DNA of 64,000 nucleotides, taken from assembly GCA_947174335.1 (NCBI GenBank), contig CAMWIM010000004.1, forward strand, positions 6,997 to 70,996. Direction: 5' to 3'. Shown here piece by piece: positions 1 to 64,000 of this stretch. Source of the DNA: an uncultured Porphyromonadaceae bacterium (GTDB lineage: Bacteria; Bacteroidota; Bacteroidia; Bacteroidales; Muribaculaceae). The notes under the pieces are model-generated. The model was not told the DNA's origin. It saw only the letters and a program-made list of their open reading frames with translations, and ran no database searches. A program made the position numbers and the translations under genes. Numbering within the stretch: position 1 is the first letter of the stretch; every line of letters begins with the position of its first letter.

Positions 1-411
1 TATACCGACACCTATCAAGGTCCCGACGCCTTGGATATTCCTAAGGTGTATCTGGCGGTTGACGGTGGCAACACTGTAATGTCAGGACAGTTATATAAAG
101 GTGAGGATGGAACATATTTCACCGACTCCGATATGACAACGGCATACACTTTGCCTCAGGGGAGCACGGTCAGGGAGTTCGGTTGGTCTGCCATTCCCAT
201 CTCGGGTGACTGGAAACCGGGATATTTTTATACCTACACCCTTGACTATACCTATGGGATTGGTCTGCACGCCCCCGATGTGAAACCCTCCAAGGGCCCC
301 AATGCCGGAGACCCCATATTCAGCGACAAGGTTGGACTTACGGTCTCAGTCAAAGGATGGCAGAACGGTTCAGTTTCATCATCCAGCATAAATGTGCCGG
401 AATCCATTTAA
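1..411 (+). CDS. C-terminal fragment of a fimbrillin/Mfa-like surface protein; the gene begins upstream of the window
   Basis: Frame 1 is open from base 1 to the stop at 409-411. The C-terminal motif GYFYTYTLDYTYGIG parallels CQYTFTFNYTNGVG at the end of the next gene, so the two are paralogs. Confidence 0.5.
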   Translation, partial: YTDTYQGPDALDIPKVYLAVDGGNTVMSGQLYKGEDGTYFTDSDMTTAYTLPQGSTVREFGWSAIPISGDWKPGYFYTYTLDYTYGIGLHAPDVKPSKGPNAGDPIFSDKVGLTVSVKGWQNGSVSSSSINVPESI

Positions 412-422
412 ACTCATCAATT

Positions 423-1835
423 ATGAAAAAAAACAGATATTATACAACTCTTCTACTGCTTCAGGCGCTTATGCTCTTCTCCTGCTCGCAGGAGGAGCCT
501 TTGCGCGTCGATGAAGATGGAGATTTGGAAATCGTCTTCACGACCGGATTGCCGGGTATCGAGACGCGCTCCGAGTCTTTCGTGACAGGCAGCCTTAACG
601 ACGGTTTTCGTGTTACGGCATTTTGCCCCGAAGACGAGTCAACGATTGATGGCTCGGGAAACATACGCGAGTATTTTGACTATCAACTTGTGACCAGGGC
701 ACCCGGTATGGGCAATGCTTTCCGCTCTGAAATGTGCCGTTGGCCTGAAAATAAGGTCACAAAAGAGGGTACGCTGAAGTTTTTCGCCTTCTACCCATCT
801 TGTGAGGAACTCAGAGAGCGCACCGGTGGAAATGAAGACAACTTCAAATTGACAAACTCCACCACCAAGAAGGGAACTACCATCACCTACAAATATGTGA
901 TGGAAAAATTCAAGGTGAACAGAGATATATCACGTCACGTTGATTTTGTGATGGCAACGGCTCAGGAAAACAAAAAGAACGGCCTATACTCCGGTGTGGC
1001 TCTTAAATTTGAGCATCAGCTGGCACGAGTCGATATTAAAGCATGGGGAAATCCCTCTACCTTCGATATTGAGATTGCAGGCATAAGATTGGGGAATGTC
1101 AATATCGAAAGTAATCTGGACTTCTCCTTAAAACCAAATATCAGTTACAGCGCAAAAGACTCTACGCAAAATGGTCAATGGCTTCAATCTCCCGCCCCGA
1201 TCAAAGGTGTGGTAGAGTATATCTACCGGGAAGGTGAGCCGGTCATTCAAATAAAAAATGGTGGAAAATACACTACCTCTACTAATGCGACATCGCTGAT
1301 GGGAAACGCCGGAAGCGCATTTGTGATTCCCGCCTCTTATTCAAAATGGACAAAGTATGCGACGAGCGGCTTATATTTCAGCGTGCTCCTGAGGGTGAAG
1401 GATATTGACGGTATGGAGCTGTATCCCAACATTGTAGGTGCCAACATGAACAACTCAAACACAACGGATAATATGAACGTCATATATTTTGCCGTCAACA
1501 AGTCAACCGGGGTGATTAACAAGAGGATATACAAAAAGAACGGTAATTATTACGCTGATGAGGAATGCTCCGTCCTCTATACCATAAACCAAAACGAAGA
1601 AATAAGGGCTTACGGTTGGGCCGCTTTCCCTCCGTCCAGTAGTACTACGGCATTGAAATCAGGCTGCCAATATACATTTACCTTTAACTACACTAATGGT
1701 GTGGGCGTGGAAGACCCGGCGGATGTCCTCACGTTCGCGCCTATCATCACACCTGTCACTCCAACTGTTACGGTGACCTCCTTTAGCTCCGGAGGCACCA
1801 CCGACGTGACCGATAAGATTAATATAATTCCGTAG
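423..1835 (+). CDS. fimbrillin (Mfa-like, type V pilus family) lipoprotein
   Basis: Internal ATG gives MKKNRYYTTLLLLQALMLFSC (signal peptide plus lipobox Cys). This is followed by a beta-strand and an Arg site (GIETRSESF), typical of type V pilin prosequences. Tandem with paralogs. Confidence 0.65.
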   Translation: MKKNRYYTTLLLLQALMLFSCSQEEPLRVDEDGDLEIVFTTGLPGIETRSESFVTGSLNDGFRVTAFCPEDESTIDGSGNIREYFDYQLVTRAPGMGNAFRSEMCRWPENKVTKEGTLKFFAFYPSCEELRERTGGNEDNFKLTNSTTKKGTTITYKYVMEKFKVNRDISRHVDFVMATAQENKKNGLYSGVALKFEHQLARVDIKAWGNPSTFDIEIAGIRLGNVNIESNLDFSLKPNISYSAKDSTQNGQWLQSPAPIKGVVEYIYREGEPVIQIKNGGKYTTSTNATSLMGNAGSAFVIPASYSKWTKYATSGLYFSVLLRVKDIDGMELYPNIVGANMNNSNTTDNMNVIYFAVNKSTGVINKRIYKKNGNYYADEECSVLYTINQNEEIRAYGWAAFPPSSSTTALKSGCQYTFTFNYTNGVGVEDPADVLTFAPIITPVTPTVTVTSFSSGGTTDVTDKINIIP

Positions 1836-1875
1836 ATTACAATATTAATGTATGTTGCAAAACAGATTGAAATAT

Positions 1876-3021
1876 ATGAAACACAATATACTGCATATCA
1901 TACTGACGATGCTAATCGGAATAGCATTTGTCTCCTCGTGTGCATCAGAGCCCGAGGTGACTGATTATACAACGGGAGTGGAGATGACATTTGATGTCGG
2001 GACTACGACCCGTGCAAGCATAATCACAGAAGACAATTACACCAGTCAATCTTTCAAGCTTTTCGGAGACCTGAATACAAAAAAGGTTTACATCAACGGA
2101 GAATACTTTGAAGGGCTTAGGAAGATTTTTAATGGAACTCAAGTGAAGTGTCAAAGCTCCGCCTGGAACTACGGGACTGCTCAATACTGGCTTTTGGGAC
2201 AGGAATATTCCTTTGTGGCACTTATGCCTTATGCCATATCCGATTTACAGGGCTTGACATACTCCGATTCAAAATTAAGTTTTACTTACACATTGCCCTC
2301 CGACCTCAACAATGCCATAGATATTCTTGCCGCCACCGACCGAAGGAAGTTTCTCCTCACAGGCACAAACTTCTCCGGTTTGGCAAAAGTTAATTTTGAA
2401 TTCAAACATCTTCTGTCGCAGATATCTATTCAGGCAGCCCTTGACGAAGACCTTATGTATGAGGACGATGACAACTACAGGGGGGCAGATCCCGACTATG
2501 AGGATGAGTACATAGAGTTTCACAAGGTGGAGATTTGGGGCTCCAAAACAGCTGCAAACTTCACCATAACGCCGGCAGCCTCTTCGAGTACGAATCCTGA
2601 CCCCTCAGGCACAATAGAAGCAATGCTGATTGACAATGCCACAGATTCAAAACTGTCTAAACCCTTTAACGAAACAAAGAAACTCACCAACAATAAACAA
2701 TATGTCACACTCTTCTCCGACACTGATGCTCTGCTGATTATGCCACAACAATTAGCCTCTGATTCAGAGGCTAAGATGATATTGACTTACACTGTCAACG
2801 GCAACACCGACCGCCTGCGTCAGATAGAGATACCCTTGGCGGGTTCCAAATGGGAGGCTGGTAAAATCTACACCTACAAATTTACCGTGTCTAAAGCCTA
2901 CACCGGTCAGATCAAGGAGGGCTCCTTGGCCATCGAAATCAATGACATCACCGACTCCGGTGCCAATGACCGGTGGATAAGTGAAAATGACAAACTTGTG
3001 TTTAAATTTGGTGAAAAATAA
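1876..3021 (+). CDS. fimbrillin (Mfa-like) family lipoprotein
   Basis: MKHNILHIILTMLIGIAFVSSC lipoprotein signal, then the FDVGTTTRAS motif. Same orientation, short gap. Confidence 0.65.
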   Translation: MKHNILHIILTMLIGIAFVSSCASEPEVTDYTTGVEMTFDVGTTTRASIITEDNYTSQSFKLFGDLNTKKVYINGEYFEGLRKIFNGTQVKCQSSAWNYGTAQYWLLGQEYSFVALMPYAISDLQGLTYSDSKLSFTYTLPSDLNNAIDILAATDRRKFLLTGTNFSGLAKVNFEFKHLLSQISIQAALDEDLMYEDDDNYRGADPDYEDEYIEFHKVEIWGSKTAANFTITPAASSSTNPDPSGTIEAMLIDNATDSKLSKPFNETKKLTNNKQYVTLFSDTDALLIMPQQLASDSEAKMILTYTVNGNTDRLRQIEIPLAGSKWEAGKIYTYKFTVSKAYTGQIKEGSLAIEINDITDSGANDRWISENDKLVFKFGEK

Positions 3022-3042
3022 TATTTTTGCATCCGGTAGATT

Positions 3043-5355
3043 ATGAAACATATGATTGCCAAAGATATACCAACAATAATAATTATATTACTGAGCTCGA
3101 TACTGCTCCAATGCCTGTATTCCTGCTCCGACGACACGACTCTCAACAACAGTGGTGACACAACTAATGACGGGGTGGAGATCTCCCTCCCCCTCTCGCT
3201 GTCTGTGCTGCCCATGAGCTCAGATGATCCCCAATCGCGTGCCACTGGTTATGAAGCTGCCACAGATGATGAAAAGAAAATAACCGATTTTTGGCTTATA
3301 GAGTATAATGAGAAAGGCGTTAGGGTCGGGCTTCCACGTTATTTTGAAGTGGAGGGCGATGCTCTCACATCATATTCGCTCGATGAAATCAATATCATTG
3401 TGCCCCGCGAAGATGACCAGAAATATACTTGTGTCATTATTGCCAACACGAGAGACAATACTTTTTTCAGCGAGCAAAACCGCGCGAAATTCAGCACCCT
3501 TAATGCCCTGCGCAACGTTGATAAGGATGTCACCAATCAGGAGGACCTCTTCAAGCCCGCCGAGGGTAGGTATTTGCTGATGAGTGGATGGAAACATATC
3601 ACAAAAGATACCCGGGATCTTAATTTTGATTTGGTGCGCAATGTCAGCAAGGTCAGGGTAAGGCTTACCGATTTTCCTGATGATAAGTTGGTGGCGAAAT
3701 ATTTCCAGTGGTGCGATGTCCCCTTCGGAAAGCTTTTCCCTCACGGCACAAACGCTAATTATAAGCAGAAAGTGAGCCGCAACTGGAGGCAGCATGACGA
3801 TTTTGACACACTACGGAGTGAAAATGGATACGATTACTATATTCCGTGCAACAGCTGGATTCCGGAAGATATATCTGACACACCTGATAATGGTCCTACC
3901 GTCAGAGATGAGGACCCCACATACTTTGATATTGTCTGCCGTCTTAACTCAGATAAAACTGACCCCAATGATGTGCCGATTGATGATCGCGAACTGTATA
4001 AGTTTTCCATCTATCCCAGTAAGGATAAGGAGAAGCAATTCAATTTCAAGCCCAACCATTATTATGAGATAGAGGTGTCAATCAAGGATATCCCTGATCC
4101 TGATAAAGATCCCTTTTTCAATAAACTGGGCTACACCGACCTCCGTGGAGCCAATTGCTATATTATCGACACCAATGCCAAAGATATCTTCAAGCTTCAC
4201 CTCGACCAGATTAATAAGTTCTGGGGACAATACAACGGCAAAAACCTGCTTGACAATGACCCCGACAATGAGAACAATGAATGGGTGGCAGAAGTAATCT
4301 GGCAGGATACCGATGTCAGGATCTTCGACTTCTCTTTTGCAGAAGATGAGGACTCTGAGAAGGACTTGACAAAGTTTGACGGCAATGGCAATACCTATTT
4401 CACCTTCTGTCCCTCCCACAGTGGCACCGGCAATGTGATTGTCGGTGTGCGCAAACGCGTGCCTGAAAATAAAATCCCACCCCGTAATAAACGTGAGTAC
4501 TTCTGGAGCTGGCACATCTGGATCACCGATTACAAGCCTGATGAGCACCCGGCTGAATGGAGCCGTACTCCGAATGGGTATACAGATGTTTATAAATATC
4601 CTGTCACCGGCGGGAATGTGCAGTTGTATTCCAACTACATTTGGGACGTCCCTGTTAAAAATATTTTAACTGATAGGTTTATGATGGATAGGAACCTTGG
4701 AGCCTGGTCTGCCACCAAGGAAGACGGCTACAAGACCTTCGGGTTCTATTACCAGCGAGGCCGCAAGGATCCTTTCCCTATCGCCAATTCCTCGATACAA
4801 AAGGTTTATGATATTGATGGCAATGAAATTGAGGTATTCAATGGAGCAGAGACTATGATCGTTGAAATGGAACAGGCCACTATTGCCGAGGGTGTAAAGT
4901 ATCCTTATAAATTATTCCAACCTGATTATACTTCTCAATGGTGTTACGACAGTAAAGCCGGTAATTTTGACAACGGTTGGTTGAACTATAATGTCGATTC
5001 TTACACCGAGAAAAGTATCTTTGACCCGTGTCCTCCTGGATGGATGCTTCCCCCGCGTGAAGCCTATGGAGCCAATGTTAGCATCAATGCATACGATACA
5101 TTCAGCTCCCAGGCAAGTGGCGAACAATATGAGCCTTATGGCATTAGCTTTTACTTATATACGTCTAGTAGTGAAAAGATCTGGTATCCGTTAAACGCTA
5201 TCCGGCTCCAAGGTACTAGTGTTGGATACTATTGGACTGCTCCTCCCAAAGGATCGTGTGTCTTCAACTTCCAAGATGCCACAATTGGCGGCAGTTTTAC
5301 GGCTAACGTAAATGTAGCCGGAGTGAGATGCATCAGTGATCCCTCATACAAGTGA
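3043..5355 (+). CDS. large pilus-associated lipoprotein with a C-terminal Fibrobacter-succinogenes-major-paralogous (FISUMP)-like domain
   Basis: Lipobox LYSC. N-terminal pilin-like SRAT site. C-terminal FGFYYQRGRKDPFP and DPCPPGWMLP match the FISUMP signature (YYQWGRKDPF / CPxGWRLP). Confidence 0.65.
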   Translation: MKHMIAKDIPTIIIILLSSILLQCLYSCSDDTTLNNSGDTTNDGVEISLPLSLSVLPMSSDDPQSRATGYEAATDDEKKITDFWLIEYNEKGVRVGLPRYFEVEGDALTSYSLDEINIIVPREDDQKYTCVIIANTRDNTFFSEQNRAKFSTLNALRNVDKDVTNQEDLFKPAEGRYLLMSGWKHITKDTRDLNFDLVRNVSKVRVRLTDFPDDKLVAKYFQWCDVPFGKLFPHGTNANYKQKVSRNWRQHDDFDTLRSENGYDYYIPCNSWIPEDISDTPDNGPTVRDEDPTYFDIVCRLNSDKTDPNDVPIDDRELYKFSIYPSKDKEKQFNFKPNHYYEIEVSIKDIPDPDKDPFFNKLGYTDLRGANCYIIDTNAKDIFKLHLDQINKFWGQYNGKNLLDNDPDNENNEWVAEVIWQDTDVRIFDFSFAEDEDSEKDLTKFDGNGNTYFTFCPSHSGTGNVIVGVRKRVPENKIPPRNKREYFWSWHIWITDYKPDEHPAEWSRTPNGYTDVYKYPVTGGNVQLYSNYIWDVPVKNILTDRFMMDRNLGAWSATKEDGYKTFGFYYQRGRKDPFPIANSSIQKVYDIDGNEIEVFNGAETMIVEMEQATIAEGVKYPYKLFQPDYTSQWCYDSKAGNFDNGWLNYNVDSYTEKSIFDPCPPGWMLPPREAYGANVSINAYDTFSSQASGEQYEPYGISFYLYTSSSEKIWYPLNAIRLQGTSVGYYWTAPPKGSCVFNFQDATIGGSFTANVNVAGVRCISDPSYK

Positions 5356-5578
5356 TTACCGTTATCCAATGCGTGATTAATCCGTTTTTTTCGTGCTTTC
5401 AATACGGATTACATCCTTGTCAAGCCTTCAGGGAAGTACGTTATTTTTGACATCCCGGTGATATAACGTATGCCATTATGTCTCCGTGGCTTATGGATTT
5501 TATGTTTTTCAATATGTAAAAAAAAGAGGTTGCGTCTATTTTGACACAGCCTCTTTGTGTGTTATTTATAGCAGTATG

Positions 5579-6637
5579 CTACAATTCCCATTTGGTTTCT
5601 TCCATTGGGTCTGTAGCCGATTCTACTATTTCAGGTTCAATACCACCATTTGCAATCGCACCACTCAATGAGAATTCAAGAGTGTGCATCTTCATTCGCT
5701 TGAATGGAAAGCTATAATCACTTGACCAAAGCACGATTTCTTCATTTGCGGGAGTCTTATATATAATTTTATAATTTCCGGCTGCCCATACTGAACAATT
5801 CTCTGCAATCCAGGCAGCATCTCTCTTCCCCTGATAATTACTAAATCCCGCTGGGAATTGCACATTACATTCCATCGTATTTGTTCCGGTGGAATTTCCT
5901 TCCATTACAATAGAATCTTGTTGTTCATTGTATATAATTTTACCTTCATAGAAATCAGTAACCTTTATTCTGATACCATATTGCCAGCGATAAAGTTTTA
6001 TACTGACTTTCTTATTGTCATCATCAGGTTTAAAATTTCCGTATTCACCTTGATAGCGTAAAATTTGATTAATGTCATTTGGTTTGTTACTGGGCTCCCC
6101 TTTAGGGCAAGTTGCACTATGCACAAATCCAGCGTCACTAAAATCCTGATATACCACAGTGTTTAATTCTGGTACTGCATCATACCAACCCAACAGAGTA
6201 AATGGATTCATCCATTTACCTTCACCTGCTGGTTCTACAAGATTTTTGCCATCGGGAATATATGTTAAAGAAAAGTGGTAGTAATGCCTCTTGGATAGTT
6301 TCAAATTAATTAAGTTAGGATTATCAAAGATGGCACATGCTGCACCATTTACATGGGGACCACCGCCTTCTGCCGGGATAGAATCAACAGACTGAAACAC
6401 AGCTAAGGCATACAGGTCATCATTAGATGCTCTTGACATAGGAGATACTTCCCATTCAAGAGAGCTGAGAGCAAGAGATACTATTACGGAGTCTGAACTG
6501 ATTGTGGGTTCTTCCGGAGGTTCGGGAGTAGGATAGTCGGGTTCTTCGGCACCGCTCTGTGAGCAAGCTGCGGGAATAAGGGCAACAATGCCAAATAGCA
6601 TAATCCCCTTGATGTAATTGAAAAGTTTTGTTTTCAT
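5579..6637 (-). CDS. lipoprotein of unknown function (last gene of the LRR operon)
   Basis: MKTKLFNYIKGIMLFGIVALIPAAC signal and lipobox. 29-nt gap to the upstream gene on the same strand. Confidence 0.6.
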   Translation of the reverse strand: MKTKLFNYIKGIMLFGIVALIPAACSQSGAEEPDYPTPEPPEEPTISSDSVIVSLALSSLEWEVSPMSRASNDDLYALAVFQSVDSIPAEGGGPHVNGAACAIFDNPNLINLKLSKRHYYHFSLTYIPDGKNLVEPAGEGKWMNPFTLLGWYDAVPELNTVVYQDFSDAGFVHSATCPKGEPSNKPNDINQILRYQGEYGNFKPDDDNKKVSIKLYRWQYGIRIKVTDFYEGKIIYNEQQDSIVMEGNSTGTNTMECNVQFPAGFSNYQGKRDAAWIAENCSVWAAGNYKIIYKTPANEEIVLWSSDYSFPFKRMKMHTLEFSLSGAIANGGIEPEIVESATDPMEETKWEL

Positions 6638-6666
6638 AAAATGATTAATTTATAATTTGATTTATT

Positions 6667-6990
6667 TTACATTTTCATTTCTTCAGGCTTGATGTACTTG
6701 AGAATAATTCTGCCGTTCAAATTAGCCGGGACAACAGTTTCATTATGTTCCCCAATGTAAAGAATTATATCCCCTGCGAGAACTTCAATTTTGACAGGCA
6801 AATTACCATTTTCATCAAGTACTTCAGGTTTTATTTCGACTGAACCCAAAATTTTCCACACTTCCTGTCCATCGATAGACTCTATGGTGAAATCATTTAA
6901 GATTCCTCGTTCTTTTTGCTCATTAAGGGATTTGAAAAACTTATTAGTTCCCTTCTTGACTCTTTCTATTGAATCTTTGAAAAGTCTCAT
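6667..6990 (-). CDS. hypothetical small protein
   Basis: 107-aa ORF packed between same-strand genes (gaps of 22 and 29 nt). No recognisable motif. Confidence 0.45.
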   Translation of the reverse strand: MRLFKDSIERVKKGTNKFFKSLNEQKERGILNDFTIESIDGQEVWKILGSVEIKPEVLDENGNLPVKIEVLAGDIILYIGEHNETVVPANLNGRIILKYIKPEEMKM

Positions 6991-7012
6991 AGTTATCTTA
7001 GTTTAAAAAATT

Positions 7013-7447
7013 TTATTTTGGAATTTCATCATACCAACGACCTTCAATATCAATATAGCCGTTTTTGTGTTGGAAAGGTATTCCGACAATATTTTCATCG
7101 TCGAAATCAGACTCGTTTATAATGCTATCAGCAATTTCATCAAAGGATTTAAGAATGCGACTTCCATCATTTTGAACAAACAATCTTGCATTCACAGAAG
7201 TCTTAACTTTAGCATATCCATTTTTAAAAAATTCAGCTATTACAAATACAGCCGGAACGAGATATGAACCATCCGGTTTGAGATAGCCCCATTCTCCTTC
7301 AAATTTGTCCCATTTAATTTTAAATGCGGCGAAACCATTGCAGAAGTCCCGAACTTCATCAAATTTTGGCTCAATGACCCATAGACCTTCAGAGTCAACG
7401 AAGCCATATTTACCGTCTCTATTTTGTTTAGATTTTAATTCAATCAT
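7013..7447 (-). CDS. WG-repeat (KWG) protein
   Basis: Repeated GKYGFVDSEG..VIEPKF and WGYLKPDGSYLVP..F motifs, typical of WG-containing repeats. Confidence 0.7.
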   Translation of the reverse strand: MIELKSKQNRDGKYGFVDSEGLWVIEPKFDEVRDFCNGFAAFKIKWDKFEGEWGYLKPDGSYLVPAVFVIAEFFKNGYAKVKTSVNARLFVQNDGSRILKSFDEIADSIINESDFDDENIVGIPFQHKNGYIDIEGRWYDEIPK

Positions 7448-7504
7448 ATTTGTAAAATATTTACTGATTAAATTGATATTTTATAATATCTTCTGAATTA
7501 GAGA

Positions 7505-10312
7505 TTAGTCAACGTATATTATCTCAGCATTCCCTTTGGACATATTGCTGATAGTGATACCACTTTTTAAATATAATGTATTTAGAGTCGACATACTGCA
7601 ATATAAATCGGTCAGGGCTGTATTCTTTGAGAGATCCAACGTAGTAAGCTTGTTATCCAAACAATACAACTTACTCAGAGCTGTGCAACTTGTTACATCT
7701 AATGAAGTTAATTGATTCATATCGCAATGTAGCTCTGTCAGTGCTTCATTTTTTGATATATTTAATAATGTTAAATTGTTCAAGTAGCATCTTAAAAAAG
7801 TTAGCGCCATATTATTTGAGACATCTAACGTAGACAATTTGTTTTTATCACAGTTCAATTTCGACAGCAGTGTATTCCTTGAGACATCCAAGGAGGAGAG
7901 CTGGTTATCGTTACAGTCTAAGGATTTCAGCATAGTACAATCTGAGACATTCAATATTGTCAACTGATTGCTGTAACACTCTAAATCAATCAGTGCTGTA
8001 TTTCTTGTGATATCCAATGAAGTCAGCTGATTATTACCACATACCAACTTAGTAAGCGATGTATTCTTGAACACGTCCAACATTGTCAATTTATTTAAAT
8101 GACAATCCAACTCCGTCAGCATTGTGTTATTTGAAACATCTAATGTTGTCAACTTATTATTACCGCAATTTAGCTTCTTAAGAGTTGTATTTTTTTTGAC
8201 ATCTAATGATGTCAACTGATTTTTTTCGCAATTCAACTCATTAAGCACTGTATTATTTGACACATCTAATGATGTCAACTTATTAAAGTAACAATTCAAA
8301 TATGTCAGCGCGGTACTGCTTGATACATCCAACGTTCTCAAATCGTTGGTACTGTTGCAATCTAATTTAGTCAGCGATGTACATCCTGAGACATCCAAAG
8401 AGGTCATAGAATGATTAAAACTACAATCCAACTCAATTAATGCTTTAAAACCAGAAACATCTAACGAGGTCAACTTGTTTGAGGAGCACTTCAAGTTAGT
8501 GAGGACTGTATTGTTAGATAAATCCAACGAGGTCAACTGGTTTGAGTAGCATTCCAAATTAGTCAGGGCTGTATTGTTAGATAAATCCAACGATGTCAAC
8601 TGATTATAATAGCAACTTAGATCGTTTAAATTTTTAAAATATTGTATTCCCTCAAGTGATTTAATGCTTTTAAAACCACAAGAGACTCTTGTAACATTTA
8701 ATGCTTCCTTGCCTGAAATGACACCATCTTTATCTTTATCAAAATTACTCAAAACATAACTACGGAAATTTTCATCAGGGAAGGCTATAGTCATATCTGA
8801 AGGAATTGAAAATGTAAACTCTTCCTGGCTAATTTTAATTGAAGTGAAAGCTTTTCCGGTTTTATCTACTATTTGTATAGTAGCGCTACGAGCATCTCCA
8901 TTATTTTCACTTACTAACAAAGTAATTGTTTCTTTTCGGTTTGCTCTTGATTCAACAGTGCTAATCCAACTTTTTACGTCGGTGGGGATTGACAGAGAGT
9001 AGTCGGTATTGGTTTCTATATTGATACTTACTGACCCACCTGTTGTCGGAACTTGATATGTCTCTCCACTTGTTACCTTTAAAAATTCTTCCTCTTTGCC
9101 ATTTCCCTGGTTAATCTCAATTGAGGTGAAAGCGTTACCGTCTTTATCTACTAATTGAATGTGTGAGGTACGGGCAACATCTTTATTCTCCCTAATTAAT
9201 AAAGTGATTGTTTCTTGACGGTGGGTGCGTGATTCAACTTTGCTAACCCAATGTTTATCTTCGTCAGGAATTGAAAGGTCGAAGTCTGTATTTGTTTCGA
9301 GATTGATACTTACGGTTCCACCGGTTTTGGGTACTTGATATGTTGTTCCGCTTGTTACCTGCAAAAAATCTTCTTCGCCAAACGAAATGCTGCTCATCAC
9401 AGTTACCTTACCGTTTGATGCAAGCAAGATGACCTTGTCATATTCGTCAATAGCATCCCCGGTAATAATAGAGATGGTACCTTTTGCTGAATTACGATTA
9501 TTTAATTTTGCTTTGACATTACCCGATGAAATAACCTCCAATTTGAGTCCAACGACGCTTCCTTCAACAACATAGCTGATATTATAGGTCGAATTAGGAG
9601 AAACTGATTTTAGTTCGGCAAGCGTTTGCTCATCAAATTTTATGGTTAACTCTGCTTGACGAGGGAGTGTAAATTTAGTGCCGTCTGACAGAGTAAAGGT
9701 TACTTTTTGAGGGTCTGAGGTGTCAATGTCGTTGAAAACTGCATTTTTACCGTCGGCGGTGCCTTTGCCGAGATTGACCCAGGTTTTGCCACCGTCAGCC
9801 GACATCAACCAGTTGTCTTTGTCAATTTTAAACTCGGGAAGAACAACATCTGATGTTCCGGTAGTACCAACTTTATTCCCATCTTCGCTGAGTATCCATT
9901 CTCCGTTGATAGTCCAATAATAATCTCCTTTTTCATCTTGTTTGATTCCAATAACGGGGGCTGAACCATTAGTGCCATCAGCACCATTGATGCCATTGAC
10001 GCCGTCTTGACCATCTTTACCGTGATAAACCGAGATTGACGGACTTTTGACAAATGCAAATGTATAGCCGACCTCTTTTTCGCCCTCTTTGATCGGAGTA
10101 ACTGAAGTGATAGCATCTCCGTTTTCCATAGCGTTAACCAATGTCTGAATCGATGTGACATTAGTATTCAGTTGTTTGCACTGTTCTTCGAGCGACTTCA
10201 CTCGATTTTCAAGATTTTCAACGCGATTGCTCAATGGTCCGTCGTCATACTTGTCACAAGATGACAATGCGAATAGAGCAACCGCACAAATGGAGAGAAT
10301 AAAATTCTTCAT
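7505..10312 (-). CDS. surface lipoprotein: N-terminal coiled-coil domain + two BACON-like domains + about 17 leucine-rich repeats
   Basis: Lipobox LSSC. Duplicated module YQVPxTGGxVSINxETNTDxxLSIP (BACON-like). Long array of 22-aa LTSLDVSxNTxLTxLxCxxNx repeats. Confidence 0.85.
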   Translation of the reverse strand: MKNFILSICAVALFALSSCDKYDDGPLSNRVENLENRVKSLEEQCKQLNTNVTSIQTLVNAMENGDAITSVTPIKEGEKEVGYTFAFVKSPSISVYHGKDGQDGVNGINGADGTNGSAPVIGIKQDEKGDYYWTINGEWILSEDGNKVGTTGTSDVVLPEFKIDKDNWLMSADGGKTWVNLGKGTADGKNAVFNDIDTSDPQKVTFTLSDGTKFTLPRQAELTIKFDEQTLAELKSVSPNSTYNISYVVEGSVVGLKLEVISSGNVKAKLNNRNSAKGTISIITGDAIDEYDKVILLASNGKVTVMSSISFGEEDFLQVTSGTTYQVPKTGGTVSINLETNTDFDLSIPDEDKHWVSKVESRTHRQETITLLIRENKDVARTSHIQLVDKDGNAFTSIEINQGNGKEEEFLKVTSGETYQVPTTGGSVSINIETNTDYSLSIPTDVKSWISTVESRANRKETITLLVSENNGDARSATIQIVDKTGKAFTSIKISQEEFTFSIPSDMTIAFPDENFRSYVLSNFDKDKDGVISGKEALNVTRVSCGFKSIKSLEGIQYFKNLNDLSCYYNQLTSLDLSNNTALTNLECYSNQLTSLDLSNNTVLTNLKCSSNKLTSLDVSGFKALIELDCSFNHSMTSLDVSGCTSLTKLDCNSTNDLRTLDVSSSTALTYLNCYFNKLTSLDVSNNTVLNELNCEKNQLTSLDVKKNTTLKKLNCGNNKLTTLDVSNNTMLTELDCHLNKLTMLDVFKNTSLTKLVCGNNQLTSLDITRNTALIDLECYSNQLTILNVSDCTMLKSLDCNDNQLSSLDVSRNTLLSKLNCDKNKLSTLDVSNNMALTFLRCYLNNLTLLNISKNEALTELHCDMNQLTSLDVTSCTALSKLYCLDNKLTTLDLSKNTALTDLYCSMSTLNTLYLKSGITISNMSKGNAEIIYVD
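7570..8640 (-). repeat. 66-bp-period coding tandem array (LRR units) inside the LRR gene
   Basis: Recurring gtcaa(c/t)tg.tt / acatc(t/c)aa(c/t)g blocks visible at about 66-bp spacing. Matches the 22-aa protein repeats. Confidence 0.8.
8830..9370 (-). repeat. internal tandem duplication encoding two BACON-like modules
   Basis: Protein segments FLQVTSGTTYQVPKTGG...IEINQG and FLKVTSGETYQVPTTGG...IKISQE are collinear and highly similar. Confidence 0.75.
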
Positions 10313-10645
10313 TATTAAAATAAGATTGGTTCAATGTCCGACCAACACCCACTCGGACTGGTATATACAAAAAAGCGTGGTGCCGAACTAAGTTGCTCGT
10401 TCCACGTCTTGAGGCCTTCGCATTGCCTAACATCAAAGAACAAGCAAAGTAGAAGACCCACGCTGTATGGTATATATAAATATATACACATCAGGTGTCA
10501 CTACTTATGCTTCGTTCGATTGATGTTTATTTTGAAAGTTGCGAAGTTCCAAGACATCAGAACTGAAGCGCGATAGTAACGCTTTATGTTTTATTTAAAC
10601 CATCAAAAATCTCCTCGCTCGGAGGGTTGATGACATCGCAAATTT
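10313..10645 (-). promoter_or_regulatory. structured 5' leader, copy A (promoter to start codon of the LRR operon)
   Basis: The -7 box TAAATTTG is the reverse complement (rc) of 10638-10645. Small hairpin at 10566-10582. Box gttgcgaagtt at 10537-10547. Long hairpin at 10374-10462 with the conserved apex aggccttcgcattgcc at 10411-10426. U-tract is the rc of 10368-10373. Same blocks and order as copies B and C. Confidence 0.7.
10368..10462 (-). terminator. terminator-like long hairpin + U6 inside leader A
   Basis: GCGTGG (10374-79) pairs with CCACGC (10457-62). Inner stem gttgctcgttc/gaacaagcaa. On the minus strand the hairpin is followed by UUUUUU. Confidence 0.6.
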
Positions 10646-10825
10646 ACGACATAATTTTGAAGTAACCAAATAGGTTGCACAAAATACAGTGTTTTACAGG
10701 TCATCAAAATGGTTTATAGCGTGGGCCTTTTTCCTTTGCCACTGCAAAATTAAATGAAATTAATTCAAAAACTATCATCCACTTCATCCATTTTGGGGGT
10801 AGACAAATTCCTTACGAGCTATTAT

Positions 10826-10850
10826 AAATTTAACAAAATTTGTTAAATTT
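10826..10850. promoter_or_regulatory. 25-bp perfect palindrome (operator candidate) upstream of the Panacea-domain TA operon
   Basis: aaatttaacaaa-a-tttgttaaattt has 12-bp arms. A -7 box tatctttg lies at 10906-10913, just before the ATG at 10920. Confidence 0.55.
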
Positions 10851-10919
10851 GATGTCGTGTTTTGAAATGTTTTGGCACTCACGTTGTTATATAAAAAAAA
10901 AGTATTATCTTTGCGAGTT

Positions 10920-11495
10920 ATGAAATCAAAAGAGCAAATTCTAAAGATTAGAGCGACTGTATTATATATACTGAGTGCATTTCCAAAGGGTATAGACTAC
11001 ATTAAACTTTTTAAGATTTTATATTATGCCCAACAGAAGCATTTGGTATGTTATGGTCGTACTATAATCAACGATAATTTTCAAGCTCGACAAAAAGGTC
11101 CGGTTTGTGGATTTGTACGTAAAGGATTGAAGCTTATTGAAAATTCAAAAAAACTTGAGGATGATTTTTTGATATTTGGTAAAAATATTCAGGTTTCCAT
11201 GGGGAAAGATTGTCAAATTATAAGTTCTCATGAGATGCCGGATATGGATGAATTGTCAGTTTCAGAAAAAAAATGTCTTGATACATTCATTGAAAAATTT
11301 AGAGATATGAATTCTAAAGATGTATCAGATTTTTCACATAAAGATAAAGCATGGGAAAGAGCGTTTAACAGAGCTAAAGATGATCCTCAGCTTAGGGTGA
11401 TGACAATACTTGAAATTGCCGAATCAGGAGGAGCGAATCATAATACATTAGCTTACATTAAAGAGAATCTTGAATTGGATCAATCGTTGAACTAA
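10920..11495 (+). CDS. Panacea/SocA (DUF4065) domain protein, putative antitoxin
   Basis: IKLFKILYYAQQKHL...FQARQKGPV matches the KLxKLLYYA..W..GPV DUF4065 signature. I prefer the ATG at 10920, downstream of the -7 box, to the TTG at 10872. Confidence 0.7.
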   Translation: MKSKEQILKIRATVLYILSAFPKGIDYIKLFKILYYAQQKHLVCYGRTIINDNFQARQKGPVCGFVRKGLKLIENSKKLEDDFLIFGKNIQVSMGKDCQIISSHEMPDMDELSVSEKKCLDTFIEKFRDMNSKDVSDFSHKDKAWERAFNRAKDDPQLRVMTILEIAESGGANHNTLAYIKENLELDQSLN

Positions 11496-11923
11496 TGGAT
11501 CGCAAAATTCAACTTGGTGATATTTATTACATTTCCTTAACTCGTGATGATGATGTGACGCCAAAAGGTGGTCTTGACCACCGAAAAAAGTATTGTTTTG
11601 TTGTCGGTTTCTCAGAATATGGATTTTATGTTGCGTACTTCTTGATGAACAGTGAAGTTAACAAAAAATATATCAATACAAATGAGCGTTTGTCGTGCCA
11701 ATATCCATTATCTCATTCAGATTATCCTTTAATAATCAAACCCGAAAAGGATCCTTCATTTCTTGACTTGGGCCATGTTAGAGAGATTGAAAAGACACGT
11801 ATGTTGACTGAAGGTAAATATTGTGGATCCCTAACGGAAACTGATCACCGAAATATTTTTGAATGGTTACGAGATTCAGAACAGTATTCGCCAAAAATGA
11901 AACGAAAGTATGGTTGGGTTTAA
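11495..11923 (+). CDS. putative toxin partner of the Panacea-domain protein (unknown family)
   Basis: Its start codon overlaps the upstream stop (TAATG). 142 aa with no recognisable motif. Confidence 0.45.
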   Translation: MDRKIQLGDIYYISLTRDDDVTPKGGLDHRKKYCFVVGFSEYGFYVAYFLMNSEVNKKYINTNERLSCQYPLSHSDYPLIIKPEKDPSFLDLGHVREIEKTRMLTEGKYCGSLTETDHRNIFEWLRDSEQYSPKMKRKYGWV

Positions 11924-12240
11924 TGCTCGTTAATATCCCTTTTTCTTTTTCGTTCATCTCGTACGGCTTTTATCTCAGCATTTATTTCGTCTAATGACAT
12001 TTCGGGAATATTTGAGTTTGCAATGGATTGGCGCATCGCATCAAATGCATTGAGAGCTTTTTGACGTGATATCTCAGTGCTGTCGGCTCTGATCTCAAAT
12101 GGAATTTTTCTTTCTCTTACAACGGTTTTCATAAAAATATTGAAAGCCGAAGATGTACTAAGCCCGAAAGCCTCACACAATGAATCGAAATTCTTCTTTA
12201 GATTCTGATCTACTCTGATTGATATTGTCGCTTGTGCCAT
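11920..12240 (-). CDS. RelB/DinJ family antitoxin (no adjacent toxin gene)
   Basis: MAQATISIRVDQNLKKNFDSLCEAFGLSTSSAFNIFMKTVVRERKIPFEI is a typical RelB/DinJ ribbon-helix-helix N-terminus. The ATG at 12240 is preferred. Confidence 0.8.
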   Translation of the reverse strand: MAQATISIRVDQNLKKNFDSLCEAFGLSTSSAFNIFMKTVVRERKIPFEIRADSTEISRQKALNAFDAMRQSIANSNIPEMSLDEINAEIKAVRDERKRKRDINEH

Positions 12241-12252
12241 AATTATGTTATT

Positions 12253-12283
12253 TGTAATGCAAAGATATGATATTTGCATTACA
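12253..12283. promoter_or_regulatory. palindromic operator overlapping the relB/dinJ-like promoter
   Basis: tgtaatgcaaa-N9-tttgcattaca has 11-bp arms. The minus-strand -7 box TATCTTTG (rc of 12260-12267) lies inside the left arm. Confidence 0.6.
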
Positions 12284-12347
12284 TTTGCAAGAATATTTGT
12301 TTTTTAATTAATTCTGGTGATATTTAGACCATAGAGGATTGAAGTCT

Positions 12348-12416
12348 GCAAATTGTTCCTTGTAAGGAACAATTTGGCGAATTTTACCTTGCAGGGAACA
12401 ATTTTTATTATATTTG
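12348..12416 (+). promoter_or_regulatory. palindrome plus a third half-site plus the -7 box upstream of the kinase gene
   Basis: caaattgttcctt-gt-aaggaacaatttg at 12348-12375. A third gggaacaattt at 12393-12403. The -7 box tatatttg at 12409-12416. ATG at 12439. Confidence 0.5.
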
Positions 12417-12438
12417 CAGAGAATTTCTTTATTGATCT

Positions 12439-13803
12439 ATGTCGCAGTTCCTCAATGATGACAGTCAATTCTCGCATGACGGTCGTGGCGAGATTGATTT
12501 TGATGACGCTATCAGGTTGCCTGACGGCGGCTCGACTTGTGACATTTATCGAACCAAATGGCAACGCCGCGATGTGTTTGTAAAACGGTTGAAGGAGGAG
12601 TTCAGGAATAAGCCTCTCTACCTTGATGCACTCGACAAGGAGTTTGATGTCGGAGTCAATCTCAAGCATCAATCGTTGCCCGAATATCGTGAATTTCATC
12701 GCGACTATATCGTACTCGATTACATTGACGGACAAACCCTTGCCGAGATGATTAGCCGTCAGGACCCGTGGCTGACCAATGAGCGTAACATAATTAAAAT
12801 GCTTCGCGAACTGGTTGATGTTGTCGGCTATCTGCACCGTCATAACGTGGTGCATTGCGACATCAAGCCTGACAATATTATGATTACTGCCAACGGGCGA
12901 AATCTTGTGTTGATCGACTTTGACAAAAGCTATACCGATGCGCTCGGCGATACATCGGGACATCCCGGAAAATATGGATTGCCAACTGACGAAAAGGGTC
13001 GCATGGCTATCGATTTTCATGGTATTGGAATGGTGGTCGAGAAGTTGAAAGAGAGTGTTCGCGGCTTCAAATTTTCAGCATATAAGAAGTTTGTGAAAGC
13101 GTGCAATAAATCAGATGTCGATTGCGAAGAACTTTTTGCCATATTAGATTATACTCCATCCATCCCCCAAAAACAAATCAAATATATCATGATTCTTGTC
13201 GCGATTATAATAATGAGTGTCGTGATATATTTCAGTAATAACAGGGAGGGCAATAGTGTCTCGTCTGAGGATGTTGATACAATTTTTACCGAACCTGTTA
13301 CTGACGAGAAAATAAAACAAGACTCGGCTTATTCAGAAGAAATTATATCACCCAAAAGCGATGAAAATGGGCTGAAAACTGAAATATCAGCAAATGAAAT
13401 TGAATATAATTCGCCCAAAAAACTGTGGGATATTGCTGAGAAGAAGGCTGCGATTTTAGATGGTGTGATAAAGCCGCAGTTTGATGAATTGCAGGCAAGT
13501 CTTGACCATCTTCAAAAACTCAAAAATGATACTACTTTAAGCGGAGAAGAACTTCTTGACGCAATTCGTCGACAGGGCGATTTGGAAGATGAATATGTAA
13601 AGGAGGCTGTTTTACGGGCGCAAGAATTGTTTAATCTGGATCAAGCCAATGAGCTTGATCAGCGTGAACTCTCGCGCATTTTGTTTAAATCGAAAGCTTA
13701 TACCGAGTATAAGCGGAGATATGCTCGTGAAGGTCGCGAATTTCGACTTGAATATGAGCGGCGATTACAAAAAGAGGGGAAGACATTAGAGGATCTCAAC
13801 TGA
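12439..13803 (+). CDS. membrane-anchored Ser/Thr protein kinase with a C-terminal coiled-coil region
   Basis: VFVKRLK (catalytic Lys region), HCDIKPDN (catalytic loop), LIDFDKS (DFG-like). TM segment IKYIMILVAIIIMSVVIYF. Charged helical tail. Confidence 0.8.
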   Translation: MSQFLNDDSQFSHDGRGEIDFDDAIRLPDGGSTCDIYRTKWQRRDVFVKRLKEEFRNKPLYLDALDKEFDVGVNLKHQSLPEYREFHRDYIVLDYIDGQTLAEMISRQDPWLTNERNIIKMLRELVDVVGYLHRHNVVHCDIKPDNIMITANGRNLVLIDFDKSYTDALGDTSGHPGKYGLPTDEKGRMAIDFHGIGMVVEKLKESVRGFKFSAYKKFVKACNKSDVDCEELFAILDYTPSIPQKQIKYIMILVAIIIMSVVIYFSNNREGNSVSSEDVDTIFTEPVTDEKIKQDSAYSEEIISPKSDENGLKTEISANEIEYNSPKKLWDIAEKKAAILDGVIKPQFDELQASLDHLQKLKNDTTLSGEELLDAIRRQGDLEDEYVKEAVLRAQELFNLDQANELDQRELSRILFKSKAYTEYKRRYAREGREFRLEYERRLQKEGKTLEDLN

Positions 13804-14343
13804 TTTCAGCCCCTTGAACTTTGCCGACTCGTATGCCCCGAGATCTTTACCGTCACGGATAACGTGCGCCGCTACAAATCGGTGTCCGCCTGCAAGTTGA
13901 GTGATAGTCAGCAGGTCACCTGTCATGATATTTTTGCTCCCTTTAACTCCATTGACAATAAACTGAGAGTCACCCAGATATGTGAGAAAAAATTCACGGT
14001 TAGGAGCGTATGCGATTCTGATTTGTGTTCCTTTTCCCAAGTCTTTCACTTCAATACAATCAATTGGAGTAAATAACGAAATATCAGCATCCTCGCCAAG
14101 TTCTTTTATCAGCGATTCATAGTCTTCACTACCAAGATAACGGGCGATTATGTCCATGGTCGAAAGGCGAGGCACAACCTTGTCGTTCTTGAAGCCAAAC
14201 AACCTTTTGAGTGTATTGACCCCCAGATGCTCGTGTGTGTTGTCTTTTATTGATTGAGATAACACCTCGAAATCGGCACTGCGGGTCATCCCCAAACCAA
14301 CCTTTTCACGCACTCTTCGGAGTATTTCGGTTTTATTAGTCAT
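13786..14343 (-). CDS. hypothetical protein
   Basis: 185-aa ORF. A minus-strand -7 box TATTTTTG lies just upstream (near 14368-14375). Converges on and overlaps the kinase gene by 18 nt. Confidence 0.5.
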   Translation of the reverse strand: MTNKTEILRRVREKVGLGMTRSADFEVLSQSIKDNTHEHLGVNTLKRLFGFKNDKVVPRLSTMDIIARYLGSEDYESLIKELGEDADISLFTPIDCIEVKDLGKGTQIRIAYAPNREFFLTYLGDSQFIVNGVKGSKNIMTGDLLTITQLAGGHRFVAAHVIRDGKDLGAYESAKFKGLKSVEIL

Positions 14344-14497
14344 GATTCTAACTTTTTAAACTTTGTGCAAAAATAATGGTTTCTTCTCAATTAGAGGTGC
14401 AATTGCGTTGAAATGGACGAAGTGGATGAGTCAAACGTGACGGAAATCAGCCATATATCTTGTAAATTTGTAGTGCCTAAATTAAAAATATGTAAAT

Positions 14498-14665
14498 ATG
14501 AAGGATTGGATGTGTTGGACACTGTTAGTCATCGGTGTAATTGCGATTGCCTGTGTATCCTATTGGTTATCTCATAATCTGCCGATTATGTGGAGTATAG
14601 GTACGACAATCTTTTGCAACTTTCTTGTCAGTTGCTATCTCACATTCCGGAAAAAGTGGTCGTGA
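14498..14665 (+). CDS. possible 55-aa two-TM small membrane protein (below the ORF-track cutoff)
   Basis: ATG at 14498, preceded by the -7 box taaatttg at 14463-14470. Translation is MKDWMCWTLLVIGVIAIACVSYWLSHNLPIMWSIGTTIFCNFLVSCYLTFRKKWS. Confidence 0.35.
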   Translation: MKDWMCWTLLVIGVIAIACVSYWLSHNLPIMWSIGTTIFCNFLVSCYLTFRKKWS

Positions 14666-14672
14666 AATTGTT

Positions 14673-15818
14673 CTATTCCCGTTCGTAGCGTCGATAGAGG
14701 GTGAAAATGAGTAAGCAGCCGATGAGGACAATTGGCACACCGATAATCGACGGCGCACTAACACTGTAACCTTTGGCAATGACAAGGCTGCCGAGCCAAG
14801 CGGCGATGGCGTTTCCGGCATTGTAGGCTATCTGGATGCATGCCGCACCGAGAAATTCACCTCCACGCGAATATCCCACAATTGACGATTGCAACGGACT
14901 CCCCGAACCGAAAAGTGTGGCTGTTCCGAGCATCATCAGCACAACGGCGGCGACTTGATACGATTCGAAAAAGTAAATGAGAACCATCACCGGGATAGCC
15001 GTAGCCTGCACCCATCCTGCCACCCACGACGGTTTGTAGCGGTCGCTGAGTCGTCCGGCGATGAGATTACCGCCGACCATGCCGAGCCCGGCAAGCACCA
15101 TCAGCCATGTAAGGTCGCTTTGAGTAAATCGGCTCACTTGAGTAAGTTGCGGGTCAATGTAGCTGTACCAGCAGTAAATGCCGATTTGACCGAAAAGCAC
15201 CCCGCCAAAAATTAACCACGGCGGGAGGGTTTTCAAAAAATGAAATTGAGCCTTAAAGCCTTGATATTTGAGCGGCTCAAGCCGTGGTACCCATAGGGTG
15301 ATGGCAATTGCCGTAAGTGTGCCGCAAATTCCGGTAATCAAAAAAGCAAGACGCCACGTAAGGTTGTTGGCAATGAACGTCCCCATCGGTACGCCCACAA
15401 GGTTGGCGGCAGTCATTCCCGCAATCATATAGGCGACAGCACTGACCTCTTTGCCCGGATGTGCAATTTTTCGCGCGACAATTGCTCCGACACCAAAGAA
15501 ACATCCGTGGGGGAGTCCTGAAAGAAATCGGGCTGCAAAAAACGAGTTATAGTTCCATGCTCCTGCCGCTGAAAAATTTCCGACCGCGATAATTACGCTC
15601 AAAAAAATCATCAATCTTTTAAGCGGAATTCGTCTGGCAAACAGCAACATTATAGCACCTGCACACACCCCCAGCGCATAAGCCGAAATAAAGTGACCGG
15701 CTTCGGCAACAGTGACACCCATGTTTGAGGCGATGTCGCTCAAAATGCCCATCATCAGAAATTCGGCAATTCCAAGTGAAAACGTCCCTATGGCGAGTGC
15801 AAAAATTCCTTTATTCAT
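14673..15818 (-). CDS. MFS transporter
   Basis: 381 aa with about 12 hydrophobic segments. N-terminus MNKGIFALAIGTFSLGIAEFLMMGILSDIA is typical of the YdhP/AraJ-like MFS group. Confidence 0.85.
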   Translation of the reverse strand: MNKGIFALAIGTFSLGIAEFLMMGILSDIASNMGVTVAEAGHFISAYALGVCAGAIMLLFARRIPLKRLMIFLSVIIAVGNFSAAGAWNYNSFFAARFLSGLPHGCFFGVGAIVARKIAHPGKEVSAVAYMIAGMTAANLVGVPMGTFIANNLTWRLAFLITGICGTLTAIAITLWVPRLEPLKYQGFKAQFHFLKTLPPWLIFGGVLFGQIGIYCWYSYIDPQLTQVSRFTQSDLTWLMVLAGLGMVGGNLIAGRLSDRYKPSWVAGWVQATAIPVMVLIYFFESYQVAAVVLMMLGTATLFGSGSPLQSSIVGYSRGGEFLGAACIQIAYNAGNAIAAWLGSLVIAKGYSVSAPSIIGVPIVLIGCLLIFTLYRRYERE

Positions 15819-15825
15819 ATTGCTC

Positions 15826-18489
15826 TCAGTCGATATATTTGATTTCGGTCTTTGAATTGATAAACTCGATTCCGCGGTTGATATTTATACCGTTAATTCT
15901 GAATCCGGTCTTCAGATACAAGGTCTTGAGCGACGGCATTACGCACCATAGATCGGTCAGCTCCGTGTTTTTAGAGAGGTCTAATGTCGTGAGCTGATTT
16001 CCGTTACAGTTCATCATATATAACTCGGTGTTGTTCGAGAGATCAAGCGTTGTGAGTTGGTTTTCAGAACAATCAATATCAGCAAGTGCTGTATTTTTTG
16101 TAAAATTGACCGAGGTCAATTTATTGTCGTAGCAATACAGGTGGGTCAAAGTTGTAAGAGGGGATAGATCTAATTCGGTTAACTCATTATGATAACAATG
16201 TAGCTCGGTTATCTTTGTGTTCTGAGAGATATCTAACGACGTTATATCGTTATATGAGCAGTCAAAATAGGTTATCTCAGGGCAGTGAGAGCTGTCGAGC
16301 GAAATAAGCATGTTTTTGTGACAGTTCAGATATGTCAGTGACGGGCAATTTGCAAGATTCAATGAAAGAATCTGATTGTCGGCGCACAATATCTGGGTAA
16401 GTTCGGGACAATTTGGAATTTTAAGTGAGGTCAGCAGATTTGATTCGCACCACAACGATTTGAGTGCAGTGCAGTTAGATACGTTTAGCGAATACAGCTT
16501 GTTGTTAGAGCAAGACAGCGAGGTCAATGCCTGACACTTTGATACATCCAACGAATTCAGACGGTTGCCCGAGCATGATAACGAAGTCAGAGCCGGGTTA
16601 TTAGATAGATTCAGTGATGTGAGGTGATTGCCGTAACACTCCAGCTCGGTCAGAGCCGGGCAATTAGAAAGATTCAGAGTGCCGATCAGATTGTCAGAAC
16701 AGTCTAAATAGGTCAGAGCTTTGGAATTGGATAAATCTATTGAAATTAAACGGTTGTTGTAGCATTTCACACTGGTTAACTCCGGACAACAAGCGAGGTT
16801 GAGCGTTATTAGGTCGTTGCCATAGCAATCCAGGTCGGTCAGGCGGGGGCAGTTTGAGAGGTCAAGCGATGTCAGGTAGCAGCTGCACGACAGTGTGGTC
16901 AAAGCCGGGCAATAAGATAAATCTAAAGTTGTCAAATTGTTAGCCGAGCAATCAAGATATGTCAGTGCTGCACATTTTGACAAATTCAGATATGGAATCT
17001 CATTTGTGCGACATTTCAATTCAGTCAGTTCGGCGCAGTCCGAAATATCAAGCGATGCAATTAGATTGTTTTCGCAATTCAAGCTTGTCAATGCTTTATT
17101 TTCAGAGAGATTGAGAGTGGTTATTTCGTTATTTGAGCAATTGAGAACTTTCAGATTTGAGAAATATTGAATACCCTCAAGCGATTTAATGGTGTAAATC
17201 GATCGTTTTGATACGTCGAGTGTCGTTACCGCTAACGCCTCTTCTTTAGAGAGAGTCCCGTCGTGGTTGGTGTCTAAATCTTCCAACACATATCTTCTAA
17301 ATAACACATCGGGGAAAGCCGATTGCATATTTGACGGAATCTCGGTGTTAAGCGATTGACCCTCTTGGCTGATTTGTATCATTGCCAATGTTATCCCATC
17401 GATGTTTGTTAGATACACTTTGGTTGTGCGGGTGACATCGTTGTTTGGTGAAATATTCAGTGTGATAGTCTCTTGCCTGATTGCTCGCGATGTAACCTCG
17501 CTGATCCATCCTTGGGCATCTTCAGGAATAGAGACCGAATAATCGGTGTTGGTTTCGATGGTAAATTCTATAGTCCCGCCCTCATTCTCGACGTTATAAA
17601 AAGCTTCAGAAGTGATATGTATAAATTCGTCTTCTTCAAACGACAAACTCTTTGATACCGAAGTAGAGCCGTTTGAAGCGATCAAGATTAACTTGTCAAG
17701 TTCGCCAATTGTTTCTCCGGTTTGAATGGTGATTGTTCCTTTTGCTGATTCGGCATCTTCAATCTCAGCCTTGATATTGCCCGATGTTACAACCTCAACA
17801 TTCAGCCCTTTGGTTTCACCCATAATGGTATAGGCTACTCTGATTGTCGCGTTAGGTTCGACCGGAATATTATTGTCAACGTCGTCAATGTTGAATGTGA
17901 TGGTTAATTCTGGCTGGCGGGGTATTATAAGTTTCTCGCCATTTGACAACGTAAAGACAACCTTCTCTGCATCAGACATATCAATGTCGCTGAAAAGCAC
18001 ATTGTTGCCTTGACCGAGATTGATCCAGCTTTTACCATTATCGAGGGAAACATACCAATTTTTTTTCTCAATCTTAAGTGTCGGTAGAACAGCAAATTCC
18101 GATCCGTAAGGCATGACCTTATTACTGTTGCTGTCAAGTAGCCAACCGTCGTTTAAAGTCCAGTAATAAATGCTGTCACTATCTTGCTTGATGCCGATTG
18201 AGGGTGATGTCGAGCTATTCCCGTAATAGATTGAGATAGGCTTATTTATAGCGAATGCAAAAGTATAGCCGACCTCTTTATCATCTTCAATTAGTGGCGA
18301 AATAGAAGTGATAAGGTCGTTATCATGCAAAATGTCAACCAACGCTTGTAAGGCGGTAATATTGGAATTTATCTGATTACACACCTCATCAAGCTGCTCA
18401 TCAGGATAGCCGGGCTCCTCTTTGTCATCATTACAACCGACTAAAACCATGATTGTTATCAAGAAAAGTGTGTATATAAATTTTTTCAT
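15826..18489 (-). CDS. surface lipoprotein, paralog of 7505..10312 (one BACON-like module + LRR array)
   Basis: Lipobox LVGC. Same N-terminal domain (ITSISPL.EDDKEVGYTFAF). About 66-bp coding repeats at roughly 15900-17160. Short-leader promoter (rc of 18522-18529 = TAACTTTG). Confidence 0.85.
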   Translation of the reverse strand: MKKFIYTLFLITIMVLVGCNDDKEEPGYPDEQLDEVCNQINSNITALQALVDILHDNDLITSISPLIEDDKEVGYTFAFAINKPISIYYGNSSTSPSIGIKQDSDSIYYWTLNDGWLLDSNSNKVMPYGSEFAVLPTLKIEKKNWYVSLDNGKSWINLGQGNNVLFSDIDMSDAEKVVFTLSNGEKLIIPRQPELTITFNIDDVDNNIPVEPNATIRVAYTIMGETKGLNVEVVTSGNIKAEIEDAESAKGTITIQTGETIGELDKLILIASNGSTSVSKSLSFEEDEFIHITSEAFYNVENEGGTIEFTIETNTDYSVSIPEDAQGWISEVTSRAIRQETITLNISPNNDVTRTTKVYLTNIDGITLAMIQISQEGQSLNTEIPSNMQSAFPDVLFRRYVLEDLDTNHDGTLSKEEALAVTTLDVSKRSIYTIKSLEGIQYFSNLKVLNCSNNEITTLNLSENKALTSLNCENNLIASLDISDCAELTELKCRTNEIPYLNLSKCAALTYLDCSANNLTTLDLSYCPALTTLSCSCYLTSLDLSNCPRLTDLDCYGNDLITLNLACCPELTSVKCYNNRLISIDLSNSKALTYLDCSDNLIGTLNLSNCPALTELECYGNHLTSLNLSNNPALTSLSCSGNRLNSLDVSKCQALTSLSCSNNKLYSLNVSNCTALKSLWCESNLLTSLKIPNCPELTQILCADNQILSLNLANCPSLTYLNCHKNMLISLDSSHCPEITYFDCSYNDITSLDISQNTKITELHCYHNELTELDLSPLTTLTHLYCYDNKLTSVNFTKNTALADIDCSENQLTTLDLSNNTELYMMNCNGNQLTTLDLSKNTELTDLWCVMPSLKTLYLKTGFRINGININRGIEFINSKTEIKYID

Positions 18490-18725
18490 AGTGTGTTTTT
18501 GATTGTTACTGCAAAGTTAAAATATAATTTTTATATGAGCAACATAATTAAAAGTTTTGATTTTCATTTTTAATGTATTTCACGCAAATTTAAAGGATAA
18601 AAGAGAAAGGTTATATAAGTCTTAATTCCTTCTGCTAATTTTTAGTGAATAGTAGTGAATATAGTTTCTAAATTATTGTTATTTTTGCAAAATAGAAAAA
18701 TTAATAATCTATTGAAAGCAAGATA

Positions 18726-20390
18726 ATGACTGAAAAAGAATTACAAACATATTTGCTAAAGAGATTTCCAAAGGAAGACTCGGGATGTGATTGGAAAGAA
18801 ATGAAAAATCTAAAAAATTCATTTGCCAACGATCCTCATAAAGATGTTATATCTTATCTTTCAGGTATCTCAAATATGGAAGGTGGGTATCTTGTTATTG
18901 GAGTAAAAGACGGAACTTTGGATATTGTAGGTACCGATTTGTCAAAATTCAATTTTAATTCTACTTCAGTAATATATAAAATGATTGAGATGTGTCCCAA
19001 TCTTCCGTCTGAAGGTCTTTTTGTTGAGGAGTATGTAACTTCTGATACTGATAAGACGGTGTGGATTATCAATATACCTAAACATCTACCGCGCCGCCCT
19101 GTATTTGCTCATAAGAAAGCGTGGCAAAGGATAGGGGACTCCCTTGTTGAGCTTACATCGGAACGTGAGAATGTCATATTGAACGAAGAGATCTTGCACT
19201 ATGATTGGTCTGCGGAAATCGTGGAGGATGCTGATTACACTGATCTTGATGTTTATGCAATTCAAAAAGCGTTGGATGGTTATTGTGAACGTTATCCTAA
19301 GAGAGCAGAAGAAGCTCGAAATTGGAGTATAGAAGTCTTTTTGGACAAAGCAAAGATTACAAAAAGCGGGAAAATAACTCGTACGGCATTACTTTTGCTT
19401 GGAAAAGAAGAGTCGGTTCATTATCTAAATCATCCTGCTGAGATGGTATGGAAACTTCAGACTGGGGAGGAACGAGCTGCCCAGATATTCTATCCGCCAT
19501 TCTTACTTACCGCTGTAAATCTACGAGCAGAAATAAGAAATTATCAAATAAAGATATTCCCCTCAAATGCATTGCTCCCATCTCCCGTGCCAAAGTATGA
19601 TCAGCGTACTCTTCTTGAAGCACTTCATAATTGTATTATGCATCAGGATTATACAAAGAAAGAACGTATAGTAGTGACCGAGACGGCTGATAGTGTGAGG
19701 TTTCAAAATGCAGGATCATTCTTTGAAGGGCGTTACTCAGACTATATTGAAGGCGAAAAGTCTCCTACAAAATATAGAAATGAATTTCTAAAAACGGCAA
19801 TGCTAAATCTTAATATGGTTGATAGTCAAGGGTTTGGAATTCACGATATGTTTGAACATCAGCGAAATCGTTATCTGCCTATGCCTGACTTCGAAAGATC
19901 CACAGAATCTCATGTTATTTTGGAAATACCCGGACAAGAAATTAATAAGGAATATTCTACTGCGTTGATGGAAAATTCAACACTTGATTTGACAACGGTA
20001 TTTCTTCTTGATAGGGTACAGAGAAATAAACCGATTAGTAAAGAGGCAAGAGATAGATTAAGGGAATTAAATCTGATAGAGGGTCGCCATCCTCATATTT
20101 TTATTAGTAGAAAGGTTGCTCAGCTTACTAATATGGAAGCTGAATATACCGATCTCAAGGGTTTTGACGATGAATATTACAAAGATCTTATTTTAAAATC
20201 AATTGGAGATCACAAAAGGCTTCGCAGAGATAAAATTGATAAGCTTTTGTATGGAAAACTTCCAAGTGCAATGAACGATCGACAAAAGAAGAATCATGTT
20301 GATTATCTTTTGAAAAGCCTTCGTAAGGCTGGAAAAATACACGTCGGGTCAAATAAGAACTGGGAGCTTGGTCCTGGGCAAGAGATATAA
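18726..20390 (+). CDS. AlbA_2 (Schlafen-like) + ATPase-like domain protein / putative DNA-binding regulator
   Basis: EDSGCDWKEMKN...SFAN...GGYLVIGVKDGTLDIVG matches the AlbA_2 signature. -7 box tatttttg at 18680-18687. Confidence 0.7.
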   Translation: MTEKELQTYLLKRFPKEDSGCDWKEMKNLKNSFANDPHKDVISYLSGISNMEGGYLVIGVKDGTLDIVGTDLSKFNFNSTSVIYKMIEMCPNLPSEGLFVEEYVTSDTDKTVWIINIPKHLPRRPVFAHKKAWQRIGDSLVELTSERENVILNEEILHYDWSAEIVEDADYTDLDVYAIQKALDGYCERYPKRAEEARNWSIEVFLDKAKITKSGKITRTALLLLGKEESVHYLNHPAEMVWKLQTGEERAAQIFYPPFLLTAVNLRAEIRNYQIKIFPSNALLPSPVPKYDQRTLLEALHNCIMHQDYTKKERIVVTETADSVRFQNAGSFFEGRYSDYIEGEKSPTKYRNEFLKTAMLNLNMVDSQGFGIHDMFEHQRNRYLPMPDFERSTESHVILEIPGQEINKEYSTALMENSTLDLTTVFLLDRVQRNKPISKEARDRLRELNLIEGRHPHIFISRKVAQLTNMEAEYTDLKGFDDEYYKDLILKSIGDHKRLRRDKIDKLLYGKLPSAMNDRQKKNHVDYLLKSLRKAGKIHVGSNKNWELGPGQEI

Positions 20391-20419
20391 AGGTCGTTAA
20401 CCGCTGATTATAAATTTTT

Positions 20420-20463
20420 CCGCGAACTTTCCGCGAACTTTCCGCGAACTTTCCGCGAACTTT
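20420..20463. repeat. perfect 4 x 11-bp tandem direct repeat (ccgcgaacttt)
   Basis: Read directly from the sequence: four identical units, 30 nt after the stop codon of 18726..20390, between convergent genes. Confidence 0.95.
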
Positions 20464-20591
20464 TATTGGCAAAGTATGCGGTTTTAGCTGTAAAGAGGCT
20501 TGTTAAGAGAGATTTATATTGGAGAGTCCTTAAAAAATTAAGCCATTAATTCCGCAAACAATTTAGCCTTACACCAAAAGAAAAGCTCTTT

Positions 20592-21206
20592 TTAATTTAT
20601 TGTCATTGGAGGTCGTTCGGTAAATTTTGAGGCGATAGTGTCGGCCAATTGGATTAGAGTTACAAGAGGATAGAGCTTTTCAGCGGTGCGGAATGAGTTG
20701 CGTTCTTCGTTATCTGACTGATTGACGCTCCAAGCACCCATGTGCCAGCGAATTGCGCTGATCTCTGCATCGGTTAGCCCGAATCCCATTCTTAGAAGCA
20801 TTACAACCGATTTTTCGCCGTGACCGATTGGGAGAGCACCCGGGTCAGTGCCAAATTCGGCTTGCCCAAACTCGATTTGGGCACCGCGTTTGCGGTGATA
20901 AATATCGCTTTTACACATATCATGAAGCAGACTTGCGACAATGATACTTTCATCGCTGATATTGTCAAAAATATCAGGACGCTCGGTCATAAAAGTCTTT
21001 TTCAGCGTGAGTGCCGCCTCACAAACGTTTAACGAATGACACATTAAACCACCCTCAAAACAAAGATGATTTTTCATTGATGCCGGAGCTGTGAAAAATC
21101 CTGAATTTTCGAGTTCTTCAAGAAAATAATCGATGTCGTCGATTCCTGTAGATTTCAATAAATCAATAATTCGGTTTTTGACTTTTTTCAATTCTTCTTT
21201 ATCCAT
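20592..21206 (-). CDS. HD-domain phosphohydrolase
   Basis: H...HD motif (ASLLHDMCK) and downstream His/Asp residues. -7 box (rc caaaatta) just upstream. Confidence 0.8.
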   Translation of the reverse strand: MDKEELKKVKNRIIDLLKSTGIDDIDYFLEELENSGFFTAPASMKNHLCFEGGLMCHSLNVCEAALTLKKTFMTERPDIFDNISDESIIVASLLHDMCKSDIYHRKRGAQIEFGQAEFGTDPGALPIGHGEKSVVMLLRMGFGLTDAEISAIRWHMGAWSVNQSDNEERNSFRTAEKLYPLVTLIQLADTIASKFTERPPMTIN

Positions 21207-21329
21207 ATCAAATTTCTTTTTTGCAAAATTAAAAAAATAACTTGGAAATAGAAGAATATCTGATATTTAGATGACATATGAACTTAAAAAATTCGGAATT
21301 TCTGAAAAGTATAAACAGGTTGAAAGTAT

Positions 21330-21372
21330 AATTAAAATAAATAGCGCTTCTAAAGTTTTACTTTAGAAGCGC
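21330..21372 (-). terminator. intrinsic terminator of the 21394..21972 gene
   Basis: 12-bp perfect stem gcgcttctaaag/ctttagaagcgc (21344-21372). Followed on the minus strand by UAUUUAUUUU. Confidence 0.75.
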
Positions 21373-21393
21373 ATATTCAATTAAATGAGCTAT

Positions 21394-21972
21394 TTAGTGA
21401 TCCCATTCAAGACCTTCTGTTTTGAAATTAAAGGTTCGAGTTCCTTCGCTGAAAAATTCAGCATTGATTTTCATTGTACGTGATTCTTTTATTTTATTGA
21501 GTACTTTATTATAATTATCAATGAAAAGGAGATCTGTGCTATAATCTGAAGGTTGAATGCAATGAACAATAATAGGCTCATTATCATCAAAACGTACTTT
21601 AATATTTGTCCCGTTAATACCTGGATTAAATTGTCCCTTGGAGATTTTTATATAAATATTTTTCCCATATTGAGGACTATTTCGGATTGTAAGGGTAAGA
21701 CTACTGCCTCCATTGTAAGGAAAATCAAACTCAACTTCATTTTCTGACTCAATAGAAGCATAGTAAGTAGTTTTATCTGTCATTTCGTCAATGGACTGAT
21801 GATATTCCCAAGCTGTTTTTTTAGCTTTATTTAATTGAGGATCCTCCTTTGTCAAACTTGAGTCCGAGCTACTTTCAGAAGTTGTTTCACTTGAAGAGTC
21901 GTCAGAGGTACATAAGGCGAAAGCAAACAAAACTACTAAAAAACATAGAATTGGTAGAAGAAATTTCTTCAT
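21394..21972 (-). CDS. small lipoprotein of unknown function with a Ser/Asp/Glu-rich linker
   Basis: MKKFLLPILCFLVVLFAFALC signal and lipobox, then a low-complexity TSDDSSSETTSESSSDSS linker. Confidence 0.7.
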   Translation of the reverse strand: MKKFLLPILCFLVVLFAFALCTSDDSSSETTSESSSDSSLTKEDPQLNKAKKTAWEYHQSIDEMTDKTTYYASIESENEVEFDFPYNGGSSLTLTIRNSPQYGKNIYIKISKGQFNPGINGTNIKVRFDDNEPIIVHCIQPSDYSTDLLFIDNYNKVLNKIKESRTMKINAEFFSEGTRTFNFKTEGLEWDH

Positions 21973-22346
21973 GGCTGTTTATGGTGCCTTCGGACTCCCC
22001 TCGTTGGCATTTATCAGATTATAAAAAGAGAGCGTGAGAGCCGTACCTGCTGCTCGTTCCACAATTGGAGGCCTTCGCATTGCCCGGTTAGTTGAACGAG
22101 CAACTGCAGAAGCCTCACGCAGAATATGCCTATACAATAACATATGGTACTCACGCACCAATTGTTATTGGAATGTACATATCCACAAGACATCTACCGT
22201 TGCTACAATCCTGACTAACCTAAGAAAGTTGCGAAGTTTCCAATTGTCAAGAAAGAGCGTCGAGTAAACGCTATCTAAAAATGTTAGCCGACCCTCCCGC
22301 ATTTCCCATACCAAGGCTTCTGCGTTTAGATCTGCGGTGCAAAGTT
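21973..22346 (-). promoter_or_regulatory. structured 5' leader, copy B
   Basis: The -7 box TAACTTTG is the rc of 22339-22346. Small hairpin at 22255-22271. Box gttgcgaagtt at 22227-22237. Long hairpin at 22031-22119 with apex aggccttcgcattgcc at 22068-22083. U-rich tract is the rc of 22022-22030. Confidence 0.7.
22022..22119 (-). terminator. terminator-like long hairpin + U-tract inside leader B
   Basis: GCGTGAG (22031-37) pairs with CTCACGC (22113-19). Inner stem ctgctcgttc/gaacgagca. Followed on the minus strand by UCUCUUUUU. Confidence 0.55.
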
Positions 22347-22591
22347 AGATAAATTTTATTATTCCACAAATATTAAAATTTAAAATTATTGGTAAATAAA
22401 TATATTTAAGGTGGGATATTGTGTCATTTTTCGCGAACTATTTTGAAAATATAAAAAGAATGTTGTAACTTTGTGGTCGAAAATAGAATATCGCACTTTT
22501 TAATTCGATAACTCAAGGGGTCTTCGCCTTTCACGGCCGAGATTCTTTATTTTTTTACTATTTACGAAAAAACAAAAAAACAGATAAAACT

Positions 22592-23062
22592 ATGGCAATT
22601 ACTTTTATGACAAAAGAGGGCTATAAGAAAAAAATGGAAGAAATAGCCTATCTTGAAAATGTAAAACGTCCTGAAATATCGGCTGCTATCGCTGAAGCTC
22701 GTGACAAAGGTGACCTTTCGGAAAATGCCGAATATGATGCCGCTAAAGAGGCTCAGGGTATGCTTGAAATGAAAATTTCACAGCTTAAAGACCTTGTGGC
22801 TAACGCTCGTATTTTGGACGAAAGCAAACTTAACACCGACGTTATTCAAATTCTTAACCGCGTTAAACTCAAAAACTTGACAAAAGGTGTTGAACTCGAA
22901 TACACAATCGTGGCTGACAGCGAAGCTAATCTCAAAGAAAAAAAAATCGCTTCGTCAACTCCTATCGCCCAGGGTCTTCTCGGTCACAAAGTTGGTGACG
23001 TGGTCGAAATCAAGGTTCCTGCCGGAGTCATGAAATTTGAGATTCTCGAAATCGGCTTCTAA
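22592..23062 (+). CDS. greA: transcription elongation factor GreA
   Basis: 156 aa. Contains AEARDKGDLSENAEYDAAKEAQ, the GreA coiled-coil signature. Confidence 0.95.
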   Translation: MAITFMTKEGYKKKMEEIAYLENVKRPEISAAIAEARDKGDLSENAEYDAAKEAQGMLEMKISQLKDLVANARILDESKLNTDVIQILNRVKLKNLTKGVELEYTIVADSEANLKEKKIASSTPIAQGLLGHKVGDVVEIKVPAGVMKFEILEIGF

Positions 23063-23074
23063 AAATTATCGTTT

Positions 23075-23470
23075 ATGGCATCAATCTTTTCACGCATCAT
23101 CGCCGGCGAAATTCCTTGCTACAAGGTTGCCGAAGACGATAAGAATTTTGCATTTCTCGACATCAATCCCGTTGCGCCGGGTCATGTTTTGGTCGTTCCT
23201 AAAAAGGAAGTTGATTATATCTATGACCTTGACGAGGATGATTATGTTTCGCTCGAACTTTTTGCTGCAAAGGTAGCTCGTGCAATAGTCAAAGCAATCC
23301 CATGCAAACGGGTTGGCTCGGCTACAATCGGACTTGAAGTTCCGCACGCCCACATCCACCTCATTCCAATCAACAAAGAATCGGATATGAATTTTTTCAG
23401 CGAGAAAGCTAAATTGTCTGAGGCTGAAATGCAACATATCGCCGACTCAATTGCCGAACAGATTCAATAA
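23075..23470 (+). CDS. HIT (histidine triad) family protein
   Basis: FLDINPVAPGHVLVVPK and the HAHIHLIP histidine-triad motif. Confidence 0.9.
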   Translation: MASIFSRIIAGEIPCYKVAEDDKNFAFLDINPVAPGHVLVVPKKEVDYIYDLDEDDYVSLELFAAKVARAIVKAIPCKRVGSATIGLEVPHAHIHLIPINKESDMNFFSEKAKLSEAEMQHIADSIAEQIQ

Positions 23471-23488
23471 TTTTTAAAACTATACCAG

Positions 23489-24574
23489 ATGAAAAAAACT
23501 TTCTCCAAAACAGTCACCAGCCTTGGCTTGGGCGTTGCCGTTATGATGACAATGACAAACTGCGGCTCAAAAAATGAGTGGAAGGTTAAAGGCTCAATCG
23601 ACAGCGCCGCTGATCAACTTGTTGTTCTTGAAGCATCTAACAACGGTTATTGGTATGCCCTCGACACAATTTCAGCCGACAAAAACGGTAAATTTTCATT
23701 CACTCGTGAGGCAGCCGGCTATCCCGACGTTTATCGTCTTACAATCGGTGACAACTCAATATATTTCCCTGTTGACAGCATCGAAACCGTAACAATCACA
23801 GGCTCAAACGGCGTTGTTGACATACAGGGCGCAGAATCGGCAGACGCTTTTATGCGTGTTGACAAACTTGTCAACGATGCTGTCGTAAAATCGGGCGTAA
23901 CTGCTTTGAATGATTCTGTCCTTAAACGTCAAATCGGACAAATTATTTTGGAAAATCCGGCTGGAATCGCCGCCTACTATGCAATCAACAAAAAAGTAGG
24001 TGATACTCCATTGTTTAACGTTGCCGACAAAGCTGACCTCCGCATCATCGGTGCTGTTGCAAATGCGTTCAACTCACAGCGCCCCGGCGATCCCCGTACA
24101 ACCTACCTCCGTTCGATTTATCTATCAAACCGATCTTCACAGACTCCCGGAGTCACAATCGAGGCGTCAGAACTGCCGTTTATTGACATAGATCTTCTCG
24201 ATCGCGATGGTAAAAGTGTGAAGTTGAGCGATATCGCAGGCAACGGTAAGGTTACATTGGTATGCTTCACCGCGTTAACTGCTGAACAGTCTCCTGCCCT
24301 TAACCTCGAACTCGGTAAAATTTACAGCGATCTTTCTCCCAAAGGTCTTCAAATCTATCAGGTTGGCTTTGATCAGGACGAATTTGCATGGCGCCAGTCT
24401 GCCAAAAACCTCCCGTGGATTTCGGTTTATAATGGTGCAACAAACGGCGAAGTGCTGATGAAATACAATGTTGGCAGTCTCCCCGCAATGTTTATCCTTG
24501 ACCGTCAGGGCAATTTGGTAGAGCGTGTTGACAACATGCCAAACCTACGTCCGCTTGTCAATAAATATCTTTAA
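23489..24574 (+). CDS. thioredoxin-fold (TlpA/AhpC-like) lipoprotein lacking the CxxC motif
   Basis: Lipobox TNCG. C-terminal Trx-like region (KVTLVCFTALTAEQSPALN...LPAMFILDRQG), but no Cys pair where WCxxC is expected. Confidence 0.65.
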   Translation: MKKTFSKTVTSLGLGVAVMMTMTNCGSKNEWKVKGSIDSAADQLVVLEASNNGYWYALDTISADKNGKFSFTREAAGYPDVYRLTIGDNSIYFPVDSIETVTITGSNGVVDIQGAESADAFMRVDKLVNDAVVKSGVTALNDSVLKRQIGQIILENPAGIAAYYAINKKVGDTPLFNVADKADLRIIGAVANAFNSQRPGDPRTTYLRSIYLSNRSSQTPGVTIEASELPFIDIDLLDRDGKSVKLSDIAGNGKVTLVCFTALTAEQSPALNLELGKIYSDLSPKGLQIYQVGFDQDEFAWRQSAKNLPWISVYNGATNGEVLMKYNVGSLPAMFILDRQGNLVERVDNMPNLRPLVNKYL

Positions 24575-24648
24575 TCGTCAGTCCCAATCAAACCATAGGG
24601 CATGTTGATATGTTATTTTGATATAATAACCCAAAATTCAGTTTATTT

Positions 24649-25614
24649 ATGTCAAGCCTCATATCAACAGCAGCGGTTGCTCATCGTAAAACCGTAAAAA
24701 GATCAACAACTGCTTCACCTCTTAAATTTAAAAAGATAACGCTCGCCGATCTCCCTGAAATCAATCGCATACTTCAGGAATCAAAGAGCCGTACGTGTGA
24801 CTGTACTATCGGCGGTATATTTATGTGGATAGACTATTTTGATTATAGTTATTGCATTTATCGCGATACACTCTTCATCAAAGGTGTTTCTGAACTCTAT
24901 CCCAACAAGCCTGCATTTTCATTGCCTCTCGGTAAAATGGATATTGCTCACGCCATAAACTTGCTCAAACAATATTGTTATGAGAACAAACTTGAGCTTC
25001 GTTTTTCGGCAATCCCCGAGGATTGTCTCGATGAATTCCGTTCGGTTGGCGTCCGTGATACCGAGCAACTTGTTGACTGGGGTGATTATCTCTACGATAT
25101 TCATACGCTTGCGACCCTCTCAGGTAAGAAAATGTCTAAGAAGCGTAATCACGTCAACAAGTTTGAGATTGAAAATCCCGGATATAGTTTGGTGGCAATC
25201 ACTCCCGAAAATGTGCATAGACTGAGGGTTGAATTTGATTCGTGGTCATCGCCTGAAGACCTAGACCGCCCGACAGCAGTCGAAGAACATCGCCAGGTTG
25301 TGAATGTACTCGAAAATCTCAATTGCTATCCGTTTGAAGGCTTGATTCTTCTTGATAAAGACCATCATCCTGTGGCGTTTACGCTCGGTGAAGTTATCGG
25401 TGATACGCTCTTCGTTCATATCGAAAAGATGCGTCACGATGTTGCCGGAGCAGGCGAGATGATTAATAAATCGTTTGCCGGCTATATGCTTGAACGTCAT
25501 CCCCAATTGAGATATGCCAACCGCGAGGAAGATACCGGTGATCCCGGATTAAGAAAAGCCAAAGAATCATATCATCCCGAAATGATTCTCACAAAATATG
25601 ACATTGTAGTCTGA
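24649..25614 (+). CDS. DUF2156-like (phosphatidylglycerol lysyltransferase C-terminal-like, GNAT fold) protein
   Basis: General resemblance to DUF2156 proteins in length and the SGKKMSKKRNHVNKF segment. The family assignment is from memory. Confidence 0.55.
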   Translation: MSSLISTAAVAHRKTVKRSTTASPLKFKKITLADLPEINRILQESKSRTCDCTIGGIFMWIDYFDYSYCIYRDTLFIKGVSELYPNKPAFSLPLGKMDIAHAINLLKQYCYENKLELRFSAIPEDCLDEFRSVGVRDTEQLVDWGDYLYDIHTLATLSGKKMSKKRNHVNKFEIENPGYSLVAITPENVHRLRVEFDSWSSPEDLDRPTAVEEHRQVVNVLENLNCYPFEGLILLDKDHHPVAFTLGEVIGDTLFVHIEKMRHDVAGAGEMINKSFAGYMLERHPQLRYANREEDTGDPGLRKAKESYHPEMILTKYDIVV

Positions 25615-25656
25615 CACGACTGTCGACAATAAACCAAACCGTTTCAACAAAATCAA

Positions 25657-26577
25657 ATGACTGACACTATTACACATCTGACTGATTCAGAAATCGTTGC
25701 CCAAGGACGAAAAGTTACTTGGATAGGATTTGGTGTCAATGCTGTGCTTGCATTTTTAAAAATCATTGCCGGTATTTTCGGACGTTCGACAGCTATGCTT
25801 GCCGACGGTGTTCACTCGCTTTCTGATTTTGTTACGGACGTCATCGTGATTGTGTTCATGGGGTTGTCACGCCGAAAGGCTAACAGTAAATATTCTTATG
25901 GACACGGCAAATATGAGACTTTTGCCACAATGATTGTGTCGTTCTTCCTCATCGTTGTTGCCATCGGGTTCTTTGTTGACGGTGCTCAAAAAATTTGGGA
26001 TTCAATACACGGGCATGAAATTGCACGTCCCGGAATGGTTGCGCTTGTAATGGCGGTTATATCCATTGCGTCAAAAGAGATTTTATTCCATTACACACGC
26101 TATGTCGGACGCCGAATAAATTCTCAGTTGATTATAGCTAACGCTTGGCACCATCGCAGTGATGCTCTGTCGTCAGTTGCCACTTTGCTCGGTATTGCCG
26201 GCGCAATGTTCCTCGGTCCGTCATGGCGTATTCTCGACCCGTTGGCGGCAATGCTTGTGAGTGTCTTTATTGTGATTGTGTCAATCAAACTTGCAGCCCC
26301 GGCAATAAAAGAGTTGCTCGAAGCATCTCTCCCCCCTGATTTAGTCAAACAAATCGACACCATTGTTGCAAATACAAAGGGCGTCAAATCATATCACAAA
26401 GTTAGAAGTCGTCGAAACGGCAATACCGATATTGTCGACCTTCATATTCAGGTCGATCCCGACATTACAGTCAAGCAAGGTCATGATATTGCCACCGACT
26501 GTGAGCGGCATCTAAAAAAACTTCTTGGTAAGTCGGCTATTATAAACATCCATGTCGAACCATATCATTCTCATTAA
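25657..26577 (+). CDS. cation diffusion facilitator (CDF) family metal efflux transporter
   Basis: ADGVHSLSDFV and HHRSDALSS motifs. Six TM segments plus a C-terminal cytoplasmic domain. Confidence 0.9.
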   Translation: MTDTITHLTDSEIVAQGRKVTWIGFGVNAVLAFLKIIAGIFGRSTAMLADGVHSLSDFVTDVIVIVFMGLSRRKANSKYSYGHGKYETFATMIVSFFLIVVAIGFFVDGAQKIWDSIHGHEIARPGMVALVMAVISIASKEILFHYTRYVGRRINSQLIIANAWHHRSDALSSVATLLGIAGAMFLGPSWRILDPLAAMLVSVFIVIVSIKLAAPAIKELLEASLPPDLVKQIDTIVANTKGVKSYHKVRSRRNGNTDIVDLHIQVDPDITVKQGHDIATDCERHLKKLLGKSAIINIHVEPYHSH

Positions 26578-26605
26578 ACACCTAACATTCAACATTATAC
26601 TTACG

Positions 26606-28120
26606 ATGAAATCCCGCTTCAGACATTTGGTTTTGGGAACTGTGGCAGCGATTATCGCAGTCACATCTTTTTCATTTCTTTTTTCAAGTTGTAGCAAAGA
26701 AGATGGTAACCTTCTCGATAACGTACCTTACAATTCAAAGGTTATCGCTACGGTTAACCTCGACTTGATTCTTAAAAACGCTGGTTGTCAGTTTAGAGAC
26801 GGTACAATTTTGCTCTCAAACGATCTTGCTGTTTTGCGCGACCGTTATTTTCAGGATCGCTCGACAGCTGTCAATATGGTTTTGTTGACCGCCTCGACTG
26901 TTGACTTAAAAAAGGTCGTTATATATCAGCTTGATAATCTCGACCCGGTTTTGACATTTAGAATCAAGAACAAAGATATTTTTACCGCACTTGCAACCGG
27001 AGCTGCCGGCAAAATGGAGTCGATAGGTAAATTTGATGTTTTTGAACTTGAAAAGTGTGTAATCATGACCTCGGGTAACATCGGTTGGCTTTCGTCGTCA
27101 GTTACTAATATAGAAAAATCACTTGCGCCGAATAAAGGAAAGAAGCATGAAGGCTTCAATAATGCTAAAAACATCATTGACTCTTCTGACAAGGCGGTAG
27201 CTATGGCTATCAACCTTCATCAAAGCATTGATGCCGCGCCCGACAACGGAGTTGTTCAATATTTTAAAAATACTTGGGTTATCGGCGAAGTAAATCTTGC
27301 CGACAATATCCTTGGGCTCTCATTCAAGGCTATCGACCGTGGCGGTGAGGCTCTTGACATCAGCCCCTATATCGGTGAAATCGACCCTGACTTTTTAAGA
27401 TATACTCCCGACAATACTCAGCTTCTTTTTACGATCGGAAGTGTTAACGGTATTGATGAATTATATACCAAAATCCGCACGGCTCTATCCCCCGAAGTCC
27501 GTGAGTCAATCGACCGTTTCCTCCCTTACATCAAGGAAATAGACGGTACAACCTCGGTTGCAGTCAACCCGGTTGCAACCGGCAGCAGTCTGACCGACTT
27601 CTCGCTTGACACATGGGATGCAACAATTATGACACATCTGCCTCAGCACAGTGTTGACGGTATCGTCACAATGATAGGACACCTCGGCACACTTACCGGA
27701 CAAGCTCCGTCTGATGATGAACAACCCTCGTTTACAATTGGAGACAAAGAGGTTTTCTATGGCAATTACGACGGCTATCTCGCATTTTCAACTCGTCCTA
27801 TTTCAGCCGATTATAATAATTCGTTTACTACCGTTGTATTAGGTAGTCGCGCTCTTTTCATGCTCGATATACCCTATAAAAGTGAAACGATGAAGGCGTT
27901 TGATTTACCTTTTGGCTTCTACATGTCGCTCCGCCTTGAAAATACTTCGCTTAATGGTCGATTGAAATTCAACGGCACAAATGCACCGTTCCTCAGTGCG
28001 TTGGCATCGGCAATGGTTTCCTATGCTCGTGCCAATCCGTTGCCCGACATCGTAACTGAAACAGTTACTGATGAATATCACGACGATTCAATGATTGAAG
28101 ATGAACTCCAGCCTCTCTGA
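26606..28120 (+). CDS. lipoprotein of unknown function
   Basis: An internal ATG gives MKSRFRHLVLGTVAAIIAVTSFSFLFSSC (signal plus lipobox). Confidence 0.6.
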   Translation: MKSRFRHLVLGTVAAIIAVTSFSFLFSSCSKEDGNLLDNVPYNSKVIATVNLDLILKNAGCQFRDGTILLSNDLAVLRDRYFQDRSTAVNMVLLTASTVDLKKVVIYQLDNLDPVLTFRIKNKDIFTALATGAAGKMESIGKFDVFELEKCVIMTSGNIGWLSSSVTNIEKSLAPNKGKKHEGFNNAKNIIDSSDKAVAMAINLHQSIDAAPDNGVVQYFKNTWVIGEVNLADNILGLSFKAIDRGGEALDISPYIGEIDPDFLRYTPDNTQLLFTIGSVNGIDELYTKIRTALSPEVRESIDRFLPYIKEIDGTTSVAVNPVATGSSLTDFSLDTWDATIMTHLPQHSVDGIVTMIGHLGTLTGQAPSDDEQPSFTIGDKEVFYGNYDGYLAFSTRPISADYNNSFTTVVLGSRALFMLDIPYKSETMKAFDLPFGFYMSLRLENTSLNGRLKFNGTNAPFLSALASAMVSYARANPLPDIVTETVTDEYHDDSMIEDELQPL

Positions 28121-28772
28121 AAAATCTGTCATTGACAAAATTTTCCTGAATCGGGTCGTTCCCGATGCTTTTGCTGCGTCGTGTCCTCAATCTGAAATTT
28201 GGAATCGCGAATTCACGTTTGAACGTGGTAAGTTTTATCGTGTCGATGCGTTGTCGGGCGGTGGTAAATCATCGCTGTGCGCCTTTATTTACGGACTTCG
28301 TAACGACTATTCCGGCTCAATTTTCATCGGTGATAAAAATGTGGAATCGTTAGACGGTGAACATTTGTCGGCGATGCGTACCCTCAATATCGCCTATCTC
28401 CCTCAGGATCTTGCACTTTTCCCCGAACTGACTGCCGGGGAGAATATTCAAATAAAAAACTCGCTGACAACCCATAAGACCCGACAGCAGATTAATGAAA
28501 TGGCTCGTTCGCTTGATGTTGACAGCTTGATGAACCGCAAGGTTTCAACTCTTTCAATTGGTCAGCAACAGCGTGTTGCCATTATCCGTGCCTTGTGCCA
28601 GCCCTTCGATTTCATATTGCTTGATGAGCCTGTCAGTCACCTTGATAATGAAAACAATTTTGCTGTGTCTCAGCTTGTTGTCAGTGAATCTATAGCCAAC
28701 GGAGCTGCTATTATCTCAACTTCGGTGGGTAACAACCTGATGATTGATAATCATTTCATCGTTAAGCTATGA
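28095..28772 (+). CDS. ABC transporter ATP-binding protein
   Basis: Walker A-like SGGGKSS. Signature LSIGQQQR. Walker B ILLDEP. Confidence 0.8.
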   Translation: MKMNSSLSEKSVIDKIFLNRVVPDAFAASCPQSEIWNREFTFERGKFYRVDALSGGGKSSLCAFIYGLRNDYSGSIFIGDKNVESLDGEHLSAMRTLNIAYLPQDLALFPELTAGENIQIKNSLTTHKTRQQINEMARSLDVDSLMNRKVSTLSIGQQQRVAIIRALCQPFDFILLDEPVSHLDNENNFAVSQLVVSESIANGAAIISTSVGNNLMIDNHFIVKL

Positions 28773-29929
28773 CTCCAATTGCCAAACATCTTCTCTCTAT
28801 CAATATCAATCGCGCGCGTCTTTTCGCATTCGGAGTCGCCAATCTCATCGGATTGACAATCGTTATGTTGGCAATACACTTCTATGGCGATATAAAAAAA
28901 ACATTGTATGTCGATATTAACGATGCGGGCGACTACATTGTCATATCAAAAAAAATTGATACTTTCGGGCAGACCGATGCCCCCGGATTTTCGGTTGAAA
29001 TGATCGATTCGATTATTGCACAGCCCTGGGTGCTTGATGCCGGACCGTTTCAATCATCCCAAGCCGACATCATGGCGACTGTGTTGTTACCCGATGCCCG
29101 ATTATCGACTTCATTATTTTTTGAAGCTGTTCCTGATCGTTTCCTTGATATTCATCCGGCGGCTTTCACGTTTGAAAAGGGCGATTTGACTGTTCCGGTA
29201 ATATTACCGAAAGAATACCTTTCGCTCTATAATTTCGGATATGCTTCGGCTCGCAATTTGCCTGCGATGAGTGAGGCTATGCTCGGAATGGTTCCCCTGC
29301 AGATAACAGTCAGCGGTAATGGTAATTCTTTGACTTTCAAAGGGAGGGTTGTCGGCTTTTCATCGCGCATAAACACTATTGCCGTACCTCAAAATTTCAT
29401 TACGACTACCAACCAAATGATAGGCTCGGAGAAATCATCCGATCCCTCACGACTAATCGTGAAAATTGACCCGACAAACCGACATTTGATTGCTCCGTTT
29501 CTTGAAAAGCATAACCTTGACACAACCTCGTCGGATCTTCAATCTCAAACCGATTATATCCTTCGTATAATTACTGTGGCTGTTGTGATTGTAGGCTTGA
29601 TAATATGTGTTCTCTCGTTATTCCTGTTGACGTTGACAATCTTCCTTACACTCGAGAAAAATCGAGACAAAACAAGGTTGTTACTTCAGCTCGGATATTC
29701 TCCACGTTCAATTGCCGCATATTATCGCAACATTATTATATTGCTCAATTCGATTGTTTTCTTGATTGCGACGTCGATTTTAATCCTCATCGACTGTCTT
29801 GTTTTACACCACGCCAACGAATATATTTCAATTCAGCAGTCGCCAATTGTTATTCCAATGGCGGTCGGTTTCGCATTGACGCTTATATCTATTATAATCA
29901 ATACATTATCAGTCAAGCGAAGTATTTAA
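28769..29929 (+). CDS. FtsX-like ABC transporter permease
   Basis: 4-nt overlap with the ATPase gene. N-terminal TM segment, large loop, and a C-terminal three-TM bundle. Confidence 0.7.
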   Translation: MTPIAKHLLSININRARLFAFGVANLIGLTIVMLAIHFYGDIKKTLYVDINDAGDYIVISKKIDTFGQTDAPGFSVEMIDSIIAQPWVLDAGPFQSSQADIMATVLLPDARLSTSLFFEAVPDRFLDIHPAAFTFEKGDLTVPVILPKEYLSLYNFGYASARNLPAMSEAMLGMVPLQITVSGNGNSLTFKGRVVGFSSRINTIAVPQNFITTTNQMIGSEKSSDPSRLIVKIDPTNRHLIAPFLEKHNLDTTSSDLQSQTDYILRIITVAVVIVGLIICVLSLFLLTLTIFLTLEKNRDKTRLLLQLGYSPRSIAAYYRNIIILLNSIVFLIATSILILIDCLVLHHANEYISIQQSPIVIPMAVGFALTLISIIINTLSVKRSI

Positions 29930-29934
29930 GCATT

Positions 29935-31554
29935 TCAAAACGGAACGCTGCACTCAAAACAATAGTGTTGCCCGTTTATCGGGAATGTAAATTCGATTTT
30001 ATGTGCGTGAAGATGCAAACGTTCACTATTGGCAGTCGCTTTGCCATATAGCCGGTCGCCTGCAATTGACATTCCAAGCCCTTCTGACGAGGCTGAATGT
30101 ACTCTCAGCTGATGTGTTCGTCCCGTAACGGGGTGGAAAATCACGCGACTTCTGCCGTTAGAAACCTCAGTAAATAGGTATTCTGTAACCGCGCTTTTCC
30201 CATTTTCAAAATCAATCCGTTGTCGTGGTCGATCGAGCCAATCCGGTGAAATCGGCAGGTCAATCATTCCTTGTTCGGCTAATCCTTTTTCCCTGTAATC
30301 GCCGTCGAGCAGTGCCACGTATGTTTTTTCGGTCTTTCGTGTCGCAAATATCGACTGCATCGCTTTATAGGCTTGTAGTCCGAATGTTGCTATTATCAGT
30401 CCCGATGTATCTTGGTCAAGTCGATGCGCAACCTTTACATCACGGTCGGCTTCATAATGATTTTCAAGCCACTGTTGAAGCGAAATTTCATATCCTTTGC
30501 CCGGTACTGAAAGCATCCCTGATGGCTTGTTGACAACGCAGAACCATTCGTTTTCAAATATAATCTCGGGCTTATGCTCTGTTAATGAATGTGAGTGTGT
30601 GTCGAGTTGAGGAACAATCTCAAGTCCTTGAAGCATCCAACTGAGTACAGGCAAACACTTACCACGACAAGCAGGATAATGCTCTCCATGGATTCTCACT
30701 TCGCCCCCTTTAGGCTTACCATACCAAAATTCGGCAATTGAAATCGGCTTCCAACCTTTTAGATATGCAGCTTGTATTAACTTTGGGGCACAACATTCTC
30801 CGGCTCCTGAAGGTGGAATTTTCATTGGCGTTTCAGCGAAAATCTCACTTAAACTTCGACTTTCACCACGCGCATTAAGTAACTTAAAATTTGAGAATAA
30901 CCAATTTTGCAATACCTCGGAGTCGTGACGACGGCGTTCTTTCATTTCCTCCAATCGTGCGGTGGCATCATTGAACTTATCTATATTAGGTTGTAAATCC
31001 TCTGCCAATCTTTTTTTAAGACGATGAAGTTCAGCCTTCTCAAATTGGCTTTGGCGTATCATCTGTACAATCTCATTGTCATCTGTCAAGCCAGCCTCTC
31101 GTTTGGCATCACGTTGAGCCTTTGACTGTCGACATTTCTCTTTAAAGTCGTTTAAAGAGATGGTCAATTGTTCCTTAATATGTTCGTATTCATTCCGTAT
31201 TTTAGTAAGTTTGCTATTTTCAAACTCATCAATCTCTTTATTTTGGAGTGAGATTTCAGCTTCGTGAGTCTTGAAATATCCATCGGGTTGTAGATAGTCA
31301 AACACAGGTCCGACAAACCCCTCATGATAGAAACCTCCATTCCCGAGCTGACCCGAAAAAGCATAAAGGGTATGTCGTTCGCCATCCGTGTCCTCGGCTA
31401 TAAGCACTCCAAGCATCTTACCGTCAGCGAGTTCGTTACAAAAATTAACGTCCTCAGTCCGGCTGCTCAATTTCATCGCCTCCAGTCTGTCCATCAATTT
31501 AGCAAAAGCCTCCCGACACTCGTAGCCCGGTATATAATCAAACGGGTTGTTCAT
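29935..31554 (-). CDS. RluA-family pseudouridine synthase with a roughly 300-aa N-terminal extension
   Basis: HRLDQDTSGLII catalytic motif and the C-terminal RTHQLRVH motif. The N-terminal part has a coiled coil and a Cys cluster. Confidence 0.85.
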   Translation of the reverse strand: MNNPFDYIPGYECREAFAKLMDRLEAMKLSSRTEDVNFCNELADGKMLGVLIAEDTDGERHTLYAFSGQLGNGGFYHEGFVGPVFDYLQPDGYFKTHEAEISLQNKEIDEFENSKLTKIRNEYEHIKEQLTISLNDFKEKCRQSKAQRDAKREAGLTDDNEIVQMIRQSQFEKAELHRLKKRLAEDLQPNIDKFNDATARLEEMKERRRHDSEVLQNWLFSNFKLLNARGESRSLSEIFAETPMKIPPSGAGECCAPKLIQAAYLKGWKPISIAEFWYGKPKGGEVRIHGEHYPACRGKCLPVLSWMLQGLEIVPQLDTHSHSLTEHKPEIIFENEWFCVVNKPSGMLSVPGKGYEISLQQWLENHYEADRDVKVAHRLDQDTSGLIIATFGLQAYKAMQSIFATRKTEKTYVALLDGDYREKGLAEQGMIDLPISPDWLDRPRQRIDFENGKSAVTEYLFTEVSNGRSRVIFHPVTGRTHQLRVHSASSEGLGMSIAGDRLYGKATANSERLHLHAHKIEFTFPINGQHYCFECSVPF

Positions 31555-31934
31555 AGCTTGGCTATCAACTCAGTTCCTGTCAATACCTCCATTTTTGAGA
31601 AAGCGAAGAGTTTTTTGCCAAGGTCTTTTAGCGAGGCTCCGATGTGATAGACATCTTCGTCGATTATCAGGAAGCGATCGTGAGCTTTAGTGTATTTGTG
31701 TAAAGTTACACCGGGATACTGTCCGTTGTGTTTCTCGACATCCAATCGAATCTGCTTGGAAATTTGTCCGTCATAAATGTCAACAGTTACGCCGGGCGTA
31801 CGCTTCGACAGCTGCGTTAGAACGGTGTCATCTACATAGTTATCGATTAGTACAATCCGCTTTTTAGCCTGTCTTATCAAATCGGCAATAAGCGCATACG
31901 CATCAAAGATCTGACCATTGAAAAATACTCCCTC
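31551..31934 (-). repeat. direct repeat copy 1 (3' part of the gene; 290-bp core identical to copy 2)
   Basis: By manual alignment, 31639-31928 is base-for-base identical to 35710-35999. The flanking 3' 88 bp has many substitutions. Confidence 0.9.
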
Positions 31935-32417
31935 TATTGGTTGTAGCGATGAGCGTACAAAAAAGTCAACTTTCTCGTCAAGTTGGAGTAAGTGGCGATC
32001 ATATTCTGACAATCTTCGATCAATACGGTCTTCAAGTTGCATTAGACGTTGATTGATAGAATAACCACGCAACAGGTATTCTTTTAAGATTTTGTTTGCC
32101 CATATTCTAAATTGAACCCCTCGTGGAGATTTAACTCTATAACCTACTGAGGTTATCATCTCAAGATTGTAGTACTCAACCTGATATGTTTTACCATCTG
32201 TGGCAGTTGTCGCAAATTTTGCGACAACTGGTTGACCCAATAATTCCTCTTTTAATGCATTGTTGATATGCTTTCCGATTGTCTTAACATCTCTGCCAAA
32301 CAATTCTGCAATCTGCAACCTATTAAGCCACACCGATTCATCCTCAACTCTCACGTCAAGAGCGAGTGTGTCATCAGGCTGATATAGTATTATTTCATTT
32401 GTTTGATTCGATTCCAT
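31551..32417 (-). CDS. RhuM-like N-terminal domain fused to a PLD/HKD-like (HxR variant) C-terminal module
   Basis: N-terminus ILYQPDD..VRVEDESVWLNRLQIAELF..YYNLEMITSVGYRVKSPRGVQFRIWA is RhuM-like. C-terminus has AHDRFLIIDEDVYHIGASLKD. -7 box (rc of 32422-32429 = TACTTTTG) lies 4 nt from the ATG. Confidence 0.7.
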   Translation of the reverse strand: MESNQTNEIILYQPDDTLALDVRVEDESVWLNRLQIAELFGRDVKTIGKHINNALKEELLGQPVVAKFATTATDGKTYQVEYYNLEMITSVGYRVKSPRGVQFRIWANKILKEYLLRGYSINQRLMQLEDRIDRRLSEYDRHLLQLDEKVDFFVRSSLQPIEGVFFNGQIFDAYALIADLIRQAKKRIVLIDNYVDDTVLTQLSKRTPGVTVDIYDGQISKQIRLDVEKHNGQYPGVTLHKYTKAHDRFLIIDEDVYHIGASLKDLGKKLFAFSKMEVLTGTELIAKL

Positions 32418-32494
32418 AATGCAAAAGTAACAAATTTAACAGAATCAACCATTCTTATACTGGATATTTCACACGAATTTCATATCTTTGCATT

Positions 32495-33388
32495 ATGACC
32501 ACCATACCTAAAGATATAGAGAAGAAGTTGAAAGCTGTTGTTCGTCGAATAGAGGAGGCAGCGGCTTTTGACGGTGTGGGTAACGATGATTTTAATCAGG
32601 CTACATCAGTCAAAACTCTTGTTGATATTTCAGGGATGTCAGAACGAAGTCTACGTAACTGGTTCAAAATCTATAGCGGAACAACGGTAAGCGAATATGC
32701 CAGAGATAGACGAGTTAATTATGCAGCAAGAATATTCCGGTTGTTCCCCGATACCTCAAAGTCAAAGGTGTCGCAATTTATTGGATTGAATTCATCGAAT
32801 GCTCTTTATCCATATATGAAAAAAGCTGGCGTAGAGGATTTAGACGCTCTAAGATCATCAGATAATCTAACAGATTTTACACTATTGAATTTTACAATAG
32901 AATGCTTGCCCGACTCGATATTATTTTATACAATGAATGAAGTTTTGTATGATGAGTGTTCTGATGTTGAATTTGAAGAATATAATTGGAATAAGATTAA
33001 TAGCTTTATAACGTCGAAAATTCCGGAGGCGTCTATTATTGGAGATGTCGGATTTGCGATAGACCGATATGTCGAAAATAAGATAGATGAAGGGCTTTTT
33101 GTAGCGGGAATACTTTGTAAAAGTATATCAAAGTCAAGTCTGTCAAAAGATCTAATAGGAGATATCGGTTGGAGATTTATTCAAAGTCAAAAATATGTTG
33201 TTTTTACTCATATTGGAAATTACGGAGGACTAACAGATTTCTACAATTTAGCTCTTCAAACATTGAGGCATAATGAAGCTATTCAGGTTGATAAATCGCT
33301 ATTAATTATGGAGAAATACATCAATTCCCCGGTAAATACTTCTAACGAGGAATTGATAACAGAGATTTGGATTCCGATTATTGATTAA
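32495..33388 (+). CDS. AraC-type HTH regulator with a GyrI-like effector-binding domain
   Basis: SERSLRNWFKIYSGTTVSEYARDRRVNYAARIF (AraC HTH). C-terminal GNYGGL..Y......MEKYINSP...EELITEIWIPI is GyrI-like. Confidence 0.65.
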   Translation: MTTIPKDIEKKLKAVVRRIEEAAAFDGVGNDDFNQATSVKTLVDISGMSERSLRNWFKIYSGTTVSEYARDRRVNYAARIFRLFPDTSKSKVSQFIGLNSSNALYPYMKKAGVEDLDALRSSDNLTDFTLLNFTIECLPDSILFYTMNEVLYDECSDVEFEEYNWNKINSFITSKIPEASIIGDVGFAIDRYVENKIDEGLFVAGILCKSISKSSLSKDLIGDIGWRFIQSQKYVVFTHIGNYGGLTDFYNLALQTLRHNEAIQVDKSLLIMEKYINSPVNTSNEELITEIWIPIID

Positions 33389-33923
33389 ATCTAAAGGCTT
33401 TGAATGAGGCATCGGTTTCGTCTTCTTTGACTAATGAATTCATAAATTCAAAGATTGTTGGGTCAACAATTTTGTCGCATTCAGCCCATGCATCGAGAGT
33501 CTCTTTTATTAAATTTTCGATATATTTTCCCCATAACTGGGTACCTAAGCCATTTTTATCGGTAATTATTCGACCGGTCAAATGAAAACAATATTTATCA
33601 GGTTCAATAACCCCTCTTTCTTCTTCGATTGTGAGAGTTGAGAACATTCCAATTTTATTCCATTTTTGTTCAAAAATCTTCAGTTCATCTAAATCGCTTT
33701 CATTGAAGACTGTCCAGGGATGAGCTGAAATGTAAACTAAATGATCTTGGGGATATACATCTGTTACAATTGATATTTTCGCTTCGTCAATTATTCGCGT
33801 TACGTGAAAAATTGTTGAGGTTCCTTCTTGCATAATTGCAGCACCCTCGGTGTTGTAGATTGTCTTATACTTTACATCATTGAGTCTTAGATGATTTTGT
33901 AGTGATTTTGTTATTAGATCCAT
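33378..33923 (-). CDS. hypothetical protein
   Basis: 181-aa ORF, AT-rich, no recognisable motif. Confidence 0.45.
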   Translation of the reverse strand: MDLITKSLQNHLRLNDVKYKTIYNTEGAAIMQEGTSTIFHVTRIIDEAKISIVTDVYPQDHLVYISAHPWTVFNESDLDELKIFEQKWNKIGMFSTLTIEEERGVIEPDKYCFHLTGRIITDKNGLGTQLWGKYIENLIKETLDAWAECDKIVDPTIFEFMNSLVKEDETDASFKAFRFNQ

Positions 33924-33941
33924 AATATAAACAGTTAGAGA

Positions 33942-34877
33942 TTAGATATAACGTGGAGTAAACATTTGATGACAATAGGTCAATTTTTTTAATATTATCG
34001 GTCTTTTCAACGTCCAGGAAATACAATGTAATGCTCCTCCCTCTGAAATTATTGGAGACATTTTTATCGGAATACATTGCTTCTTAGTAAGATTTTCGAT
34101 TTGTTGAAGTGCCGGGGTGTCACTCGCAATGTTGGCAGATGGCACGAGAACTATATTTCCGGTATCAAGATAGTTAAGATGACACCAGCTATTCTCTCGA
34201 TATTTTGATCCGTATGAAAGTTCAGATATCTCAAATCTATTACCAAGTGCTTTCTTGATAGAATTCCCGAGCTTGGGGTCAAAATCAGAGTAACAATTTA
34301 AAAGTAATTTACCGTTGCCAATACTTCTTACCATTCCGTCGGAATGTCCGTATGGTTCCTCATGATCCCAAGGAATAAGTATTACCTCAGCTCCAAGACA
34401 TTTTTCAAGTTCTTTAAGAATATCATAATGAGATAGAGACGGATTCTCATAAAGTACCTTTGTCGTCATGATAACGCAGTTAACTCCATTTTTGTCAACA
34501 CATTTTATCATGTTCCCACCATCTAAAATCAGGTTGGTATGATGACAATATTTATATGATAATTTAGATGATAATATGGGACCGCCACCTGATTCAATAA
34601 AGGCATCTCGGCAATTAGTGATATACTTTTCTTTGCCTTTTAGATAGTCAGGGTTGTATCTATAAATAACGAATCCACCGTCATGGCGTTGAAAGGGCAT
34701 AAAATCTCTTACCCATATATCATTGGCATTGGGAACAAAGTTATAAAGCAAGCATTCAGCTTTTAGAATTGATTCAATTTGTTCCCATGCCGATTGGTAC
34801 TTAGCCATTGATTTAAGAAATGGCGCAAAATAAATAGTTCTTCTCATAATTGCTTGTATAAAGTTTTTACACTGCAA
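33942..34877 (-). CDS. agmatine deiminase / Porphyromonas-type peptidyl-arginine deiminase family (guanidino-group modifying enzyme)
   Basis: IWVRDFMPF (W.RD..P motif) and the C-terminal GGALHCISW catalytic-Cys motif. The true start may be the ATG at 34847. Confidence 0.7.
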   Translation of the reverse strand: MQCKNFIQAIMRRTIYFAPFLKSMAKYQSAWEQIESILKAECLLYNFVPNANDIWVRDFMPFQRHDGGFVIYRYNPDYLKGKEKYITNCRDAFIESGGGPILSSKLSYKYCHHTNLILDGGNMIKCVDKNGVNCVIMTTKVLYENPSLSHYDILKELEKCLGAEVILIPWDHEEPYGHSDGMVRSIGNGKLLLNCYSDFDPKLGNSIKKALGNRFEISELSYGSKYRENSWCHLNYLDTGNIVLVPSANIASDTPALQQIENLTKKQCIPIKMSPIISEGGALHCISWTLKRPIILKKLTYCHQMFTPRYI

Positions 34878-34921
34878 AATTACGAGAAGAATAATTAGGG
34901 GATTGTACTCAAATCGGCAAA

Positions 34922-35584
34922 CTATTCAATATGCTTTGTTCCCTTGGGTCGAATCCTGGAAGGAATATCTTTGCATTTTGTGGGATCTTCGTTCATGTAA
35001 AAGAAACGATAAGGTCTATTATGTGTATCTTCAAAGATTTTGTTTAGATCTTTATCAGTAGGGTCAATGCTTAACCTTGTTAGCCAGTTTTTTACACTGG
35101 CCGTTTTATCTTTTATATTAATATGACGTTTACATTGGTAGAGTTTTTCACTAACCTTTTGTTCTATTAATATAGGATATTCAGTTTTGGTTATACCAAA
35201 TGCATCAAAATTATCCCAAAGAATATTAACACATTTCTGTGGTCCGAAAATATAGTCTCCGGTTTCAATATTTTTAATACCTCTAATAAGAATACCCCCG
35301 AAAGATGACTTATTACTTGTAAATGTAAGGTCAACTCCACTTTGGTGGAAGAACCATCTTCCTGCTACCATATATCGTGGATAGGTAATATGATCGGGAT
35401 GAGATTTACTATTATAGTAGAACTCTATCTCAACAATAGCATATTTGGTAGAACCTTTCTGTATATCATCCGTACCTTTCTGTATAACATAATTGCACAT
35501 CAATTCTTTTGCAATTTTTTTAAATTGATCTTGCAAGTCCGGCTCATTGTAGCTATTATCCAGTAATTGTTTTAATTTAGTCAT
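34922..35584 (-). CDS. hypothetical protein with distant resemblance to AAG/MPG-type 3-methyladenine DNA glycosylases
   Basis: By-eye pattern match: YAIVEIEFYY..HPD..TY / GRWFFHQSGVDLTF / GGILIRGI / FGPQKCVNIL against VETEAY..D.A.H / G..YVY..YG...N / LIRALEP / NGPGKLCQAL. Confidence 0.4.
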   Translation of the reverse strand: MTKLKQLLDNSYNEPDLQDQFKKIAKELMCNYVIQKGTDDIQKGSTKYAIVEIEFYYNSKSHPDHITYPRYMVAGRWFFHQSGVDLTFTSNKSSFGGILIRGIKNIETGDYIFGPQKCVNILWDNFDAFGITKTEYPILIEQKVSEKLYQCKRHINIKDKTASVKNWLTRLSIDPTDKDLNKIFEDTHNRPYRFFYMNEDPTKCKDIPSRIRPKGTKHIE

Positions 35585-35621
35585 AATTCTTTTCGTGTAT
35601 TATTTGTCGTATTCTGGCTAA

Positions 35622-36005
35622 TTATAACCCTGCAATCAACTCTGCTCCAGTCATAACCTCCATTTTTGAGAAAGCAAAGAGTTTTTTGCCGAGATCTTTT
35701 AGCGAAGCACCGATGTGATAGACATCTTCGTCGATTATCAGGAAGCGATCGTGAGCTTTAGTGTATTTGTGTAAAGTTACACCGGGATACTGTCCGTTGT
35801 GTTTCTCGACATCCAATCGAATCTGCTTGGAAATTTGTCCGTCATAAATGTCAACAGTTACGCCGGGCGTACGCTTCGACAGCTGCGTTAGAACGGTGTC
35901 ATCTACATAGTTATCGATTAGTACAATCCGCTTTTTAGCCTGTCTTATCAAATCGGCAATAAGCGCATACGCATCAAAGATCTGACCATTGAAAAATACA
36001 CCCTC
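35622..36005 (-). repeat. direct repeat copy 2
   Basis: See copy 1. Offset is 4071 bp, same orientation. Confidence 0.9.
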
Positions 36006-36533
36006 ACGGGGTTTCTCATCACCTCCGAGTTTATCAAGAATTGCATCAACCTTTTCATCAGTTTTTAGCTGCTTCATCTCCAATTGATCCATTCGTTGAA
36101 ATATCGCAGCATTATTCATAAGGAAATTGCGCATCGCCGAGAAAGCTCTCATAATATTAATATTAACTTCGATAGCTTTATCTGAACGTAATACACTACT
36201 AAGCATTGCAACCCCATTCTCTGTAAATACATAGGGCATATATTTAAGATGATGTCCACGCCTTTCGTTTAAGGTCACAATTTGTGACCTTAAACATTCT
36301 TCCTTTGTTAGTTGAAACATAAAATCTTCAGGGAAACGCTGAATATTTCGTTTTACTGCTTGATTCAATACTTTCGTTTCTACACCGTATAATCGTGCTA
36401 AATCGGAATCGAGCATTACCTGCTGTTCACGAATTATATGTATAAGCGATTCTATACGAACCGGCTTCAACATAAAGCCATATTCTGCAACCGTTTCAAT
36501 ATTATGCTTAGATTTCTTTTTTGAATTTTCCAT
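35622..36533 (-). CDS. ORF6N (KilA-N-like) domain fused to the same PLD/HKD-like C-terminal module
   Basis: REQQVMLDSDLARLYGVETKVLNQAVKRNIQRFPEDFMFQLTKEE is the ORF6N signature. The C-terminal ~150 aa are nearly identical to 31551..32417. -7 box (rc of 36538-36545 = TACTTTTG) lies 4 nt from the ATG. Confidence 0.75.
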   Translation of the reverse strand: MENSKKKSKHNIETVAEYGFMLKPVRIESLIHIIREQQVMLDSDLARLYGVETKVLNQAVKRNIQRFPEDFMFQLTKEECLRSQIVTLNERRGHHLKYMPYVFTENGVAMLSSVLRSDKAIEVNINIMRAFSAMRNFLMNNAAIFQRMDQLEMKQLKTDEKVDAILDKLGGDEKPREGVFFNGQIFDAYALIADLIRQAKKRIVLIDNYVDDTVLTQLSKRTPGVTVDIYDGQISKQIRLDVEKHNGQYPGVTLHKYTKAHDRFLIIDEDVYHIGASLKDLGKKLFAFSKMEVMTGAELIAGL

Positions 36534-36596
36534 ACCACAAAAGTAACAAAATTTATGGTAATTCAGTGAATTTATTCTTTTGTTATTGTTGAAATT

Positions 36597-37169
36597 TTAT
36601 TTAAATATAGCATGGTGGATGCGGTCGGTATGCCATTTGTCGCGTGGAGCTGAAATTTTGACAGGATGACCGATTGGAATAAGATTGAACGGTACGAAAT
36701 TATCAGGGAGATTCAGGATGCGCATGGCGGCTTCCATACGATCGGAATGAGGATAAAGACAGGTCCAGACTCCACCGAGACCTAATGCGTGAGTCGCAAG
36801 TAGAATGTTCTCTGACGCTGCTGACAAGTCCTGTTCCCACAAAGTTGAGTCATCGCCGTCAAGAAACCGCTCTTTGTTTCCGCAAACCATAATTGCCATC
36901 GGCGCGGTTGCTGCCATCTTGGCGTAAGGCAGTGCATCTGCCAATGATTTAAGTATTTGCTTGTCATCAATAAGCATAAATTCCCACGGCTGACAGTTTA
37001 CACCGGTCGGGGCGCACATTGCCGCATAAAGCAACGCTGTTTTCTCATCATCAGTAATAGTTTGGTCGGTATAACGGCGCACGCTTGTACGCTCCACGAT
37101 ATTTCGATAAGCCGGATTTTCATTTATAATTTTTGTAATTATTTCGTTCATAATCTTTCTGATTGTCAA
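36597..37169 (-). CDS. nitroreductase family protein
   Basis: RTSVRRYTDQ..., PTGVNCQPWEF, and a C-terminal dimer-interface region typical of the NfsB/NfnB-like fold. The start may be the ATG at 37151. Confidence 0.85.
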   Translation of the reverse strand: MTIRKIMNEIITKIINENPAYRNIVERTSVRRYTDQTITDDEKTALLYAAMCAPTGVNCQPWEFMLIDDKQILKSLADALPYAKMAATAPMAIMVCGNKERFLDGDDSTLWEQDLSAASENILLATHALGLGGVWTCLYPHSDRMEAAMRILNLPDNFVPFNLIPIGHPVKISAPRDKWHTDRIHHAIFK

Positions 37170-37296
37170 TTATATAAATATAACAATACCAATAATGATA
37201 AGTTTGGAACAATACACTTTAAATCACATTCTTTCTCAAGAATTTTTCTTACTTTTGCAATATGACAAGTAATCTACACGAATTAATTTTATTCCC

Positions 37297-37923
37297 CTAT
37301 TTCCCTTGATAGGAAGCCGTATATTTTTTCATGGGTTGTTTGACAAATTCGGTGGTGCCTTTCCATGTCATATCGTCGATTTTCCAGTCTCCGGCACTGT
37401 TTTTTATGAGCTTAATAGTAACAGGAGTTGTCTGGTCGCTATTAACCACTTTGATATTGGCTGATGCCGCTGACTCAGTATCAAACGTAATTTTGTCAAT
37501 TGTTACATCTAATTCATAAACATCTTGACCACAATAAAATAAATCCCAGTCGAGAAATTCCATCATTGCCTCAGGGTCAAGCCGGTTGAATTGATCCCAT
37601 GTTTTTTTGAAATCATCGCTCATCAGGTCGGTGCGTTTGACCTCATTTTTGAACCCTAACTCTTTGAATTGATTGAGCATTGATTTTGAGTAGATGCGCT
37701 CGGTCTCGGGGGTGAGGGTCGGGTCGAAATAGGCAAGCAAAATTGTGCGTTTGATCGCATCGGTCTGTTTTGGGTCGTTTTCTAATACTTCAATAGGCTC
37801 TTTTGCGGCGAGTTCGGTCGAATCGGTGGTTTCATTTCCGGTATTCTTTTTCGATGAATTTCCGGTACAAGATGCCACAATTGCCGATAGAATAATGATT
37901 GCTGAAATTTGATATATTTTCAT
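37297..37923 (-). CDS. lipoprotein of unknown function
   Basis: MKIYQISAIIILSAIVASC signal and lipobox. Confidence 0.6.
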   Translation of the reverse strand: MKIYQISAIIILSAIVASCTGNSSKKNTGNETTDSTELAAKEPIEVLENDPKQTDAIKRTILLAYFDPTLTPETERIYSKSMLNQFKELGFKNEVKRTDLMSDDFKKTWDQFNRLDPEAMMEFLDWDLFYCGQDVYELDVTIDKITFDTESAASANIKVVNSDQTTPVTIKLIKNSAGDWKIDDMTWKGTTEFVKQPMKKYTASYQGK

Positions 37924-37941
37924 GTCAATAATGTATTATGT

Positions 37942-38721
37942 TCAGAATATTTTTTCAATGCCGAGACCAAAGAGAGCGAAGTCATATTTGATGGGGTCTT
38001 CGGCATCATATTTTCTTAATGCATCGGTCAGCTCAAGAACCGCTTTTCGGTCGTTTGATTTGCGAGACAATAAGTTAAGCGTACGTGATGTGTCGGCAAC
38101 GTGAACATCGAGCGGAATAAACAACTGAGATGGTTTGAGCGCTTTCCAAACACCCATATCGACGATTCCATCATTTCTAACGAGCCATCTGAGAGCCATG
38201 TTGACTCGTTTCAAAGGGGTTGATTTCAGATTGTCGGGCAAACATCTCACGCTTTTTTGATAACTGACATTTGCATCGGCAGTCAGTCGGTTGAGGCTTT
38301 CAACCATTTTCCAAGAGGGCAGTTCATCGTTGACCGCACCGGTTTTTACTGCGAAATTTTCAAGTGTTCCATATTGCGCATAAACCTGTTTCAGACCTCT
38401 GATAAAGTAAAGCAAATCACGTCCGAAAAACGTACGGTGAATGTTTGAATCCGGCGCAATGATGCCGGGTTGTTCAGCCTCTTCCATCACAAATCGGTAG
38501 GGCTGATTGTCCATCAGTTCGAGAAGCCGGTTACAGTCCCGACAAATCATTTTACGGTTTCCCCATGCGATATGGGCACACAATAATGCCGCGATTTCAA
38601 TATCCTCCTGTCGTGAAAATCGGCGTGGAAATTGAACGGGGTCTTCAGGGATAAACGACGGTTGATTTATTCGCTCAACCGCTTGATCCATTATTGATTT
38701 TAGCTCTTGATTCTGACTCAT
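37942..38721 (-). CDS. TIGR02757/DUF2400-like protein
   Basis: I prefer the ATG at 38721, which forms an ATGA overlap with the upstream GT2 stop. The family call is from memory of the conserved Bacteroidetes DUF2400 context next to glycosyltransferases. Confidence 0.55.
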   Translation of the reverse strand: MSQNQELKSIMDQAVERINQPSFIPEDPVQFPRRFSRQEDIEIAALLCAHIAWGNRKMICRDCNRLLELMDNQPYRFVMEEAEQPGIIAPDSNIHRTFFGRDLLYFIRGLKQVYAQYGTLENFAVKTGAVNDELPSWKMVESLNRLTADANVSYQKSVRCLPDNLKSTPLKRVNMALRWLVRNDGIVDMGVWKALKPSQLFIPLDVHVADTSRTLNLLSRKSNDRKAVLELTDALRKYDAEDPIKYDFALFGLGIEKIF

Positions 38722-39716
38722 CGGTTGTGGAAAATATAATGTTCGGTCAAGATGTTGCAACGCGGATTCATTGTTTTCAGTAGGTCAACATCGGGGTGAA
38801 CCGTGTAGTTTTTCTTCATTTTGGCAAAATCGCGATGGGCTTTGAAAATTGCCTTGGCATTCTTGAAATCAAACTTGACGACATACATCAGCCACGCGAG
38901 CGTGTCGAGCAAACGCCTGACAAAAAGTTTGCTCGAACGTGTGCGGTCAGGCAGGTTTTTATACATCATCAGAAGGTTGTTGCGGAAGTTCAGATAGGTC
39001 TTTCTCGGATTTTTGTAGTCGAGGCTTCCTCCTCCAAGATGATAAACTGTGCTTTCAGGTACTGCAAAAATTCGGTAGCCAAGCAGTTGCATACGCCAAC
39101 AAAGGTCAATCTCTTCCATGTGGGCAAAAAATTCGTTGTCAAGTCCGCCGGCTTTGATATAGGCATCACGTCTGACGGTCATAGCTGCTCCGCTTGCCCA
39201 GAAAATTGAAGACGGAGCGGCGTCATATTGTCCGTAGTCGGTTTCAACCGAATTGAAAACGCGTCCGCGACAATAAGGAAATCCATGAATATCAATCAGT
39301 CCGCCTGCCGCACCGGCGTGTTCAAATTTGGTTTTGTCTTTATATGATAGAATCTTTGGCTGTACTGCCCCGACGTGGGGATGACTCTCCATGAAATCAT
39401 ATAGCGGATTGAGCCATTGTTCCGTCGTCTCGACATCAGAGTTGAGCAACACAACATATTTGTTATCGACCATCTCGATAGCCTTGTTGTAGCCTCCGGC
39501 AAAGCCATAGTTTTTGTCAAAAGTAAACACTTCGACGTCTTGAAATTGTTCTCTCAAAACTTTGAGTGAGTTATCGGTCGATCCATTGTCTGCAACAATT
39601 ATGCGGGCAAGTTCGGGGTCGGTATTTGCTGTGACCGATGGCAAAAATTCTTGTAGTAGCTCGGCGCCATTCCAGTTTAAGATGATGACGGCTATCGGTT
39701 TTTCGGTGGCGTTCAT
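38718..39716 (-). CDS. family 2 glycosyltransferase
   Basis: VIILNWNG...VADNGSTD...LLNSDV (DxD region), typical GT2 rhamnosyltransferase-like. Confidence 0.85.
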   Translation of the reverse strand: MNATEKPIAVIILNWNGAELLQEFLPSVTANTDPELARIIVADNGSTDNSLKVLREQFQDVEVFTFDKNYGFAGGYNKAIEMVDNKYVVLLNSDVETTEQWLNPLYDFMESHPHVGAVQPKILSYKDKTKFEHAGAAGGLIDIHGFPYCRGRVFNSVETDYGQYDAAPSSIFWASGAAMTVRRDAYIKAGGLDNEFFAHMEEIDLCWRMQLLGYRIFAVPESTVYHLGGGSLDYKNPRKTYLNFRNNLLMMYKNLPDRTRSSKLFVRRLLDTLAWLMYVVKFDFKNAKAIFKAHRDFAKMKKNYTVHPDVDLLKTMNPRCNILTEHYIFHNR

Positions 39717-40624
39717 TGGTTTTTATCGGGGAGTGTGACCGGATTTTTCCAGCGGTTATGGCTCCAGAGCCAGTTTGCCGGGTCGCGGTCGATTGTTTGT
39801 TCGAGAAGTTTAAAATATTTGTCGGTGACCTCTTCGGGGGGCATTGTTGATGCGTTAAATGTTATAGGACGGGTAATGATGCGGTAGTGTCCGCGTCCTT
39901 CGTGACTAATGTCCCAGTAAACCACTCCGGTTGACATTCGACATGCCAGAGTAGCCGTCCCGGAAATGACGGCTGTCGGACGGCGCAAGAATGAAATAAC
40001 GTGAATTGGGTCGCCGTGGCTTGGCTTTTGATCTGACATAAAGCCTGTTACGGTTAAAAAACCGTCACGATGCATTGTCATGAGTTCGCGCAGAGTGCGA
40101 TTCTTGGGTATTGAAATAGACTCAAATCGGCTTCTGAGCTGAAGCATCAGAGAGTCAAACCAAACGTTTCGTAACGGACGGTATATCTGGCAGAACTTTA
40201 TCTTTTTACCGTTGATTTCGGGTGTAAGATATATGGTTGTAGATGGTGCCCATTCCCAGTTGAAACAGTGTGAAAAATAGATTGTTACCGACCGACCGTC
40301 CCGCAAAATTGACTCAATCAACTCGAGATTTTCAAATTTCATTCGTTTCTCCATCTCGCGGTTGCTGATATGCAGCAACTTGACGGTCTCAAAAAAGTAG
40401 TCTGACAGTCGGTGGTAAAATTCGTCAGCAATGACCTCCAGTTTCTTTTGATTTTTTTCTGGATAGCACGCTTTGAGGTTTGACAAAATTATCTTACGGC
40501 GGTATCTGATGATGTGGCAAAGTATAAATCCGATTATATCACTGAAAAAGTATAGCACACCGAGCGGAAGCCGGGCGAGCGACTTCAGCAAAAAGCCGAC
40601 TATGTCATACATCATTTTTTTCAT
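39713..40624 (-). CDS. lysophospholipid / lipid A (LpxL/HtrB-like) acyltransferase
   Basis: N-terminal TM segment, FSHCFNWEW (HxxxxD/E-like acyltransferase box region), ~300 aa. 4-nt overlap with the GT2 gene. Confidence 0.7.
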   Translation of the reverse strand: MKKMMYDIVGFLLKSLARLPLGVLYFFSDIIGFILCHIIRYRRKIILSNLKACYPEKNQKKLEVIADEFYHRLSDYFFETVKLLHISNREMEKRMKFENLELIESILRDGRSVTIYFSHCFNWEWAPSTTIYLTPEINGKKIKFCQIYRPLRNVWFDSLMLQLRSRFESISIPKNRTLRELMTMHRDGFLTVTGFMSDQKPSHGDPIHVISFLRRPTAVISGTATLACRMSTGVVYWDISHEGRGHYRIITRPITFNASTMPPEEVTDKYFKLLEQTIDRDPANWLWSHNRWKNPVTLPDKNQ

Positions 40625-40645
40625 GAGACGATAACTATTATTTAT

Positions 40646-41764
40646 CTATCGTTTTGAACTAGTTGAAAATCTTTTCTCAAATACATTATCTCTGTGGTAT
40701 TTAAGATACTCGATTCTTTTAGGATTTAGTAATTTTTTATCTAGTACAAAATTTGACAGGTATTTTTTCATATCATCATCTAAAGCATATGAAGGCATAA
40801 TTGTCCCATCATCAGAAAATGTAATATAGCCTAAGTCAAATAATGAGTCAAAAGCTTTATTTAAGAGTAGACCATTATTCAAATCAAATTGATCCGTAGA
40901 GCCATCGGTGCAATGACTATAGGGCTTAATATGAGAGGCAATAAGAACAGGGTGCGCTAATCCGTCCAACATACATTTAGGGGTCTTACATTTGTAATAT
41001 GAACAACTTTCCTCCTCAAGCTCTGATTTATAGACTCGTTGCAAGTACGGATCTCTTACTGCCTTTTTTTGTTTTTCATCGCCAAACAATCTATCAGCAT
41101 CCGTTTTGAAGTATATCATACCATCATGAATGCATAAGTCATCAAGGCGTCCTAATAAGTTTAGAAAATGTTCAATTTGATTATATTTTCTATCTATGAA
41201 GTCTATATCAGTTGCATTTTTATATAACCTATCTAGTTCTTCCTTGTTAAGAAATCCTTTTTTATATTTATTAATATCTGCATTCATAATTGCAATGAGA
41301 GCTCTTTTATCAAGAGCACCAACTTCTTCGAGAGTTTTCAATAAAAATTGGATTTGTTTAGTAGAATGACTTTCTGGTTCAGATATAGAATTTTGAAAAT
41401 TGCTATAACTATATACAATCTTAGATAAAATATTTGAACGTCGCCTATCAGTCTTAGCTTCAATATAGGATTTAGCCTCTGCATTATATCCTTGCATATT
41501 TGGCTTTAAAAAGCCAAGTTTAACCAATTGATTTATACCCTTCCTGGAAGAAGCGTCGGGCGAGTCTCCTTTAAACCCAATTGCATTAATAACCAAATCT
41601 TGTAATTTTTTATAGTCATCATCTTGGTAATTTTTTATACCATTTTCATCAAAATAATCTAAACAGGTCCGCAAACAGGTTAAAAATTTTTTACCATTTA
41701 AATCTGTCCAAGCAGCAGTATATTTCCAATATTCCTCGTATATTTGATTAACTCTATTTTTCAT
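40646..41764 (-). CDS. restriction endonuclease candidate with a C-terminal HNH nuclease domain
   Basis: ASHIKPYSHC....NGLLLNKAFDSLFDLGYITF is the HNH (PF13391-like) signature. 4-nt overlap with the upstream methyltransferase gene. Confidence 0.65.
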   Translation of the reverse strand: MKNRVNQIYEEYWKYTAAWTDLNGKKFLTCLRTCLDYFDENGIKNYQDDDYKKLQDLVINAIGFKGDSPDASSRKGINQLVKLGFLKPNMQGYNAEAKSYIEAKTDRRRSNILSKIVYSYSNFQNSISEPESHSTKQIQFLLKTLEEVGALDKRALIAIMNADINKYKKGFLNKEELDRLYKNATDIDFIDRKYNQIEHFLNLLGRLDDLCIHDGMIYFKTDADRLFGDEKQKKAVRDPYLQRVYKSELEEESCSYYKCKTPKCMLDGLAHPVLIASHIKPYSHCTDGSTDQFDLNNGLLLNKAFDSLFDLGYITFSDDGTIMPSYALDDDMKKYLSNFVLDKKLLNPKRIEYLKYHRDNVFEKRFSTSSKR

Positions 41765-42765
41765 AAATGTGTATCAATTAAAAATAAATATTCTATATCA
41801 TTCTTCTTTTTTTCTTTACCAGTAACACGGTATGCATAAGGCATTTCGTGTACAGCAATATCATTAGAAAAATGATTTAACAATTCCAACATTTCATCTT
41901 TAGAAGGCGTAGAACGGCTGTTATAACTTAACATCCAGTATCTATATTTAGAAAGTCTTGAAAATAATTCGTAGAAAAGATATTTGATATTTTTCTTGTC
42001 CATGAAGTTTTTATCAAAAGGCTTCACTTGTTCACCTTTTATATACGAATCAAGTAGCCCATAAAAGCCATAATAATCATTCATAGTTCCACTGTATGGC
42101 GGATCTAAATAAATAACATCTGCGTTGGTTATATTTATTGCATCAAAAATATCTAAATTGAGGGCTTTGTTATTTTTTTGATTATCAAATATAGCATTAT
42201 TATACTCATTTAAATTATCCTCAAAATGAAATCTAAATGTTTTATTATGATATGATCGTCGTCTGCCATATTTTGAATAACTTAAATCTTCATTCCTTAA
42301 CTCTACAATCTTATCCCAATTTATTGTAAAACGAGAGTATGGCATTTTTCTAATCATTGCTCTTCTAAGGAGAGCAAATGCTAGAGACTTTTTATATGGA
42401 TTTAAGAATGAATCAATGTTTTTACGAATTATATCAAGTTCCTTGCATTCGTCAGGATAATAAAATCGGTTAGAGTAATTATTAAACATAAATCCTTCGA
42501 TAGGCTCTCCACTAAATAGTTGGTCAACGTCATCTTTACTTAATAAAGTTTCATTATTTTCAATAAAGGCCTTTGCAATTTGAAAATTTATATTAAGTAT
42601 GTCGTTTGAAAAGACTTGAAGACCAAGTGTTTTAGCCTTGTAACTGACAGAGCAACCTCCCGAAAAGGCATCAAAAAATGAATTTGCATCGTGAGGGATT
42701 AATGATGCAATCCAATCTACAATCTTTTCTTTATTTCCAATATAATTTATGGTCGGATATTTCAT
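41761..42765 (-). CDS. N6-adenine DNA methyltransferase (D12/Dam-like class)
   Basis: INYIGNKEKI, FDAFSGGCS (FxGxG), IYLDPPY (motif IV). Confidence 0.8.
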   Translation of the reverse strand: MKYPTINYIGNKEKIVDWIASLIPHDANSFFDAFSGGCSVSYKAKTLGLQVFSNDILNINFQIAKAFIENNETLLSKDDVDQLFSGEPIEGFMFNNYSNRFYYPDECKELDIIRKNIDSFLNPYKKSLAFALLRRAMIRKMPYSRFTINWDKIVELRNEDLSYSKYGRRRSYHNKTFRFHFEDNLNEYNNAIFDNQKNNKALNLDIFDAINITNADVIYLDPPYSGTMNDYYGFYGLLDSYIKGEQVKPFDKNFMDKKNIKYLFYELFSRLSKYRYWMLSYNSRSTPSKDEMLELLNHFSNDIAVHEMPYAYRVTGKEKKKNDIEYLFLIDTHL

Positions 42766-43754
42766 TTATAAAGCATCTCTTTAATAGATTCAGCAATGCA
42801 ATATGCTAATTTAGGAGGAACGGAATTCCCAACCATTTGCTGTTGCTTTATGCTGTTCCCTAAAAAAATAAAGTTATCTGGGTAACTCTGAATTGCAGCA
42901 AGTTCTCGGACTGTCAACGCCCTATTTTGTGAATAATGAAAAACTTTTCTCATATCACCAGTAATACAAATAGATGGTTTTGTACTATCATAGCGAATAT
43001 ATTTTCTAATATCCCCTTTTTGAGGTCGAATTTCTTCTGGTATATCCATTCTTGAGCCACCATCTTTGACGTAACTCATTTTTTCAAGCATTTGGGAGGA
43101 GTGAGTCATTGCTTGATGATTTGGTATCAAGGAGTTTTGACCACTTTGTAATGGTGGATAGCAGTCAATAGCATCTTTGATAGTCATTTTAGAACCGCTG
43201 TGTTTTCGAGGAAATACTATATCAGTATCTATATTGTTCTTAATTCCTATAAATAAAACACGATATCTATTTTGTGGAACGCCAAAGTCTGACGCGCAAA
43301 CAATCTGAGCTTCAACCTTATATCCTACTTCTTCAAATCTTTTAATAATTTCAAACCTTGTAGAGCCATTAAGTCGAGTATATAATCGTGCGACATTTTC
43401 CATTACAAAACAAGTTGGTTTGACTATGTCTACAACTCGAACAAATTCTTTAAAAAGATTATTTCTTGGATCATCAAGGAACTTGCGACCTATATTTGAG
43501 GCCATACTAAACCCCTGACAAGGAGGGCCGCCTATAATTACATCAATTTTTCTACCATTAATTGCCTTTTTAATTTCATCACTTGTTAATTTTGTAATAT
43601 CAATTTCAAACAAATGATGATTAGGAAAGTTATAATTGTAGGTTCTACATATTTCATGATCATATTCAACTGAAAATATATTCTCAAATCCAGCCTTGTC
43701 AAAACCAAGAGAAAAGCCTCCTGATCCGGAAAATAAGTCAATGTATGTAGGCAT
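42762..43754 (-). CDS. C5-cytosine DNA methyltransferase
   Basis: DLFSGSGGFS (I), GGPPCQGFS (IV), ENV (VI), QNRYRV (VIII), GNSVPP (X). Confidence 0.9.
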   Translation of the reverse strand: MPTYIDLFSGSGGFSLGFDKAGFENIFSVEYDHEICRTYNYNFPNHHLFEIDITKLTSDEIKKAINGRKIDVIIGGPPCQGFSMASNIGRKFLDDPRNNLFKEFVRVVDIVKPTCFVMENVARLYTRLNGSTRFEIIKRFEEVGYKVEAQIVCASDFGVPQNRYRVLFIGIKNNIDTDIVFPRKHSGSKMTIKDAIDCYPPLQSGQNSLIPNHQAMTHSSQMLEKMSYVKDGGSRMDIPEEIRPQKGDIRKYIRYDSTKPSICITGDMRKVFHYSQNRALTVRELAAIQSYPDNFIFLGNSIKQQQMVGNSVPPKLAYCIAESIKEMLYK

Positions 43755-43866
43755 TATAATTCAGTTTTAGGGCTTAATGGGAAACTCAAGTTAATCGTTA
43801 AAAGTATATATCATGAAAATATCACTATTCTATTTTGCAATAATTAAGAAAGTAAAATCATAATTG

Positions 43867-43874
43867 CAAAGTTA
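43867..43874 (-). promoter_or_regulatory. -7 promoter box of the RM operon
   Basis: rc = TAACTTTG (TAnnTTTG), about 113 nt upstream of the C5-methyltransferase start. Confidence 0.5.
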
Positions 43875-44012
43875 CGAATTTTTTGTGGTTTAAGATGTAT
43901 AATTTTTGTGAAAGAAATAAGATTCGTTTTACTTATATATAGAACAATATTTTTATTTAAAAATAGTGAACCATAAAGGACTAGATATAAAATATATGCT
44001 TAATGTGATTTT

Positions 44013-45332
44013 TCATGAGACAATAATACCTTTAGATTCCTCTGCTTTAGGATTATAGCTTTTCAACTCAACGTTCACAATGGTGTTGTCGAGTGAGTTG
44101 TCGGCAGGAACTTTAACTTTCAGATAGTTGTCGGTGAAACCCGAAAGAACGCCGGGGGTGCTTCCATGTTCGAGCAGTACCGGACGAACCGTATTGATAA
44201 AACGGGAGGTAAATTCGGTTAACTTTTTGTCTGACAGGTCGATCATTACCGCTGTACGACGATGTTTTTCAGTTTGATCGACAACGTGGTCAATTGAAAG
44301 TGCACGGGTGCCGGGACGCTCGGAGTAGGGGAACACGTGAAGTCGTGAAATGTCAAGCGATTCAACAAAGTCGCGTGACTTCTCGAATTCTTCGAGGGTT
44401 TCACCTCGGGTACCGACCATCAGGTCAACACCGATAAAAGCATCGGGCATCGCTTGTCTGATAAGCTCCATTTTATGACGGAAATGGGCTGTGTCATAGT
44501 GACGGTGCATCAGTTTCAGAACGGCATCAGAGCCCGCTTGCAACGGCACATGGAAATGGGGCATAAATCGGTGCGAGTTAGCTACAAAATCAATGATTTC
44601 CTCGCTGAGCAAATTCGGCTCGATTGACGATATGCGGTAACGGTCGATGCCGTCGATTTGGTCAAGCTCTTTGATGAGGTCAAGAAAATTTCGGTCAGTT
44701 CCTTTGCCAAAATCACCGATGTTGACGCCTGTAATCACAACTTCGCGCCCCCCCTCCTTTACAACCTGATTGACCTGCTCAACCATCGATTGGATAGAAC
44801 CCGAGCGGCTGCGTCCGCGAGCAATCGGGATGGTGCAGTATGTACACCAGTAGTCACACCCGTCTTGAACCTTCAAAAAATAGCGGGTGCGGTCACCGCG
44901 TGAGCATGACGGGGTGAACTTGGTAATTTCGCGAGACGGCGTGACAACGAGCTGTTGGTTACGTTGTTCAACCCATTTGTCAAGAAAGTCGGCAAGATTT
45001 TGCTTTTGGTCAGAACCGGCGACGATAGCGACCCCGTCGATAGAGGCAATTTCGCCCGGTTTGAGCTGAGCATAACAACCGGTAACAATTATCGGCGCAT
45101 TTGGATAGCGTTTGGCAAATGACCTTATAGCCTGACGGCATTTTTTGTCGGCAAGGTCGGTAACGCTGCAAGAGTTGATGACAACCAAGTCGGGTATCTC
45201 TCCCTCAGCGACACGTCTGATTCCCCTTTGCCTGAACATATTAGCCACAGTCGAGGTCTCGGCAAAGTTAAGTTTGCATCCAAACGTATGAAATAGCGCG
45301 GTCGCTATCCCTGATATAGTGTGATCGGTCAT
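44013..45332 (-). CDS. mtaB: tRNA (t6A37) methylthiotransferase MtaB (radical SAM)
   Basis: N-terminal UPF0004 domain (TFGCKLNFAE), radical-SAM CDYWCTYC, C-terminal TRAM-like domain. 439 aa. Confidence 0.85.
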   Translation of the reverse strand: MTDHTISGIATALFHTFGCKLNFAETSTVANMFRQRGIRRVAEGEIPDLVVINSCSVTDLADKKCRQAIRSFAKRYPNAPIIVTGCYAQLKPGEIASIDGVAIVAGSDQKQNLADFLDKWVEQRNQQLVVTPSREITKFTPSCSRGDRTRYFLKVQDGCDYWCTYCTIPIARGRSRSGSIQSMVEQVNQVVKEGGREVVITGVNIGDFGKGTDRNFLDLIKELDQIDGIDRYRISSIEPNLLSEEIIDFVANSHRFMPHFHVPLQAGSDAVLKLMHRHYDTAHFRHKMELIRQAMPDAFIGVDLMVGTRGETLEEFEKSRDFVESLDISRLHVFPYSERPGTRALSIDHVVDQTEKHRRTAVMIDLSDKKLTEFTSRFINTVRPVLLEHGSTPGVLSGFTDNYLKVKVPADNSLDNTIVNVELKSYNPKAEESKGIIVS

Positions 45333-45419
45333 TGTTCAATCAAAAATAAGGACAATGCAAAGTTAATGAATTTGAGCGAAACAGACAACATCCCCCAGGT
45401 TTATACATCAGCAATTAAT

Positions 45420-45583
45420 AGCAAGAGGCAAAAGAATAATACCTCTCTTGCTTACATGAACCAGCCAAATGTAGTATAAAATTATGAGATTTGGCTGCCT
45501 GATGTAAGTAAATTTATAGATTGTGCCACAAAGGTGCCAAATCAACAAAATTATACCAACATTTGGCACCTTCGTGGGTTTTT
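45420..45583 (+). other. cluster of three strong hairpins; the last has a U-tract on the plus strand
   Basis: H1: agcaagagg/cctct(ct)tgct at 45420-45452. H2: cagccaaat/atttggctg at 45462-45497. H3: ccacaaaggtgccaaat/atttggcaccttcgtgg at 45526-45577, then gttttt. The H2 and H3 loops are both 18 nt and both contain aaaattat. Confidence 0.6.
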
Positions 45584-45710
45584 ATTAAATATGCAGCCTA
45601 AAACCATATCTATGATATAGTGGAAGAAAACGATAAATCTCAAAATTACTCCACTCGAATAGTATTAAGAATTACATATAGTTAGCGTTATACATATTGT
45701 AATGATAAAT

Positions 45711-46403
45711 TTATTTAGGAGGTAGAATCTTAACAATGTGATGAAGCTCAATGTGCTCTTTCTTTGCGGCATTTAAAGCATATTTCAGTATGCGCATAAT
45801 GCCTGGGCTTCGTCTATGAATAGTCGATGGACTTAACCCCTGAAGATAGTTATTGATAGTGACATCACGAGTTAAAATATCTCTAATAATGGTTCCGTAA
45901 AATGGGTCTCTTAGAATTGACCTTGCTATAAATGCAGACTTATCATCCTCATTAAGTTCTTTATAAACATACCCAAAACAACTTAAATACCAGGAACTAT
46001 AATATTGAAATACCAGACCGAGCTGCTTAGATGTTTTTATTTGGTTTTCACCATACTTACGGAGTGCGTATTCCGTTTGACTCTTACAATAATGAGGAAA
46101 TAATCGACCAATTTCTTCAAATGAATAGCCGGGATTATCATTATCAGAAAGGATAGAACACATCTCTATTTCAGACGCAGAGAATGAGCTGCTTTGAGTC
46201 ATATCCTCTGTGCTAATTGGAGGGTAGTCCCAAGAAATAATGAAATAGAGAAATTCCTCGTAAGGAATATCGATAATACTCTTAACGTATTTTTTAAGCA
46301 TAGATATAGGGATGTTGTATGAATAATCATCCAACATCTTATCATTTACTTGATTCTCCAACGAACGGTAAAAGAAGGATTCTATCTTGCCTTGGTTATT
46401 CAA
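45711..46403 (-). CDS. hypothetical protein, last gene of the six-gene operon (possible HTH region)
   Basis: 8-nt overlap with the upstream gene. GYSFEEIGRLF...TEYALRKYGENQIKTSKQLGLV looks helix-turn-helix-like. No family recognised. Confidence 0.5.
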   Translation of the reverse strand: MNNQGKIESFFYRSLENQVNDKMLDDYSYNIPISMLKKYVKSIIDIPYEEFLYFIISWDYPPISTEDMTQSSSFSASEIEMCSILSDNDNPGYSFEEIGRLFPHYCKSQTEYALRKYGENQIKTSKQLGLVFQYYSSWYLSCFGYVYKELNEDDKSAFIARSILRDPFYGTIIRDILTRDVTINNYLQGLSPSTIHRRSPGIMRILKYALNAAKKEHIELHHIVKILPPK

Positions 46404-47382
46404 TAGACATCAGCGTTTTAAGTTGGGCATATAGTTTTTTCAACTCAGTATAAAGCCCCATATCGCTCAAATTTTCAAGAATAGCCGTGCTCTCGTTGGA
46501 TACCGCAATATTAAAGTTACGGATTTTGGCAGTGAGATTAGCTATTTTACTATCGCTCTCCACGAGTTCAACTGCCTCATCTAGTGACATTGTCTCATTG
46601 ATAAAGCCATTGATCGCTTCATCCGTGACCTCACTTTCAGAGCCGACAATCTTACCGACTTTTCTTAACTCACGAGCATCGGCAAATTTCCCGTCTTTGA
46701 TTCTTTCAAGAATGGTTTCTTTAATGGCTAACAGGGGATAGTTTTCATCTGCTCTTTGTATTGCGCCATTTTTAACAAACTCGTGATAGTAGCTCCATTT
46801 ATCACGCACGAGATCATCGTTTTGCTCCATAAGATCATAAGTGGCAATGTACTTATGAGCAGCAGAACGAGTAAGACCTAACTCATCAGCGATTGCATCA
46901 ACCTTTTTACGTGATGTCGTGATGCGCTTACGTAAATAAGCTGCTTGCTCAAAAGGAGACCAAGGAGTTTTCCCAATTATGTGCATGGTGCCAAGCAGAG
47001 AAAAAATCTGGTCAGCGGTTACTGATGAAGGAAGAAGGACTGCTCTAATGCTAGACCATTTAATGGGATCCTCATGCACGAGCAGGCGGTATGCAGCTAA
47101 ACGGCTGTTGCCTTCTAAAACTACACTATCTTTAACGAAGATAGGCTCAATGAGACCGCCATTAACCCTGATACTGTTTTTCAACTCCTTTACATGGTCA
47201 AGGGACTGCATCTTCTGCTCAATCTGCTCCTGTGTGGGATTATCACCAAATTCGGATTCGATAATGCTATTGATACGCGGGTTTTCAGGATAGTATTGTA
47301 GATCAACAATGCTGATGTCTGTTTCTACCGCCTCAACGATGCTGTTTTCAATGCGTATAAATTTCTTAGTCTCTTCCATCAT
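46396..47382 (-). CDS. ParB/Srx-like N-terminal domain protein (paralog 2)
   Basis: YYPENPRINS ... LKNSIRVNGGLIEPIFV...VVLEGNSRLAAY (ParB N-domain Arg-patch region). GKTPWSPFEQAAYL parallels GPRAWDPYSKAKYL in paralog 1. Confidence 0.7.
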   Translation of the reverse strand: MMEETKKFIRIENSIVEAVETDISIVDLQYYPENPRINSIIESEFGDNPTQEQIEQKMQSLDHVKELKNSIRVNGGLIEPIFVKDSVVLEGNSRLAAYRLLVHEDPIKWSSIRAVLLPSSVTADQIFSLLGTMHIIGKTPWSPFEQAAYLRKRITTSRKKVDAIADELGLTRSAAHKYIATYDLMEQNDDLVRDKWSYYHEFVKNGAIQRADENYPLLAIKETILERIKDGKFADARELRKVGKIVGSESEVTDEAINGFINETMSLDEAVELVESDSKIANLTAKIRNFNIAVSNESTAILENLSDMGLYTELKKLYAQLKTLMSIE

Positions 47383-48845
47383 TATTCAATGTTCAGTATG
47401 TTTCTTATAAGTTGAGCGAAACTGTAGTCCGCTTTTTTATGGTATTCAGAAATCGTGGTGTCTCCTTGCGCTAAAAAAGCGGCTTGTTGTTTTGCATACA
47501 ATAAGACATCGATCCATTCATCAATGCTATTCTCGACAATAAGATTGTAAATGTGACAATCTTTTTTTTGAGATAGGCGATGTATCCTATCCTGCGCTTG
47601 CAGATAATCATCTAGATTGAAACCTCGGTCATAAAAAATAGCATGATTAGCATTCGTCAATGTTAATCCCTCTTTTGCCGATTGGGGGGTGGCAAAGAGA
47701 ATCTGAGCATCACCAGATTTGAAAGCATTAACAGAATGGTTTCTGCTTTCCATATTCATTTTCCCCGTAATCTTTACCGAACGGAGAGATTTATATTTCT
47801 TAGAAAGTCTATCAATGTTATCCGTGAAAATGCTCCATACGATTACGCTTTCCTTATTCTCTACTATGGAATGAATTAACTCATCGAGTTTTGCTTCTTT
47901 GGCAGAAATAGCATCGTAAGAATCATCTAAAAGCGATGGATTCGAAGCGATTTGAACTAAGCGGAGTAATCGTTTAATTGCTTCTGGAGATTCATCAAGG
48001 ATGGTACTATCACCTTTAACAACGGATATTTGCATTTCCTTTCTTACTGTGTCATACATTTGGTGTTGTCGTTCCTCAAAGGGGACCGCAATTGTGTGAA
48101 CATACTTACTTGGTAAAGTAATGATCCCACTATTTTTTGTTTCTCGAACAGAGAAGGATCTAATCTTATCAAATATTGATGATACGCTATTTTCAAAGTA
48201 AGCCACCCTACTTTCATTATAACCTAAATCGTTGGATAAGTCACATTGGGTCTTAAATTCATTGAAATCCTCACCAAGACTCTTTCCCTGGTCTAAAAAG
48301 AATATTTGTGCCCAAATATCATACGGACGATTCGCAACTGGGGTGCCGGTCATTATAACTCTACGCTTAAAGTAAGGTGAAAGTTCAAAGAAATCTTTAG
48401 TAAGTTTCGAGTCGGGATTCTTAATCTTTGTAGATTCATCTATTATTATGCCAACGTTCCTAGTTTGAAGAAATAGCTTTATTCTCTCTTTTTCTCCGCT
48501 AATTGTTTCAAAATTGGTAACAATCAATCTTGTCGGACTATTAAACACGAAGAAGTTATCCCCTTTTCTGGAAGTCAAAATGTCGGGACGTAAGGATGTA
48601 TGGTTTTTAATCTCTGAGAGCCAATTAAATACTAATGTCTTTTTTGTAACTATTATAACGGTGTCTATAGAACTCTGAAGCCAGTAAAGAAGAATATCAA
48701 TCGCAATTTTAGTCTTTCCGAGACCTTGCTCATGGAAGATTGCACCATACTCTAAATCTTTAATGGCATCCACTGCCTCAGTTTGATACTTAAAGGCATC
48801 AAACTTAGTGGAGTAATCAAATATTTCATCGTAAATTACAGACAT
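47382..48845 (-). CDS. SNF2-family helicase/translocase (core only, 487 aa)
   Basis: GLGKT (I), IIIDESTKIKN (II), MTGTPVANRPYDIW (III), QAQDRIHRLSQ (VI). Confidence 0.85.
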   Translation of the reverse strand: MSVIYDEIFDYSTKFDAFKYQTEAVDAIKDLEYGAIFHEQGLGKTKIAIDILLYWLQSSIDTVIIVTKKTLVFNWLSEIKNHTSLRPDILTSRKGDNFFVFNSPTRLIVTNFETISGEKERIKLFLQTRNVGIIIDESTKIKNPDSKLTKDFFELSPYFKRRVIMTGTPVANRPYDIWAQIFFLDQGKSLGEDFNEFKTQCDLSNDLGYNESRVAYFENSVSSIFDKIRSFSVRETKNSGIITLPSKYVHTIAVPFEERQHQMYDTVRKEMQISVVKGDSTILDESPEAIKRLLRLVQIASNPSLLDDSYDAISAKEAKLDELIHSIVENKESVIVWSIFTDNIDRLSKKYKSLRSVKITGKMNMESRNHSVNAFKSGDAQILFATPQSAKEGLTLTNANHAIFYDRGFNLDDYLQAQDRIHRLSQKKDCHIYNLIVENSIDEWIDVLLYAKQQAAFLAQGDTTISEYHKKADYSFAQLIRNILNIE

Positions 48846-49255
48846 AAGATCTCGGTGTTAGTGTTGTCTGATAACAGATGAAACGTTACATCCTTTACAT
48901 TATGCTTTTCAATGAGTAAATTAACGTAGTTGAAAAGAGAGCAGAATGCGATGAATGGTACGCATAATACTATGTGGCGTTCTCCGTCAAACAGTTTTAC
49001 CTCCTCAATATAAGAAAGTATTTGGTCTTGAGTGTGTGGATTTATCAGGTCGTTTTCGGTCTTTGCTTCACCTATAATAATAGCTTTAGGATCTTTATAG
49101 AATACATCCGGATAGAAGCCCCCAACTACACGACTAGTACGAGTGTTGTAATTGTCAAGATCGGCTTCAATGAAGTCTACACAACAATACGGTATAGTTT
49201 CAAGATATGAAACTATACTCCTTACAAGTTGTTTGTGTAGCCTACTTTCAGCCAT
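48836..49255 (-). CDS. small PD-(D/E)xK nuclease-fold protein
   Basis: FYPDVFYKDPKAIIIGEAKT gives PD-x12-E-A-K, the classic restriction-endonuclease-like motif. Overlaps both neighbouring genes. Confidence 0.55.
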   Translation of the reverse strand: MAESRLHKQLVRSIVSYLETIPYCCVDFIEADLDNYNTRTSRVVGGFYPDVFYKDPKAIIIGEAKTENDLINPHTQDQILSYIEEVKLFDGERHIVLCVPFIAFCSLFNYVNLLIEKHNVKDVTFHLLSDNTNTEILCL

Positions 49256-50282
49256 TTTGGATTTCGCGGATATTTTCTAGTATGATATTCAGTTGGCTTT
49301 CGAGCGATTGAAGATGATAGACTCGTTCACTAGCTTCACTACTATCATCAGTTGCTAATCTCTTAATTTCAGATATGGAGGGTTCGCTTGAGATGAGTTT
49401 CTTGTATAGTTGAGAGACTAATACATAGTATGGGTATTTGCTCAAGTCGGCAGAGTCTAATTCTGCCGCAAAAATTATTTTTTCGGCTTCTCCCAGATTC
49501 GTATGTAGGAATTTCGCTCTGGCTTCATCATTGGCTAAGACCTTAGGCAGAATACGGACCCTTTGGGCAGTGTCTATATTACCTTCGGCAACCCACTCGG
49601 CAAAAATTGATAAATCAAACCCCGCCTTTCTTATGCTGTATTGGATTGCGTTGTTCTGAAATTCATGGAATTTAGAAAACTCCCGAATATCAAAACGCCT
49701 GTTTCGTTTTGAACTGACATAAGGTCGGTAGTATGTCTCCATATACTGGTAAGCAGCTATACTTCGCTGAATTTCTGTTTTGCCTCCTCCGCATAAGGAG
49801 ATTATAGTATTGAGAGGCATGTGCTCTACCTCACTCAATTGCCAAAGATATTTGGCTTTCGAGTAAGGATCCCAAGCTCGAGGGCCAACGAGATGAGATT
49901 GCAATCGAACCTCATGCTTTTTCTCATTCTCAAGTCGGTCATAAACAATCGCAGGGATTCTATCCCATAGTCCTGAACTATCATTCTTTTGGAACTCTTT
50001 ATAAATCTGAAGACGAGTATTGCCTTCGATAGCAACATACGTTCCATCTTCTTCTAAAGAAACTATAATGGGATGTATAATACCGCCACATTTCTTAATA
50101 GAATCTCTCAAAGATGTATAAGAGGTGGTAGCATCCTGCGTATTTGAGCTATTAGATAACGCAAGAGCAATATGCACCGAGGCAATCTCCTCCCTTGGAT
50201 AGTTGTCAAGATAATTCTTGATACGCGGATTGTCTATATCAAGGCGTATCAGCGATATGTCTAAATTCTCGTGACGTGGCAT
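49248..50282 (-). CDS. ParB/Srx-like N-terminal domain protein (paralog 1)
   Basis: LIRLDIDNPRIKN ... LRDSIKKCGGIIHPIIV...YVAIEGNTRLQIY. Confidence 0.7.
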   Translation of the reverse strand: MPRHENLDISLIRLDIDNPRIKNYLDNYPREEIASVHIALALSNSSNTQDATTSYTSLRDSIKKCGGIIHPIIVSLEEDGTYVAIEGNTRLQIYKEFQKNDSSGLWDRIPAIVYDRLENEKKHEVRLQSHLVGPRAWDPYSKAKYLWQLSEVEHMPLNTIISLCGGGKTEIQRSIAAYQYMETYYRPYVSSKRNRRFDIREFSKFHEFQNNAIQYSIRKAGFDLSIFAEWVAEGNIDTAQRVRILPKVLANDEARAKFLHTNLGEAEKIIFAAELDSADLSKYPYYVLVSQLYKKLISSEPSISEIKRLATDDSSEASERVYHLQSLESQLNIILENIREIQNG

Positions 50283-50284
50283 AA

Positions 50285-51673
50285 CTATTCAGATTTAAGC
50301 CATAGATTCGGGTTTACCAAATCTCTTAGGCGAAGATTAAAGAGTCGTAGTAATTCTTTCTTATGGGATGAGAAGCGTTCCAAAAATGAGATAATGGTTT
50401 TTAAGGGCAATGATATTTTTTTATCAGTATAATAACCATTATTAAAGTCAACTATAAACTCCTCATAAGATTTTATAGGAGTCACTTTTAATCCTAGAGT
50501 ACGTTCCTCCCAAAAAGTTTGGTTTCTATAACAAAATTCCCAAAAGGACATTTTTTTGTAAAAAGCAGGCTGGTTACACCAGCGTGCAATCTGAACATAA
50601 ATGTTTTGGAGTTCATGATTGTGGTAATCTTCATGGCGCATAATATAGCCTAGACAGCCATATTTCATAAGTACTTCTATACGATAAAATATTTCCTTAA
50701 TATCTTTAAGCAATAAATCATCATCGTTAGAATTTAACTTATAACCGCAGAAAAGATAAAATTTTGTTTCTTTTTTATTATATCGTTTCCAAATTTTTAA
50801 TGCTTTCTCAATTTTGGGCCTATCAGACCAATTGTCAAAAGCAAAAATATAATCGCCATGATATTTACATTGTGATAACAACTCTGCAATTTCTTCTCCA
50901 TATGGACTTTCAGCTAAGATACGTTCATCCAAACCTTGCCTAAATTGAAAAGGTCGTCTTGTTTCCATTAACTCCTTTAGAAGTGGTCGCCATATTGAAG
51001 GAGAAGAAGCCAAAAAGTTATCATCCCATAAATAAATATAAGGACGTTTTAGTCTTCCTTTTTCATCTTTTTCATCACTCAAAAACCATTGAATTTTAGA
51101 ATAAGGAAGGATTCTATTCTCAAAACGATTTACACAAAATGGGCATTTGCGGAAACACCCTCTGGTAAGGAATCCAATAGAGTACTGAAGATAATCTTTA
51201 TAATACGATTTCTTTCGTCCTGCTGCAATTCGCTTTTCTATGTATGGAACGTATAGATCATAGAATGGCATCTGATGAGCCATTGAAATGCCCATCTCTT
51301 TGCCATCTCTCATATTTGGATAGCGATTCAAGAATGGGTCATTTTCAAGTTGCATCATATCTACAGAACGATATTGCCTAAATCCCATTTCGTTTTCATT
51401 TAATGCGTAAAACCCAGTACCACCCCAGCGAAAACGAGATTCTTTTCCTTTCTTTTCCTCCTGACTTCTATTAAAAAACTTAGGATCTTTGGTAAATGAA
51501 AAAACCTTACTAATATATATAAGATGAAATTCCGAGATGTCTTCATTCTCAGATTCAATTAATCTAAATTCGATATTATGATCATTAAGAAAACCAGCAA
51601 GTTTAAGCAATGCGAGGTTAGGATGGCGGGTTCCGCCATCCAATAGATCTGCATCGACTAAACCAATTTTCAT
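50285..51673 (-). CDS. radical SAM protein with an N-terminal Rossmann/B12-binding-like domain
   Basis: TRGCFRKCPFC is CxxxCxFC, with the aromatic residue expected before the third Cys. The N-terminus MKIGLVDADL...NLALLKLAGFL resembles class-B radical SAM N-domains. Confidence 0.7.
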   Translation of the reverse strand: MKIGLVDADLLDGGTRHPNLALLKLAGFLNDHNIEFRLIESENEDISEFHLIYISKVFSFTKDPKFFNRSQEEKKGKESRFRWGGTGFYALNENEMGFRQYRSVDMMQLENDPFLNRYPNMRDGKEMGISMAHQMPFYDLYVPYIEKRIAAGRKKSYYKDYLQYSIGFLTRGCFRKCPFCVNRFENRILPYSKIQWFLSDEKDEKGRLKRPYIYLWDDNFLASSPSIWRPLLKELMETRRPFQFRQGLDERILAESPYGEEIAELLSQCKYHGDYIFAFDNWSDRPKIEKALKIWKRYNKKETKFYLFCGYKLNSNDDDLLLKDIKEIFYRIEVLMKYGCLGYIMRHEDYHNHELQNIYVQIARWCNQPAFYKKMSFWEFCYRNQTFWEERTLGLKVTPIKSYEEFIVDFNNGYYTDKKISLPLKTIISFLERFSSHKKELLRLFNLRLRDLVNPNLWLKSE

Positions 51674-52059
51674 TATGTATCTTTGAACTATGCAATTTTA
51701 CATTCATCGACCCCCTGATGAATATATAGATACAAAAAAAGCGCAGGATCCGTACTTGTTACTCGTCCTGCTGCTAAAGGCCTTCGCATTGCCCGAAATA
51801 GTAGAACGAGCAACGCAGAGCCTACGCCGTATGAATATATTATACACCATAGTAGACTATATTATAGATATAATCAACCAATGGGTACACATCATACCCG
51901 AAGACATCTACAGTTGCTTCATTCTCGACTATTTCTTAAGAGGTTGCGAAGTTCTTAGCAGCCAAGAATTAAGCGAAAGTAAACGCTTTTGAAATATGTT
52001 TTAAACCCACCCATCCGACGGATAATTTCGTCATCGGCGTAGATTTCACTGCAAAATTA
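51674..52059 (-). promoter_or_regulatory. structured 5' leader, copy C (in front of the six-gene operon)
   Basis: The -7 box TAATTTTG is the rc of 52052-52059. Small hairpin at 51972-51987. Box gttgcgaagtt at 51943-51953. Long hairpin at 51741-51827 with apex aggccttcgcattgcc at 51778-51793. U7 is the rc of 51734-51740. Confidence 0.7.
51734..51827 (-). terminator. terminator-like long hairpin + U7 inside leader C
   Basis: GCGCAGG (51741-47) pairs with CCTACGC (51821-27), with a G.U pair only if read on the minus strand. Inner stem gttactcgt/acgagcaac. Followed on the minus strand by UUUUUUU. Confidence 0.6.
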
Positions 52060-52200
52060 CAAATAATATTGGGACAATCAATATTTTATCTTAAGAATTA
52101 TATATTAATACACTCTTGGTCTAAAATATGTGTTTTAGTGGCTATGAGATAAATAAACATTACGTTTTTGAGGGGATAAAAGCTCGATTTTCACTGTCTT

Positions 52201-53418
52201 TTACTTCTCTTTCCTCGTGATCGAGGCAATGGTTGCGGTGGCGAGCCCGACGAGGAAAATTGAGAGGGCGACGATGACGATGTCGGAGAGTTTGAGGGCG
52301 ACTGGATAGCTGTCGATAGCGAGGGTGCCGGTCATGGAAGCATTCCCGAGCCCTATTAAGCCGAACTGTTGTTGGAGCCCGACGAGGATGACCCCCAAAA
52401 TTAAACCGATGATACCTCCACCGATAGAGATTAAAAGCCCTTGAATTGCATAAATGCCGCGTATCATCGACGGCGATGCACCGAGCGACATAAGTGTTTG
52501 TGTATTACTTTGTTTCTCGATGATGAGCATCGACATTGTCGAGATGATGTTGAATGAGGCGATTATGAGTATAAAGGCGAGCATGAGAAAGGTTATCCAC
52601 TTCTCAATCGAAATCATTTTAAATGAATCGGCTTGTTGTTCAAGTCGGTTTTTGACGGTCAAACCTTCGGGAAGTTCGGCTTGTATCTCGGCTTGCAGTT
52701 TGTCGGTTTTGTCATCGTCGGGATAGATGCAGATTGTTGATGCTTCGTTTTCATAATCGAGCAGTGAGCGGACAACGTCAATGTCAACCATGATGACGTC
52801 AGTGTCATACATTTCTTGCTCAACTTGCCAAACGCCGCTGATATAGAGCGTGTCGCTACGGAATGAGGATTCGGGCACGGCGGTTGAAATTTTACCGACA
52901 CGACGTGGTACAAACAACATCATCCATTTGCCGTCATTGGGTCGTATGTCAAGATTGATGGCGACACCGACACTCGACAGGGCGGTGTAGGGCGCAACAT
53001 CGCTGATTTGGGTAGTACCGTCAATCGTGATTGCCTTTATATCAGCATTTTGCACAAAATCGCGACTGACGCCCATAACATTGACTGTCATTTGATGTCC
53101 GCTTGACGATGCAAGAGCCTGTTCTTTGAGGACAGACGAGACTCTGACACCTGCAAATTGTTCTGAAATAACTTTGGCAAGGCTGTCGGCATTCTCGATA
53201 ACTTTGCCTGTATCGGGCACAATTGCCAGTGGCGGGTCAATGCGCGACAACTGCTTCATCGCAAGGTCGCTGAACCCGTTGAAGACCGATAAAACCACAA
53301 TCAATGCCGTTGTGGCTACAGCGATTCCTGCCACCGATATCATCGAAATGACATTGACAGCATTATGTCTTTTGGGAGAAAAAAGATAGCGGATTGCTAT
53401 CAGAAACTGTAGCCTCAT
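52201..53418 (-). CDS. LolC/LolE-like FtsX-family ABC transporter permease
   Basis: MRLQFLIAIRYLFSPKRHNAVNVISMISVAGIAV is the typical LolE N-terminus. Four TM segments plus a periplasmic loop. Confidence 0.8.
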   Translation of the reverse strand: MRLQFLIAIRYLFSPKRHNAVNVISMISVAGIAVATTALIVVLSVFNGFSDLAMKQLSRIDPPLAIVPDTGKVIENADSLAKVISEQFAGVRVSSVLKEQALASSSGHQMTVNVMGVSRDFVQNADIKAITIDGTTQISDVAPYTALSSVGVAINLDIRPNDGKWMMLFVPRRVGKISTAVPESSFRSDTLYISGVWQVEQEMYDTDVIMVDIDVVRSLLDYENEASTICIYPDDDKTDKLQAEIQAELPEGLTVKNRLEQQADSFKMISIEKWITFLMLAFILIIASFNIISTMSMLIIEKQSNTQTLMSLGASPSMIRGIYAIQGLLISIGGGIIGLILGVILVGLQQQFGLIGLGNASMTGTLAIDSYPVALKLSDIVIVALSIFLVGLATATIASITRKEK

Positions 53419-53762
53419 TATTTCTTATCGGCGTCAAGGAGCGCGTCGATTTTTTCGATATAATCGAGCGAATCATCGAGATGGAATGAGAGTTCGGGCG
53501 TTTTTCTCAACTGAAATCTCACTTTTTGAGCAAGTTCATAACGGATTGTACGGGCATTTCGGTTAATGCTGTCAATCATTTCGGCACCTTTATCAGACGG
53601 GAAAACCGAGAGATAGGCGCGGGCAATGCTGAGGTCGGGCGAAACTTTCACCGAGCTTACCGATACGATTACGCCATGAGTTTTGGCGGTTTGCTGACGG
53701 AAAATTTCACTTAATTCTTTTTGAATGAGTCTTGATATTTTTGCTTGACGAGTTGATTCCAT
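53418..53762 (-). CDS. rbfA: ribosome-binding factor A
   Basis: 114 aa. RQAKISRLIQKELSEIF...VSVSSVKVSPDLSIARAYLSVF is the RbfA signature. Confidence 0.85.
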   Translation of the reverse strand: MESTRQAKISRLIQKELSEIFRQQTAKTHGVIVSVSSVKVSPDLSIARAYLSVFPSDKGAEMIDSINRNARTIRYELAQKVRFQLRKTPELSFHLDDSLDYIEKIDALLDADKK

Positions 53763-53820
53763 AATGTTTGTTGTTTTATTATAATTTTTATTATAATAAC
53801 GTATTGTCGCCGCAGATGGT

Positions 53821-55017
53821 TTATTTTATTACTGCTAAACCGCCTTGTGAAGTCTCTTTGTAAAGACTCGGGATGTCATGACCGGTCTGTTTCATAACTT
53901 CAACGATACGGTCAAATGAAACTGAGTGATGACCATCGGAAAACGCTGCAAAAAGGTTTGAGTCGAGGGCGCGCGCGGCGGCATAGGCATTACGTTCGAT
54001 ACAAGGAATCTGGACGAGACCGCAAACAGGGTCACAGGTCAATCCTAAGTGGTGTTCGAGCGCCATTTCGGCTGCATATTCAATTTGGGCAGGCGACCCT
54101 CCGAACAGATGACTTGCGGCGGCTGCACCCATCGCACATGCGACCCCGATTTCACCTTGACAACCTACTTCGGCGCCTGATATTGAAGCGTTTGTCTTCA
54201 CTACGTTGCCAAAAATTCCGGCAGTGGCAAGAGCACGCAAAATACGTTTATCGCTGAATGATTTTGAGGTGCTGAGGTGATATAGAACGGCTGGAACTAC
54301 GCCACTTGATCCGCAGGTCGGGGCGGTAACGATTTTTCCGCCCGAAGCATTTTCTTCAGAGACTGCCAAGGCATAGGCATAAACCAATCCGCGACTTTTA
54401 AGATTGTTCGTATAACCCGCTGCATGAACATGATAGCTTACCGCTTTGCGTCTTACGCCAAGTCCTCCGGGCAAAACGCCCTCGGCTTCGATACCACGTT
54501 CAACAGCTTCTTTCATTGTTTTCCATACTTCGTTGAGATAGTCCCAAACGTCGCTGTTTTCACACATATCGACATATTCCCAATAGGAGCGACCGGTTTC
54601 CTCGCACCATTGCATAATGTCTTTTATGGTGGTGAGTTTGTATATCGATTCTCCGGCAACACGTTCTTGACCTTCGCGACAGATGTCACCGCCTCCAATC
54701 GAGAAAACCGTATCAGTATCAATTATTTTGCCCTCGCTGTCAAATGCTTTGAAAGTCATTCCGTTAGGATGGAAATCAAGAAACACTTTCGGTTCCCAAA
54801 CAATTGTTGTGGGGGCTGTCGGTTCGAGAGTCTCTAAAATTGCGCGGTCGGTAAGGTGACCGACTCCTGTAGCTGCGAGCGATCCGTAGAGTGTCACCTC
54901 AAAGCGGGCTGCATTTGGGTTGCGGGCAAGAAACTCTTCCGAAGCTTTGCGCGGACCCATCGTGTGGCTGCTCGACGGTCCATATCCTATTTTAAATAAT
55001 CGTTTTATCGATTCCAT
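53821..55017 (-). CDS. sdaA: L-serine ammonia-lyase (iron-sulfur dependent, fused alpha/beta)
   Basis: FKIGYGPSSSHTMGP N-terminal motif. Conserved Cys residues (APTCGSSG, IPCIERN). Confidence 0.85.
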   Translation of the reverse strand: MESIKRLFKIGYGPSSSHTMGPRKASEEFLARNPNAARFEVTLYGSLAATGVGHLTDRAILETLEPTAPTTIVWEPKVFLDFHPNGMTFKAFDSEGKIIDTDTVFSIGGGDICREGQERVAGESIYKLTTIKDIMQWCEETGRSYWEYVDMCENSDVWDYLNEVWKTMKEAVERGIEAEGVLPGGLGVRRKAVSYHVHAAGYTNNLKSRGLVYAYALAVSEENASGGKIVTAPTCGSSGVVPAVLYHLSTSKSFSDKRILRALATAGIFGNVVKTNASISGAEVGCQGEIGVACAMGAAAASHLFGGSPAQIEYAAEMALEHHLGLTCDPVCGLVQIPCIERNAYAAARALDSNLFAAFSDGHHSVSFDRIVEVMKQTGHDIPSLYKETSQGGLAVIK

Positions 55018-55026
55018 GTATCTGTT

Positions 55027-57381
55027 TTAATACTTGATGGTTATATCGCTGTTTTTGCCTGTCACATATTTAGATTCAAATGTGAGGGTATGTTTTACAG
55101 CGTCAAAAATAAATCGTTTGAGTTTGGTGCCATCTACTGTTATTGATTTTGGTGATGACACATTATATAATTTAAATGTAAGACGTTTGCCTGTCTTGTC
55201 GGGAATACCGTTTTCAACCGTAGAGATTGAAAAAGTAGTCTCATTATCAGCTGTTTTTGCATTGATTTTGATGAGGTTATACGGTGCATTACCCGATGTC
55301 GGAGTTTTCAAATCATCTTCATATATCAATCCCGAACCCTCACAATTGTCAACCGAATAGTAGTTGAGAGTATAACGCGAAGTCGAATAGTCGCCGGTGT
55401 TTCTCATCGGATAATCGGCTGTCGGGATAACAGCCCCGGCTTTGACAAACAGTGGGAGGATGTGCAGCGGTGCGTTATAGTTGATTGTGTCGGGTCCGTT
55501 ATAAATTGTCGTGGGATTGTTGTAGTCAACCCAAGTGCCTTCGGGTAAAATGACATCGCGGCTTGTTGCGCCCTGATGAAGAATCGGAGCGACGAGCAAA
55601 TCGGATCCCCACATATATTCGTTTTCAATCGAGTTAAGTTCTGACCGACGGGTGTAGTCAACCGGGCGAACCAACGGCATACCGGTAGTTGTATTTTCAA
55701 AAGCCAACGTGTAGTTATAGGGCAACCAACGATAGCGTTCCTTGATGAGCGGTTTAATGATACCGTTGTATTCGGGGTAGTGATATGGCTCTGCCATGAC
55801 TGTGGCATGGGTTCGCAAAACCGGTGAGAATAATCCGAGTTGTAGCCAGCGAACATATAGTTCGGGATCGGTCGGATGTTTAGGGTCAACGGCAAAACCG
55901 CCGACATCATGGCTCATGTAGCCGAGTCCGCTCATTCCCGAATTAAGCATGATTTTGATTTGAGGTTGCAATCCTCCCCATGAACGCGAAACGTCAGTTG
56001 ACCATGGAAAGACATTGAATCTTTGCAATCCGGTAGTACCGCCACGCATCAGCGACATCAGTCGGGTTGTAGGATACTGCTCTTTATAAAGATTATAGAT
56101 GATTTCGCTCCAGTCGTTACCATATCTGTTATGATATTCACGGGCAGTCAATCCGTTGGCGTGAATCATCGATTCGGGATGAACTTCAGGTTCGCCAAGG
56201 TCGCCCCACCATCCGGTAACGCCCTCGTCGGTCAGCTTTTTATAGCGGTCGCTGAGCCATTTGCGGGTGTCGGGGTTTGACACGTCAAACATACCGCCTT
56301 CGCCAACCCAAATCTTTACCTCGTGGGTTTGACCAAGAGAGTCACGTCCAAAAAGACCTTGCTCCGAGAGGGTGTTGTAGTTTTCGAGACCACGTCCGTT
56401 TTTAAGGACATAGGGCTGAGAGATAGGAATCAGATTGACACCGCGACGTTTAAGATTGCGAAGCATTTTGATATGGTCGGGCCATTGTGATTTTTCCCAT
56501 GACAATGATCCCATATCCTGCTCTTTGCCATACCAATAAAGGTCGAGTACGATGCCGTCGACAGGATAGCCTTCACGCTGGAGGGTATCGATAACACCCT
56601 CGGTTTCAGTTTGGTCGTGATAACCATATTTTGAAGTGATATACCCTAAAGCCCATAACGGAGGCAATTCCTGACGTCCGGTCAATTGAGAAAGCAATTT
56701 GATTGTGCCTTGAAGCGAACTATCATTGTCGCCACCCGAAATGAAATAATAAGAAATCGGAGTTTTCAGATTTTCGGTGACATATTCCATCGGGTTGTTG
56801 AGAATGAGTGTCGAGGCTGCAAAATCATCAAACAAAAGTGCATATCCGTTGTCGCTGATGAAAAGTGGCATTGTTATACCCATCTGTGAGATGCGCTTGT
56901 CCCCCTCGGTATATCCGTAATTCTGGCGGTTGTAGTTTACCAACGTATCACCTCTGAGGTTCAGACTGTTTCCACGTTCGCCTCCGCCAAAAATCTGAGT
57001 GGTATGGTCGGGAGTAAATATTTTGATGATACGTTTGCCGTATATATCTTCGGGAAAACCTTCATCGACAATGGTGCGACTGCCTCCGGCTGAGAGCACA
57101 ACGCTGTTGCCGGTAATTGTAGCCGACAATCCTGCAGGTGTTATGATGGTCGTAGTTTTACCGATTGTCACGTGCTTGCACTCCATCTCCTTGTTCTTGA
57201 TGTCAAGCACCATGTAGACAGGAGAATACTCATTGCCCTCCCAGTCGTCGGGGGTATAGGTCACACGAAAAATGTTGGGTGTGATAGCCTCGACCGAGCG
57301 AGTGAAAGAGACCTTGCCGTTCACCTGCAAAAACGCAGCGGCTATGAGAGAAAGAGTAAGTAAATGTCGCAGTTTGTTCAT
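55027..57381 (-). CDS. glycoside hydrolase family 31 (alpha-glucosidase/xylosidase-like), secreted
   Basis: Signal peptide. DGIVLDLYWYG and GWWGDLGEPE (catalytic nucleophile region), typical of Bacteroidetes GH31. Confidence 0.8.
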   Translation of the reverse strand: MNKLRHLLTLSLIAAAFLQVNGKVSFTRSVEAITPNIFRVTYTPDDWEGNEYSPVYMVLDIKNKEMECKHVTIGKTTTIITPAGLSATITGNSVVLSAGGSRTIVDEGFPEDIYGKRIIKIFTPDHTTQIFGGGERGNSLNLRGDTLVNYNRQNYGYTEGDKRISQMGITMPLFISDNGYALLFDDFAASTLILNNPMEYVTENLKTPISYYFISGGDNDSSLQGTIKLLSQLTGRQELPPLWALGYITSKYGYHDQTETEGVIDTLQREGYPVDGIVLDLYWYGKEQDMGSLSWEKSQWPDHIKMLRNLKRRGVNLIPISQPYVLKNGRGLENYNTLSEQGLFGRDSLGQTHEVKIWVGEGGMFDVSNPDTRKWLSDRYKKLTDEGVTGWWGDLGEPEVHPESMIHANGLTAREYHNRYGNDWSEIIYNLYKEQYPTTRLMSLMRGGTTGLQRFNVFPWSTDVSRSWGGLQPQIKIMLNSGMSGLGYMSHDVGGFAVDPKHPTDPELYVRWLQLGLFSPVLRTHATVMAEPYHYPEYNGIIKPLIKERYRWLPYNYTLAFENTTTGMPLVRPVDYTRRSELNSIENEYMWGSDLLVAPILHQGATSRDVILPEGTWVDYNNPTTIYNGPDTINYNAPLHILPLFVKAGAVIPTADYPMRNTGDYSTSRYTLNYYSVDNCEGSGLIYEDDLKTPTSGNAPYNLIKINAKTADNETTFSISTVENGIPDKTGKRLTFKLYNVSSPKSITVDGTKLKRFIFDAVKHTLTFESKYVTGKNSDITIKY

Positions 57382-57434
57382 CGTTTTTACAATTTGGGCA
57401 ATCGGTAAGAAAAAAATTAGCTCAACAACTTGGT

Positions 57435-58430
57435 TTAGCTGAATGTAGAGGCAAGGCGTTTGATGGCGGTTTCAACCGAAACGCGTTTGTATAGAATGTC
57501 GTAAACCGTGTTAAGGATTGGCATATCAACACCATAATTGGCGTTGATTTCATATATACATTTTGTGCCGTAATAACCCTCAGCAGTCTGTTCCATTTCC
57601 ATGCGGGCGGCTTTGACCGAATATCCCTTACCGATCATCGAACCGAAGTTGTGGTTGCGTGAGAATCGTGAATAAGCGGTCACGAGAAGATCACCCATAT
57701 AAACCGAGTCGCAAATTTGACGCGGACGCGGGCAAGCTGTTTCAAGAAAGCGTTCCATTTCGCGGATAGCGTTGCTGACAAGCATTGCAAGGAAGTTGTC
57801 GCCTCGTTTCATACCATGAATAATACCGGCAGCGATAGCATAGATATTTTTAAGAACGCCTGCATATTCGATACCCTCGACATCGTTTGACGTGATGGCG
57901 TGGGCAGTCTTTGATACAAGACATTTTGAGAAGTCGTTGGCATTGAAAATGTCAGAACTTCCCACTGTCAGGTAGCAGGGGCGGTCAAGTGCGACCTCCT
58001 CGGCGTGGCAGGGTCCTGAAATGACAAGAATATTATCAGGCGAAACACCGAATTTCTCGACCATATAGTCTGAGATCAGCATATTTTCGTCAGGCACAAG
58101 TCCCTTGACAGCGTTTATAACATACTTTTGGCTTATATCGACCTTGAGTTTTGCCAAATGGTCCTTAAAATAGGGAGAAGGCATCACCAAGAGGAGGGTA
58201 TCACATTCAGAGCAAACCTTGTTGATGTCACTCGAAAAGTTGATACGTTCAATATCAAACATTACGTCGGTCAGATAGGCGGGATTGTGTCTCAGATGTT
58301 TAAACTCTTCGATACGATCGTCGCGACGCATGTACCATGTTATTTGTTCACAGTTATTCATTAACAGTTTGGCGAGTGCGGTAGCCCAGCTACCACCGCC
58401 CATTACTGCTATATTACCCGGAAAACTCAT
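57435..58430 (-). CDS. gpsA: NAD(P)H-dependent glycerol-3-phosphate dehydrogenase
   Basis: GGGSWATALA Rossmann motif. 331 aa. GpsA-like throughout. Confidence 0.9.
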   Translation of the reverse strand: MSFPGNIAVMGGGSWATALAKLLMNNCEQITWYMRRDDRIEEFKHLRHNPAYLTDVMFDIERINFSSDINKVCSECDTLLLVMPSPYFKDHLAKLKVDISQKYVINAVKGLVPDENMLISDYMVEKFGVSPDNILVISGPCHAEEVALDRPCYLTVGSSDIFNANDFSKCLVSKTAHAITSNDVEGIEYAGVLKNIYAIAAGIIHGMKRGDNFLAMLVSNAIREMERFLETACPRPRQICDSVYMGDLLVTAYSRFSRNHNFGSMIGKGYSVKAARMEMEQTAEGYYGTKCIYEINANYGVDMPILNTVYDILYKRVSVETAIKRLASTFS

Positions 58431-58459
58431 CTTGTTTTGGTTGTATGTGGTTGGTATAT

Positions 58460-60199
58460 TTAGCAGCTTGCAGCCGCTTTCTCAATCCAGGCGCCAACCT
58501 CTTCGATTGTAGGGTTGGTGAGTTCGAGTTTGAATTTCTTATTGAGTCCGCAGAGCTCCTGATGGAGTTTGCCTGCCGATGTCACGGCACCGAGCATCGC
58601 AACGGTGACGATCCCATTTTTTTGAAGCGGTGCCACCCATTCAGCCGGCACACCGATTTCGGTATAGGCTTCCTCGCGGTCGCGTTTCTGAACTTTTTCG
58701 GGACGCATCTGGGGGAAGAACAACACTTCTTGGATGGTGGTCTGACCGGTCATCAACATAACGAGTCGGTCCATGCCGATACCCATTCCCGATGTCGGGG
58801 GCATACCATATTCGAGAGCGCGTATAAAGTCGTGGTCGATAATCATTGCCTCGTCATCGCCCTTCTCGCCGAGTTTCATCTGCTCGACAAAACGCTCATA
58901 TTGATCAATCGGGTCATTAAGCTCTGAGTATGCATTGCAAAGTTCCTTGCCATTAACCATAAGCTCAAAACGTTCGGTCAATTCAGGATTGTTGCGGTGA
59001 CGTTTGGTGAGAGGTGACATTTCGATGGGGTAGTCGATGATGAATGTGGGCTGAATGTAATTGCCTTCACATTTTTCACCGAATATTTCGTCGATGAGTT
59101 TACCTTTACCCATTGATTCATCAATTTCGATGTCGAGTTTTTTGCAAACATCGCGGAGCTGATCTTCGTTCATACCGGTGATGTCAATGCCTGTAAATTC
59201 TTTGATAGCATCAATCATTGTCACGCGACGGAACGGAGTTTTGAAATCAATTTCGTTGTCGCCGACTTTAACTTTGGTGGTGCCGTTCACTTCGAGACAG
59301 ATGCGTTCGAGCATATTCTCGGTGAAGGTCATCATCCAGTTATAGTCTTTATAGGGAACATAGATTTCAGTACATGTAAACTCGGGATTGTGGGTGCGGT
59401 CCATACCCTCGTTTCTGAAGTTCTTGCCAATTTCATATACACCGTCAAGACCGCCGACAATAAGGCGTTTCAAGTAAAGCTCGGTTGCGATACGAAGGTA
59501 AAGATCCATGTCGAGGGTGTTGTGGTGGGTAATGAACGGACGAGCCGATGCTCCACCTGCAATTGACTGTAGGATAGGAGTCTCAACCTCAACATAGCCA
59601 TGCTCGTTAAAGTAGTTGCGCATCGAGTTGTAAACCTTGCTGCGTTTTAGGAAGATATCTTTGACACCTTCGTTTACAACGAGGTCAACATAACGGCGGC
59701 GGTAACGAAGCTCGGGGTCGTCAAACGCGTCATAGGTCACACCGTCTTTCACTTTCACGATAGGAAGCGGACGAAGCGATTTGGCAAGCACGGTCAAACT
59801 TTGAGCGTGAATTGAAATCTCGCCTGTTTGTGTACGGAAAACATAACCTTCGACACCGATAAAATCGCCGATGTCAAGAAGTTTTTTGAATACTACGTTA
59901 TAGAGGTCTTTATTTTCGTCGGGGCAAATTTCGTCACGGTTGATATAAATTTGAATACGACCATCGCCATCCTGAAGCTCGACAAACGAGGCTTTACCCA
60001 TGATACGGCGGCTCATGATTCGTCCGGCAACCGCCACGTCGCGGCGAGGAGCGTCATCCTTGAAATTTTCTTTTATCTCCTCGGTGTGTCCGGTTACAAC
60101 ATATTCTGCTGCGGGGTAAGGGTCAATTCCGAGGTCACGCATTGCCTGAAGGCTGTTGCGGCGTACAATTTCCTGTTCGCTCAATTCAAGTGGATTCAT
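58460..60199 (-). CDS. lysS: lysine--tRNA ligase (class II) with the Bacteroidetes-type C-terminal extension
   Basis: The internal ATG at 60199 gives MNPLELSEQEIVRRNSL. Class II motifs present (FRNEG, GMGIGMDRLVM). Confidence 0.95.
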   Translation of the reverse strand: MNPLELSEQEIVRRNSLQAMRDLGIDPYPAAEYVVTGHTEEIKENFKDDAPRRDVAVAGRIMSRRIMGKASFVELQDGDGRIQIYINRDEICPDENKDLYNVVFKKLLDIGDFIGVEGYVFRTQTGEISIHAQSLTVLAKSLRPLPIVKVKDGVTYDAFDDPELRYRRRYVDLVVNEGVKDIFLKRSKVYNSMRNYFNEHGYVEVETPILQSIAGGASARPFITHHNTLDMDLYLRIATELYLKRLIVGGLDGVYEIGKNFRNEGMDRTHNPEFTCTEIYVPYKDYNWMMTFTENMLERICLEVNGTTKVKVGDNEIDFKTPFRRVTMIDAIKEFTGIDITGMNEDQLRDVCKKLDIEIDESMGKGKLIDEIFGEKCEGNYIQPTFIIDYPIEMSPLTKRHRNNPELTERFELMVNGKELCNAYSELNDPIDQYERFVEQMKLGEKGDDEAMIIDHDFIRALEYGMPPTSGMGIGMDRLVMLMTGQTTIQEVLFFPQMRPEKVQKRDREEAYTEIGVPAEWVAPLQKNGIVTVAMLGAVTSAGKLHQELCGLNKKFKLELTNPTIEEVGAWIEKAAASC

Positions 60200-60414
60200 A
60201 TAATAGTTTTGTCTGTGAATAGTAATATTTTTTGCAAATTTAGTCAAAAATAACGAGATAATTCGATTTTGACATAAAAAGCAGCCTGTCACATCTGTTA
60301 ATAATACATAACTTACACACATCCTTTAAAAAATATGGCGCATTGCGACTTCCTTTTCAAGTTTTTCACTACCTTTGCAAAAAATAAATTTCATACCTAA
60401 AAATCATCAATCTA

Positions 60415-61635
60415 ATGAACGTAGTCGACCGCTTTCTCAAATATGTCAAATTTGACACTCAGAGCGATGAACTCACCGGAATGACCCCGTCAACTCCCGG
60501 TCAAATGGAATTTGCTCAATACCTTGAAGGTGTTTTGCGAGAAATGAAACTTGCCAATATTTCACTCGACGAGAATGGTTATCTGATGGCAACTCTCCCT
60601 TCAAACATCGATAAAAAAGTGCCTGTTGTCGGTTTCATTGCCCATCTCGATACATCGCCCGATATGTCGGGCCATAACGTATCGCCACGCATCGTTGAAA
60701 AATATGACGGCAACGATATTATTCTCAATGCCGAGCAAAATATTGTCCTTTCGCCGGCAGAGTTTCCCGAACTTCTCAAGTACAAGGAACAGGATTTGAT
60801 CGTAACTGATGGTAAAACCCTTCTTGGTGCCGACGACAAAGCCGGTATCGCCGAAATTATTTCAGCCGTAGCCTATCTTCAGGAGCATCCCGAAATCAAA
60901 CATGGCGACATACGCATCGCTTTCAACCCCGATGAGGAAATCGGTATGGGTGCCCACAAGTTTGATGTAAAACGATTTGGATGTGAGTGGGCTTACACAA
61001 TGGATGGCGGCGAAATTGGCGAACTCGAATATGAAAACTTCAACGCTGCTGTCGCTAAAATCACATTCAAGGGTCGCAATGTTCACCCCGGATATGCAAA
61101 ACATAAAATGATTAACTCAATCCGCATTGCCAACCAGTTTGCAATTATGCTTCCCCGTTGGGAAACTCCTGAACATACTGAGGGTTATGAAGGATTTTAT
61201 CATCTTGTTAATATCGAGGGTTCGGTTGAGCAAACCGTTCTCACCTACATAATTCGTGACCACGACCGAGACCGTTTTGAACGTCGCAAAGAGGAATTCC
61301 GTCACCTTGTCCGCAAGATTAACCACGAGTTCCCCGATTGTGCGTCACTCGAAATCAAGGATCAATACTACAACATGAGAGAGAAAGTCGAGCCGCTTCC
61401 CCATATCATTGACATTGCCAAACAGGCAATGGTTGATGCCGGTGTGACCCCTGTGGTTGTTCCCATTCGTGGCGGTACAGACGGCGCTCAGCTCTCATTC
61501 AAGGGACTCCCTTGTCCCAACATCTTTGCCGGTGGTTTGAACTTCCACGGTCGCTTTGAATTTGTACCCATTCCGTCAATGGAAAAAGCAACACAAGTGA
61601 TTGTCGAAATCTGCCGCATCGTTGCAGAACGATAA
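60415..61635 (+). CDS. pepT: peptidase T (tripeptide aminopeptidase)
   Basis: [17 protein letters not shown]-terminus. M20B metal ligands (HLDT, GADDKAG). 406 aa. Confidence 0.95.
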
Positions 61636-61636
61636 T

Positions 61637-62536
61637 ATGCATTGTCTAATCGTTATAACCGGCGCAACGGCGTCGGGAAAAACATCAGTCGCAGTCGAGC
61701 TTGCAAAAAAGCTCGGCTGCGATATTATTTCTGCCGACTCGCGTCAAATTTTTAGACAAATTCCAATCGGTACGGCAACCCCGACTCCCGATGAGATGGC
61801 AGGTGTCACCCACCACTTCATCAGTTGTAAAAATCTTGATGAATATTATAGTGCGGCAGCCTTTGAGACTGATGTGCTGGCTCTGTTGCAAAAGCTATGG
61901 CAGACAAACGATTATGCAATTCTATGTGGTGGCTCGATGATGTATGTCGATGCGGTTGTAAACGGTATTGACGATCTTCCCGACATTTCTCCTGCAATCA
62001 GACAACACGCTGCCTCAATATATCGCGACGGTGGAATCGAAGCTATCCGCGCCCAACTTGAAATTCTCGACCCTGACTATTATCAACAGGTTGACCTCAA
62101 TAATCACAAACGTCTCATCCATGCTGTCGAAATTTGTTTACAAGCCGGCAAGCCTTATTCGTCTCTACGAACCGGTCAACGAAAACAGCGTGATTTCAAG
62201 ATACTTAAATTTGCAATCGATCTCGATCGCAAACAACTCTTTGACCGCATCAACCGCCGTGTCGAAATGATGATTGAAGCCGGACTTGAAGATGAGGCAC
62301 GCCGGGTATATCCGTTGCGCAATCTCAATTCGCTTAACACCGTGGGCTACAAGGAGATGTTTGCTATGTTTGACGGCGTAATGGACCGCGAAACCGCCAT
62401 TGCCCGACTTCAAAAAAATACCCGAGTGTTCGCTAAAAAACAACTTACTTGGCTAAAGCGTGACCCGTCGATGATTTACGTTCAATATCCAGACATTGCC
62501 GATAAAATTTATAATTATATCATCAACCACCAATGA
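61637..62536 (+). CDS. miaA: tRNA dimethylallyltransferase
   Basis: The ATG at 61637 gives MHCLIVITGATASGKTS (P-loop), then ISADSRQIF. Confidence 0.9.
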   Translation: MHCLIVITGATASGKTSVAVELAKKLGCDIISADSRQIFRQIPIGTATPTPDEMAGVTHHFISCKNLDEYYSAAAFETDVLALLQKLWQTNDYAILCGGSMMYVDAVVNGIDDLPDISPAIRQHAASIYRDGGIEAIRAQLEILDPDYYQQVDLNNHKRLIHAVEICLQAGKPYSSLRTGQRKQRDFKILKFAIDLDRKQLFDRINRRVEMMIEAGLEDEARRVYPLRNLNSLNTVGYKEMFAMFDGVMDRETAIARLQKNTRVFAKKQLTWLKRDPSMIYVQYPDIADKIYNYIINHQ

Positions 62537-63033
62537 CAGCCCGCGATTTTGAACTCTATTTCAAGCGACTCTATTTGCCCCTGGGAATGTATGCCCTGAG
62601 GTTTGTTGATGATGTCGCTGTCTCAGAGGATCTGGTGCAGGAAGCGTTTATGAAAGCGTGGCTCTATCTCGAAAATGGTGGAGCGATCGACAACATTCAA
62701 GCGTTTATGTATCGATCTGTCCGTAACGGATGTTTGACGTGGCTGAGACAGCAGCGCGAAACCCTTGATGAGAGTTTTATTCCCGAAGTCGGAGAGGAAG
62801 AAATCGACACCTCGTTCCGTGATGCAAAAATATGGCGAGCAATCGATGAGCTACCCGAAAAATGTCGCCAAATTTTCTTAATGAGCAAACAAGACGGCTT
62901 GTCAAACGAAGAAATCGCTATCGAACTCGACATCTCAATAAAGACCGTCAAAAATCAGATGACCAAAGCCTTGTCACGCCTACGAGAAGCATTATCAACC
63001 AACCACAAACCATTCTTTTTACCATTTTTGTAA
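62533..63033 (+). CDS. ECF-type RNA polymerase sigma-70 factor
   Basis: Region 2 (DLVQEAFMKAW) and region 4 (LSNEEIAIELDISIKTVKNQM). ATGA overlap with miaA. Confidence 0.8.
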   Translation: MTARDFELYFKRLYLPLGMYALRFVDDVAVSEDLVQEAFMKAWLYLENGGAIDNIQAFMYRSVRNGCLTWLRQQRETLDESFIPEVGEEEIDTSFRDAKIWRAIDELPEKCRQIFLMSKQDGLSNEEIAIELDISIKTVKNQMTKALSRLREALSTNHKPFFLPFL

Positions 63034-63202
63034 AAACATCTATAATTATAATGAGAGTAGAATAAGAGAATTGCCCTTGATCATAAATAACAGGTTTTAT
63101 TTATAATAGAGATCATCGTATCAGCTTAATAGGGAAAAATTTTGAATTGAGTGTAACTTTTATGGTTGTTTTTGCACCTAACGTTACAAAAACATCAAGA
63201 AA

Positions 63203-63697
63203 ATGAAAAGTCCACTAAAAACAAGTAGGGAGTTTGCCTCTTTTATCAAGAAGCATTCCCGTATCATCAACAAGGTCTGTTGGACATACGCTACCCCAAA
63301 AGTCCCTTATGAGGATCTACGTCAGGAAATCCTTACCAGCCTTTGGTTGGGTTTAGAGCAATTCCGGGGTACGAGCAAACTATCTACCTGGGTTTATCGG
63401 GTTGCTGTCAACTCAGCCTTAATGGCAATTCGCAATTACAAGCCGAAAGTTGAAACACTCCACTTTGAGATTTCTGCTGTCGATATTTCTTCGGAATCAG
63501 ACAATAACAAGGCGGAGCAGCTTACAGCTCTACACGAACTGATAAACCAACTTCTCCCGATTGAGAAAGCGATTATTCTGCTTTGGCTTGATGAATACTC
63601 ATATGAGGAAATTGCAGACATAATCGGTATCGAAAGGAACAATGTGGCTACCAAACTTCACAGGATTAAAAACAAACTCATTTCAAAATCGAAATAA
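63203..63697 (+). CDS. ECF-type RNA polymerase sigma factor (second copy)
   Basis: Region 2 (DLRQEILTSLW...WVYRVAVN) and region 4 (YSYEEIADIIGIERNNVATKLHRIK). Confidence 0.8.
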   Translation: MKSPLKTSREFASFIKKHSRIINKVCWTYATPKVPYEDLRQEILTSLWLGLEQFRGTSKLSTWVYRVAVNSALMAIRNYKPKVETLHFEISAVDISSESDNNKAEQLTALHELINQLLPIEKAIILLWLDEYSYEEIADIIGIERNNVATKLHRIKNKLISKSK

Positions 63698-63698
63698 T

Positions 63699-64000
63699 AT
63701 GAACTTAGACGAACTCAAAAAAAGCATGTCAACTCTCGATGACGTACTCGCTCAAAAAAACAACGAGCCAATCAGCTTCAACACCGGGACTTGTTCTTCG
63801 GCACAATCTCGCATAGCCAAACAATACCGCAAAAGCATTCTGAATTGTAGTGTACTGGCTGCAGTGTTCATCATTCTCTGGCTCAGCGGAACAGACGAAA
63901 GTGCTTTCCCGGTTGCAATGAAAGGATTTCTTGGAATCTTCATGGCTGTAGCTGCAATAGTTTATATTGTTTTGTACCGCTCAATCAAAAAGATTCAGCC
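63699..64000 (+). CDS. 5' part of a membrane protein (possible anti-sigma partner); runs off the window
   Basis: ATG 1 nt after the sigma-factor stop. The frame is open to the window end. Hydrophobic segments VLAAVFIILWL and FLGIFMAVAAIVYIVL. Confidence 0.4.
   Translation, partial: MNLDELKKSMSTLDDVLAQKNNEPISFNTGTCSSAQSRIAKQYRKSILNCSVLAAVFIILWLSGTDESAFPVAMKGFLGIFMAVAAIVYIVLYRSIKKIQ

Follow-up and report, generated by a model that had tools for sequence, protein, structure and literature searches.

The gene at positions 51673 to 50285 on the minus strand of the window (the whole stretch of 64,000 nucleotides that was analysed) encodes a divergent, uncharacterised radical SAM enzyme, here called rSAM, with a Rossmann-like N-terminal domain, a partial TIM barrel and a putative CX3CX-Phi-C [4Fe-4S] site. 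From its genomic context, and from that of its relatives, we infer that rSAM takes part in defence and acts on DNA, and we give about an even chance to its being a radical SAM "writer" directed at DNA, one that provides interchangeable restriction modules with their self mark. A wider claim, which we would put somewhat short of an even chance, is that the family represents the first radical SAM enzymes to write a self mark on DNA: a new covalent modification, neither methyl nor phosphorothioate, made by radical chemistry in anaerobes, read by at least five restriction machines and copied by hundreds of gut and rumen phages as an anti-restriction device.

The enzyme gene is the following.

50285..51673, minus strand: radical SAM-type enzyme, 462 aa (Cys motif, AlphaFold fold, relatives)

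The first-pass annotation of this DNA had noticed the motif TRGCFRKCPFC about 170 aa into a 462-aa protein, and had quoted its N-terminus as MKIGLVDADL...NLALLKLAGFL; both readings are correct, the gene lying on the minus strand (the plus strand, when translated, is interrupted by many stops). The motif reads T170-R-G-C173-F-R-K-C177-P-F-C180, that is, CX3CX-Phi-C (C173/C177/F179/C180) with an aromatic residue preceding the last cysteine. Every full-length relative, 79/79 bacterial and 75/75 viral, retains the triad and the aromatic residue, as do 77 of the 81 representatives of at least 330 aa, so the motif is not there by chance; loss of the triad in orthologs, which the same annotation had raised as a sign against its reading, was looked for in these bacterial and viral relatives and not seen. 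Further invariant motifs are DDN (217-219), QGLDxR (246-251) and FAFD (277-280), and the column entropy of 0.08-0.24 bits at the beta2-beta5 strand motifs indicates an extreme conservation of the core, in a family of more than 4000 sequence clusters (1378 representatives at 50% identity). The variable N-terminal segment was also considered as a hypervariable specificity domain, but it is not obviously one: its column entropy is that of ordinary loop variability, with no hypervariable block.

The AlphaFold model (pLDDT 88.3) consists of a Rossmann-like N-domain at about residues 1-110, a variable linker or insert at about 60-135, and a partial TIM-barrel core that carries the cluster loop with C173, C177 and C180 and has six beta-alpha units after that loop. 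N-domain strands 2-7, 35-38, 51-55 and 81-83, with helices between them, precede the partial (beta/alpha)6 core in the model (strands 164-167, 212-215, 242-244, 276-278, 304-309 and 341-346). The best Foldseek matches in the PDB are OxsB (PDB 5UL4; E 4e-5, prob 1.0) and AprD4 (6FD2; prob 1.0), at low TM-scores of 0.41-0.44 and a sequence identity of 10-13%, and the best matches among viral models are radical SAM proteins, COG1032-type and MiaB-like (E 2e-8 to 9e-5, prob 1.0). These matches support the proposal, made earlier from the letters, of a Rossmann-like domain ahead of a radical SAM core as in enzymes with a cobalamin-binding domain. The likeness to class B radical SAM enzymes such as OxsB, and to AprD4, a cobalamin-independent look-alike of that class, resides in the order of a Rossmann-like N-domain and a partial TIM barrel with a Cys cluster loop (CX3CX2C in OxsB and AprD4). 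rSAM differs from them in having no PF02310 or PF04055 match above threshold and no DxHxxG, and we agree with the first reading that a clear cobalamin motif is missing. H17 is replaced by F in most distant relatives, while S55 and G84-G85 are conserved with a spacing that we take to be reminiscent of the SxL...GG cobalamin motif; OxsB-type enzymes bind cobalamin without a His ligand, so rSAM may yet use it.

Several points count against a writer of DNA marks: the TM-scores are low, the substrate of OxsB is a free deoxyadenosine nucleotide and not DNA, and rSAM itself has no DNA-binding domain. Instead, rSAM might be an effector that turns a nucleotide into an antiviral analogue by viperin- or oxetanocin-like chemistry and so poisons phage replication, the downstream modules acting independently or in cooperation with it. 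That the best structural match, OxsB, rearranges deoxyadenosine phosphates fits such an effector, and nucleotide-modifying radical SAM defence enzymes are known (viperins and Ophion OpnA), but rSAM has no conserved partner phosphatase or kinase, the DNA-restriction machines encoded downstream need self/non-self discrimination, and the fusion to p230 and the pairing with ParB-like proteins, described below, point to DNA. We regard a nucleotide-analogue effector as unlikely, though by no means negligible.

As to family assignment, PF04055 aligns with residues 169-186 only of the window protein, below threshold (E 0.95; 10 bits against a cut-off of 29.5 bits), and gives sub-threshold matches in 24/38 distant relatives (best 2.3e-5), whereas MtaB, another protein of the window, reaches 5.5e-21. 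rSAM has no match among the Pfam, NCBIfam and PADLOC models, and the PDB searched by sequence (one single-sequence and two profile searches) gave no meaningful match; phrog_9298, "radical SAM domain protein", matches it at 4.8e-34. Alignment of the family profile with the in-window MtaB by hhalign is not significant (probability 0.2), the Cys motifs being nonetheless aligned in register. The sub-threshold PF04055 score and this hhalign result likewise count against the writer reading. Assignment to a well-characterised metabolic radical SAM subgroup would have spoken against the first interpretation, and profile searches place rSAM in none. The contrast drawn at that stage with viperin and QueE stands as well, since the motif lies 170 residues in, behind an extra domain, and none of the three model collections recognises the protein. 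Viperins and Ophion OpnA are likewise radical SAM enzymes from anti-phage contexts, but they have no N-terminal Rossmann-like domain, are recognised by standard profiles and have other partners, whereas rSAM gets no PADLOC match; OpnA is a different, viperin-like enzyme. Among the reactions suggested earlier, methylthiolation is unlikely because the family lacks conserved cysteines for an auxiliary cluster: no cysteine beyond the triad is conserved in distant relatives and there is no PF00919 match, so that these features of MiaB, RimO and MtaB are missing, whereas the in-window MtaB control shows both the UPF0004 N-domain and the TRAM domain.

The first-pass annotation saw in this gene the lead gene of a nuclease/helicase operon, which is borne out: rSAM is the first of six tightly packed minus-strand genes, separated at successive junctions by a 2-nt gap and then by overlaps of 8, 10, 1 and 8 nt. 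The genes that follow it are, in order:

49248..50282, minus strand: ParB/Srx-like protein 1 (ParB1), 344 aa, with an EGNTR motif (weak PF02195, E 0.007)
48836..49255, minus strand: small PD-(D/E)xK-type nuclease candidate, 139 aa (motif PD(V/I)...IIGEAKT)
47382..48845, minus strand: minimal SNF2-family ATPase/translocase, 487 aa (PF00176 5e-28, PF00271 1e-17)
46396..47382, minus strand: ParB/Srx-like protein 2 (ParB2), 328 aa, with an HTH-like segment near residue 160 (TIGR00180 2e-4)
45711..46403, minus strand: p230, 230 aa, all-helical with one beta-hairpin, winged-helix-like (AlphaFold pLDDT 92.8)

ParB1, which adjoins rSAM in all type A loci, matches the PADLOC models PDC-M38A (6e-7) and PD-Lambda-5_A (1e-3), and is a candidate DNA clamp, NTPase or mark sensor. 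ParB2 is its paralogue (23-30% identity, with tblastn cross-matches) and matches PDC-M38A at 2e-9. For both window proteins PF02195 is sub-threshold (E 0.053 for ParB2), and it is precomputed for most of the ParB1 homologues listed (2213 in all). The nuclease motif is invariant among 11 orthologues of the 139-aa protein; neither this protein nor p230 has a family match in Pfam, NCBIfam or PADLOC. The SNF2 protein matches ZorD (6e-41) and DpdE (7e-39) in PADLOC, over the motor domain only, and ISW1, Ino80 and the Sulfolobus SNF2 core 1z63 by sequence in the PDB. A fold search of the PDB with p230 gave nothing below E 0.4, with faint winged-helix-like resemblances only. In type D loci p230 forms the C-terminal part of a fusion with rSAM (about 704 aa), and in other loci it is joined to LexA-type S24 peptidase or Sigma70_r4-like domains; it occurs in 27/80 loci and is absent from 53/80, all DndFGH-type loci included, which counts against the writer reading. 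We read it as a putative DNA-binding partner of rSAM on account of these fusions, not of its fold.

In 80 genomes, close rSAM relatives are always the first gene and are followed by one of five module types. The counts below refer to 80 loci, with the window itself excluded.

36/80 loci: NERD/UvrD helicase, a 795-aa protein, DrmA (1e-177) and DrmB
17/80 loci: DndF (5e-93), DndG and DndH (E 0)
12/80 loci: PbeA (7e-206) and PbeC (6e-83)
11/80 loci: ParB, nuclease, SNF2, ParB and p230
2/80 loci: McrB-like AAA_5 and DUF2357/PDDEXK_7 (McrBC-like)
2/80 loci: unclassified module

These module types interleave in the rSAM tree, and a ParB gene also follows distant rSAM relatives. The coupling of a radical SAM enzyme to ParB-like proteins, on which the idea of radical chemistry on DNA had been founded, therefore holds in the window operon but is not specific to ParB, the family also heading DndFGH, DrmAB, PbeAC and McrBC-like modules. 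The non-ParB modules, together with the methyltransferase neighbours of the phage relatives described below, make chemistry on DNA a stronger proposition.

Within -6 to +9 kb of the bacterial rSAM relatives there is no conserved methyltransferase or Dnd modification gene, and a crude scan for methyltransferase motifs finds them in 9/80 bacterial loci versus 39/80 viral loci, the latter serving as a positive control. Characterised examples of such modules work with a DNA-modification partner, namely DndABCDE, the DISARM methyltransferases or the LlaJI methyltransferases. It has also been argued that DndFGH can act as a stand-alone system, with no modification partner (PMC10853773), so a missing methyltransferase does not oblige rSAM to be a writer.

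The comparison with known DNA-marking systems is instructive on both sides. In the Dnd and DndCDEA-PbeABCD systems, the position that rSAM relatives occupy, directly upstream of complete DndF/G/H sets or of PbeA/PbeC, is the one expected of the modification module, but the rSAM operons contain no DndA-E, PP-loop enzyme or cysteine desulfurase, and rSAM lacks the auxiliary-cluster cysteines that would suggest sulfur insertion. The window module is neither Dnd nor Pbe: PADLOC finds no Dnd matches in the operon, and the only Pbe matches are weak ones to PbeA (3e-13, 8e-6) on the SNF2 motor domain. The largest rSAM group (36/80) resembles DISARM in preceding DrmA and DrmB homologues, and the window SNF2 protein is distantly DrmD-like (64.7 bits against a 950-bit cut-off, thus far sub-threshold); these DrmA/B loci, however, have neither a methyltransferase nor DrmC, with the NERD/UvrD helicase and the 795-aa protein instead, and the window operon itself lacks DrmA/B. 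Dpd comes close in its proposed logic, with a writer enzyme, a ParB-like DpdB and restriction genes including the SNF2 protein DpdE, which the window SNF2 protein matches as noted above. That match is confined to the motor domain, the window operon is far smaller, and it has no DpdA/TGT-like gene or preQ0 pathway. OxsB and AprD4 belong to antibiotic biosynthesis, whereas rSAM is found in contexts of defence or phage DNA modification. In open-access PMC and bioRxiv full text we found no description of this enzyme family with Dnd, DISARM, Pbe or ParB modules.

Regulators such as BrxR-type proteins likewise stand as a shared first gene ahead of differing defence modules, and the LexA-type S24 peptidase and sigma-70 region 4 domains to which p230 is sometimes fused are typical of regulators. 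rSAM could thus be a sensor of Fe-S or SAM levels, or an activase that switches the downstream modules, for instance by modifying a partner protein, rather than an enzyme that marks DNA. We consider a sensor or regulator quite unlikely: the catalytic-looking core is extremely conserved and the triad universal, and the phage copies, which are shorter, stand alone without downstream restriction modules and would leave such a regulator with no target.

There are 299 rSAM relatives in IMG/VR, and isolated Bacteroides phages (BI-TP1 and LoVEphage) also carry them. Among 80 viral loci, the commonest neighbours are:

32/80 loci: ParB_N-N6/N4 methyltransferase fusion
23/80 loci: amidoligase
18/80 loci: protein with a SAM-synthetase N-domain
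16/80 loci: C5 DNA methyltransferase

Others are a PAPS reductase and further methyltransferases, with an adjoining terminase, and annotated phages agree with this picture. Members of phrog_9298 are thus embedded in phage orphan DNA-modification clusters (ParB-methyltransferase fusions, C5 methyltransferases, PAPS-reductase-like proteins, amidoligases), for which the open-access PMC and bioRxiv full text gave no functional description of a radical SAM member. The SAM-synthetase-like neighbour is an indirect hint that rSAM may cleave SAM. Some phage relatives lie near ThyX, a nucleoside deoxyribosyltransferase or a nucleotide pyrophosphohydrolase, as one might expect of the nucleotide-analogue effector considered above, but an antiviral poison would be an odd cargo for hundreds of phages, next to DNA methyltransferases and terminase.

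The same phage loci suggest that rSAM might be an "eraser" or converter, removing or transforming modifications on phage DNA or methylated bases so that downstream nucleases can act. Action on the methyl groups of DNA is known for radical SAM enzymes (spore photoproduct lyase is one), the products of the flanking phage methyltransferases could be the substrate, and one of the bacterial contexts is McrBC-like, a modification-dependent type. We nevertheless think this very unlikely. An eraser of phage marks would harm the phage that carries it. A converter, building a hypermodification on a methylated base, would amount to a version of the writer model, and such a pathway requires a methyltransferase, which the bacterial operons do not have.

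If rSAM is a writer, we think that it would act on DNA and write a covalent "self" mark through SAM-derived 5'-deoxyadenosyl radical chemistry, with the help of partners that bind DNA, namely the ParB-like proteins and the p230 protein that some relatives have fused to rSAM. The restriction half, made up in the window of the two ParB/Srx-like proteins, the small PD-(D/E)xK nuclease and the SNF2 translocase, would scan DNA and cut what is unmarked. rSAM would then be a portable module, joined repeatedly in evolution to at least five restriction-type modules, and phages with their shorter copies amid DNA methyltransferases would presumably mark their own DNA to escape. What the analysis shows is the fold and motif, the layout of the operon, the range of modules, the lack of a conserved methyltransferase and the phage settings; that DNA is the substrate, that a self mark is involved and what each partner does, we infer from the company that these genes keep.

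Should rSAM mark DNA, radical SAM chemistry would join a short list of genome self-labels (methylation, phosphorothioation, 7-deazaguanine), and an undiscovered DNA modification would exist in abundant gut Bacteroidales and their phages. This would bear on the puzzle of the many DndFGH, Pbe and DISARM-like modules that occur without their known modification genes, some "orphan" DndFGH and DISARM-like loci having a modification partner after all. Such a mark could escape or confound standard methylome calling, and could make gut anaerobes harder to manipulate genetically or to target with phage therapy. If the idea of a DNA mark is wrong, a large, conserved and catalytically intact-looking radical SAM family tied to five defence module types still needs a function. 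Carriers come from gut, rumen and sediment; the taxa concerned are anaerobes, as would suit an enzyme sensitive to oxygen. Cultured ones include Paraprevotella clara YIT 11840 (DndFGH type), Parabacteroides segnis BX2 (DrmAB type), Bacteroides ndongoniae Marseille-P3108 (Pbe type), Dysgonomonas sp. 520 and Prevotella sp. tc2-28, so that with these and the isolated phages the question of what rSAM does is directly testable.

The edges of the window cassette and its upstream region are as follows.

45665..45679, plus strand: direct repeat of 15 nt, TTAAGAATTACATAT, bounding the 6.4-kb cassette on its 3' side (partner 52091-52105)
52091..52105, plus strand: the other copy of this repeat, TTAAGAATTATATAT, bounding the cassette on its 5' side (partner 45665-45679)
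51726..52059, minus strand: promoter-like TAATTTTG (52052-52059), then a conserved leader RNA of about 320 nt forming one giant imperfect hairpin that ends in a U-tract

A flanking direct repeat of 15 nt is expected 0.03 times by chance, and homology with the near-identical cassette of L002 ends at 45671 and 52074. The five downstream genes are 97-100% identical in L002, and the 5' two-thirds of the rSAM gene only 47-78%; this divergence is better read as allele replacement, which is expected for a component under arms-race pressure.

An alternative is that the cassette is not a defence system and serves a mobile element in maintenance, partition or DNA processing, rSAM being a housekeeping enzyme of that element. 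The cassette is low in G+C as well as flanked by the repeat, it lies at differing chromosomal sites in related genomes, the copy on a Muribaculum chromosome sits on an element with integrase, Mob_Pre relaxase and primase genes, and ParB-like proteins are classic partition proteins. Yet the alternative downstream modules (DndFGH, DrmAB, PbeAC, McrBC-like) are textbook defence, neither a ParA partner nor a parS-like array is present, and the window copy adjoins another restriction-modification island, a setting typical of defence islands. A role confined to the mobile element thus appears highly improbable to us, and close to negligible. The methyltransferases at 41761-43754 were considered as the modification partner of the operon and rejected: they belong to a separate low-G+C island with its own HNH nuclease, past a core gene, and methyltransferases like them are absent beside the cassette in L002.

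Upstream of the operon, an Rfam search for a SAM or cobalamin riboswitch, either of which would have pointed to the cofactor, gave no match at E <= 1. A plus-strand ORF at 51690-51992 (100 aa) was discarded as a gene, since it overlaps the conserved structured leader, whose indels are not multiples of three. The leader RNA probably regulates the operon. Our first idea, that it is specific to the rSAM system, was dropped when the same element was found to precede unrelated operons as well.

The first-pass annotation had placed a 462-aa ORF at 50285-51673, and this holds: the ORF, beginning MKIGLVDADL, is carried by the minus strand, while translation of the plus strand over the same interval gives no ORF. 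Its Cys motif reads exactly T170-R-G-C173-F-R-K-C177-P-F-C180, i.e. CX3CX2C with an aromatic residue preceding the last Cys. The enzyme gene was also rightly seen as the head of a nuclease/helicase operon; this operon is compact, and its six members are as follows.

Operon headed by the radical SAM enzyme gene (window coordinates)
51673-50285, minus: radical SAM enzyme; 2-nt gap to next gene
50282-49248, minus: ParB-like protein 1 (ParB1); 8-nt overlap with next gene
49255-48836, minus: 139-aa protein; 10-nt overlap with next gene
48845-47382, minus: SNF2 ATPase; 1-nt overlap with next gene
47382-46396, minus: ParB-like protein 2; 8-nt overlap with next gene
46403-45711, minus: p230, a 230-aa protein; last gene of the operon

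The G+C of this block is 35-39%, against 44-47% in the flanking DNA, and core genes lie on both sides: an MtaB-type methylthiotransferase (44013-45332) and, at the other end, LolE/FtsX-like and RbfA genes (52201-53762). A separate island of very low G+C (31-34%) at 40646-43754 is a classical restriction-modification set.

Restriction-modification island (window coordinates)
42762-43754, minus: C5 cytosine methyltransferase
41761-42765, minus: Dam-like D12 N6-adenine methyltransferase
40646-41764, minus: HNH_2 endonuclease

Since mtaB is the sole core gene between this island and the radical SAM cassette, we regard the region as a defence-island hot spot. Another low-G+C patch of the window carries a Schlafen AlbA_2/HATPase_c_4 protein (18726-20390, plus strand); genes of this type also occur just upstream of the enzyme gene in fetched loci L011, L014, L015, L018, L065, L069, L080 and L168.

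Searches of Pfam, NCBIfam and PADLOC with the enzyme gave no match, nor did sequence searches of the PDB, and PF04055 scores it below threshold (E 0.95). The same profile gives sub-threshold matches in 24 of 38 distant relatives (best 2.3e-5), PHROGs matches the enzyme to phrog_9298 'radical SAM domain protein' (4.8e-34), and one close relative bears the NCBI name 'radical SAM protein'. At 90% identity a word-indexed search groups the family into more than 4386 clusters, and at 50% identity an exhaustive profile search yields 1378 representatives. In alignments reaching down to about 32% identity, D217-D218, G247/D249/R251, D280 and R331 are invariant; at least 90% of the sequences also keep the three Cys, F179, N219, Q246 and the stretch F277-A278-F279. 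Loss of the Cys triad in orthologs had been proposed as a refutation; the triad and its aromatic residue are present in all 79 bacterial and all 75 viral full-length relatives, and in 77 of the 81 family representatives of at least 330 aa. The Rossmann-like N-terminal domain announced from the sequence appears as a four-stranded domain ahead of the core in the AlphaFold2 model (38 sequences; pLDDT 88.3, pTM 0.82), followed by six beta-alpha units, the first strand of which leads into the Cys loop. Foldseek against the PDB ranks OxsB, a cobalamin-dependent radical SAM enzyme, first (E 4e-5, probability 1.0), then AprD4, with HemN lower and generic TIM barrels as the remaining matches; against viral models, where the top two are unnamed, the best named matches are radical SAM, COG1032 'Fe-S oxidoreductase' and MiaB-like proteins. 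From motif and predicted fold we conclude that this is a genuine, very divergent member of the radical SAM superfamily. The other proposed refutation, assignment to a well-characterised metabolic subgroup, did not materialise, as no curated subgroup claims the enzyme.

Regarding its cofactor, the first reading had seen no clear cobalamin motif, and we find neither DxHxxG nor a PF02310 match; H17 is not kept in distant relatives. In OxsB-type enzymes, however, cobalamin binding needs no His ligand. Methylthiolation, suggested earlier, is unlikely, no Cys besides the triad being conserved among the relatives; the adjoining MtaB, with its UPF0004 domain, provided a positive control for methylthiotransferase features. 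Sulfur insertion is disfavoured because the auxiliary-cluster cysteines are lacking. The enzyme could functionalise a C-H bond of a base or sugar, or could methylate, provided that it binds cobalamin; another possibility is an adduct, adenosyl or otherwise. OxsB acts on dAMP, dADP and dATP, and this speaks for a nucleotide-analogue synthase, an alternative that we consider unlikely.

Our central result comes from 80 fetched bacterial loci, the majority from Bacteroidales and others labelled Clostridia, Lachnospiraceae, Kiritimatiellia or Akkermansia. In every locus the enzyme gene comes first, and clustering of the neighbouring ORFs places one of five module types behind it in all but two loci (the window is an extra type A case).

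Modules downstream of the enzyme gene in 80 bacterial loci
Type A, 11 loci: ParB, nuclease, SNF2, ParB, p230
Type B, 36 loci: NERD/UvrD-like helicase, 795-aa protein without assigned family, DrmA (1e-177), DrmB (6e-17)
Type C, 17 loci: DndF (5e-93), DndG (7e-43), DndH (E 0)
Type D, 12 loci: enzyme-p230 fusion or pair, then PbeA (7e-206), PbeC (6e-83) and a small protein
Type E, 2 loci: McrB-like AAA_5 and DUF2357/PDDEXK_7 (McrC-like)
Unclassified, 2 loci: outside types A-E

The module types interleave in a neighbour-joining tree of the enzymes, from which we conclude that head gene and modules have recombined many times; near-identical enzymes are followed by DndFGH in L018 and L022 and by DrmAB in L021 and L023. 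Characterised modules of these kinds have DNA-modification partners (DndABCDE, DISARM methyltransferases, LlaJI methyltransferases), and DndFGH and Pbe modules are phosphorothioate-linked in other systems. No other conserved gene occupies the position of such a partner at the 80 bacterial loci, where a crude methyltransferase-motif scan gave sporadic hits in 9, mostly to non-methyltransferase ORFs; the identical scan found methyltransferases in 39 of 80 viral loci.

The most economical reading, whose functional claims all rest on genomic context and in which our confidence is about evenly divided, makes the enzyme a DNA-directed 'writer'. It would place a mark on DNA by which the interchangeable restriction modules distinguish self and non-self; its capture by phages would serve mimicry. 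Three points count against this: p230 is absent from most of the 80 loci (it is found in 27), DndFGH has been argued to act alone (PMC10853773), and modification genes may lie unlinked elsewhere in these genomes. The enzyme might instead be a regulator, sensor or activase, which we find improbable, or, with a slightly smaller chance still, an eraser or converter of modifications. Full-text searches of open-access PMC and bioRxiv turned up nothing on this family or on a connection with Dnd, DISARM, Pbe or ParB modules, and viperin-like proteins were the only defence radical SAM systems encountered. We rate the system as one of restriction-modification logic whose modification enzyme would belong to an unprecedented class; we see a substantial, though somewhat less than even, chance that its modification is also of a categorically new kind.

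The type A partners can be fitted to the writer reading. The SNF2 protein, a putative translocase, is a minimal motor (PF00176, 5e-28; PDB matches to ISW1, Ino80 and the Sulfolobus SNF2 core); in PADLOC, ZorD and DpdE match it across the motor domain only. Both ParB-like proteins of the window are ParB/Srx-like at sub-threshold scores, and most of the ParB1 homologues listed (2213 in all) have a precomputed PF02195 match; the pair may act as DNA clamps or mark sensors, for which DpdB with DpdA, DndB and the DUF262 domain of SspE offer analogies. The 139-aa protein, without a match in curated family libraries, has a PD(V/I)...IIGEAKT motif, invariant in 11 orthologues, that is the signature of PD-(D/E)xK nucleases, and is a putative nuclease. 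The model of p230 (pLDDT 92.8) is helical with one beta-hairpin and gave no match in a fold search; in fusion proteins of about 704 aa it follows the enzyme at the C-terminal end, and it would serve the enzyme as a DNA-binding adaptor. Three further loci reached through ParB1 homologues have the identical six-gene order, with enzymes 37-66% identical that keep the triad.

The p230 domain is also the N-terminal module of larger proteins (L007 8074-9771, L075 15299-16525, L056/L076 15275-16912, L171 10889-13288), sometimes as two tandem paralogues, joined to varying C-terminal domains (S24 LexA-type peptidase, sigma-70 region 2/4-like, unannotated others). A small ORF of about 90-115 aa (cluster c7), without family match and absent from the window, occurs in 16 loci of types B, C and D (e.g. 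L018 9675-9950), and in 15 of them it directly precedes the enzyme gene in the same orientation. It may encode an additional small subunit or else a regulator.

Relatives of the enzyme, mostly shorter (about 350-400 aa), are found by tblastn in 15 GenBank phage records and in 299 IMG/VR stretches. Among 80 viral loci, the commonest neighbours include a fusion of ParB_N with an N6/N4 DNA methyltransferase (32 loci), an amidoligase (phrog_2443; 23), a SAM-synthetase N-domain protein (18) and a C5 DNA methyltransferase (16); terminase subunits, PAPS reductase and further DNA methyltransferases are also common. In Oscillospiraceae phage NatCom_21982 the gene immediately upstream encodes a methyltransferase, a ParB gene adjoins the relative in a Methanomassiliicoccales virus, and Bacteroides phage BI-TP1 has the order PAPS reductase, methyltransferase, DUF551, radical SAM, methyltransferase. 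Phage DNA-modification (anti-restriction) genes typically reside in such surroundings, which, judged from gene context, show that the enzyme works independently of the bacterial downstream modules.

Window 45671-52074 shares a 6.4-kb block with the Muribaculaceae locus L002, at a different chromosomal site with different flanks. DNA identity is 97-100% across the five downstream genes but only 47-78% in the 5' part of the enzyme gene (window 50897-51584, L002 10080-10770); this indicates that the enzyme allele was recently replaced by recombination. In the window, a 15-nt direct repeat, TTAAGAATTA(C/T)ATAT, flanks the low-G+C cassette at 45665-45679 and 52091-52105 (two copies in 64 kb, 0.03 expected by chance), coinciding with the edges of the L002 homology; L002 itself lacks such a repeat. 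It may be an insertion scar or a recombination site. L168, on Muribaculum chromosome CP021421.1 of a cultured strain (which we take to be M. intestinale YL27), has its type A operon within an element that also encodes an integrase, Mob_Pre and a primase; that the cassette serves a mobile-element function unrelated to defence seems to us very improbable. In L168 the SNF2 gene is truncated to 332 aa by a transposase (IS) insertion and followed by a DUF772 gene (12832-14582), and a DDE transposase lies just upstream of the enzyme gene. At L034 (4144-7535) a DrmAB-type radical SAM operon directly follows RbfA and LolE homologues, the chromosomal neighbourhood of the ParB/SNF2-type cassette in the window, which suggests one shared insertion hot spot for different versions of the radical SAM system.

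Finally, a conserved leader of about 320 nt (window 51726-52059, minus strand) lies between a promoter-like TAATTTTG and the start codon of the enzyme, and recurs at L001, L002, L052, L071, L190, L232 and some 36 other metagenome loci (L179-L258). RNAalifold, with five copies, predicts a small 5' hairpin and a single very large, imperfect hairpin of some 125 bp, with 108 pairs, 25 of them showing compensatory double changes, and many G-U pairs; the 3' end is a GC clamp and U-tract. The folding energy is -111.8 kcal/mol for the sense strand (z -6.8) against -81.6 kcal/mol for the antisense (z -4.4). Rfam gave no match. The leader looks like an undescribed family of leader or attenuator RNAs from Muribaculaceae-type genomes. 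A 17-mer from the element was used to fetch 80 metagenome loci; 38 have the whole element, which adjoins the radical SAM gene in only 2 of them; the remaining complete copies precede same-strand operons of varied content, some of them defence-like, for example a NERD-methyltransferase-like gene with a UvrD helicase.

Follow-up and report, generated by a model that had tools for sequence, protein, structure and literature searches.

Results

Three copies of a leader module in the window

The DNA analysed here, which we call the window, is a stretch of 64,000 nucleotides in which a structured 5' leader stands in three places (copies A, B and C), each upstream of a minus-strand start codon and, in the case of copy C, at the head of a six-gene operon. 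The earlier note had described the three as one minus-strand family with a shared order of blocks, and exact searches bore this out: the 16-mer GGCAATGCGAAGGCCT and the box AACTTCGCAAC each occurred exactly three times in the window, all three 16-mers on the minus strand, at the positions collected in Table 1. Searching the window for the 16-mer with up to three mismatches returned no further match, where 0.29 would be expected by chance, and fuzzy searches with four other conserved blocks likewise gave no copy beyond A, B and C. Each copy has a minus-strand -7 box of the form TAnnTTTG, and the remaining parts that had been proposed (a small hairpin, an 87-nt hairpin, a U5-U7 tract and a distance of 50-60 nt to the ATG) were present in all three. 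The 16-mer had also been called invariant, which holds for the copies in the window only, as it varies in the wider family.

Two parts of the leader had to be reinterpreted. The box had been taken for a free single strand followed by an AT-rich variable spacer; instead, it forms the 9-nt apical loop of a second long hairpin, U1, and the supposed spacer opens with a conserved segment, GUCAAGAACAAAGCAACGGUAGAUGCCC, which is the 3' strand of that hairpin. U1 and the terminator hairpin, U2, are homologous, with the same build and matched lengths, and their two 9-nt apical loops share a complementary 7-mer. The module, of approximately 265-310 nt, is thus ordered as TAnnTTTG promoter, P0, long hairpin U1, spacer hairpin, long hairpin U2 and U tract. 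In copy C, the base of the terminator 5' strand (CGGCGUAG) has its complement in the P0 5' strand (CUACGCCG), and U1 consists, in order, of a small alternative hairpin P1 (AGCGUUUACUUUCGCU), a linker, a segment a, the apical loop with the box, a segment b, and a 3' strand that we call post-b or X3. The stretch between the U tract and the ATG of copy C is not conserved and is devoid of a promoter box.

Table 1. Features of the three leader copies (window positions; all on the minus strand)
Feature	Position	Strand	Remarks
Copy A, whole module	10369-10646	-	ATG at 10312
Copy A, TAnnTTTG promoter box	10639-10646	-
Copy A, U1	10489-10596	-
Copy A, box	10538-10548	-	core 10540-10546
Copy A, short spacer	10473-10488	-
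Copy A, U2	10375-10472	-
Copy A, U2 apex (16-mer)	10412-10427	-
Copy A, U tract	10369-10374	-
Copy B, whole module	22023-22347	-	ATG at 21972
Copy B, TAnnTTTG promoter box	22340-22347	-
Copy B, U1	22179-22286	-
Copy B, box	22228-22238	-	core 22230-22236
Copy B, spacer	22130-22178	-
Copy B, U2	22028-22129	-
Copy B, U2 apex (16-mer)	22069-22084	-
Copy B, U tract	22023-22027	-
Copy C, Bacteroides-type -7 promoter box	52052-52059	-	TAATTTTG
Copy C, P0 hairpin region	52014-52045	-	transcript 5' end
Copy C, U1	51894-52001	-	local fold -26.1 kcal/mol
Copy C, hypervariable segment a	51955-51962	-	GCUGCUAA; partner a' UUAGCAGC, 51770-51777
Copy C, box	51943-51953	-
Copy C, kissing-loop core 1	51945-51951	-	CUUCGCA, within the 9-nt U1 apical loop
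Copy C, hypervariable segment b	51929-51938	-	UAAGAAAUAG; partner b' UACUAUUUCG, 51794-51803
Copy C, variable spacer	51839-51893	-	predicted own hairpin, bringing X3 beside Y
Copy C, U2, terminator stem	51741-51838	-	local fold -37.1 kcal/mol; hairpin proper 51741-51827
Copy C, U2 strand Y	51804-51838	-
Copy C, U2 strand Z	51741-51769	-
Copy C, U2 apex (16-mer)	51778-51793	-	GGCAAUGCGAAGGCCU; 4-bp ministem and 9-nt loop holding kissing core 2, UGCGAAG
Copy C, U7 tract	51734-51740	-	directly 3' of U2 stem
Copy C, last 60 nt of 5' UTR	51674-51733	-	to ATG of first gene of six-gene operon

The element is widespread in Bacteroidales and absent from Rfam

Pattern scans and anchored analyses of the wider family place the three repeats in an uncatalogued class of RNA leader that is widespread in Bacteroidales and has its own predicted promoter and terminator. 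The first 120 genome-contig matches to the 16-mer yielded 94 complete members, and more were found in viral contigs, plasmids and metagenomes. All titled records belonged to Bacteroidales, except for two contigs binned as Oribacterium, and covered at least Bacteroidaceae, Prevotellaceae, Muribaculaceae, Paludibacteraceae and Parabacteroides. Homology between loci is confined to the module. In viral and mobile-element contigs we also observed truncated copies with breakpoints inside the hairpins. A plasmid collection contained two matching Phocaeicola plasmids, a phage collection gave no match, the P. dorei plasmid record has nothing annotated beneath the match, and an ssb gene is situated 2 kb away from one plasmid copy.

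The earlier note had not recognised a named Rfam motif, and Rfam 15 agreed: no match reached the gathering score across the whole window, none was found in 16 element-carrying loci of diverse Bacteroidales, and a permissive search of copy C returned noise only (E >= 0.49). Literature searches covering sequence strings, Bacteroides leaders, attenuators and structured-RNA surveys found no description of the element, and it was not found in the first 200 of the 408 supplementary files of a human-microbiome structured-RNA catalogue.

The two long hairpins covary with each other

Since loci selected by the 16-mer are biased by the search pattern (they showed a single variant, T-to-C at the last base), alleles of the loops had to be sought by a scan that does not depend on them. 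A sample of 39 members was therefore fetched from metagenomes with a pattern lying outside both loops. It contained six complementary loop alleles, covariation that establishes the CUUCGCA/UGCGAAG pairing proposed earlier from exact complementarity. The complementarity between box and apex proved real but much longer than the 7 nt first described, extending over approximately 34 nt in which segment a, loop and segment b pair with b', loop and a'. Across the family, a:a' had on average 7.19 of 8 positions paired compared with 4.52 when partners were shuffled, and b:b' 7.36 of 8 compared with 4.86. Compensatory changes were seen in 8 of the 9 pairs of the a:a' helix, and 101 members carried 93 distinct a 8-mers. 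The loci with several copies number only two, and each of them carries a single kissing allele.

A model of two hairpins joined by the kissing interaction (51 pairs) had 92.5% of its cells paired, against 82.9% after shuffling, and 525 double-change cells against 153; none of 500 shuffles reached the observed values. Shuffle controls, here and in the other comparisons, can however be exceeded by sequences that are related but unstructured. Both hairpins contributed. The terminator hairpin, whose covariation had been read from three copies, covaries across the family: its helices are 94-96% paired, with compensatory changes in 7/9 and 7/10 pairs (14/19). For U1, such changes occurred in all 5 pairs of the top helix, while its base helix (10 pairs) was 88.9% paired compared with 83.7% for shuffled partners; P1 had them in 4 of 6 pairs.

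We then considered the pairing that would oppose the terminator. The helix between X3 and Y (16 pairs) was 89% paired, with 44 double-change cells against 19.9 and a cis-versus-shuffled score of 6.58 against 6.25 +/- 0.04, so that its covariation is weak but significant; the P0 5' strand and the base of Y scored 6.48 against 5.94 +/- 0.05 family-wide. The cross-pairings linker:Z-top and P1-5':Z-base, which a fully extended fold would include, gave no cis-specific covariation, and the extent of the alternative fold is uncertain for that reason. An antiterminator pairing had been one of two roles suggested for the box and apex; the antiterminator is likely to consist mainly of the U1 3' strand and the transcript 5' end paired with the terminator 5' strand, and the loop contact probably serves as nucleation.

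The strand of the RNA was confirmed as minus by the direction of the mismatches, with G.U outnumbering A.C by 38:8 and 38:13 in two variable helices. The two G.U pairs named for copy C (51744/51824 and 51761/51811) were correct, and the one named for copy A exists but is shifted by one position, being 10398/10442.

Promoter, terminator and downstream genes

Of 102 members, 94 have a TAnnTTTG box at a distance of 50-200 nt upstream of the loop box, where the background is 0.10 per 150 nt. Between terminator and ATG, copies A, B and C have no such box on the minus strand and only 5 of 85 members have one, which equals the background; the claim that no second promoter precedes the start codon is therefore upheld in the window and in the family, and expression of the downstream gene would need read-through. 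On the antisense strand, a promoter box within or just downstream of the element was found in at most 5 of 96 members, again the background level. A run of four or more T follows U2 in 92 of 103 members. The approximately 10% without a clear U tract (for example loci L054, L136 and L186) imply that the fold may have a role beyond termination. A consensus terminator scanner does not call U2, because the apical domain exceeds its loop limit.

Downstream, 74 of 86 members (86%) have a same-strand ORF of at least 80 aa that starts 20-200 nt past the U tract, compared with 37% at random positions, and the distance from U tract to ORF start has a median of 63 nt and an interquartile range of 51-75 nt. 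We rejected a leader peptide, as only occasional short ATG frames were seen near P1, by eye and uncounted. The genes behind the element are diverse accessory genes, among them those for leucine-rich repeat (LRR) surface proteins, lipoproteins and defence functions. In a Pfam scan of 69 downstream proteins, LRR was the largest class with 8-9, the rest being scattered and most having no Pfam domain; the set does not amount to the genes of one pathway or transport function that a metabolite riboswitch would be expected to precede. Since the genes share no pathway, they give no hint of the signal. Many of the downstream units in the family are single genes, and neither upxY or upxZ after the element nor a consistently adjacent recombinase gene was found.

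Predicted folding of the leader

We folded 99 members. U1 alone forms the long hairpin, and once Y is present the minimum free energy (MFE) structure becomes an extended fold; the full-length MFE structure lacks the terminator stem, and spacer-spacer pairs number approximately 19 on average. For the three window copies the two hairpins sum to -79.4, -86.4 and -61.6 kcal/mol and the extended folds reach -93.1, -95.3 and -73.4 kcal/mol. With z = -5.4 to -6.5, the fold is predicted to be very stable. The apical duplex between cognate U1 and U2 was calculated at -23 to -31 kcal/mol, and non-cognate combinations within the window at -13 to -16 kcal/mol. Thermodynamics thus favours the read-through fold in almost every member, so that the terminator would have to act as a kinetic trap or depend on a helper.

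Discussion

A model for the leader

With moderate confidence, we interpret each copy as a self-contained cassette of promoter and transcribed leader that attenuates transcription in cis. Through two hairpins that can pair with each other, the leader probably decides whether the surface and defence genes behind it are transcribed. Transcription would start a few bases past TAnnTTTG, and the RNA would form P0 and then the long hairpin U1; after the spacer hairpin, U2 would be made and then the U tract. U2, being directly followed by that tract, is a predicted intrinsic terminator, and with no other promoter before the start codon the downstream genes would be made only by polymerases that read through. 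We infer that termination occurs here and that it is partial or conditional. Read-through would be set by competition for Y, the U2 5' strand: pairing of Y with Z would give the terminator, and pairing of Y with the U1 3' strand (X3/post-b) and the P0 5' strand the antiterminator, in which state the freed U1 5' strand could fold into the small hairpin P1. Within the complementary apical domains of approximately 34 nt, a 7-bp loop-loop kiss would form between two copy-specific segments of 8-9 nt. Together with the spacer hairpin, the kiss may nucleate strand exchange from the two-hairpin, terminating fold to the extended, read-through fold. In effect, this would be an intramolecular version of antisense-RNA pairing. 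As for the trigger, a global input seems to us a better guess than a gene-specific metabolite; it would work by shifting the kinetic partition. Candidates, at the same level of conjecture, are the speed of RNA polymerase, the level of NTPs or alarmones, an RNA chaperone, and a protein that binds the RNA at U1 or at the kissing complex.

Other explanations

The leader could instead be a riboswitch-like or protein-responsive sensor, in which docked U1 and U2 and their conserved junctions (GACAUAU, AUGGG.AUGUGUAU and CAUAUC) form a binding site and a ligand or RNA-binding protein picks terminator or antiterminator. We regard this as possible though doubtful. The conserved unpaired blocks at the hairpin bases, the ministems and loop flanks conserved beyond the needs of pairing, and the matched lengths of U1 and U2 all suit a sensor, as does the finding that the strongly covarying terminator is not the MFE structure, which suggests that something stabilises it. 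Against this, no common metabolic theme was apparent downstream, no candidate protein was found, and the compensatory changes in the loop cores argue that these are constrained by RNA-RNA pairing and not by read-out of their sequence. An unlikely alternative in our estimation is that the module is primarily the gene of an independent structured small RNA of approximately 265-310 nt, which acts in trans or in some other role, its upstream position being secondary or the RNA dual-functional. Such a gene would account for a discrete unit bounded by a promoter and a strong predicted terminator, for the stability of the predicted fold and for homology between loci that stops at the module. A single kissing allele within a locus, known from the two multi-copy loci, would also fit a shared trans partner. 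A small RNA does not explain why a same-strand, promoterless ORF follows 86% of members at so tightly set a distance, and pairing of the variable segments within the molecule leaves little free sequence for a seed.

Quite improbable, in our judgement, is a processing or stability element, in which RNase III cuts the extended rod of approximately 100 bp or the rod stabilises the 5' end, or a processive antitermination RNA like put or EAR, whose two hairpins modify RNA polymerase so that downstream terminators are ignored. The extended imperfect duplex is indeed the predicted ground state, the copy C module heads an operon, and some members lack the U tract; but conservation and covariation extend to the terminator stem and U tract, the downstream unit is in many cases one gene, and no likeness in sequence or structure to the antitermination RNAs in Rfam was seen. 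A role at the DNA level, as a recombinase inverted repeat (an invertible or attachment site) or as a hairpin in single-stranded DNA (an attC-like site or a conjugative ssDNA promoter), seems to us highly improbable. Long inverted repeats dispersed as a discrete module, the copies broken within hairpins on viral and mobile-element contigs and the plasmid copy near ssb would be in keeping with it. Nevertheless, the mismatches are strongly biased to G.U on the sense strand, where the template strand would have A.C, pairing of the arms is maintained by compensatory changes rather than identity, approximately 90% of members are preceded by a canonical double-stranded promoter and followed by a U tract, and no recombinase gene is consistently adjacent. 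We separately rejected an invertible promoter or DNA inversion switch: the repeats do not enclose the promoter, their arms show G.U-type mismatches and differences at conserved positions, and the neighbours are not recombinases.

Possible significance

Bacteroidales dominate the gut of humans and animals, and their surface proteins and defence systems influence how they colonise it, are recognised by the immune system and resist phages. A single conserved leader that stands in multiple copies, three of them in 64 kb, in front of many accessory genes would be a major uncatalogued layer of control. A covariance model of the element would improve the annotation of thousands of genomes. In a bolder proposal, to which we assign only a slim chance, the leaders would be barcoded RNA switches, where the a and b segments make the hairpins of each leader recognise only each other and strand exchange seeded by kissing yields a bistable or history-dependent device. 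If this were so, the terminated leader RNA could feed back solely on nascent transcripts of its own locus, or alternatively the kissing core, being shared, could be read by a factor that acts across the genome. Gut Bacteroidales would then possess, beside their DNA-inversion switches, an RNA-based means of turning surface and defence genes on or off one locus at a time. On this view, newly acquired genes could also recruit the module as a portable regulatory unit.

Comparison with known systems

Among RNAs of Bacteroides, the FopS/GibS family of Bacteroides thetaiotaomicron is likewise multicopy, with a canonical promoter and an intrinsic terminator (PMC11697453). FopS RNAs are 65-70 nt long with a single-stranded R1 seed, and their consensus structure has been deposited in Rfam (PMC11697453). 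We rejected membership of this family, since our element is 265-310 nt long, almost fully paired, situated in a 5' UTR and without an Rfam match. The capsule-operon leaders controlled by the NusG-like UpxY of Bacteroides resemble it as long 5' leaders that control elongation into an accessory surface locus; unlike them, the element is not followed by upxY or upxZ, has no invertible promoter, and possesses a terminator of its own and a two-hairpin architecture.

Closer parallels are found in attenuation and antisense pairing. The module has a promoter upstream and none after the terminator, a covarying G+C-rich stem with a U tract, and an alternative pairing that would sequester a strand of the terminator. 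With trp-type attenuators, T-box leaders and riboswitch platforms it shares an intrinsic terminator in the 5' leader, mutually exclusive helices 1:2, 2:3 and 3:4, and expression that depends on read-through, but it has no leader peptide, no recognisable tRNA- or ligand-binding domain and no Rfam match. A further difference from classical attenuators is that helices 1:2 and 3:4 are homologous hairpins of 90-110 nt with mutually complementary apical domains. In CopA/CopT of plasmid R1 and RNAI/RNAII of ColE1, pairing proceeds in two steps, a loop kiss and then helix progression via interrupted upper stems; we propose the same for the element, whose U1 loop holds a YUNR-like UUCG. Here, in contrast, the pairing is intramolecular, with 9-nt loops, a 7-bp core and flanking internal loops of 8-9 nt that are hypervariable and copy-specific, and what results is presumably termination, where the plasmid systems inhibit translation or primer formation. 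With both antisense partners in one molecule, a kissing core that covaries and flanks particular to each copy, the element would be a natural example of the orthogonal RNA switches built by synthetic biologists.

In pT181, pIP501, pAMbeta1 and synthetic derivatives, kissing between antisense-RNA loops decides whether a downstream terminator forms in the nascent leader, and specificity comes from the loop and upper-stem sequence. Our element has in common with pT181-type attenuation a covarying loop-loop recognition, with six complementary alleles of 7 nt and covarying a:a' and b:b' flanks. It differs in that a separate antisense RNA is not indicated, antisense promoter boxes being at background (5/96); rather, both kissing partners lie on the same transcript, the complementary partner upstream on the same strand. 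Furthermore, whereas pT181-type attenuation controls plasmid replication, the element precedes chromosomal accessory genes.

Architecture of the leader and its copies in the window

The anatomy of the RNA was derived from the family alignment and predicted folds. From 5' to 3' it runs through the promoter, a P0 hairpin, GACAUAU, the long hairpin U1, a variable spacer hairpin, CAUAUC, the long hairpin U2, a U tract and an unconserved leader segment of about 63 nt to the ATG. U1 and U2 have the same build in the alignment and predicted folds: a basal helix, an internal loop, an upper helix (UUGUUCUUGAC/GUCAAGAACAA in U1, UUGCUCGUUC/GAACGAGCAA in U2), a large internal loop of 8-9 nt per side, a ministem of 4 bp and an apical loop of 9 nt. 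The conserved box of the earlier note is predicted to be the U1 loop, GAAA[CUUCGCAAC]UUUC, and the 16-mer the U2 apex, GGGC[AAUGCGAAG]GCCU.

Read on the minus strand, copies A, B and C have an identical block order. The box AACTTCGCAAC and the 16-mer GGCAATGCGAAGGCCT were each found three times in the window as reported, the latter with no additional match at up to three mismatches (0.29 expected by chance), and the minus-strand TAnnTTTG box was confirmed for every copy, as was its absence from the U tract to the ATG. Fuzzy searching with four further conserved blocks did not reveal a fourth copy in the window. Two earlier details required adjustment: the named G.U positions were correct in copy C and shifted by one in copy A, and the stretch taken for the first part of an AT-rich spacer is U1's conserved 3' strand, after which a variable spacer hairpin does follow. 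TAnnTTTG occurs 109 times on both strands of the whole window, compared with 60 +/- 7 in shuffles, consistent with a Bacteroides-type promoter vocabulary, which places the organism in Bacteroidota. An uncultured Bacteroides sp. contig (locus L132) carries a leader about 80% identical to that of copy B. A 100-aa ORF lying antisense, wholly within the copy C leader, is most likely a by-product of palindromic sequence and no gene.

Coordinates of leader copies and associated genes in the window
Feature	Position	Strand
Leader copy A	10369-10646	minus
Leader copy B	22023-22347	minus
Leader copy C	51734-52059	minus
Gene behind copy A	7505-10312	
Six-gene operon behind copy C	45711-51673	minus
Antisense ORF within copy C leader	51690-51992	plus
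SocA/Panacea antitoxin-domain gene	10872-11495	plus
Schlafen/AlbA_2 gene	18726-20390	plus
Second DUF4988-LRR-BACON gene	15826-18489	minus

Covariation and apical pairing

G.U outnumbered A.C by 38:8 and 38:13 in two hypervariable helices, an excess which shows that the structure is read on the gene strand, as had been argued from single positions. Segment a, immediately 5' to the U1 ministem, matches a', immediately 3' to the U2 apex, by complementarity: on average 7.19 of 8 positions were paired, compared with 4.52 with shuffled partners (maximum 4.77 in 200 shuffles). Among 101 members, 93 distinct a 8-mers occurred. Mean pairing of b:b', the other copy-specific flanks of the loops, was 7.36 versus 4.86 when shuffled. 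Since the 16-mer is fixed in the first sample, a second sample was fetched by the U1 3'-strand pattern AAGCAACRGTAGATGYY. In its 39 members the two 7-nt loop cores were complementary in six forms: UCUCGCA:UGCGAGA (17 members), UUCGAAC:GUUCGAA (7), CUUCGCA:UGCGAAG (6), UCUUGCA:UGCAAGA (4, and one with G.U), UCUAGCA:UGCUAGA (2) and UCUGGCA:UGCCAGA (2). With these six alleles we consider the suggested box-apex pairing proven. The UCUNGCA:UGCNAGA series (metagenome loci L238-L357) holds all four Watson-Crick combinations at the central core position. The co-occurring copies seen, three in the window and two in L157, all have one core allele per locus and differing a/b segments.

A formal count over 93 sequences used a 51-pair model comprising the small hairpin P1, the top of U1, U2, a:a' and the core. 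These data revealed 92.5% of cells paired versus 82.9% in shuffles, and 525 versus 153 cells changed on both sides, values reached by 0 of 500 shuffles; slid controls were 37-49% paired. The U1 3' strand is also complementary to Y, the 5' strand of U2 (16 pairs, 89% paired), with 44 double-change cells versus 19.9 and a cis score of 6.58 versus 6.25 +/- 0.04 when shuffled. The P0 5' strand can pair with the first bases of Y, likewise with cis-specific covariation (6.48 versus 5.94 +/- 0.05). The same cis-versus-shuffled test gave no such signal for two other cross-pairings of the extended fold, linker:Z-top and P1-5':Z-base, Z being the 3' strand of U2. The U1 basal helix, GGCGUUUACU with GGUAGAUGCC (10 pairs, 88.9% paired versus 83.7% shuffled), competes with P1.

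Predicted energetics and folding order

Energies and folding order are predictions rather than measurements. For 99 members, the U1-only prefix was predicted to form the long hairpin; once Y was added, the minimum-energy fold paired Y with the U1 3' strand and joined the two apical domains. In this extended fold, which RNAalifold also returned, the terminator stem was nearly missing at full length (mean 0.3 pairs, 99 members). For copies A, B and C, the two-hairpin sums were -79.4, -86.4 and -61.6 kcal/mol, the extended folds -93.1, -95.3 and -73.4 kcal/mol, and the apical duplex alone -30.7, -29.6 and -23.2 kcal/mol, compared with only -13 to -16 kcal/mol for non-cognate U1/U2 combinations among the three. 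On these predicted energies the read-through fold would be the ground state, and the terminator a local fold that is kinetically accessible.

Promoters, terminators and downstream genes

Of 102 members, 94 have a promoter box 50-200 nt 5' of the conserved box; only 5 of 85 have one from terminator to ATG. A T4+ run is present in 92/103. In 74 of 86 members a same-strand ORF of at least 80 aa begins 20-200 nt past the U tract (median distance 63 nt, quartiles 51-75), compared with 37% at random positions. The module borders coincide with the end of similarity between loci. A minority of otherwise intact members (loci L054, L136, L186 and L147) lack a U tract after the U2 stem (e.g. ...CCACGTTTGAAC), retaining the fold without an obvious terminator. 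Downstream proteins are diverse; most lack a Pfam domain, and 58 of 84 have a hydrophobic N-terminus. LRR proteins, including BspA-type, are the largest class (8-9 of 69), and other products include DNA methylases, PAPS-reductase-like proteins, LytTR regulators and outer-membrane proteins.

Truncated copies also exist, with breakpoints within the structure: at one common site inside the box in genome copies L222 and L231 (immediately before TTCGCAAC), inside Y in viral-contig copies L011 and L054, and just before the apex, beside a divergent promoter, in viral-contig copies L046, L088 and L092. L011, L088 and L091 share an a'/b' barcode and are thus versions of one locus. Recombination or insertion may be focused on the hairpins.

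Within the window, a DUF4988-LRR-BACON lipoprotein gene follows copy A, genes for a small lipoprotein and an HD protein follow copy B, and copy C heads a six-gene operon that encodes an SNF2 helicase related to ZorD/DpdE. Each unit is bordered by housekeeping genes (such as rbfA, greA and miaB-like), that of copy A additionally by a SocA/Panacea antitoxin-domain gene. The operon looks like an uncharacterised defence-type system. Its gene 1 product (462 aa) had zero Pfam matches and carries a CxxxCxxC motif (GCFRKCPFC), a feature of radical SAM enzymes; genes 2 and 5 weakly match the PADLOC candidate PDC-M38A, and gene 4 encodes the helicase, nearest to ZorD/DpdE. Defence-like genes adjoining the leader-controlled units, encoding the SocA/Panacea protein and a Schlafen/AlbA_2 protein with a RecG-C-like HATPase domain, are placed between housekeeping genes (for example greA, rbfA, miaB-like), an arrangement suggestive of small accessory islands marked by the leaders. 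The copy A product has a paralogue in the window, a second DUF4988-LRR-BACON surface protein of 887 aa, whose gene has an upstream region of only 237 nt and no leader copy.

Proposed mechanism and alternatives

A cis-acting attenuator is the best-supported reading of the leader. Helix 1:2 would be U1, helix 2:3 the U1 3' strand and P0 5' strand paired with Y, and helix 3:4 the U2 terminator; strand exchange would be nucleated at the spacer hairpin and at the apical domains, which are complementary to each other. The sequence data show the architecture, the strand, the covariation, the statistics of promoter and terminator, and the coupling to genes; termination itself, its dependence on conditions, the folding pathway and the signal are inferred. 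Despite its strong covariation, the terminator is not the predicted ground state, so either the decision would be kinetic (polymerase speed, pausing factors) or a factor would stabilise the two-hairpin form. Because the downstream gene set is diverse, a global input is favoured over a pathway-specific one.

A stand-alone sRNA is possible as a second role, although the constant distance to promoter-less ORFs favours cis control. A repeat acting at the DNA level is disfavoured by the G.U bias, by arms linked through compensation and not identity, and by the presence of a promoter and U tract. For an antisense RNA acting in trans, no antisense promoter was found. Less probably, the element could serve in processing or processive antitermination.

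Distribution and relation to known elements

The 16-mer was scanned across 185,579 species genomes, giving at least 120 matches. Among the 120 matches listed, 94 are complete elements whose box lies 99-263 nt upstream of the 16-mer; titled hosts are Bacteroidaceae, Prevotella, Segatella, Xylanibacter, Paraprevotella, Muribaculaceae, Paludibacteraceae, Parabacteroides and Porphyromonadaceae, and the other matches listed are chance matches in G+C-rich genomes. Typical members on two contigs binned as Oribacterium sp. (Firmicutes; L156, CAVDKC010000210.1, and L165, CAVDKC010000242.1) probably reflect mis-binning, that is, Bacteroidales contamination of the bin. The family is represented in IMG/VR contigs and on two Phocaeicola plasmids as well.

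The earlier note did not recognise the element as an Rfam motif, and Rfam 15 gave no match, either for the window or for 16 further element-carrying loci. The one RefSeq Phocaeicola plasmid record examined has no annotation under the element match, and no description of the element was found in the searchable literature. A terminator-based leader is an already known kind of element. Relative to Rfam 15, that plasmid record and searchable papers, the family and its architecture are new: two homologous hairpins, joined to each other by a covarying kissing core and by copy-specific flanks, in a portable promoter-leader cassette.
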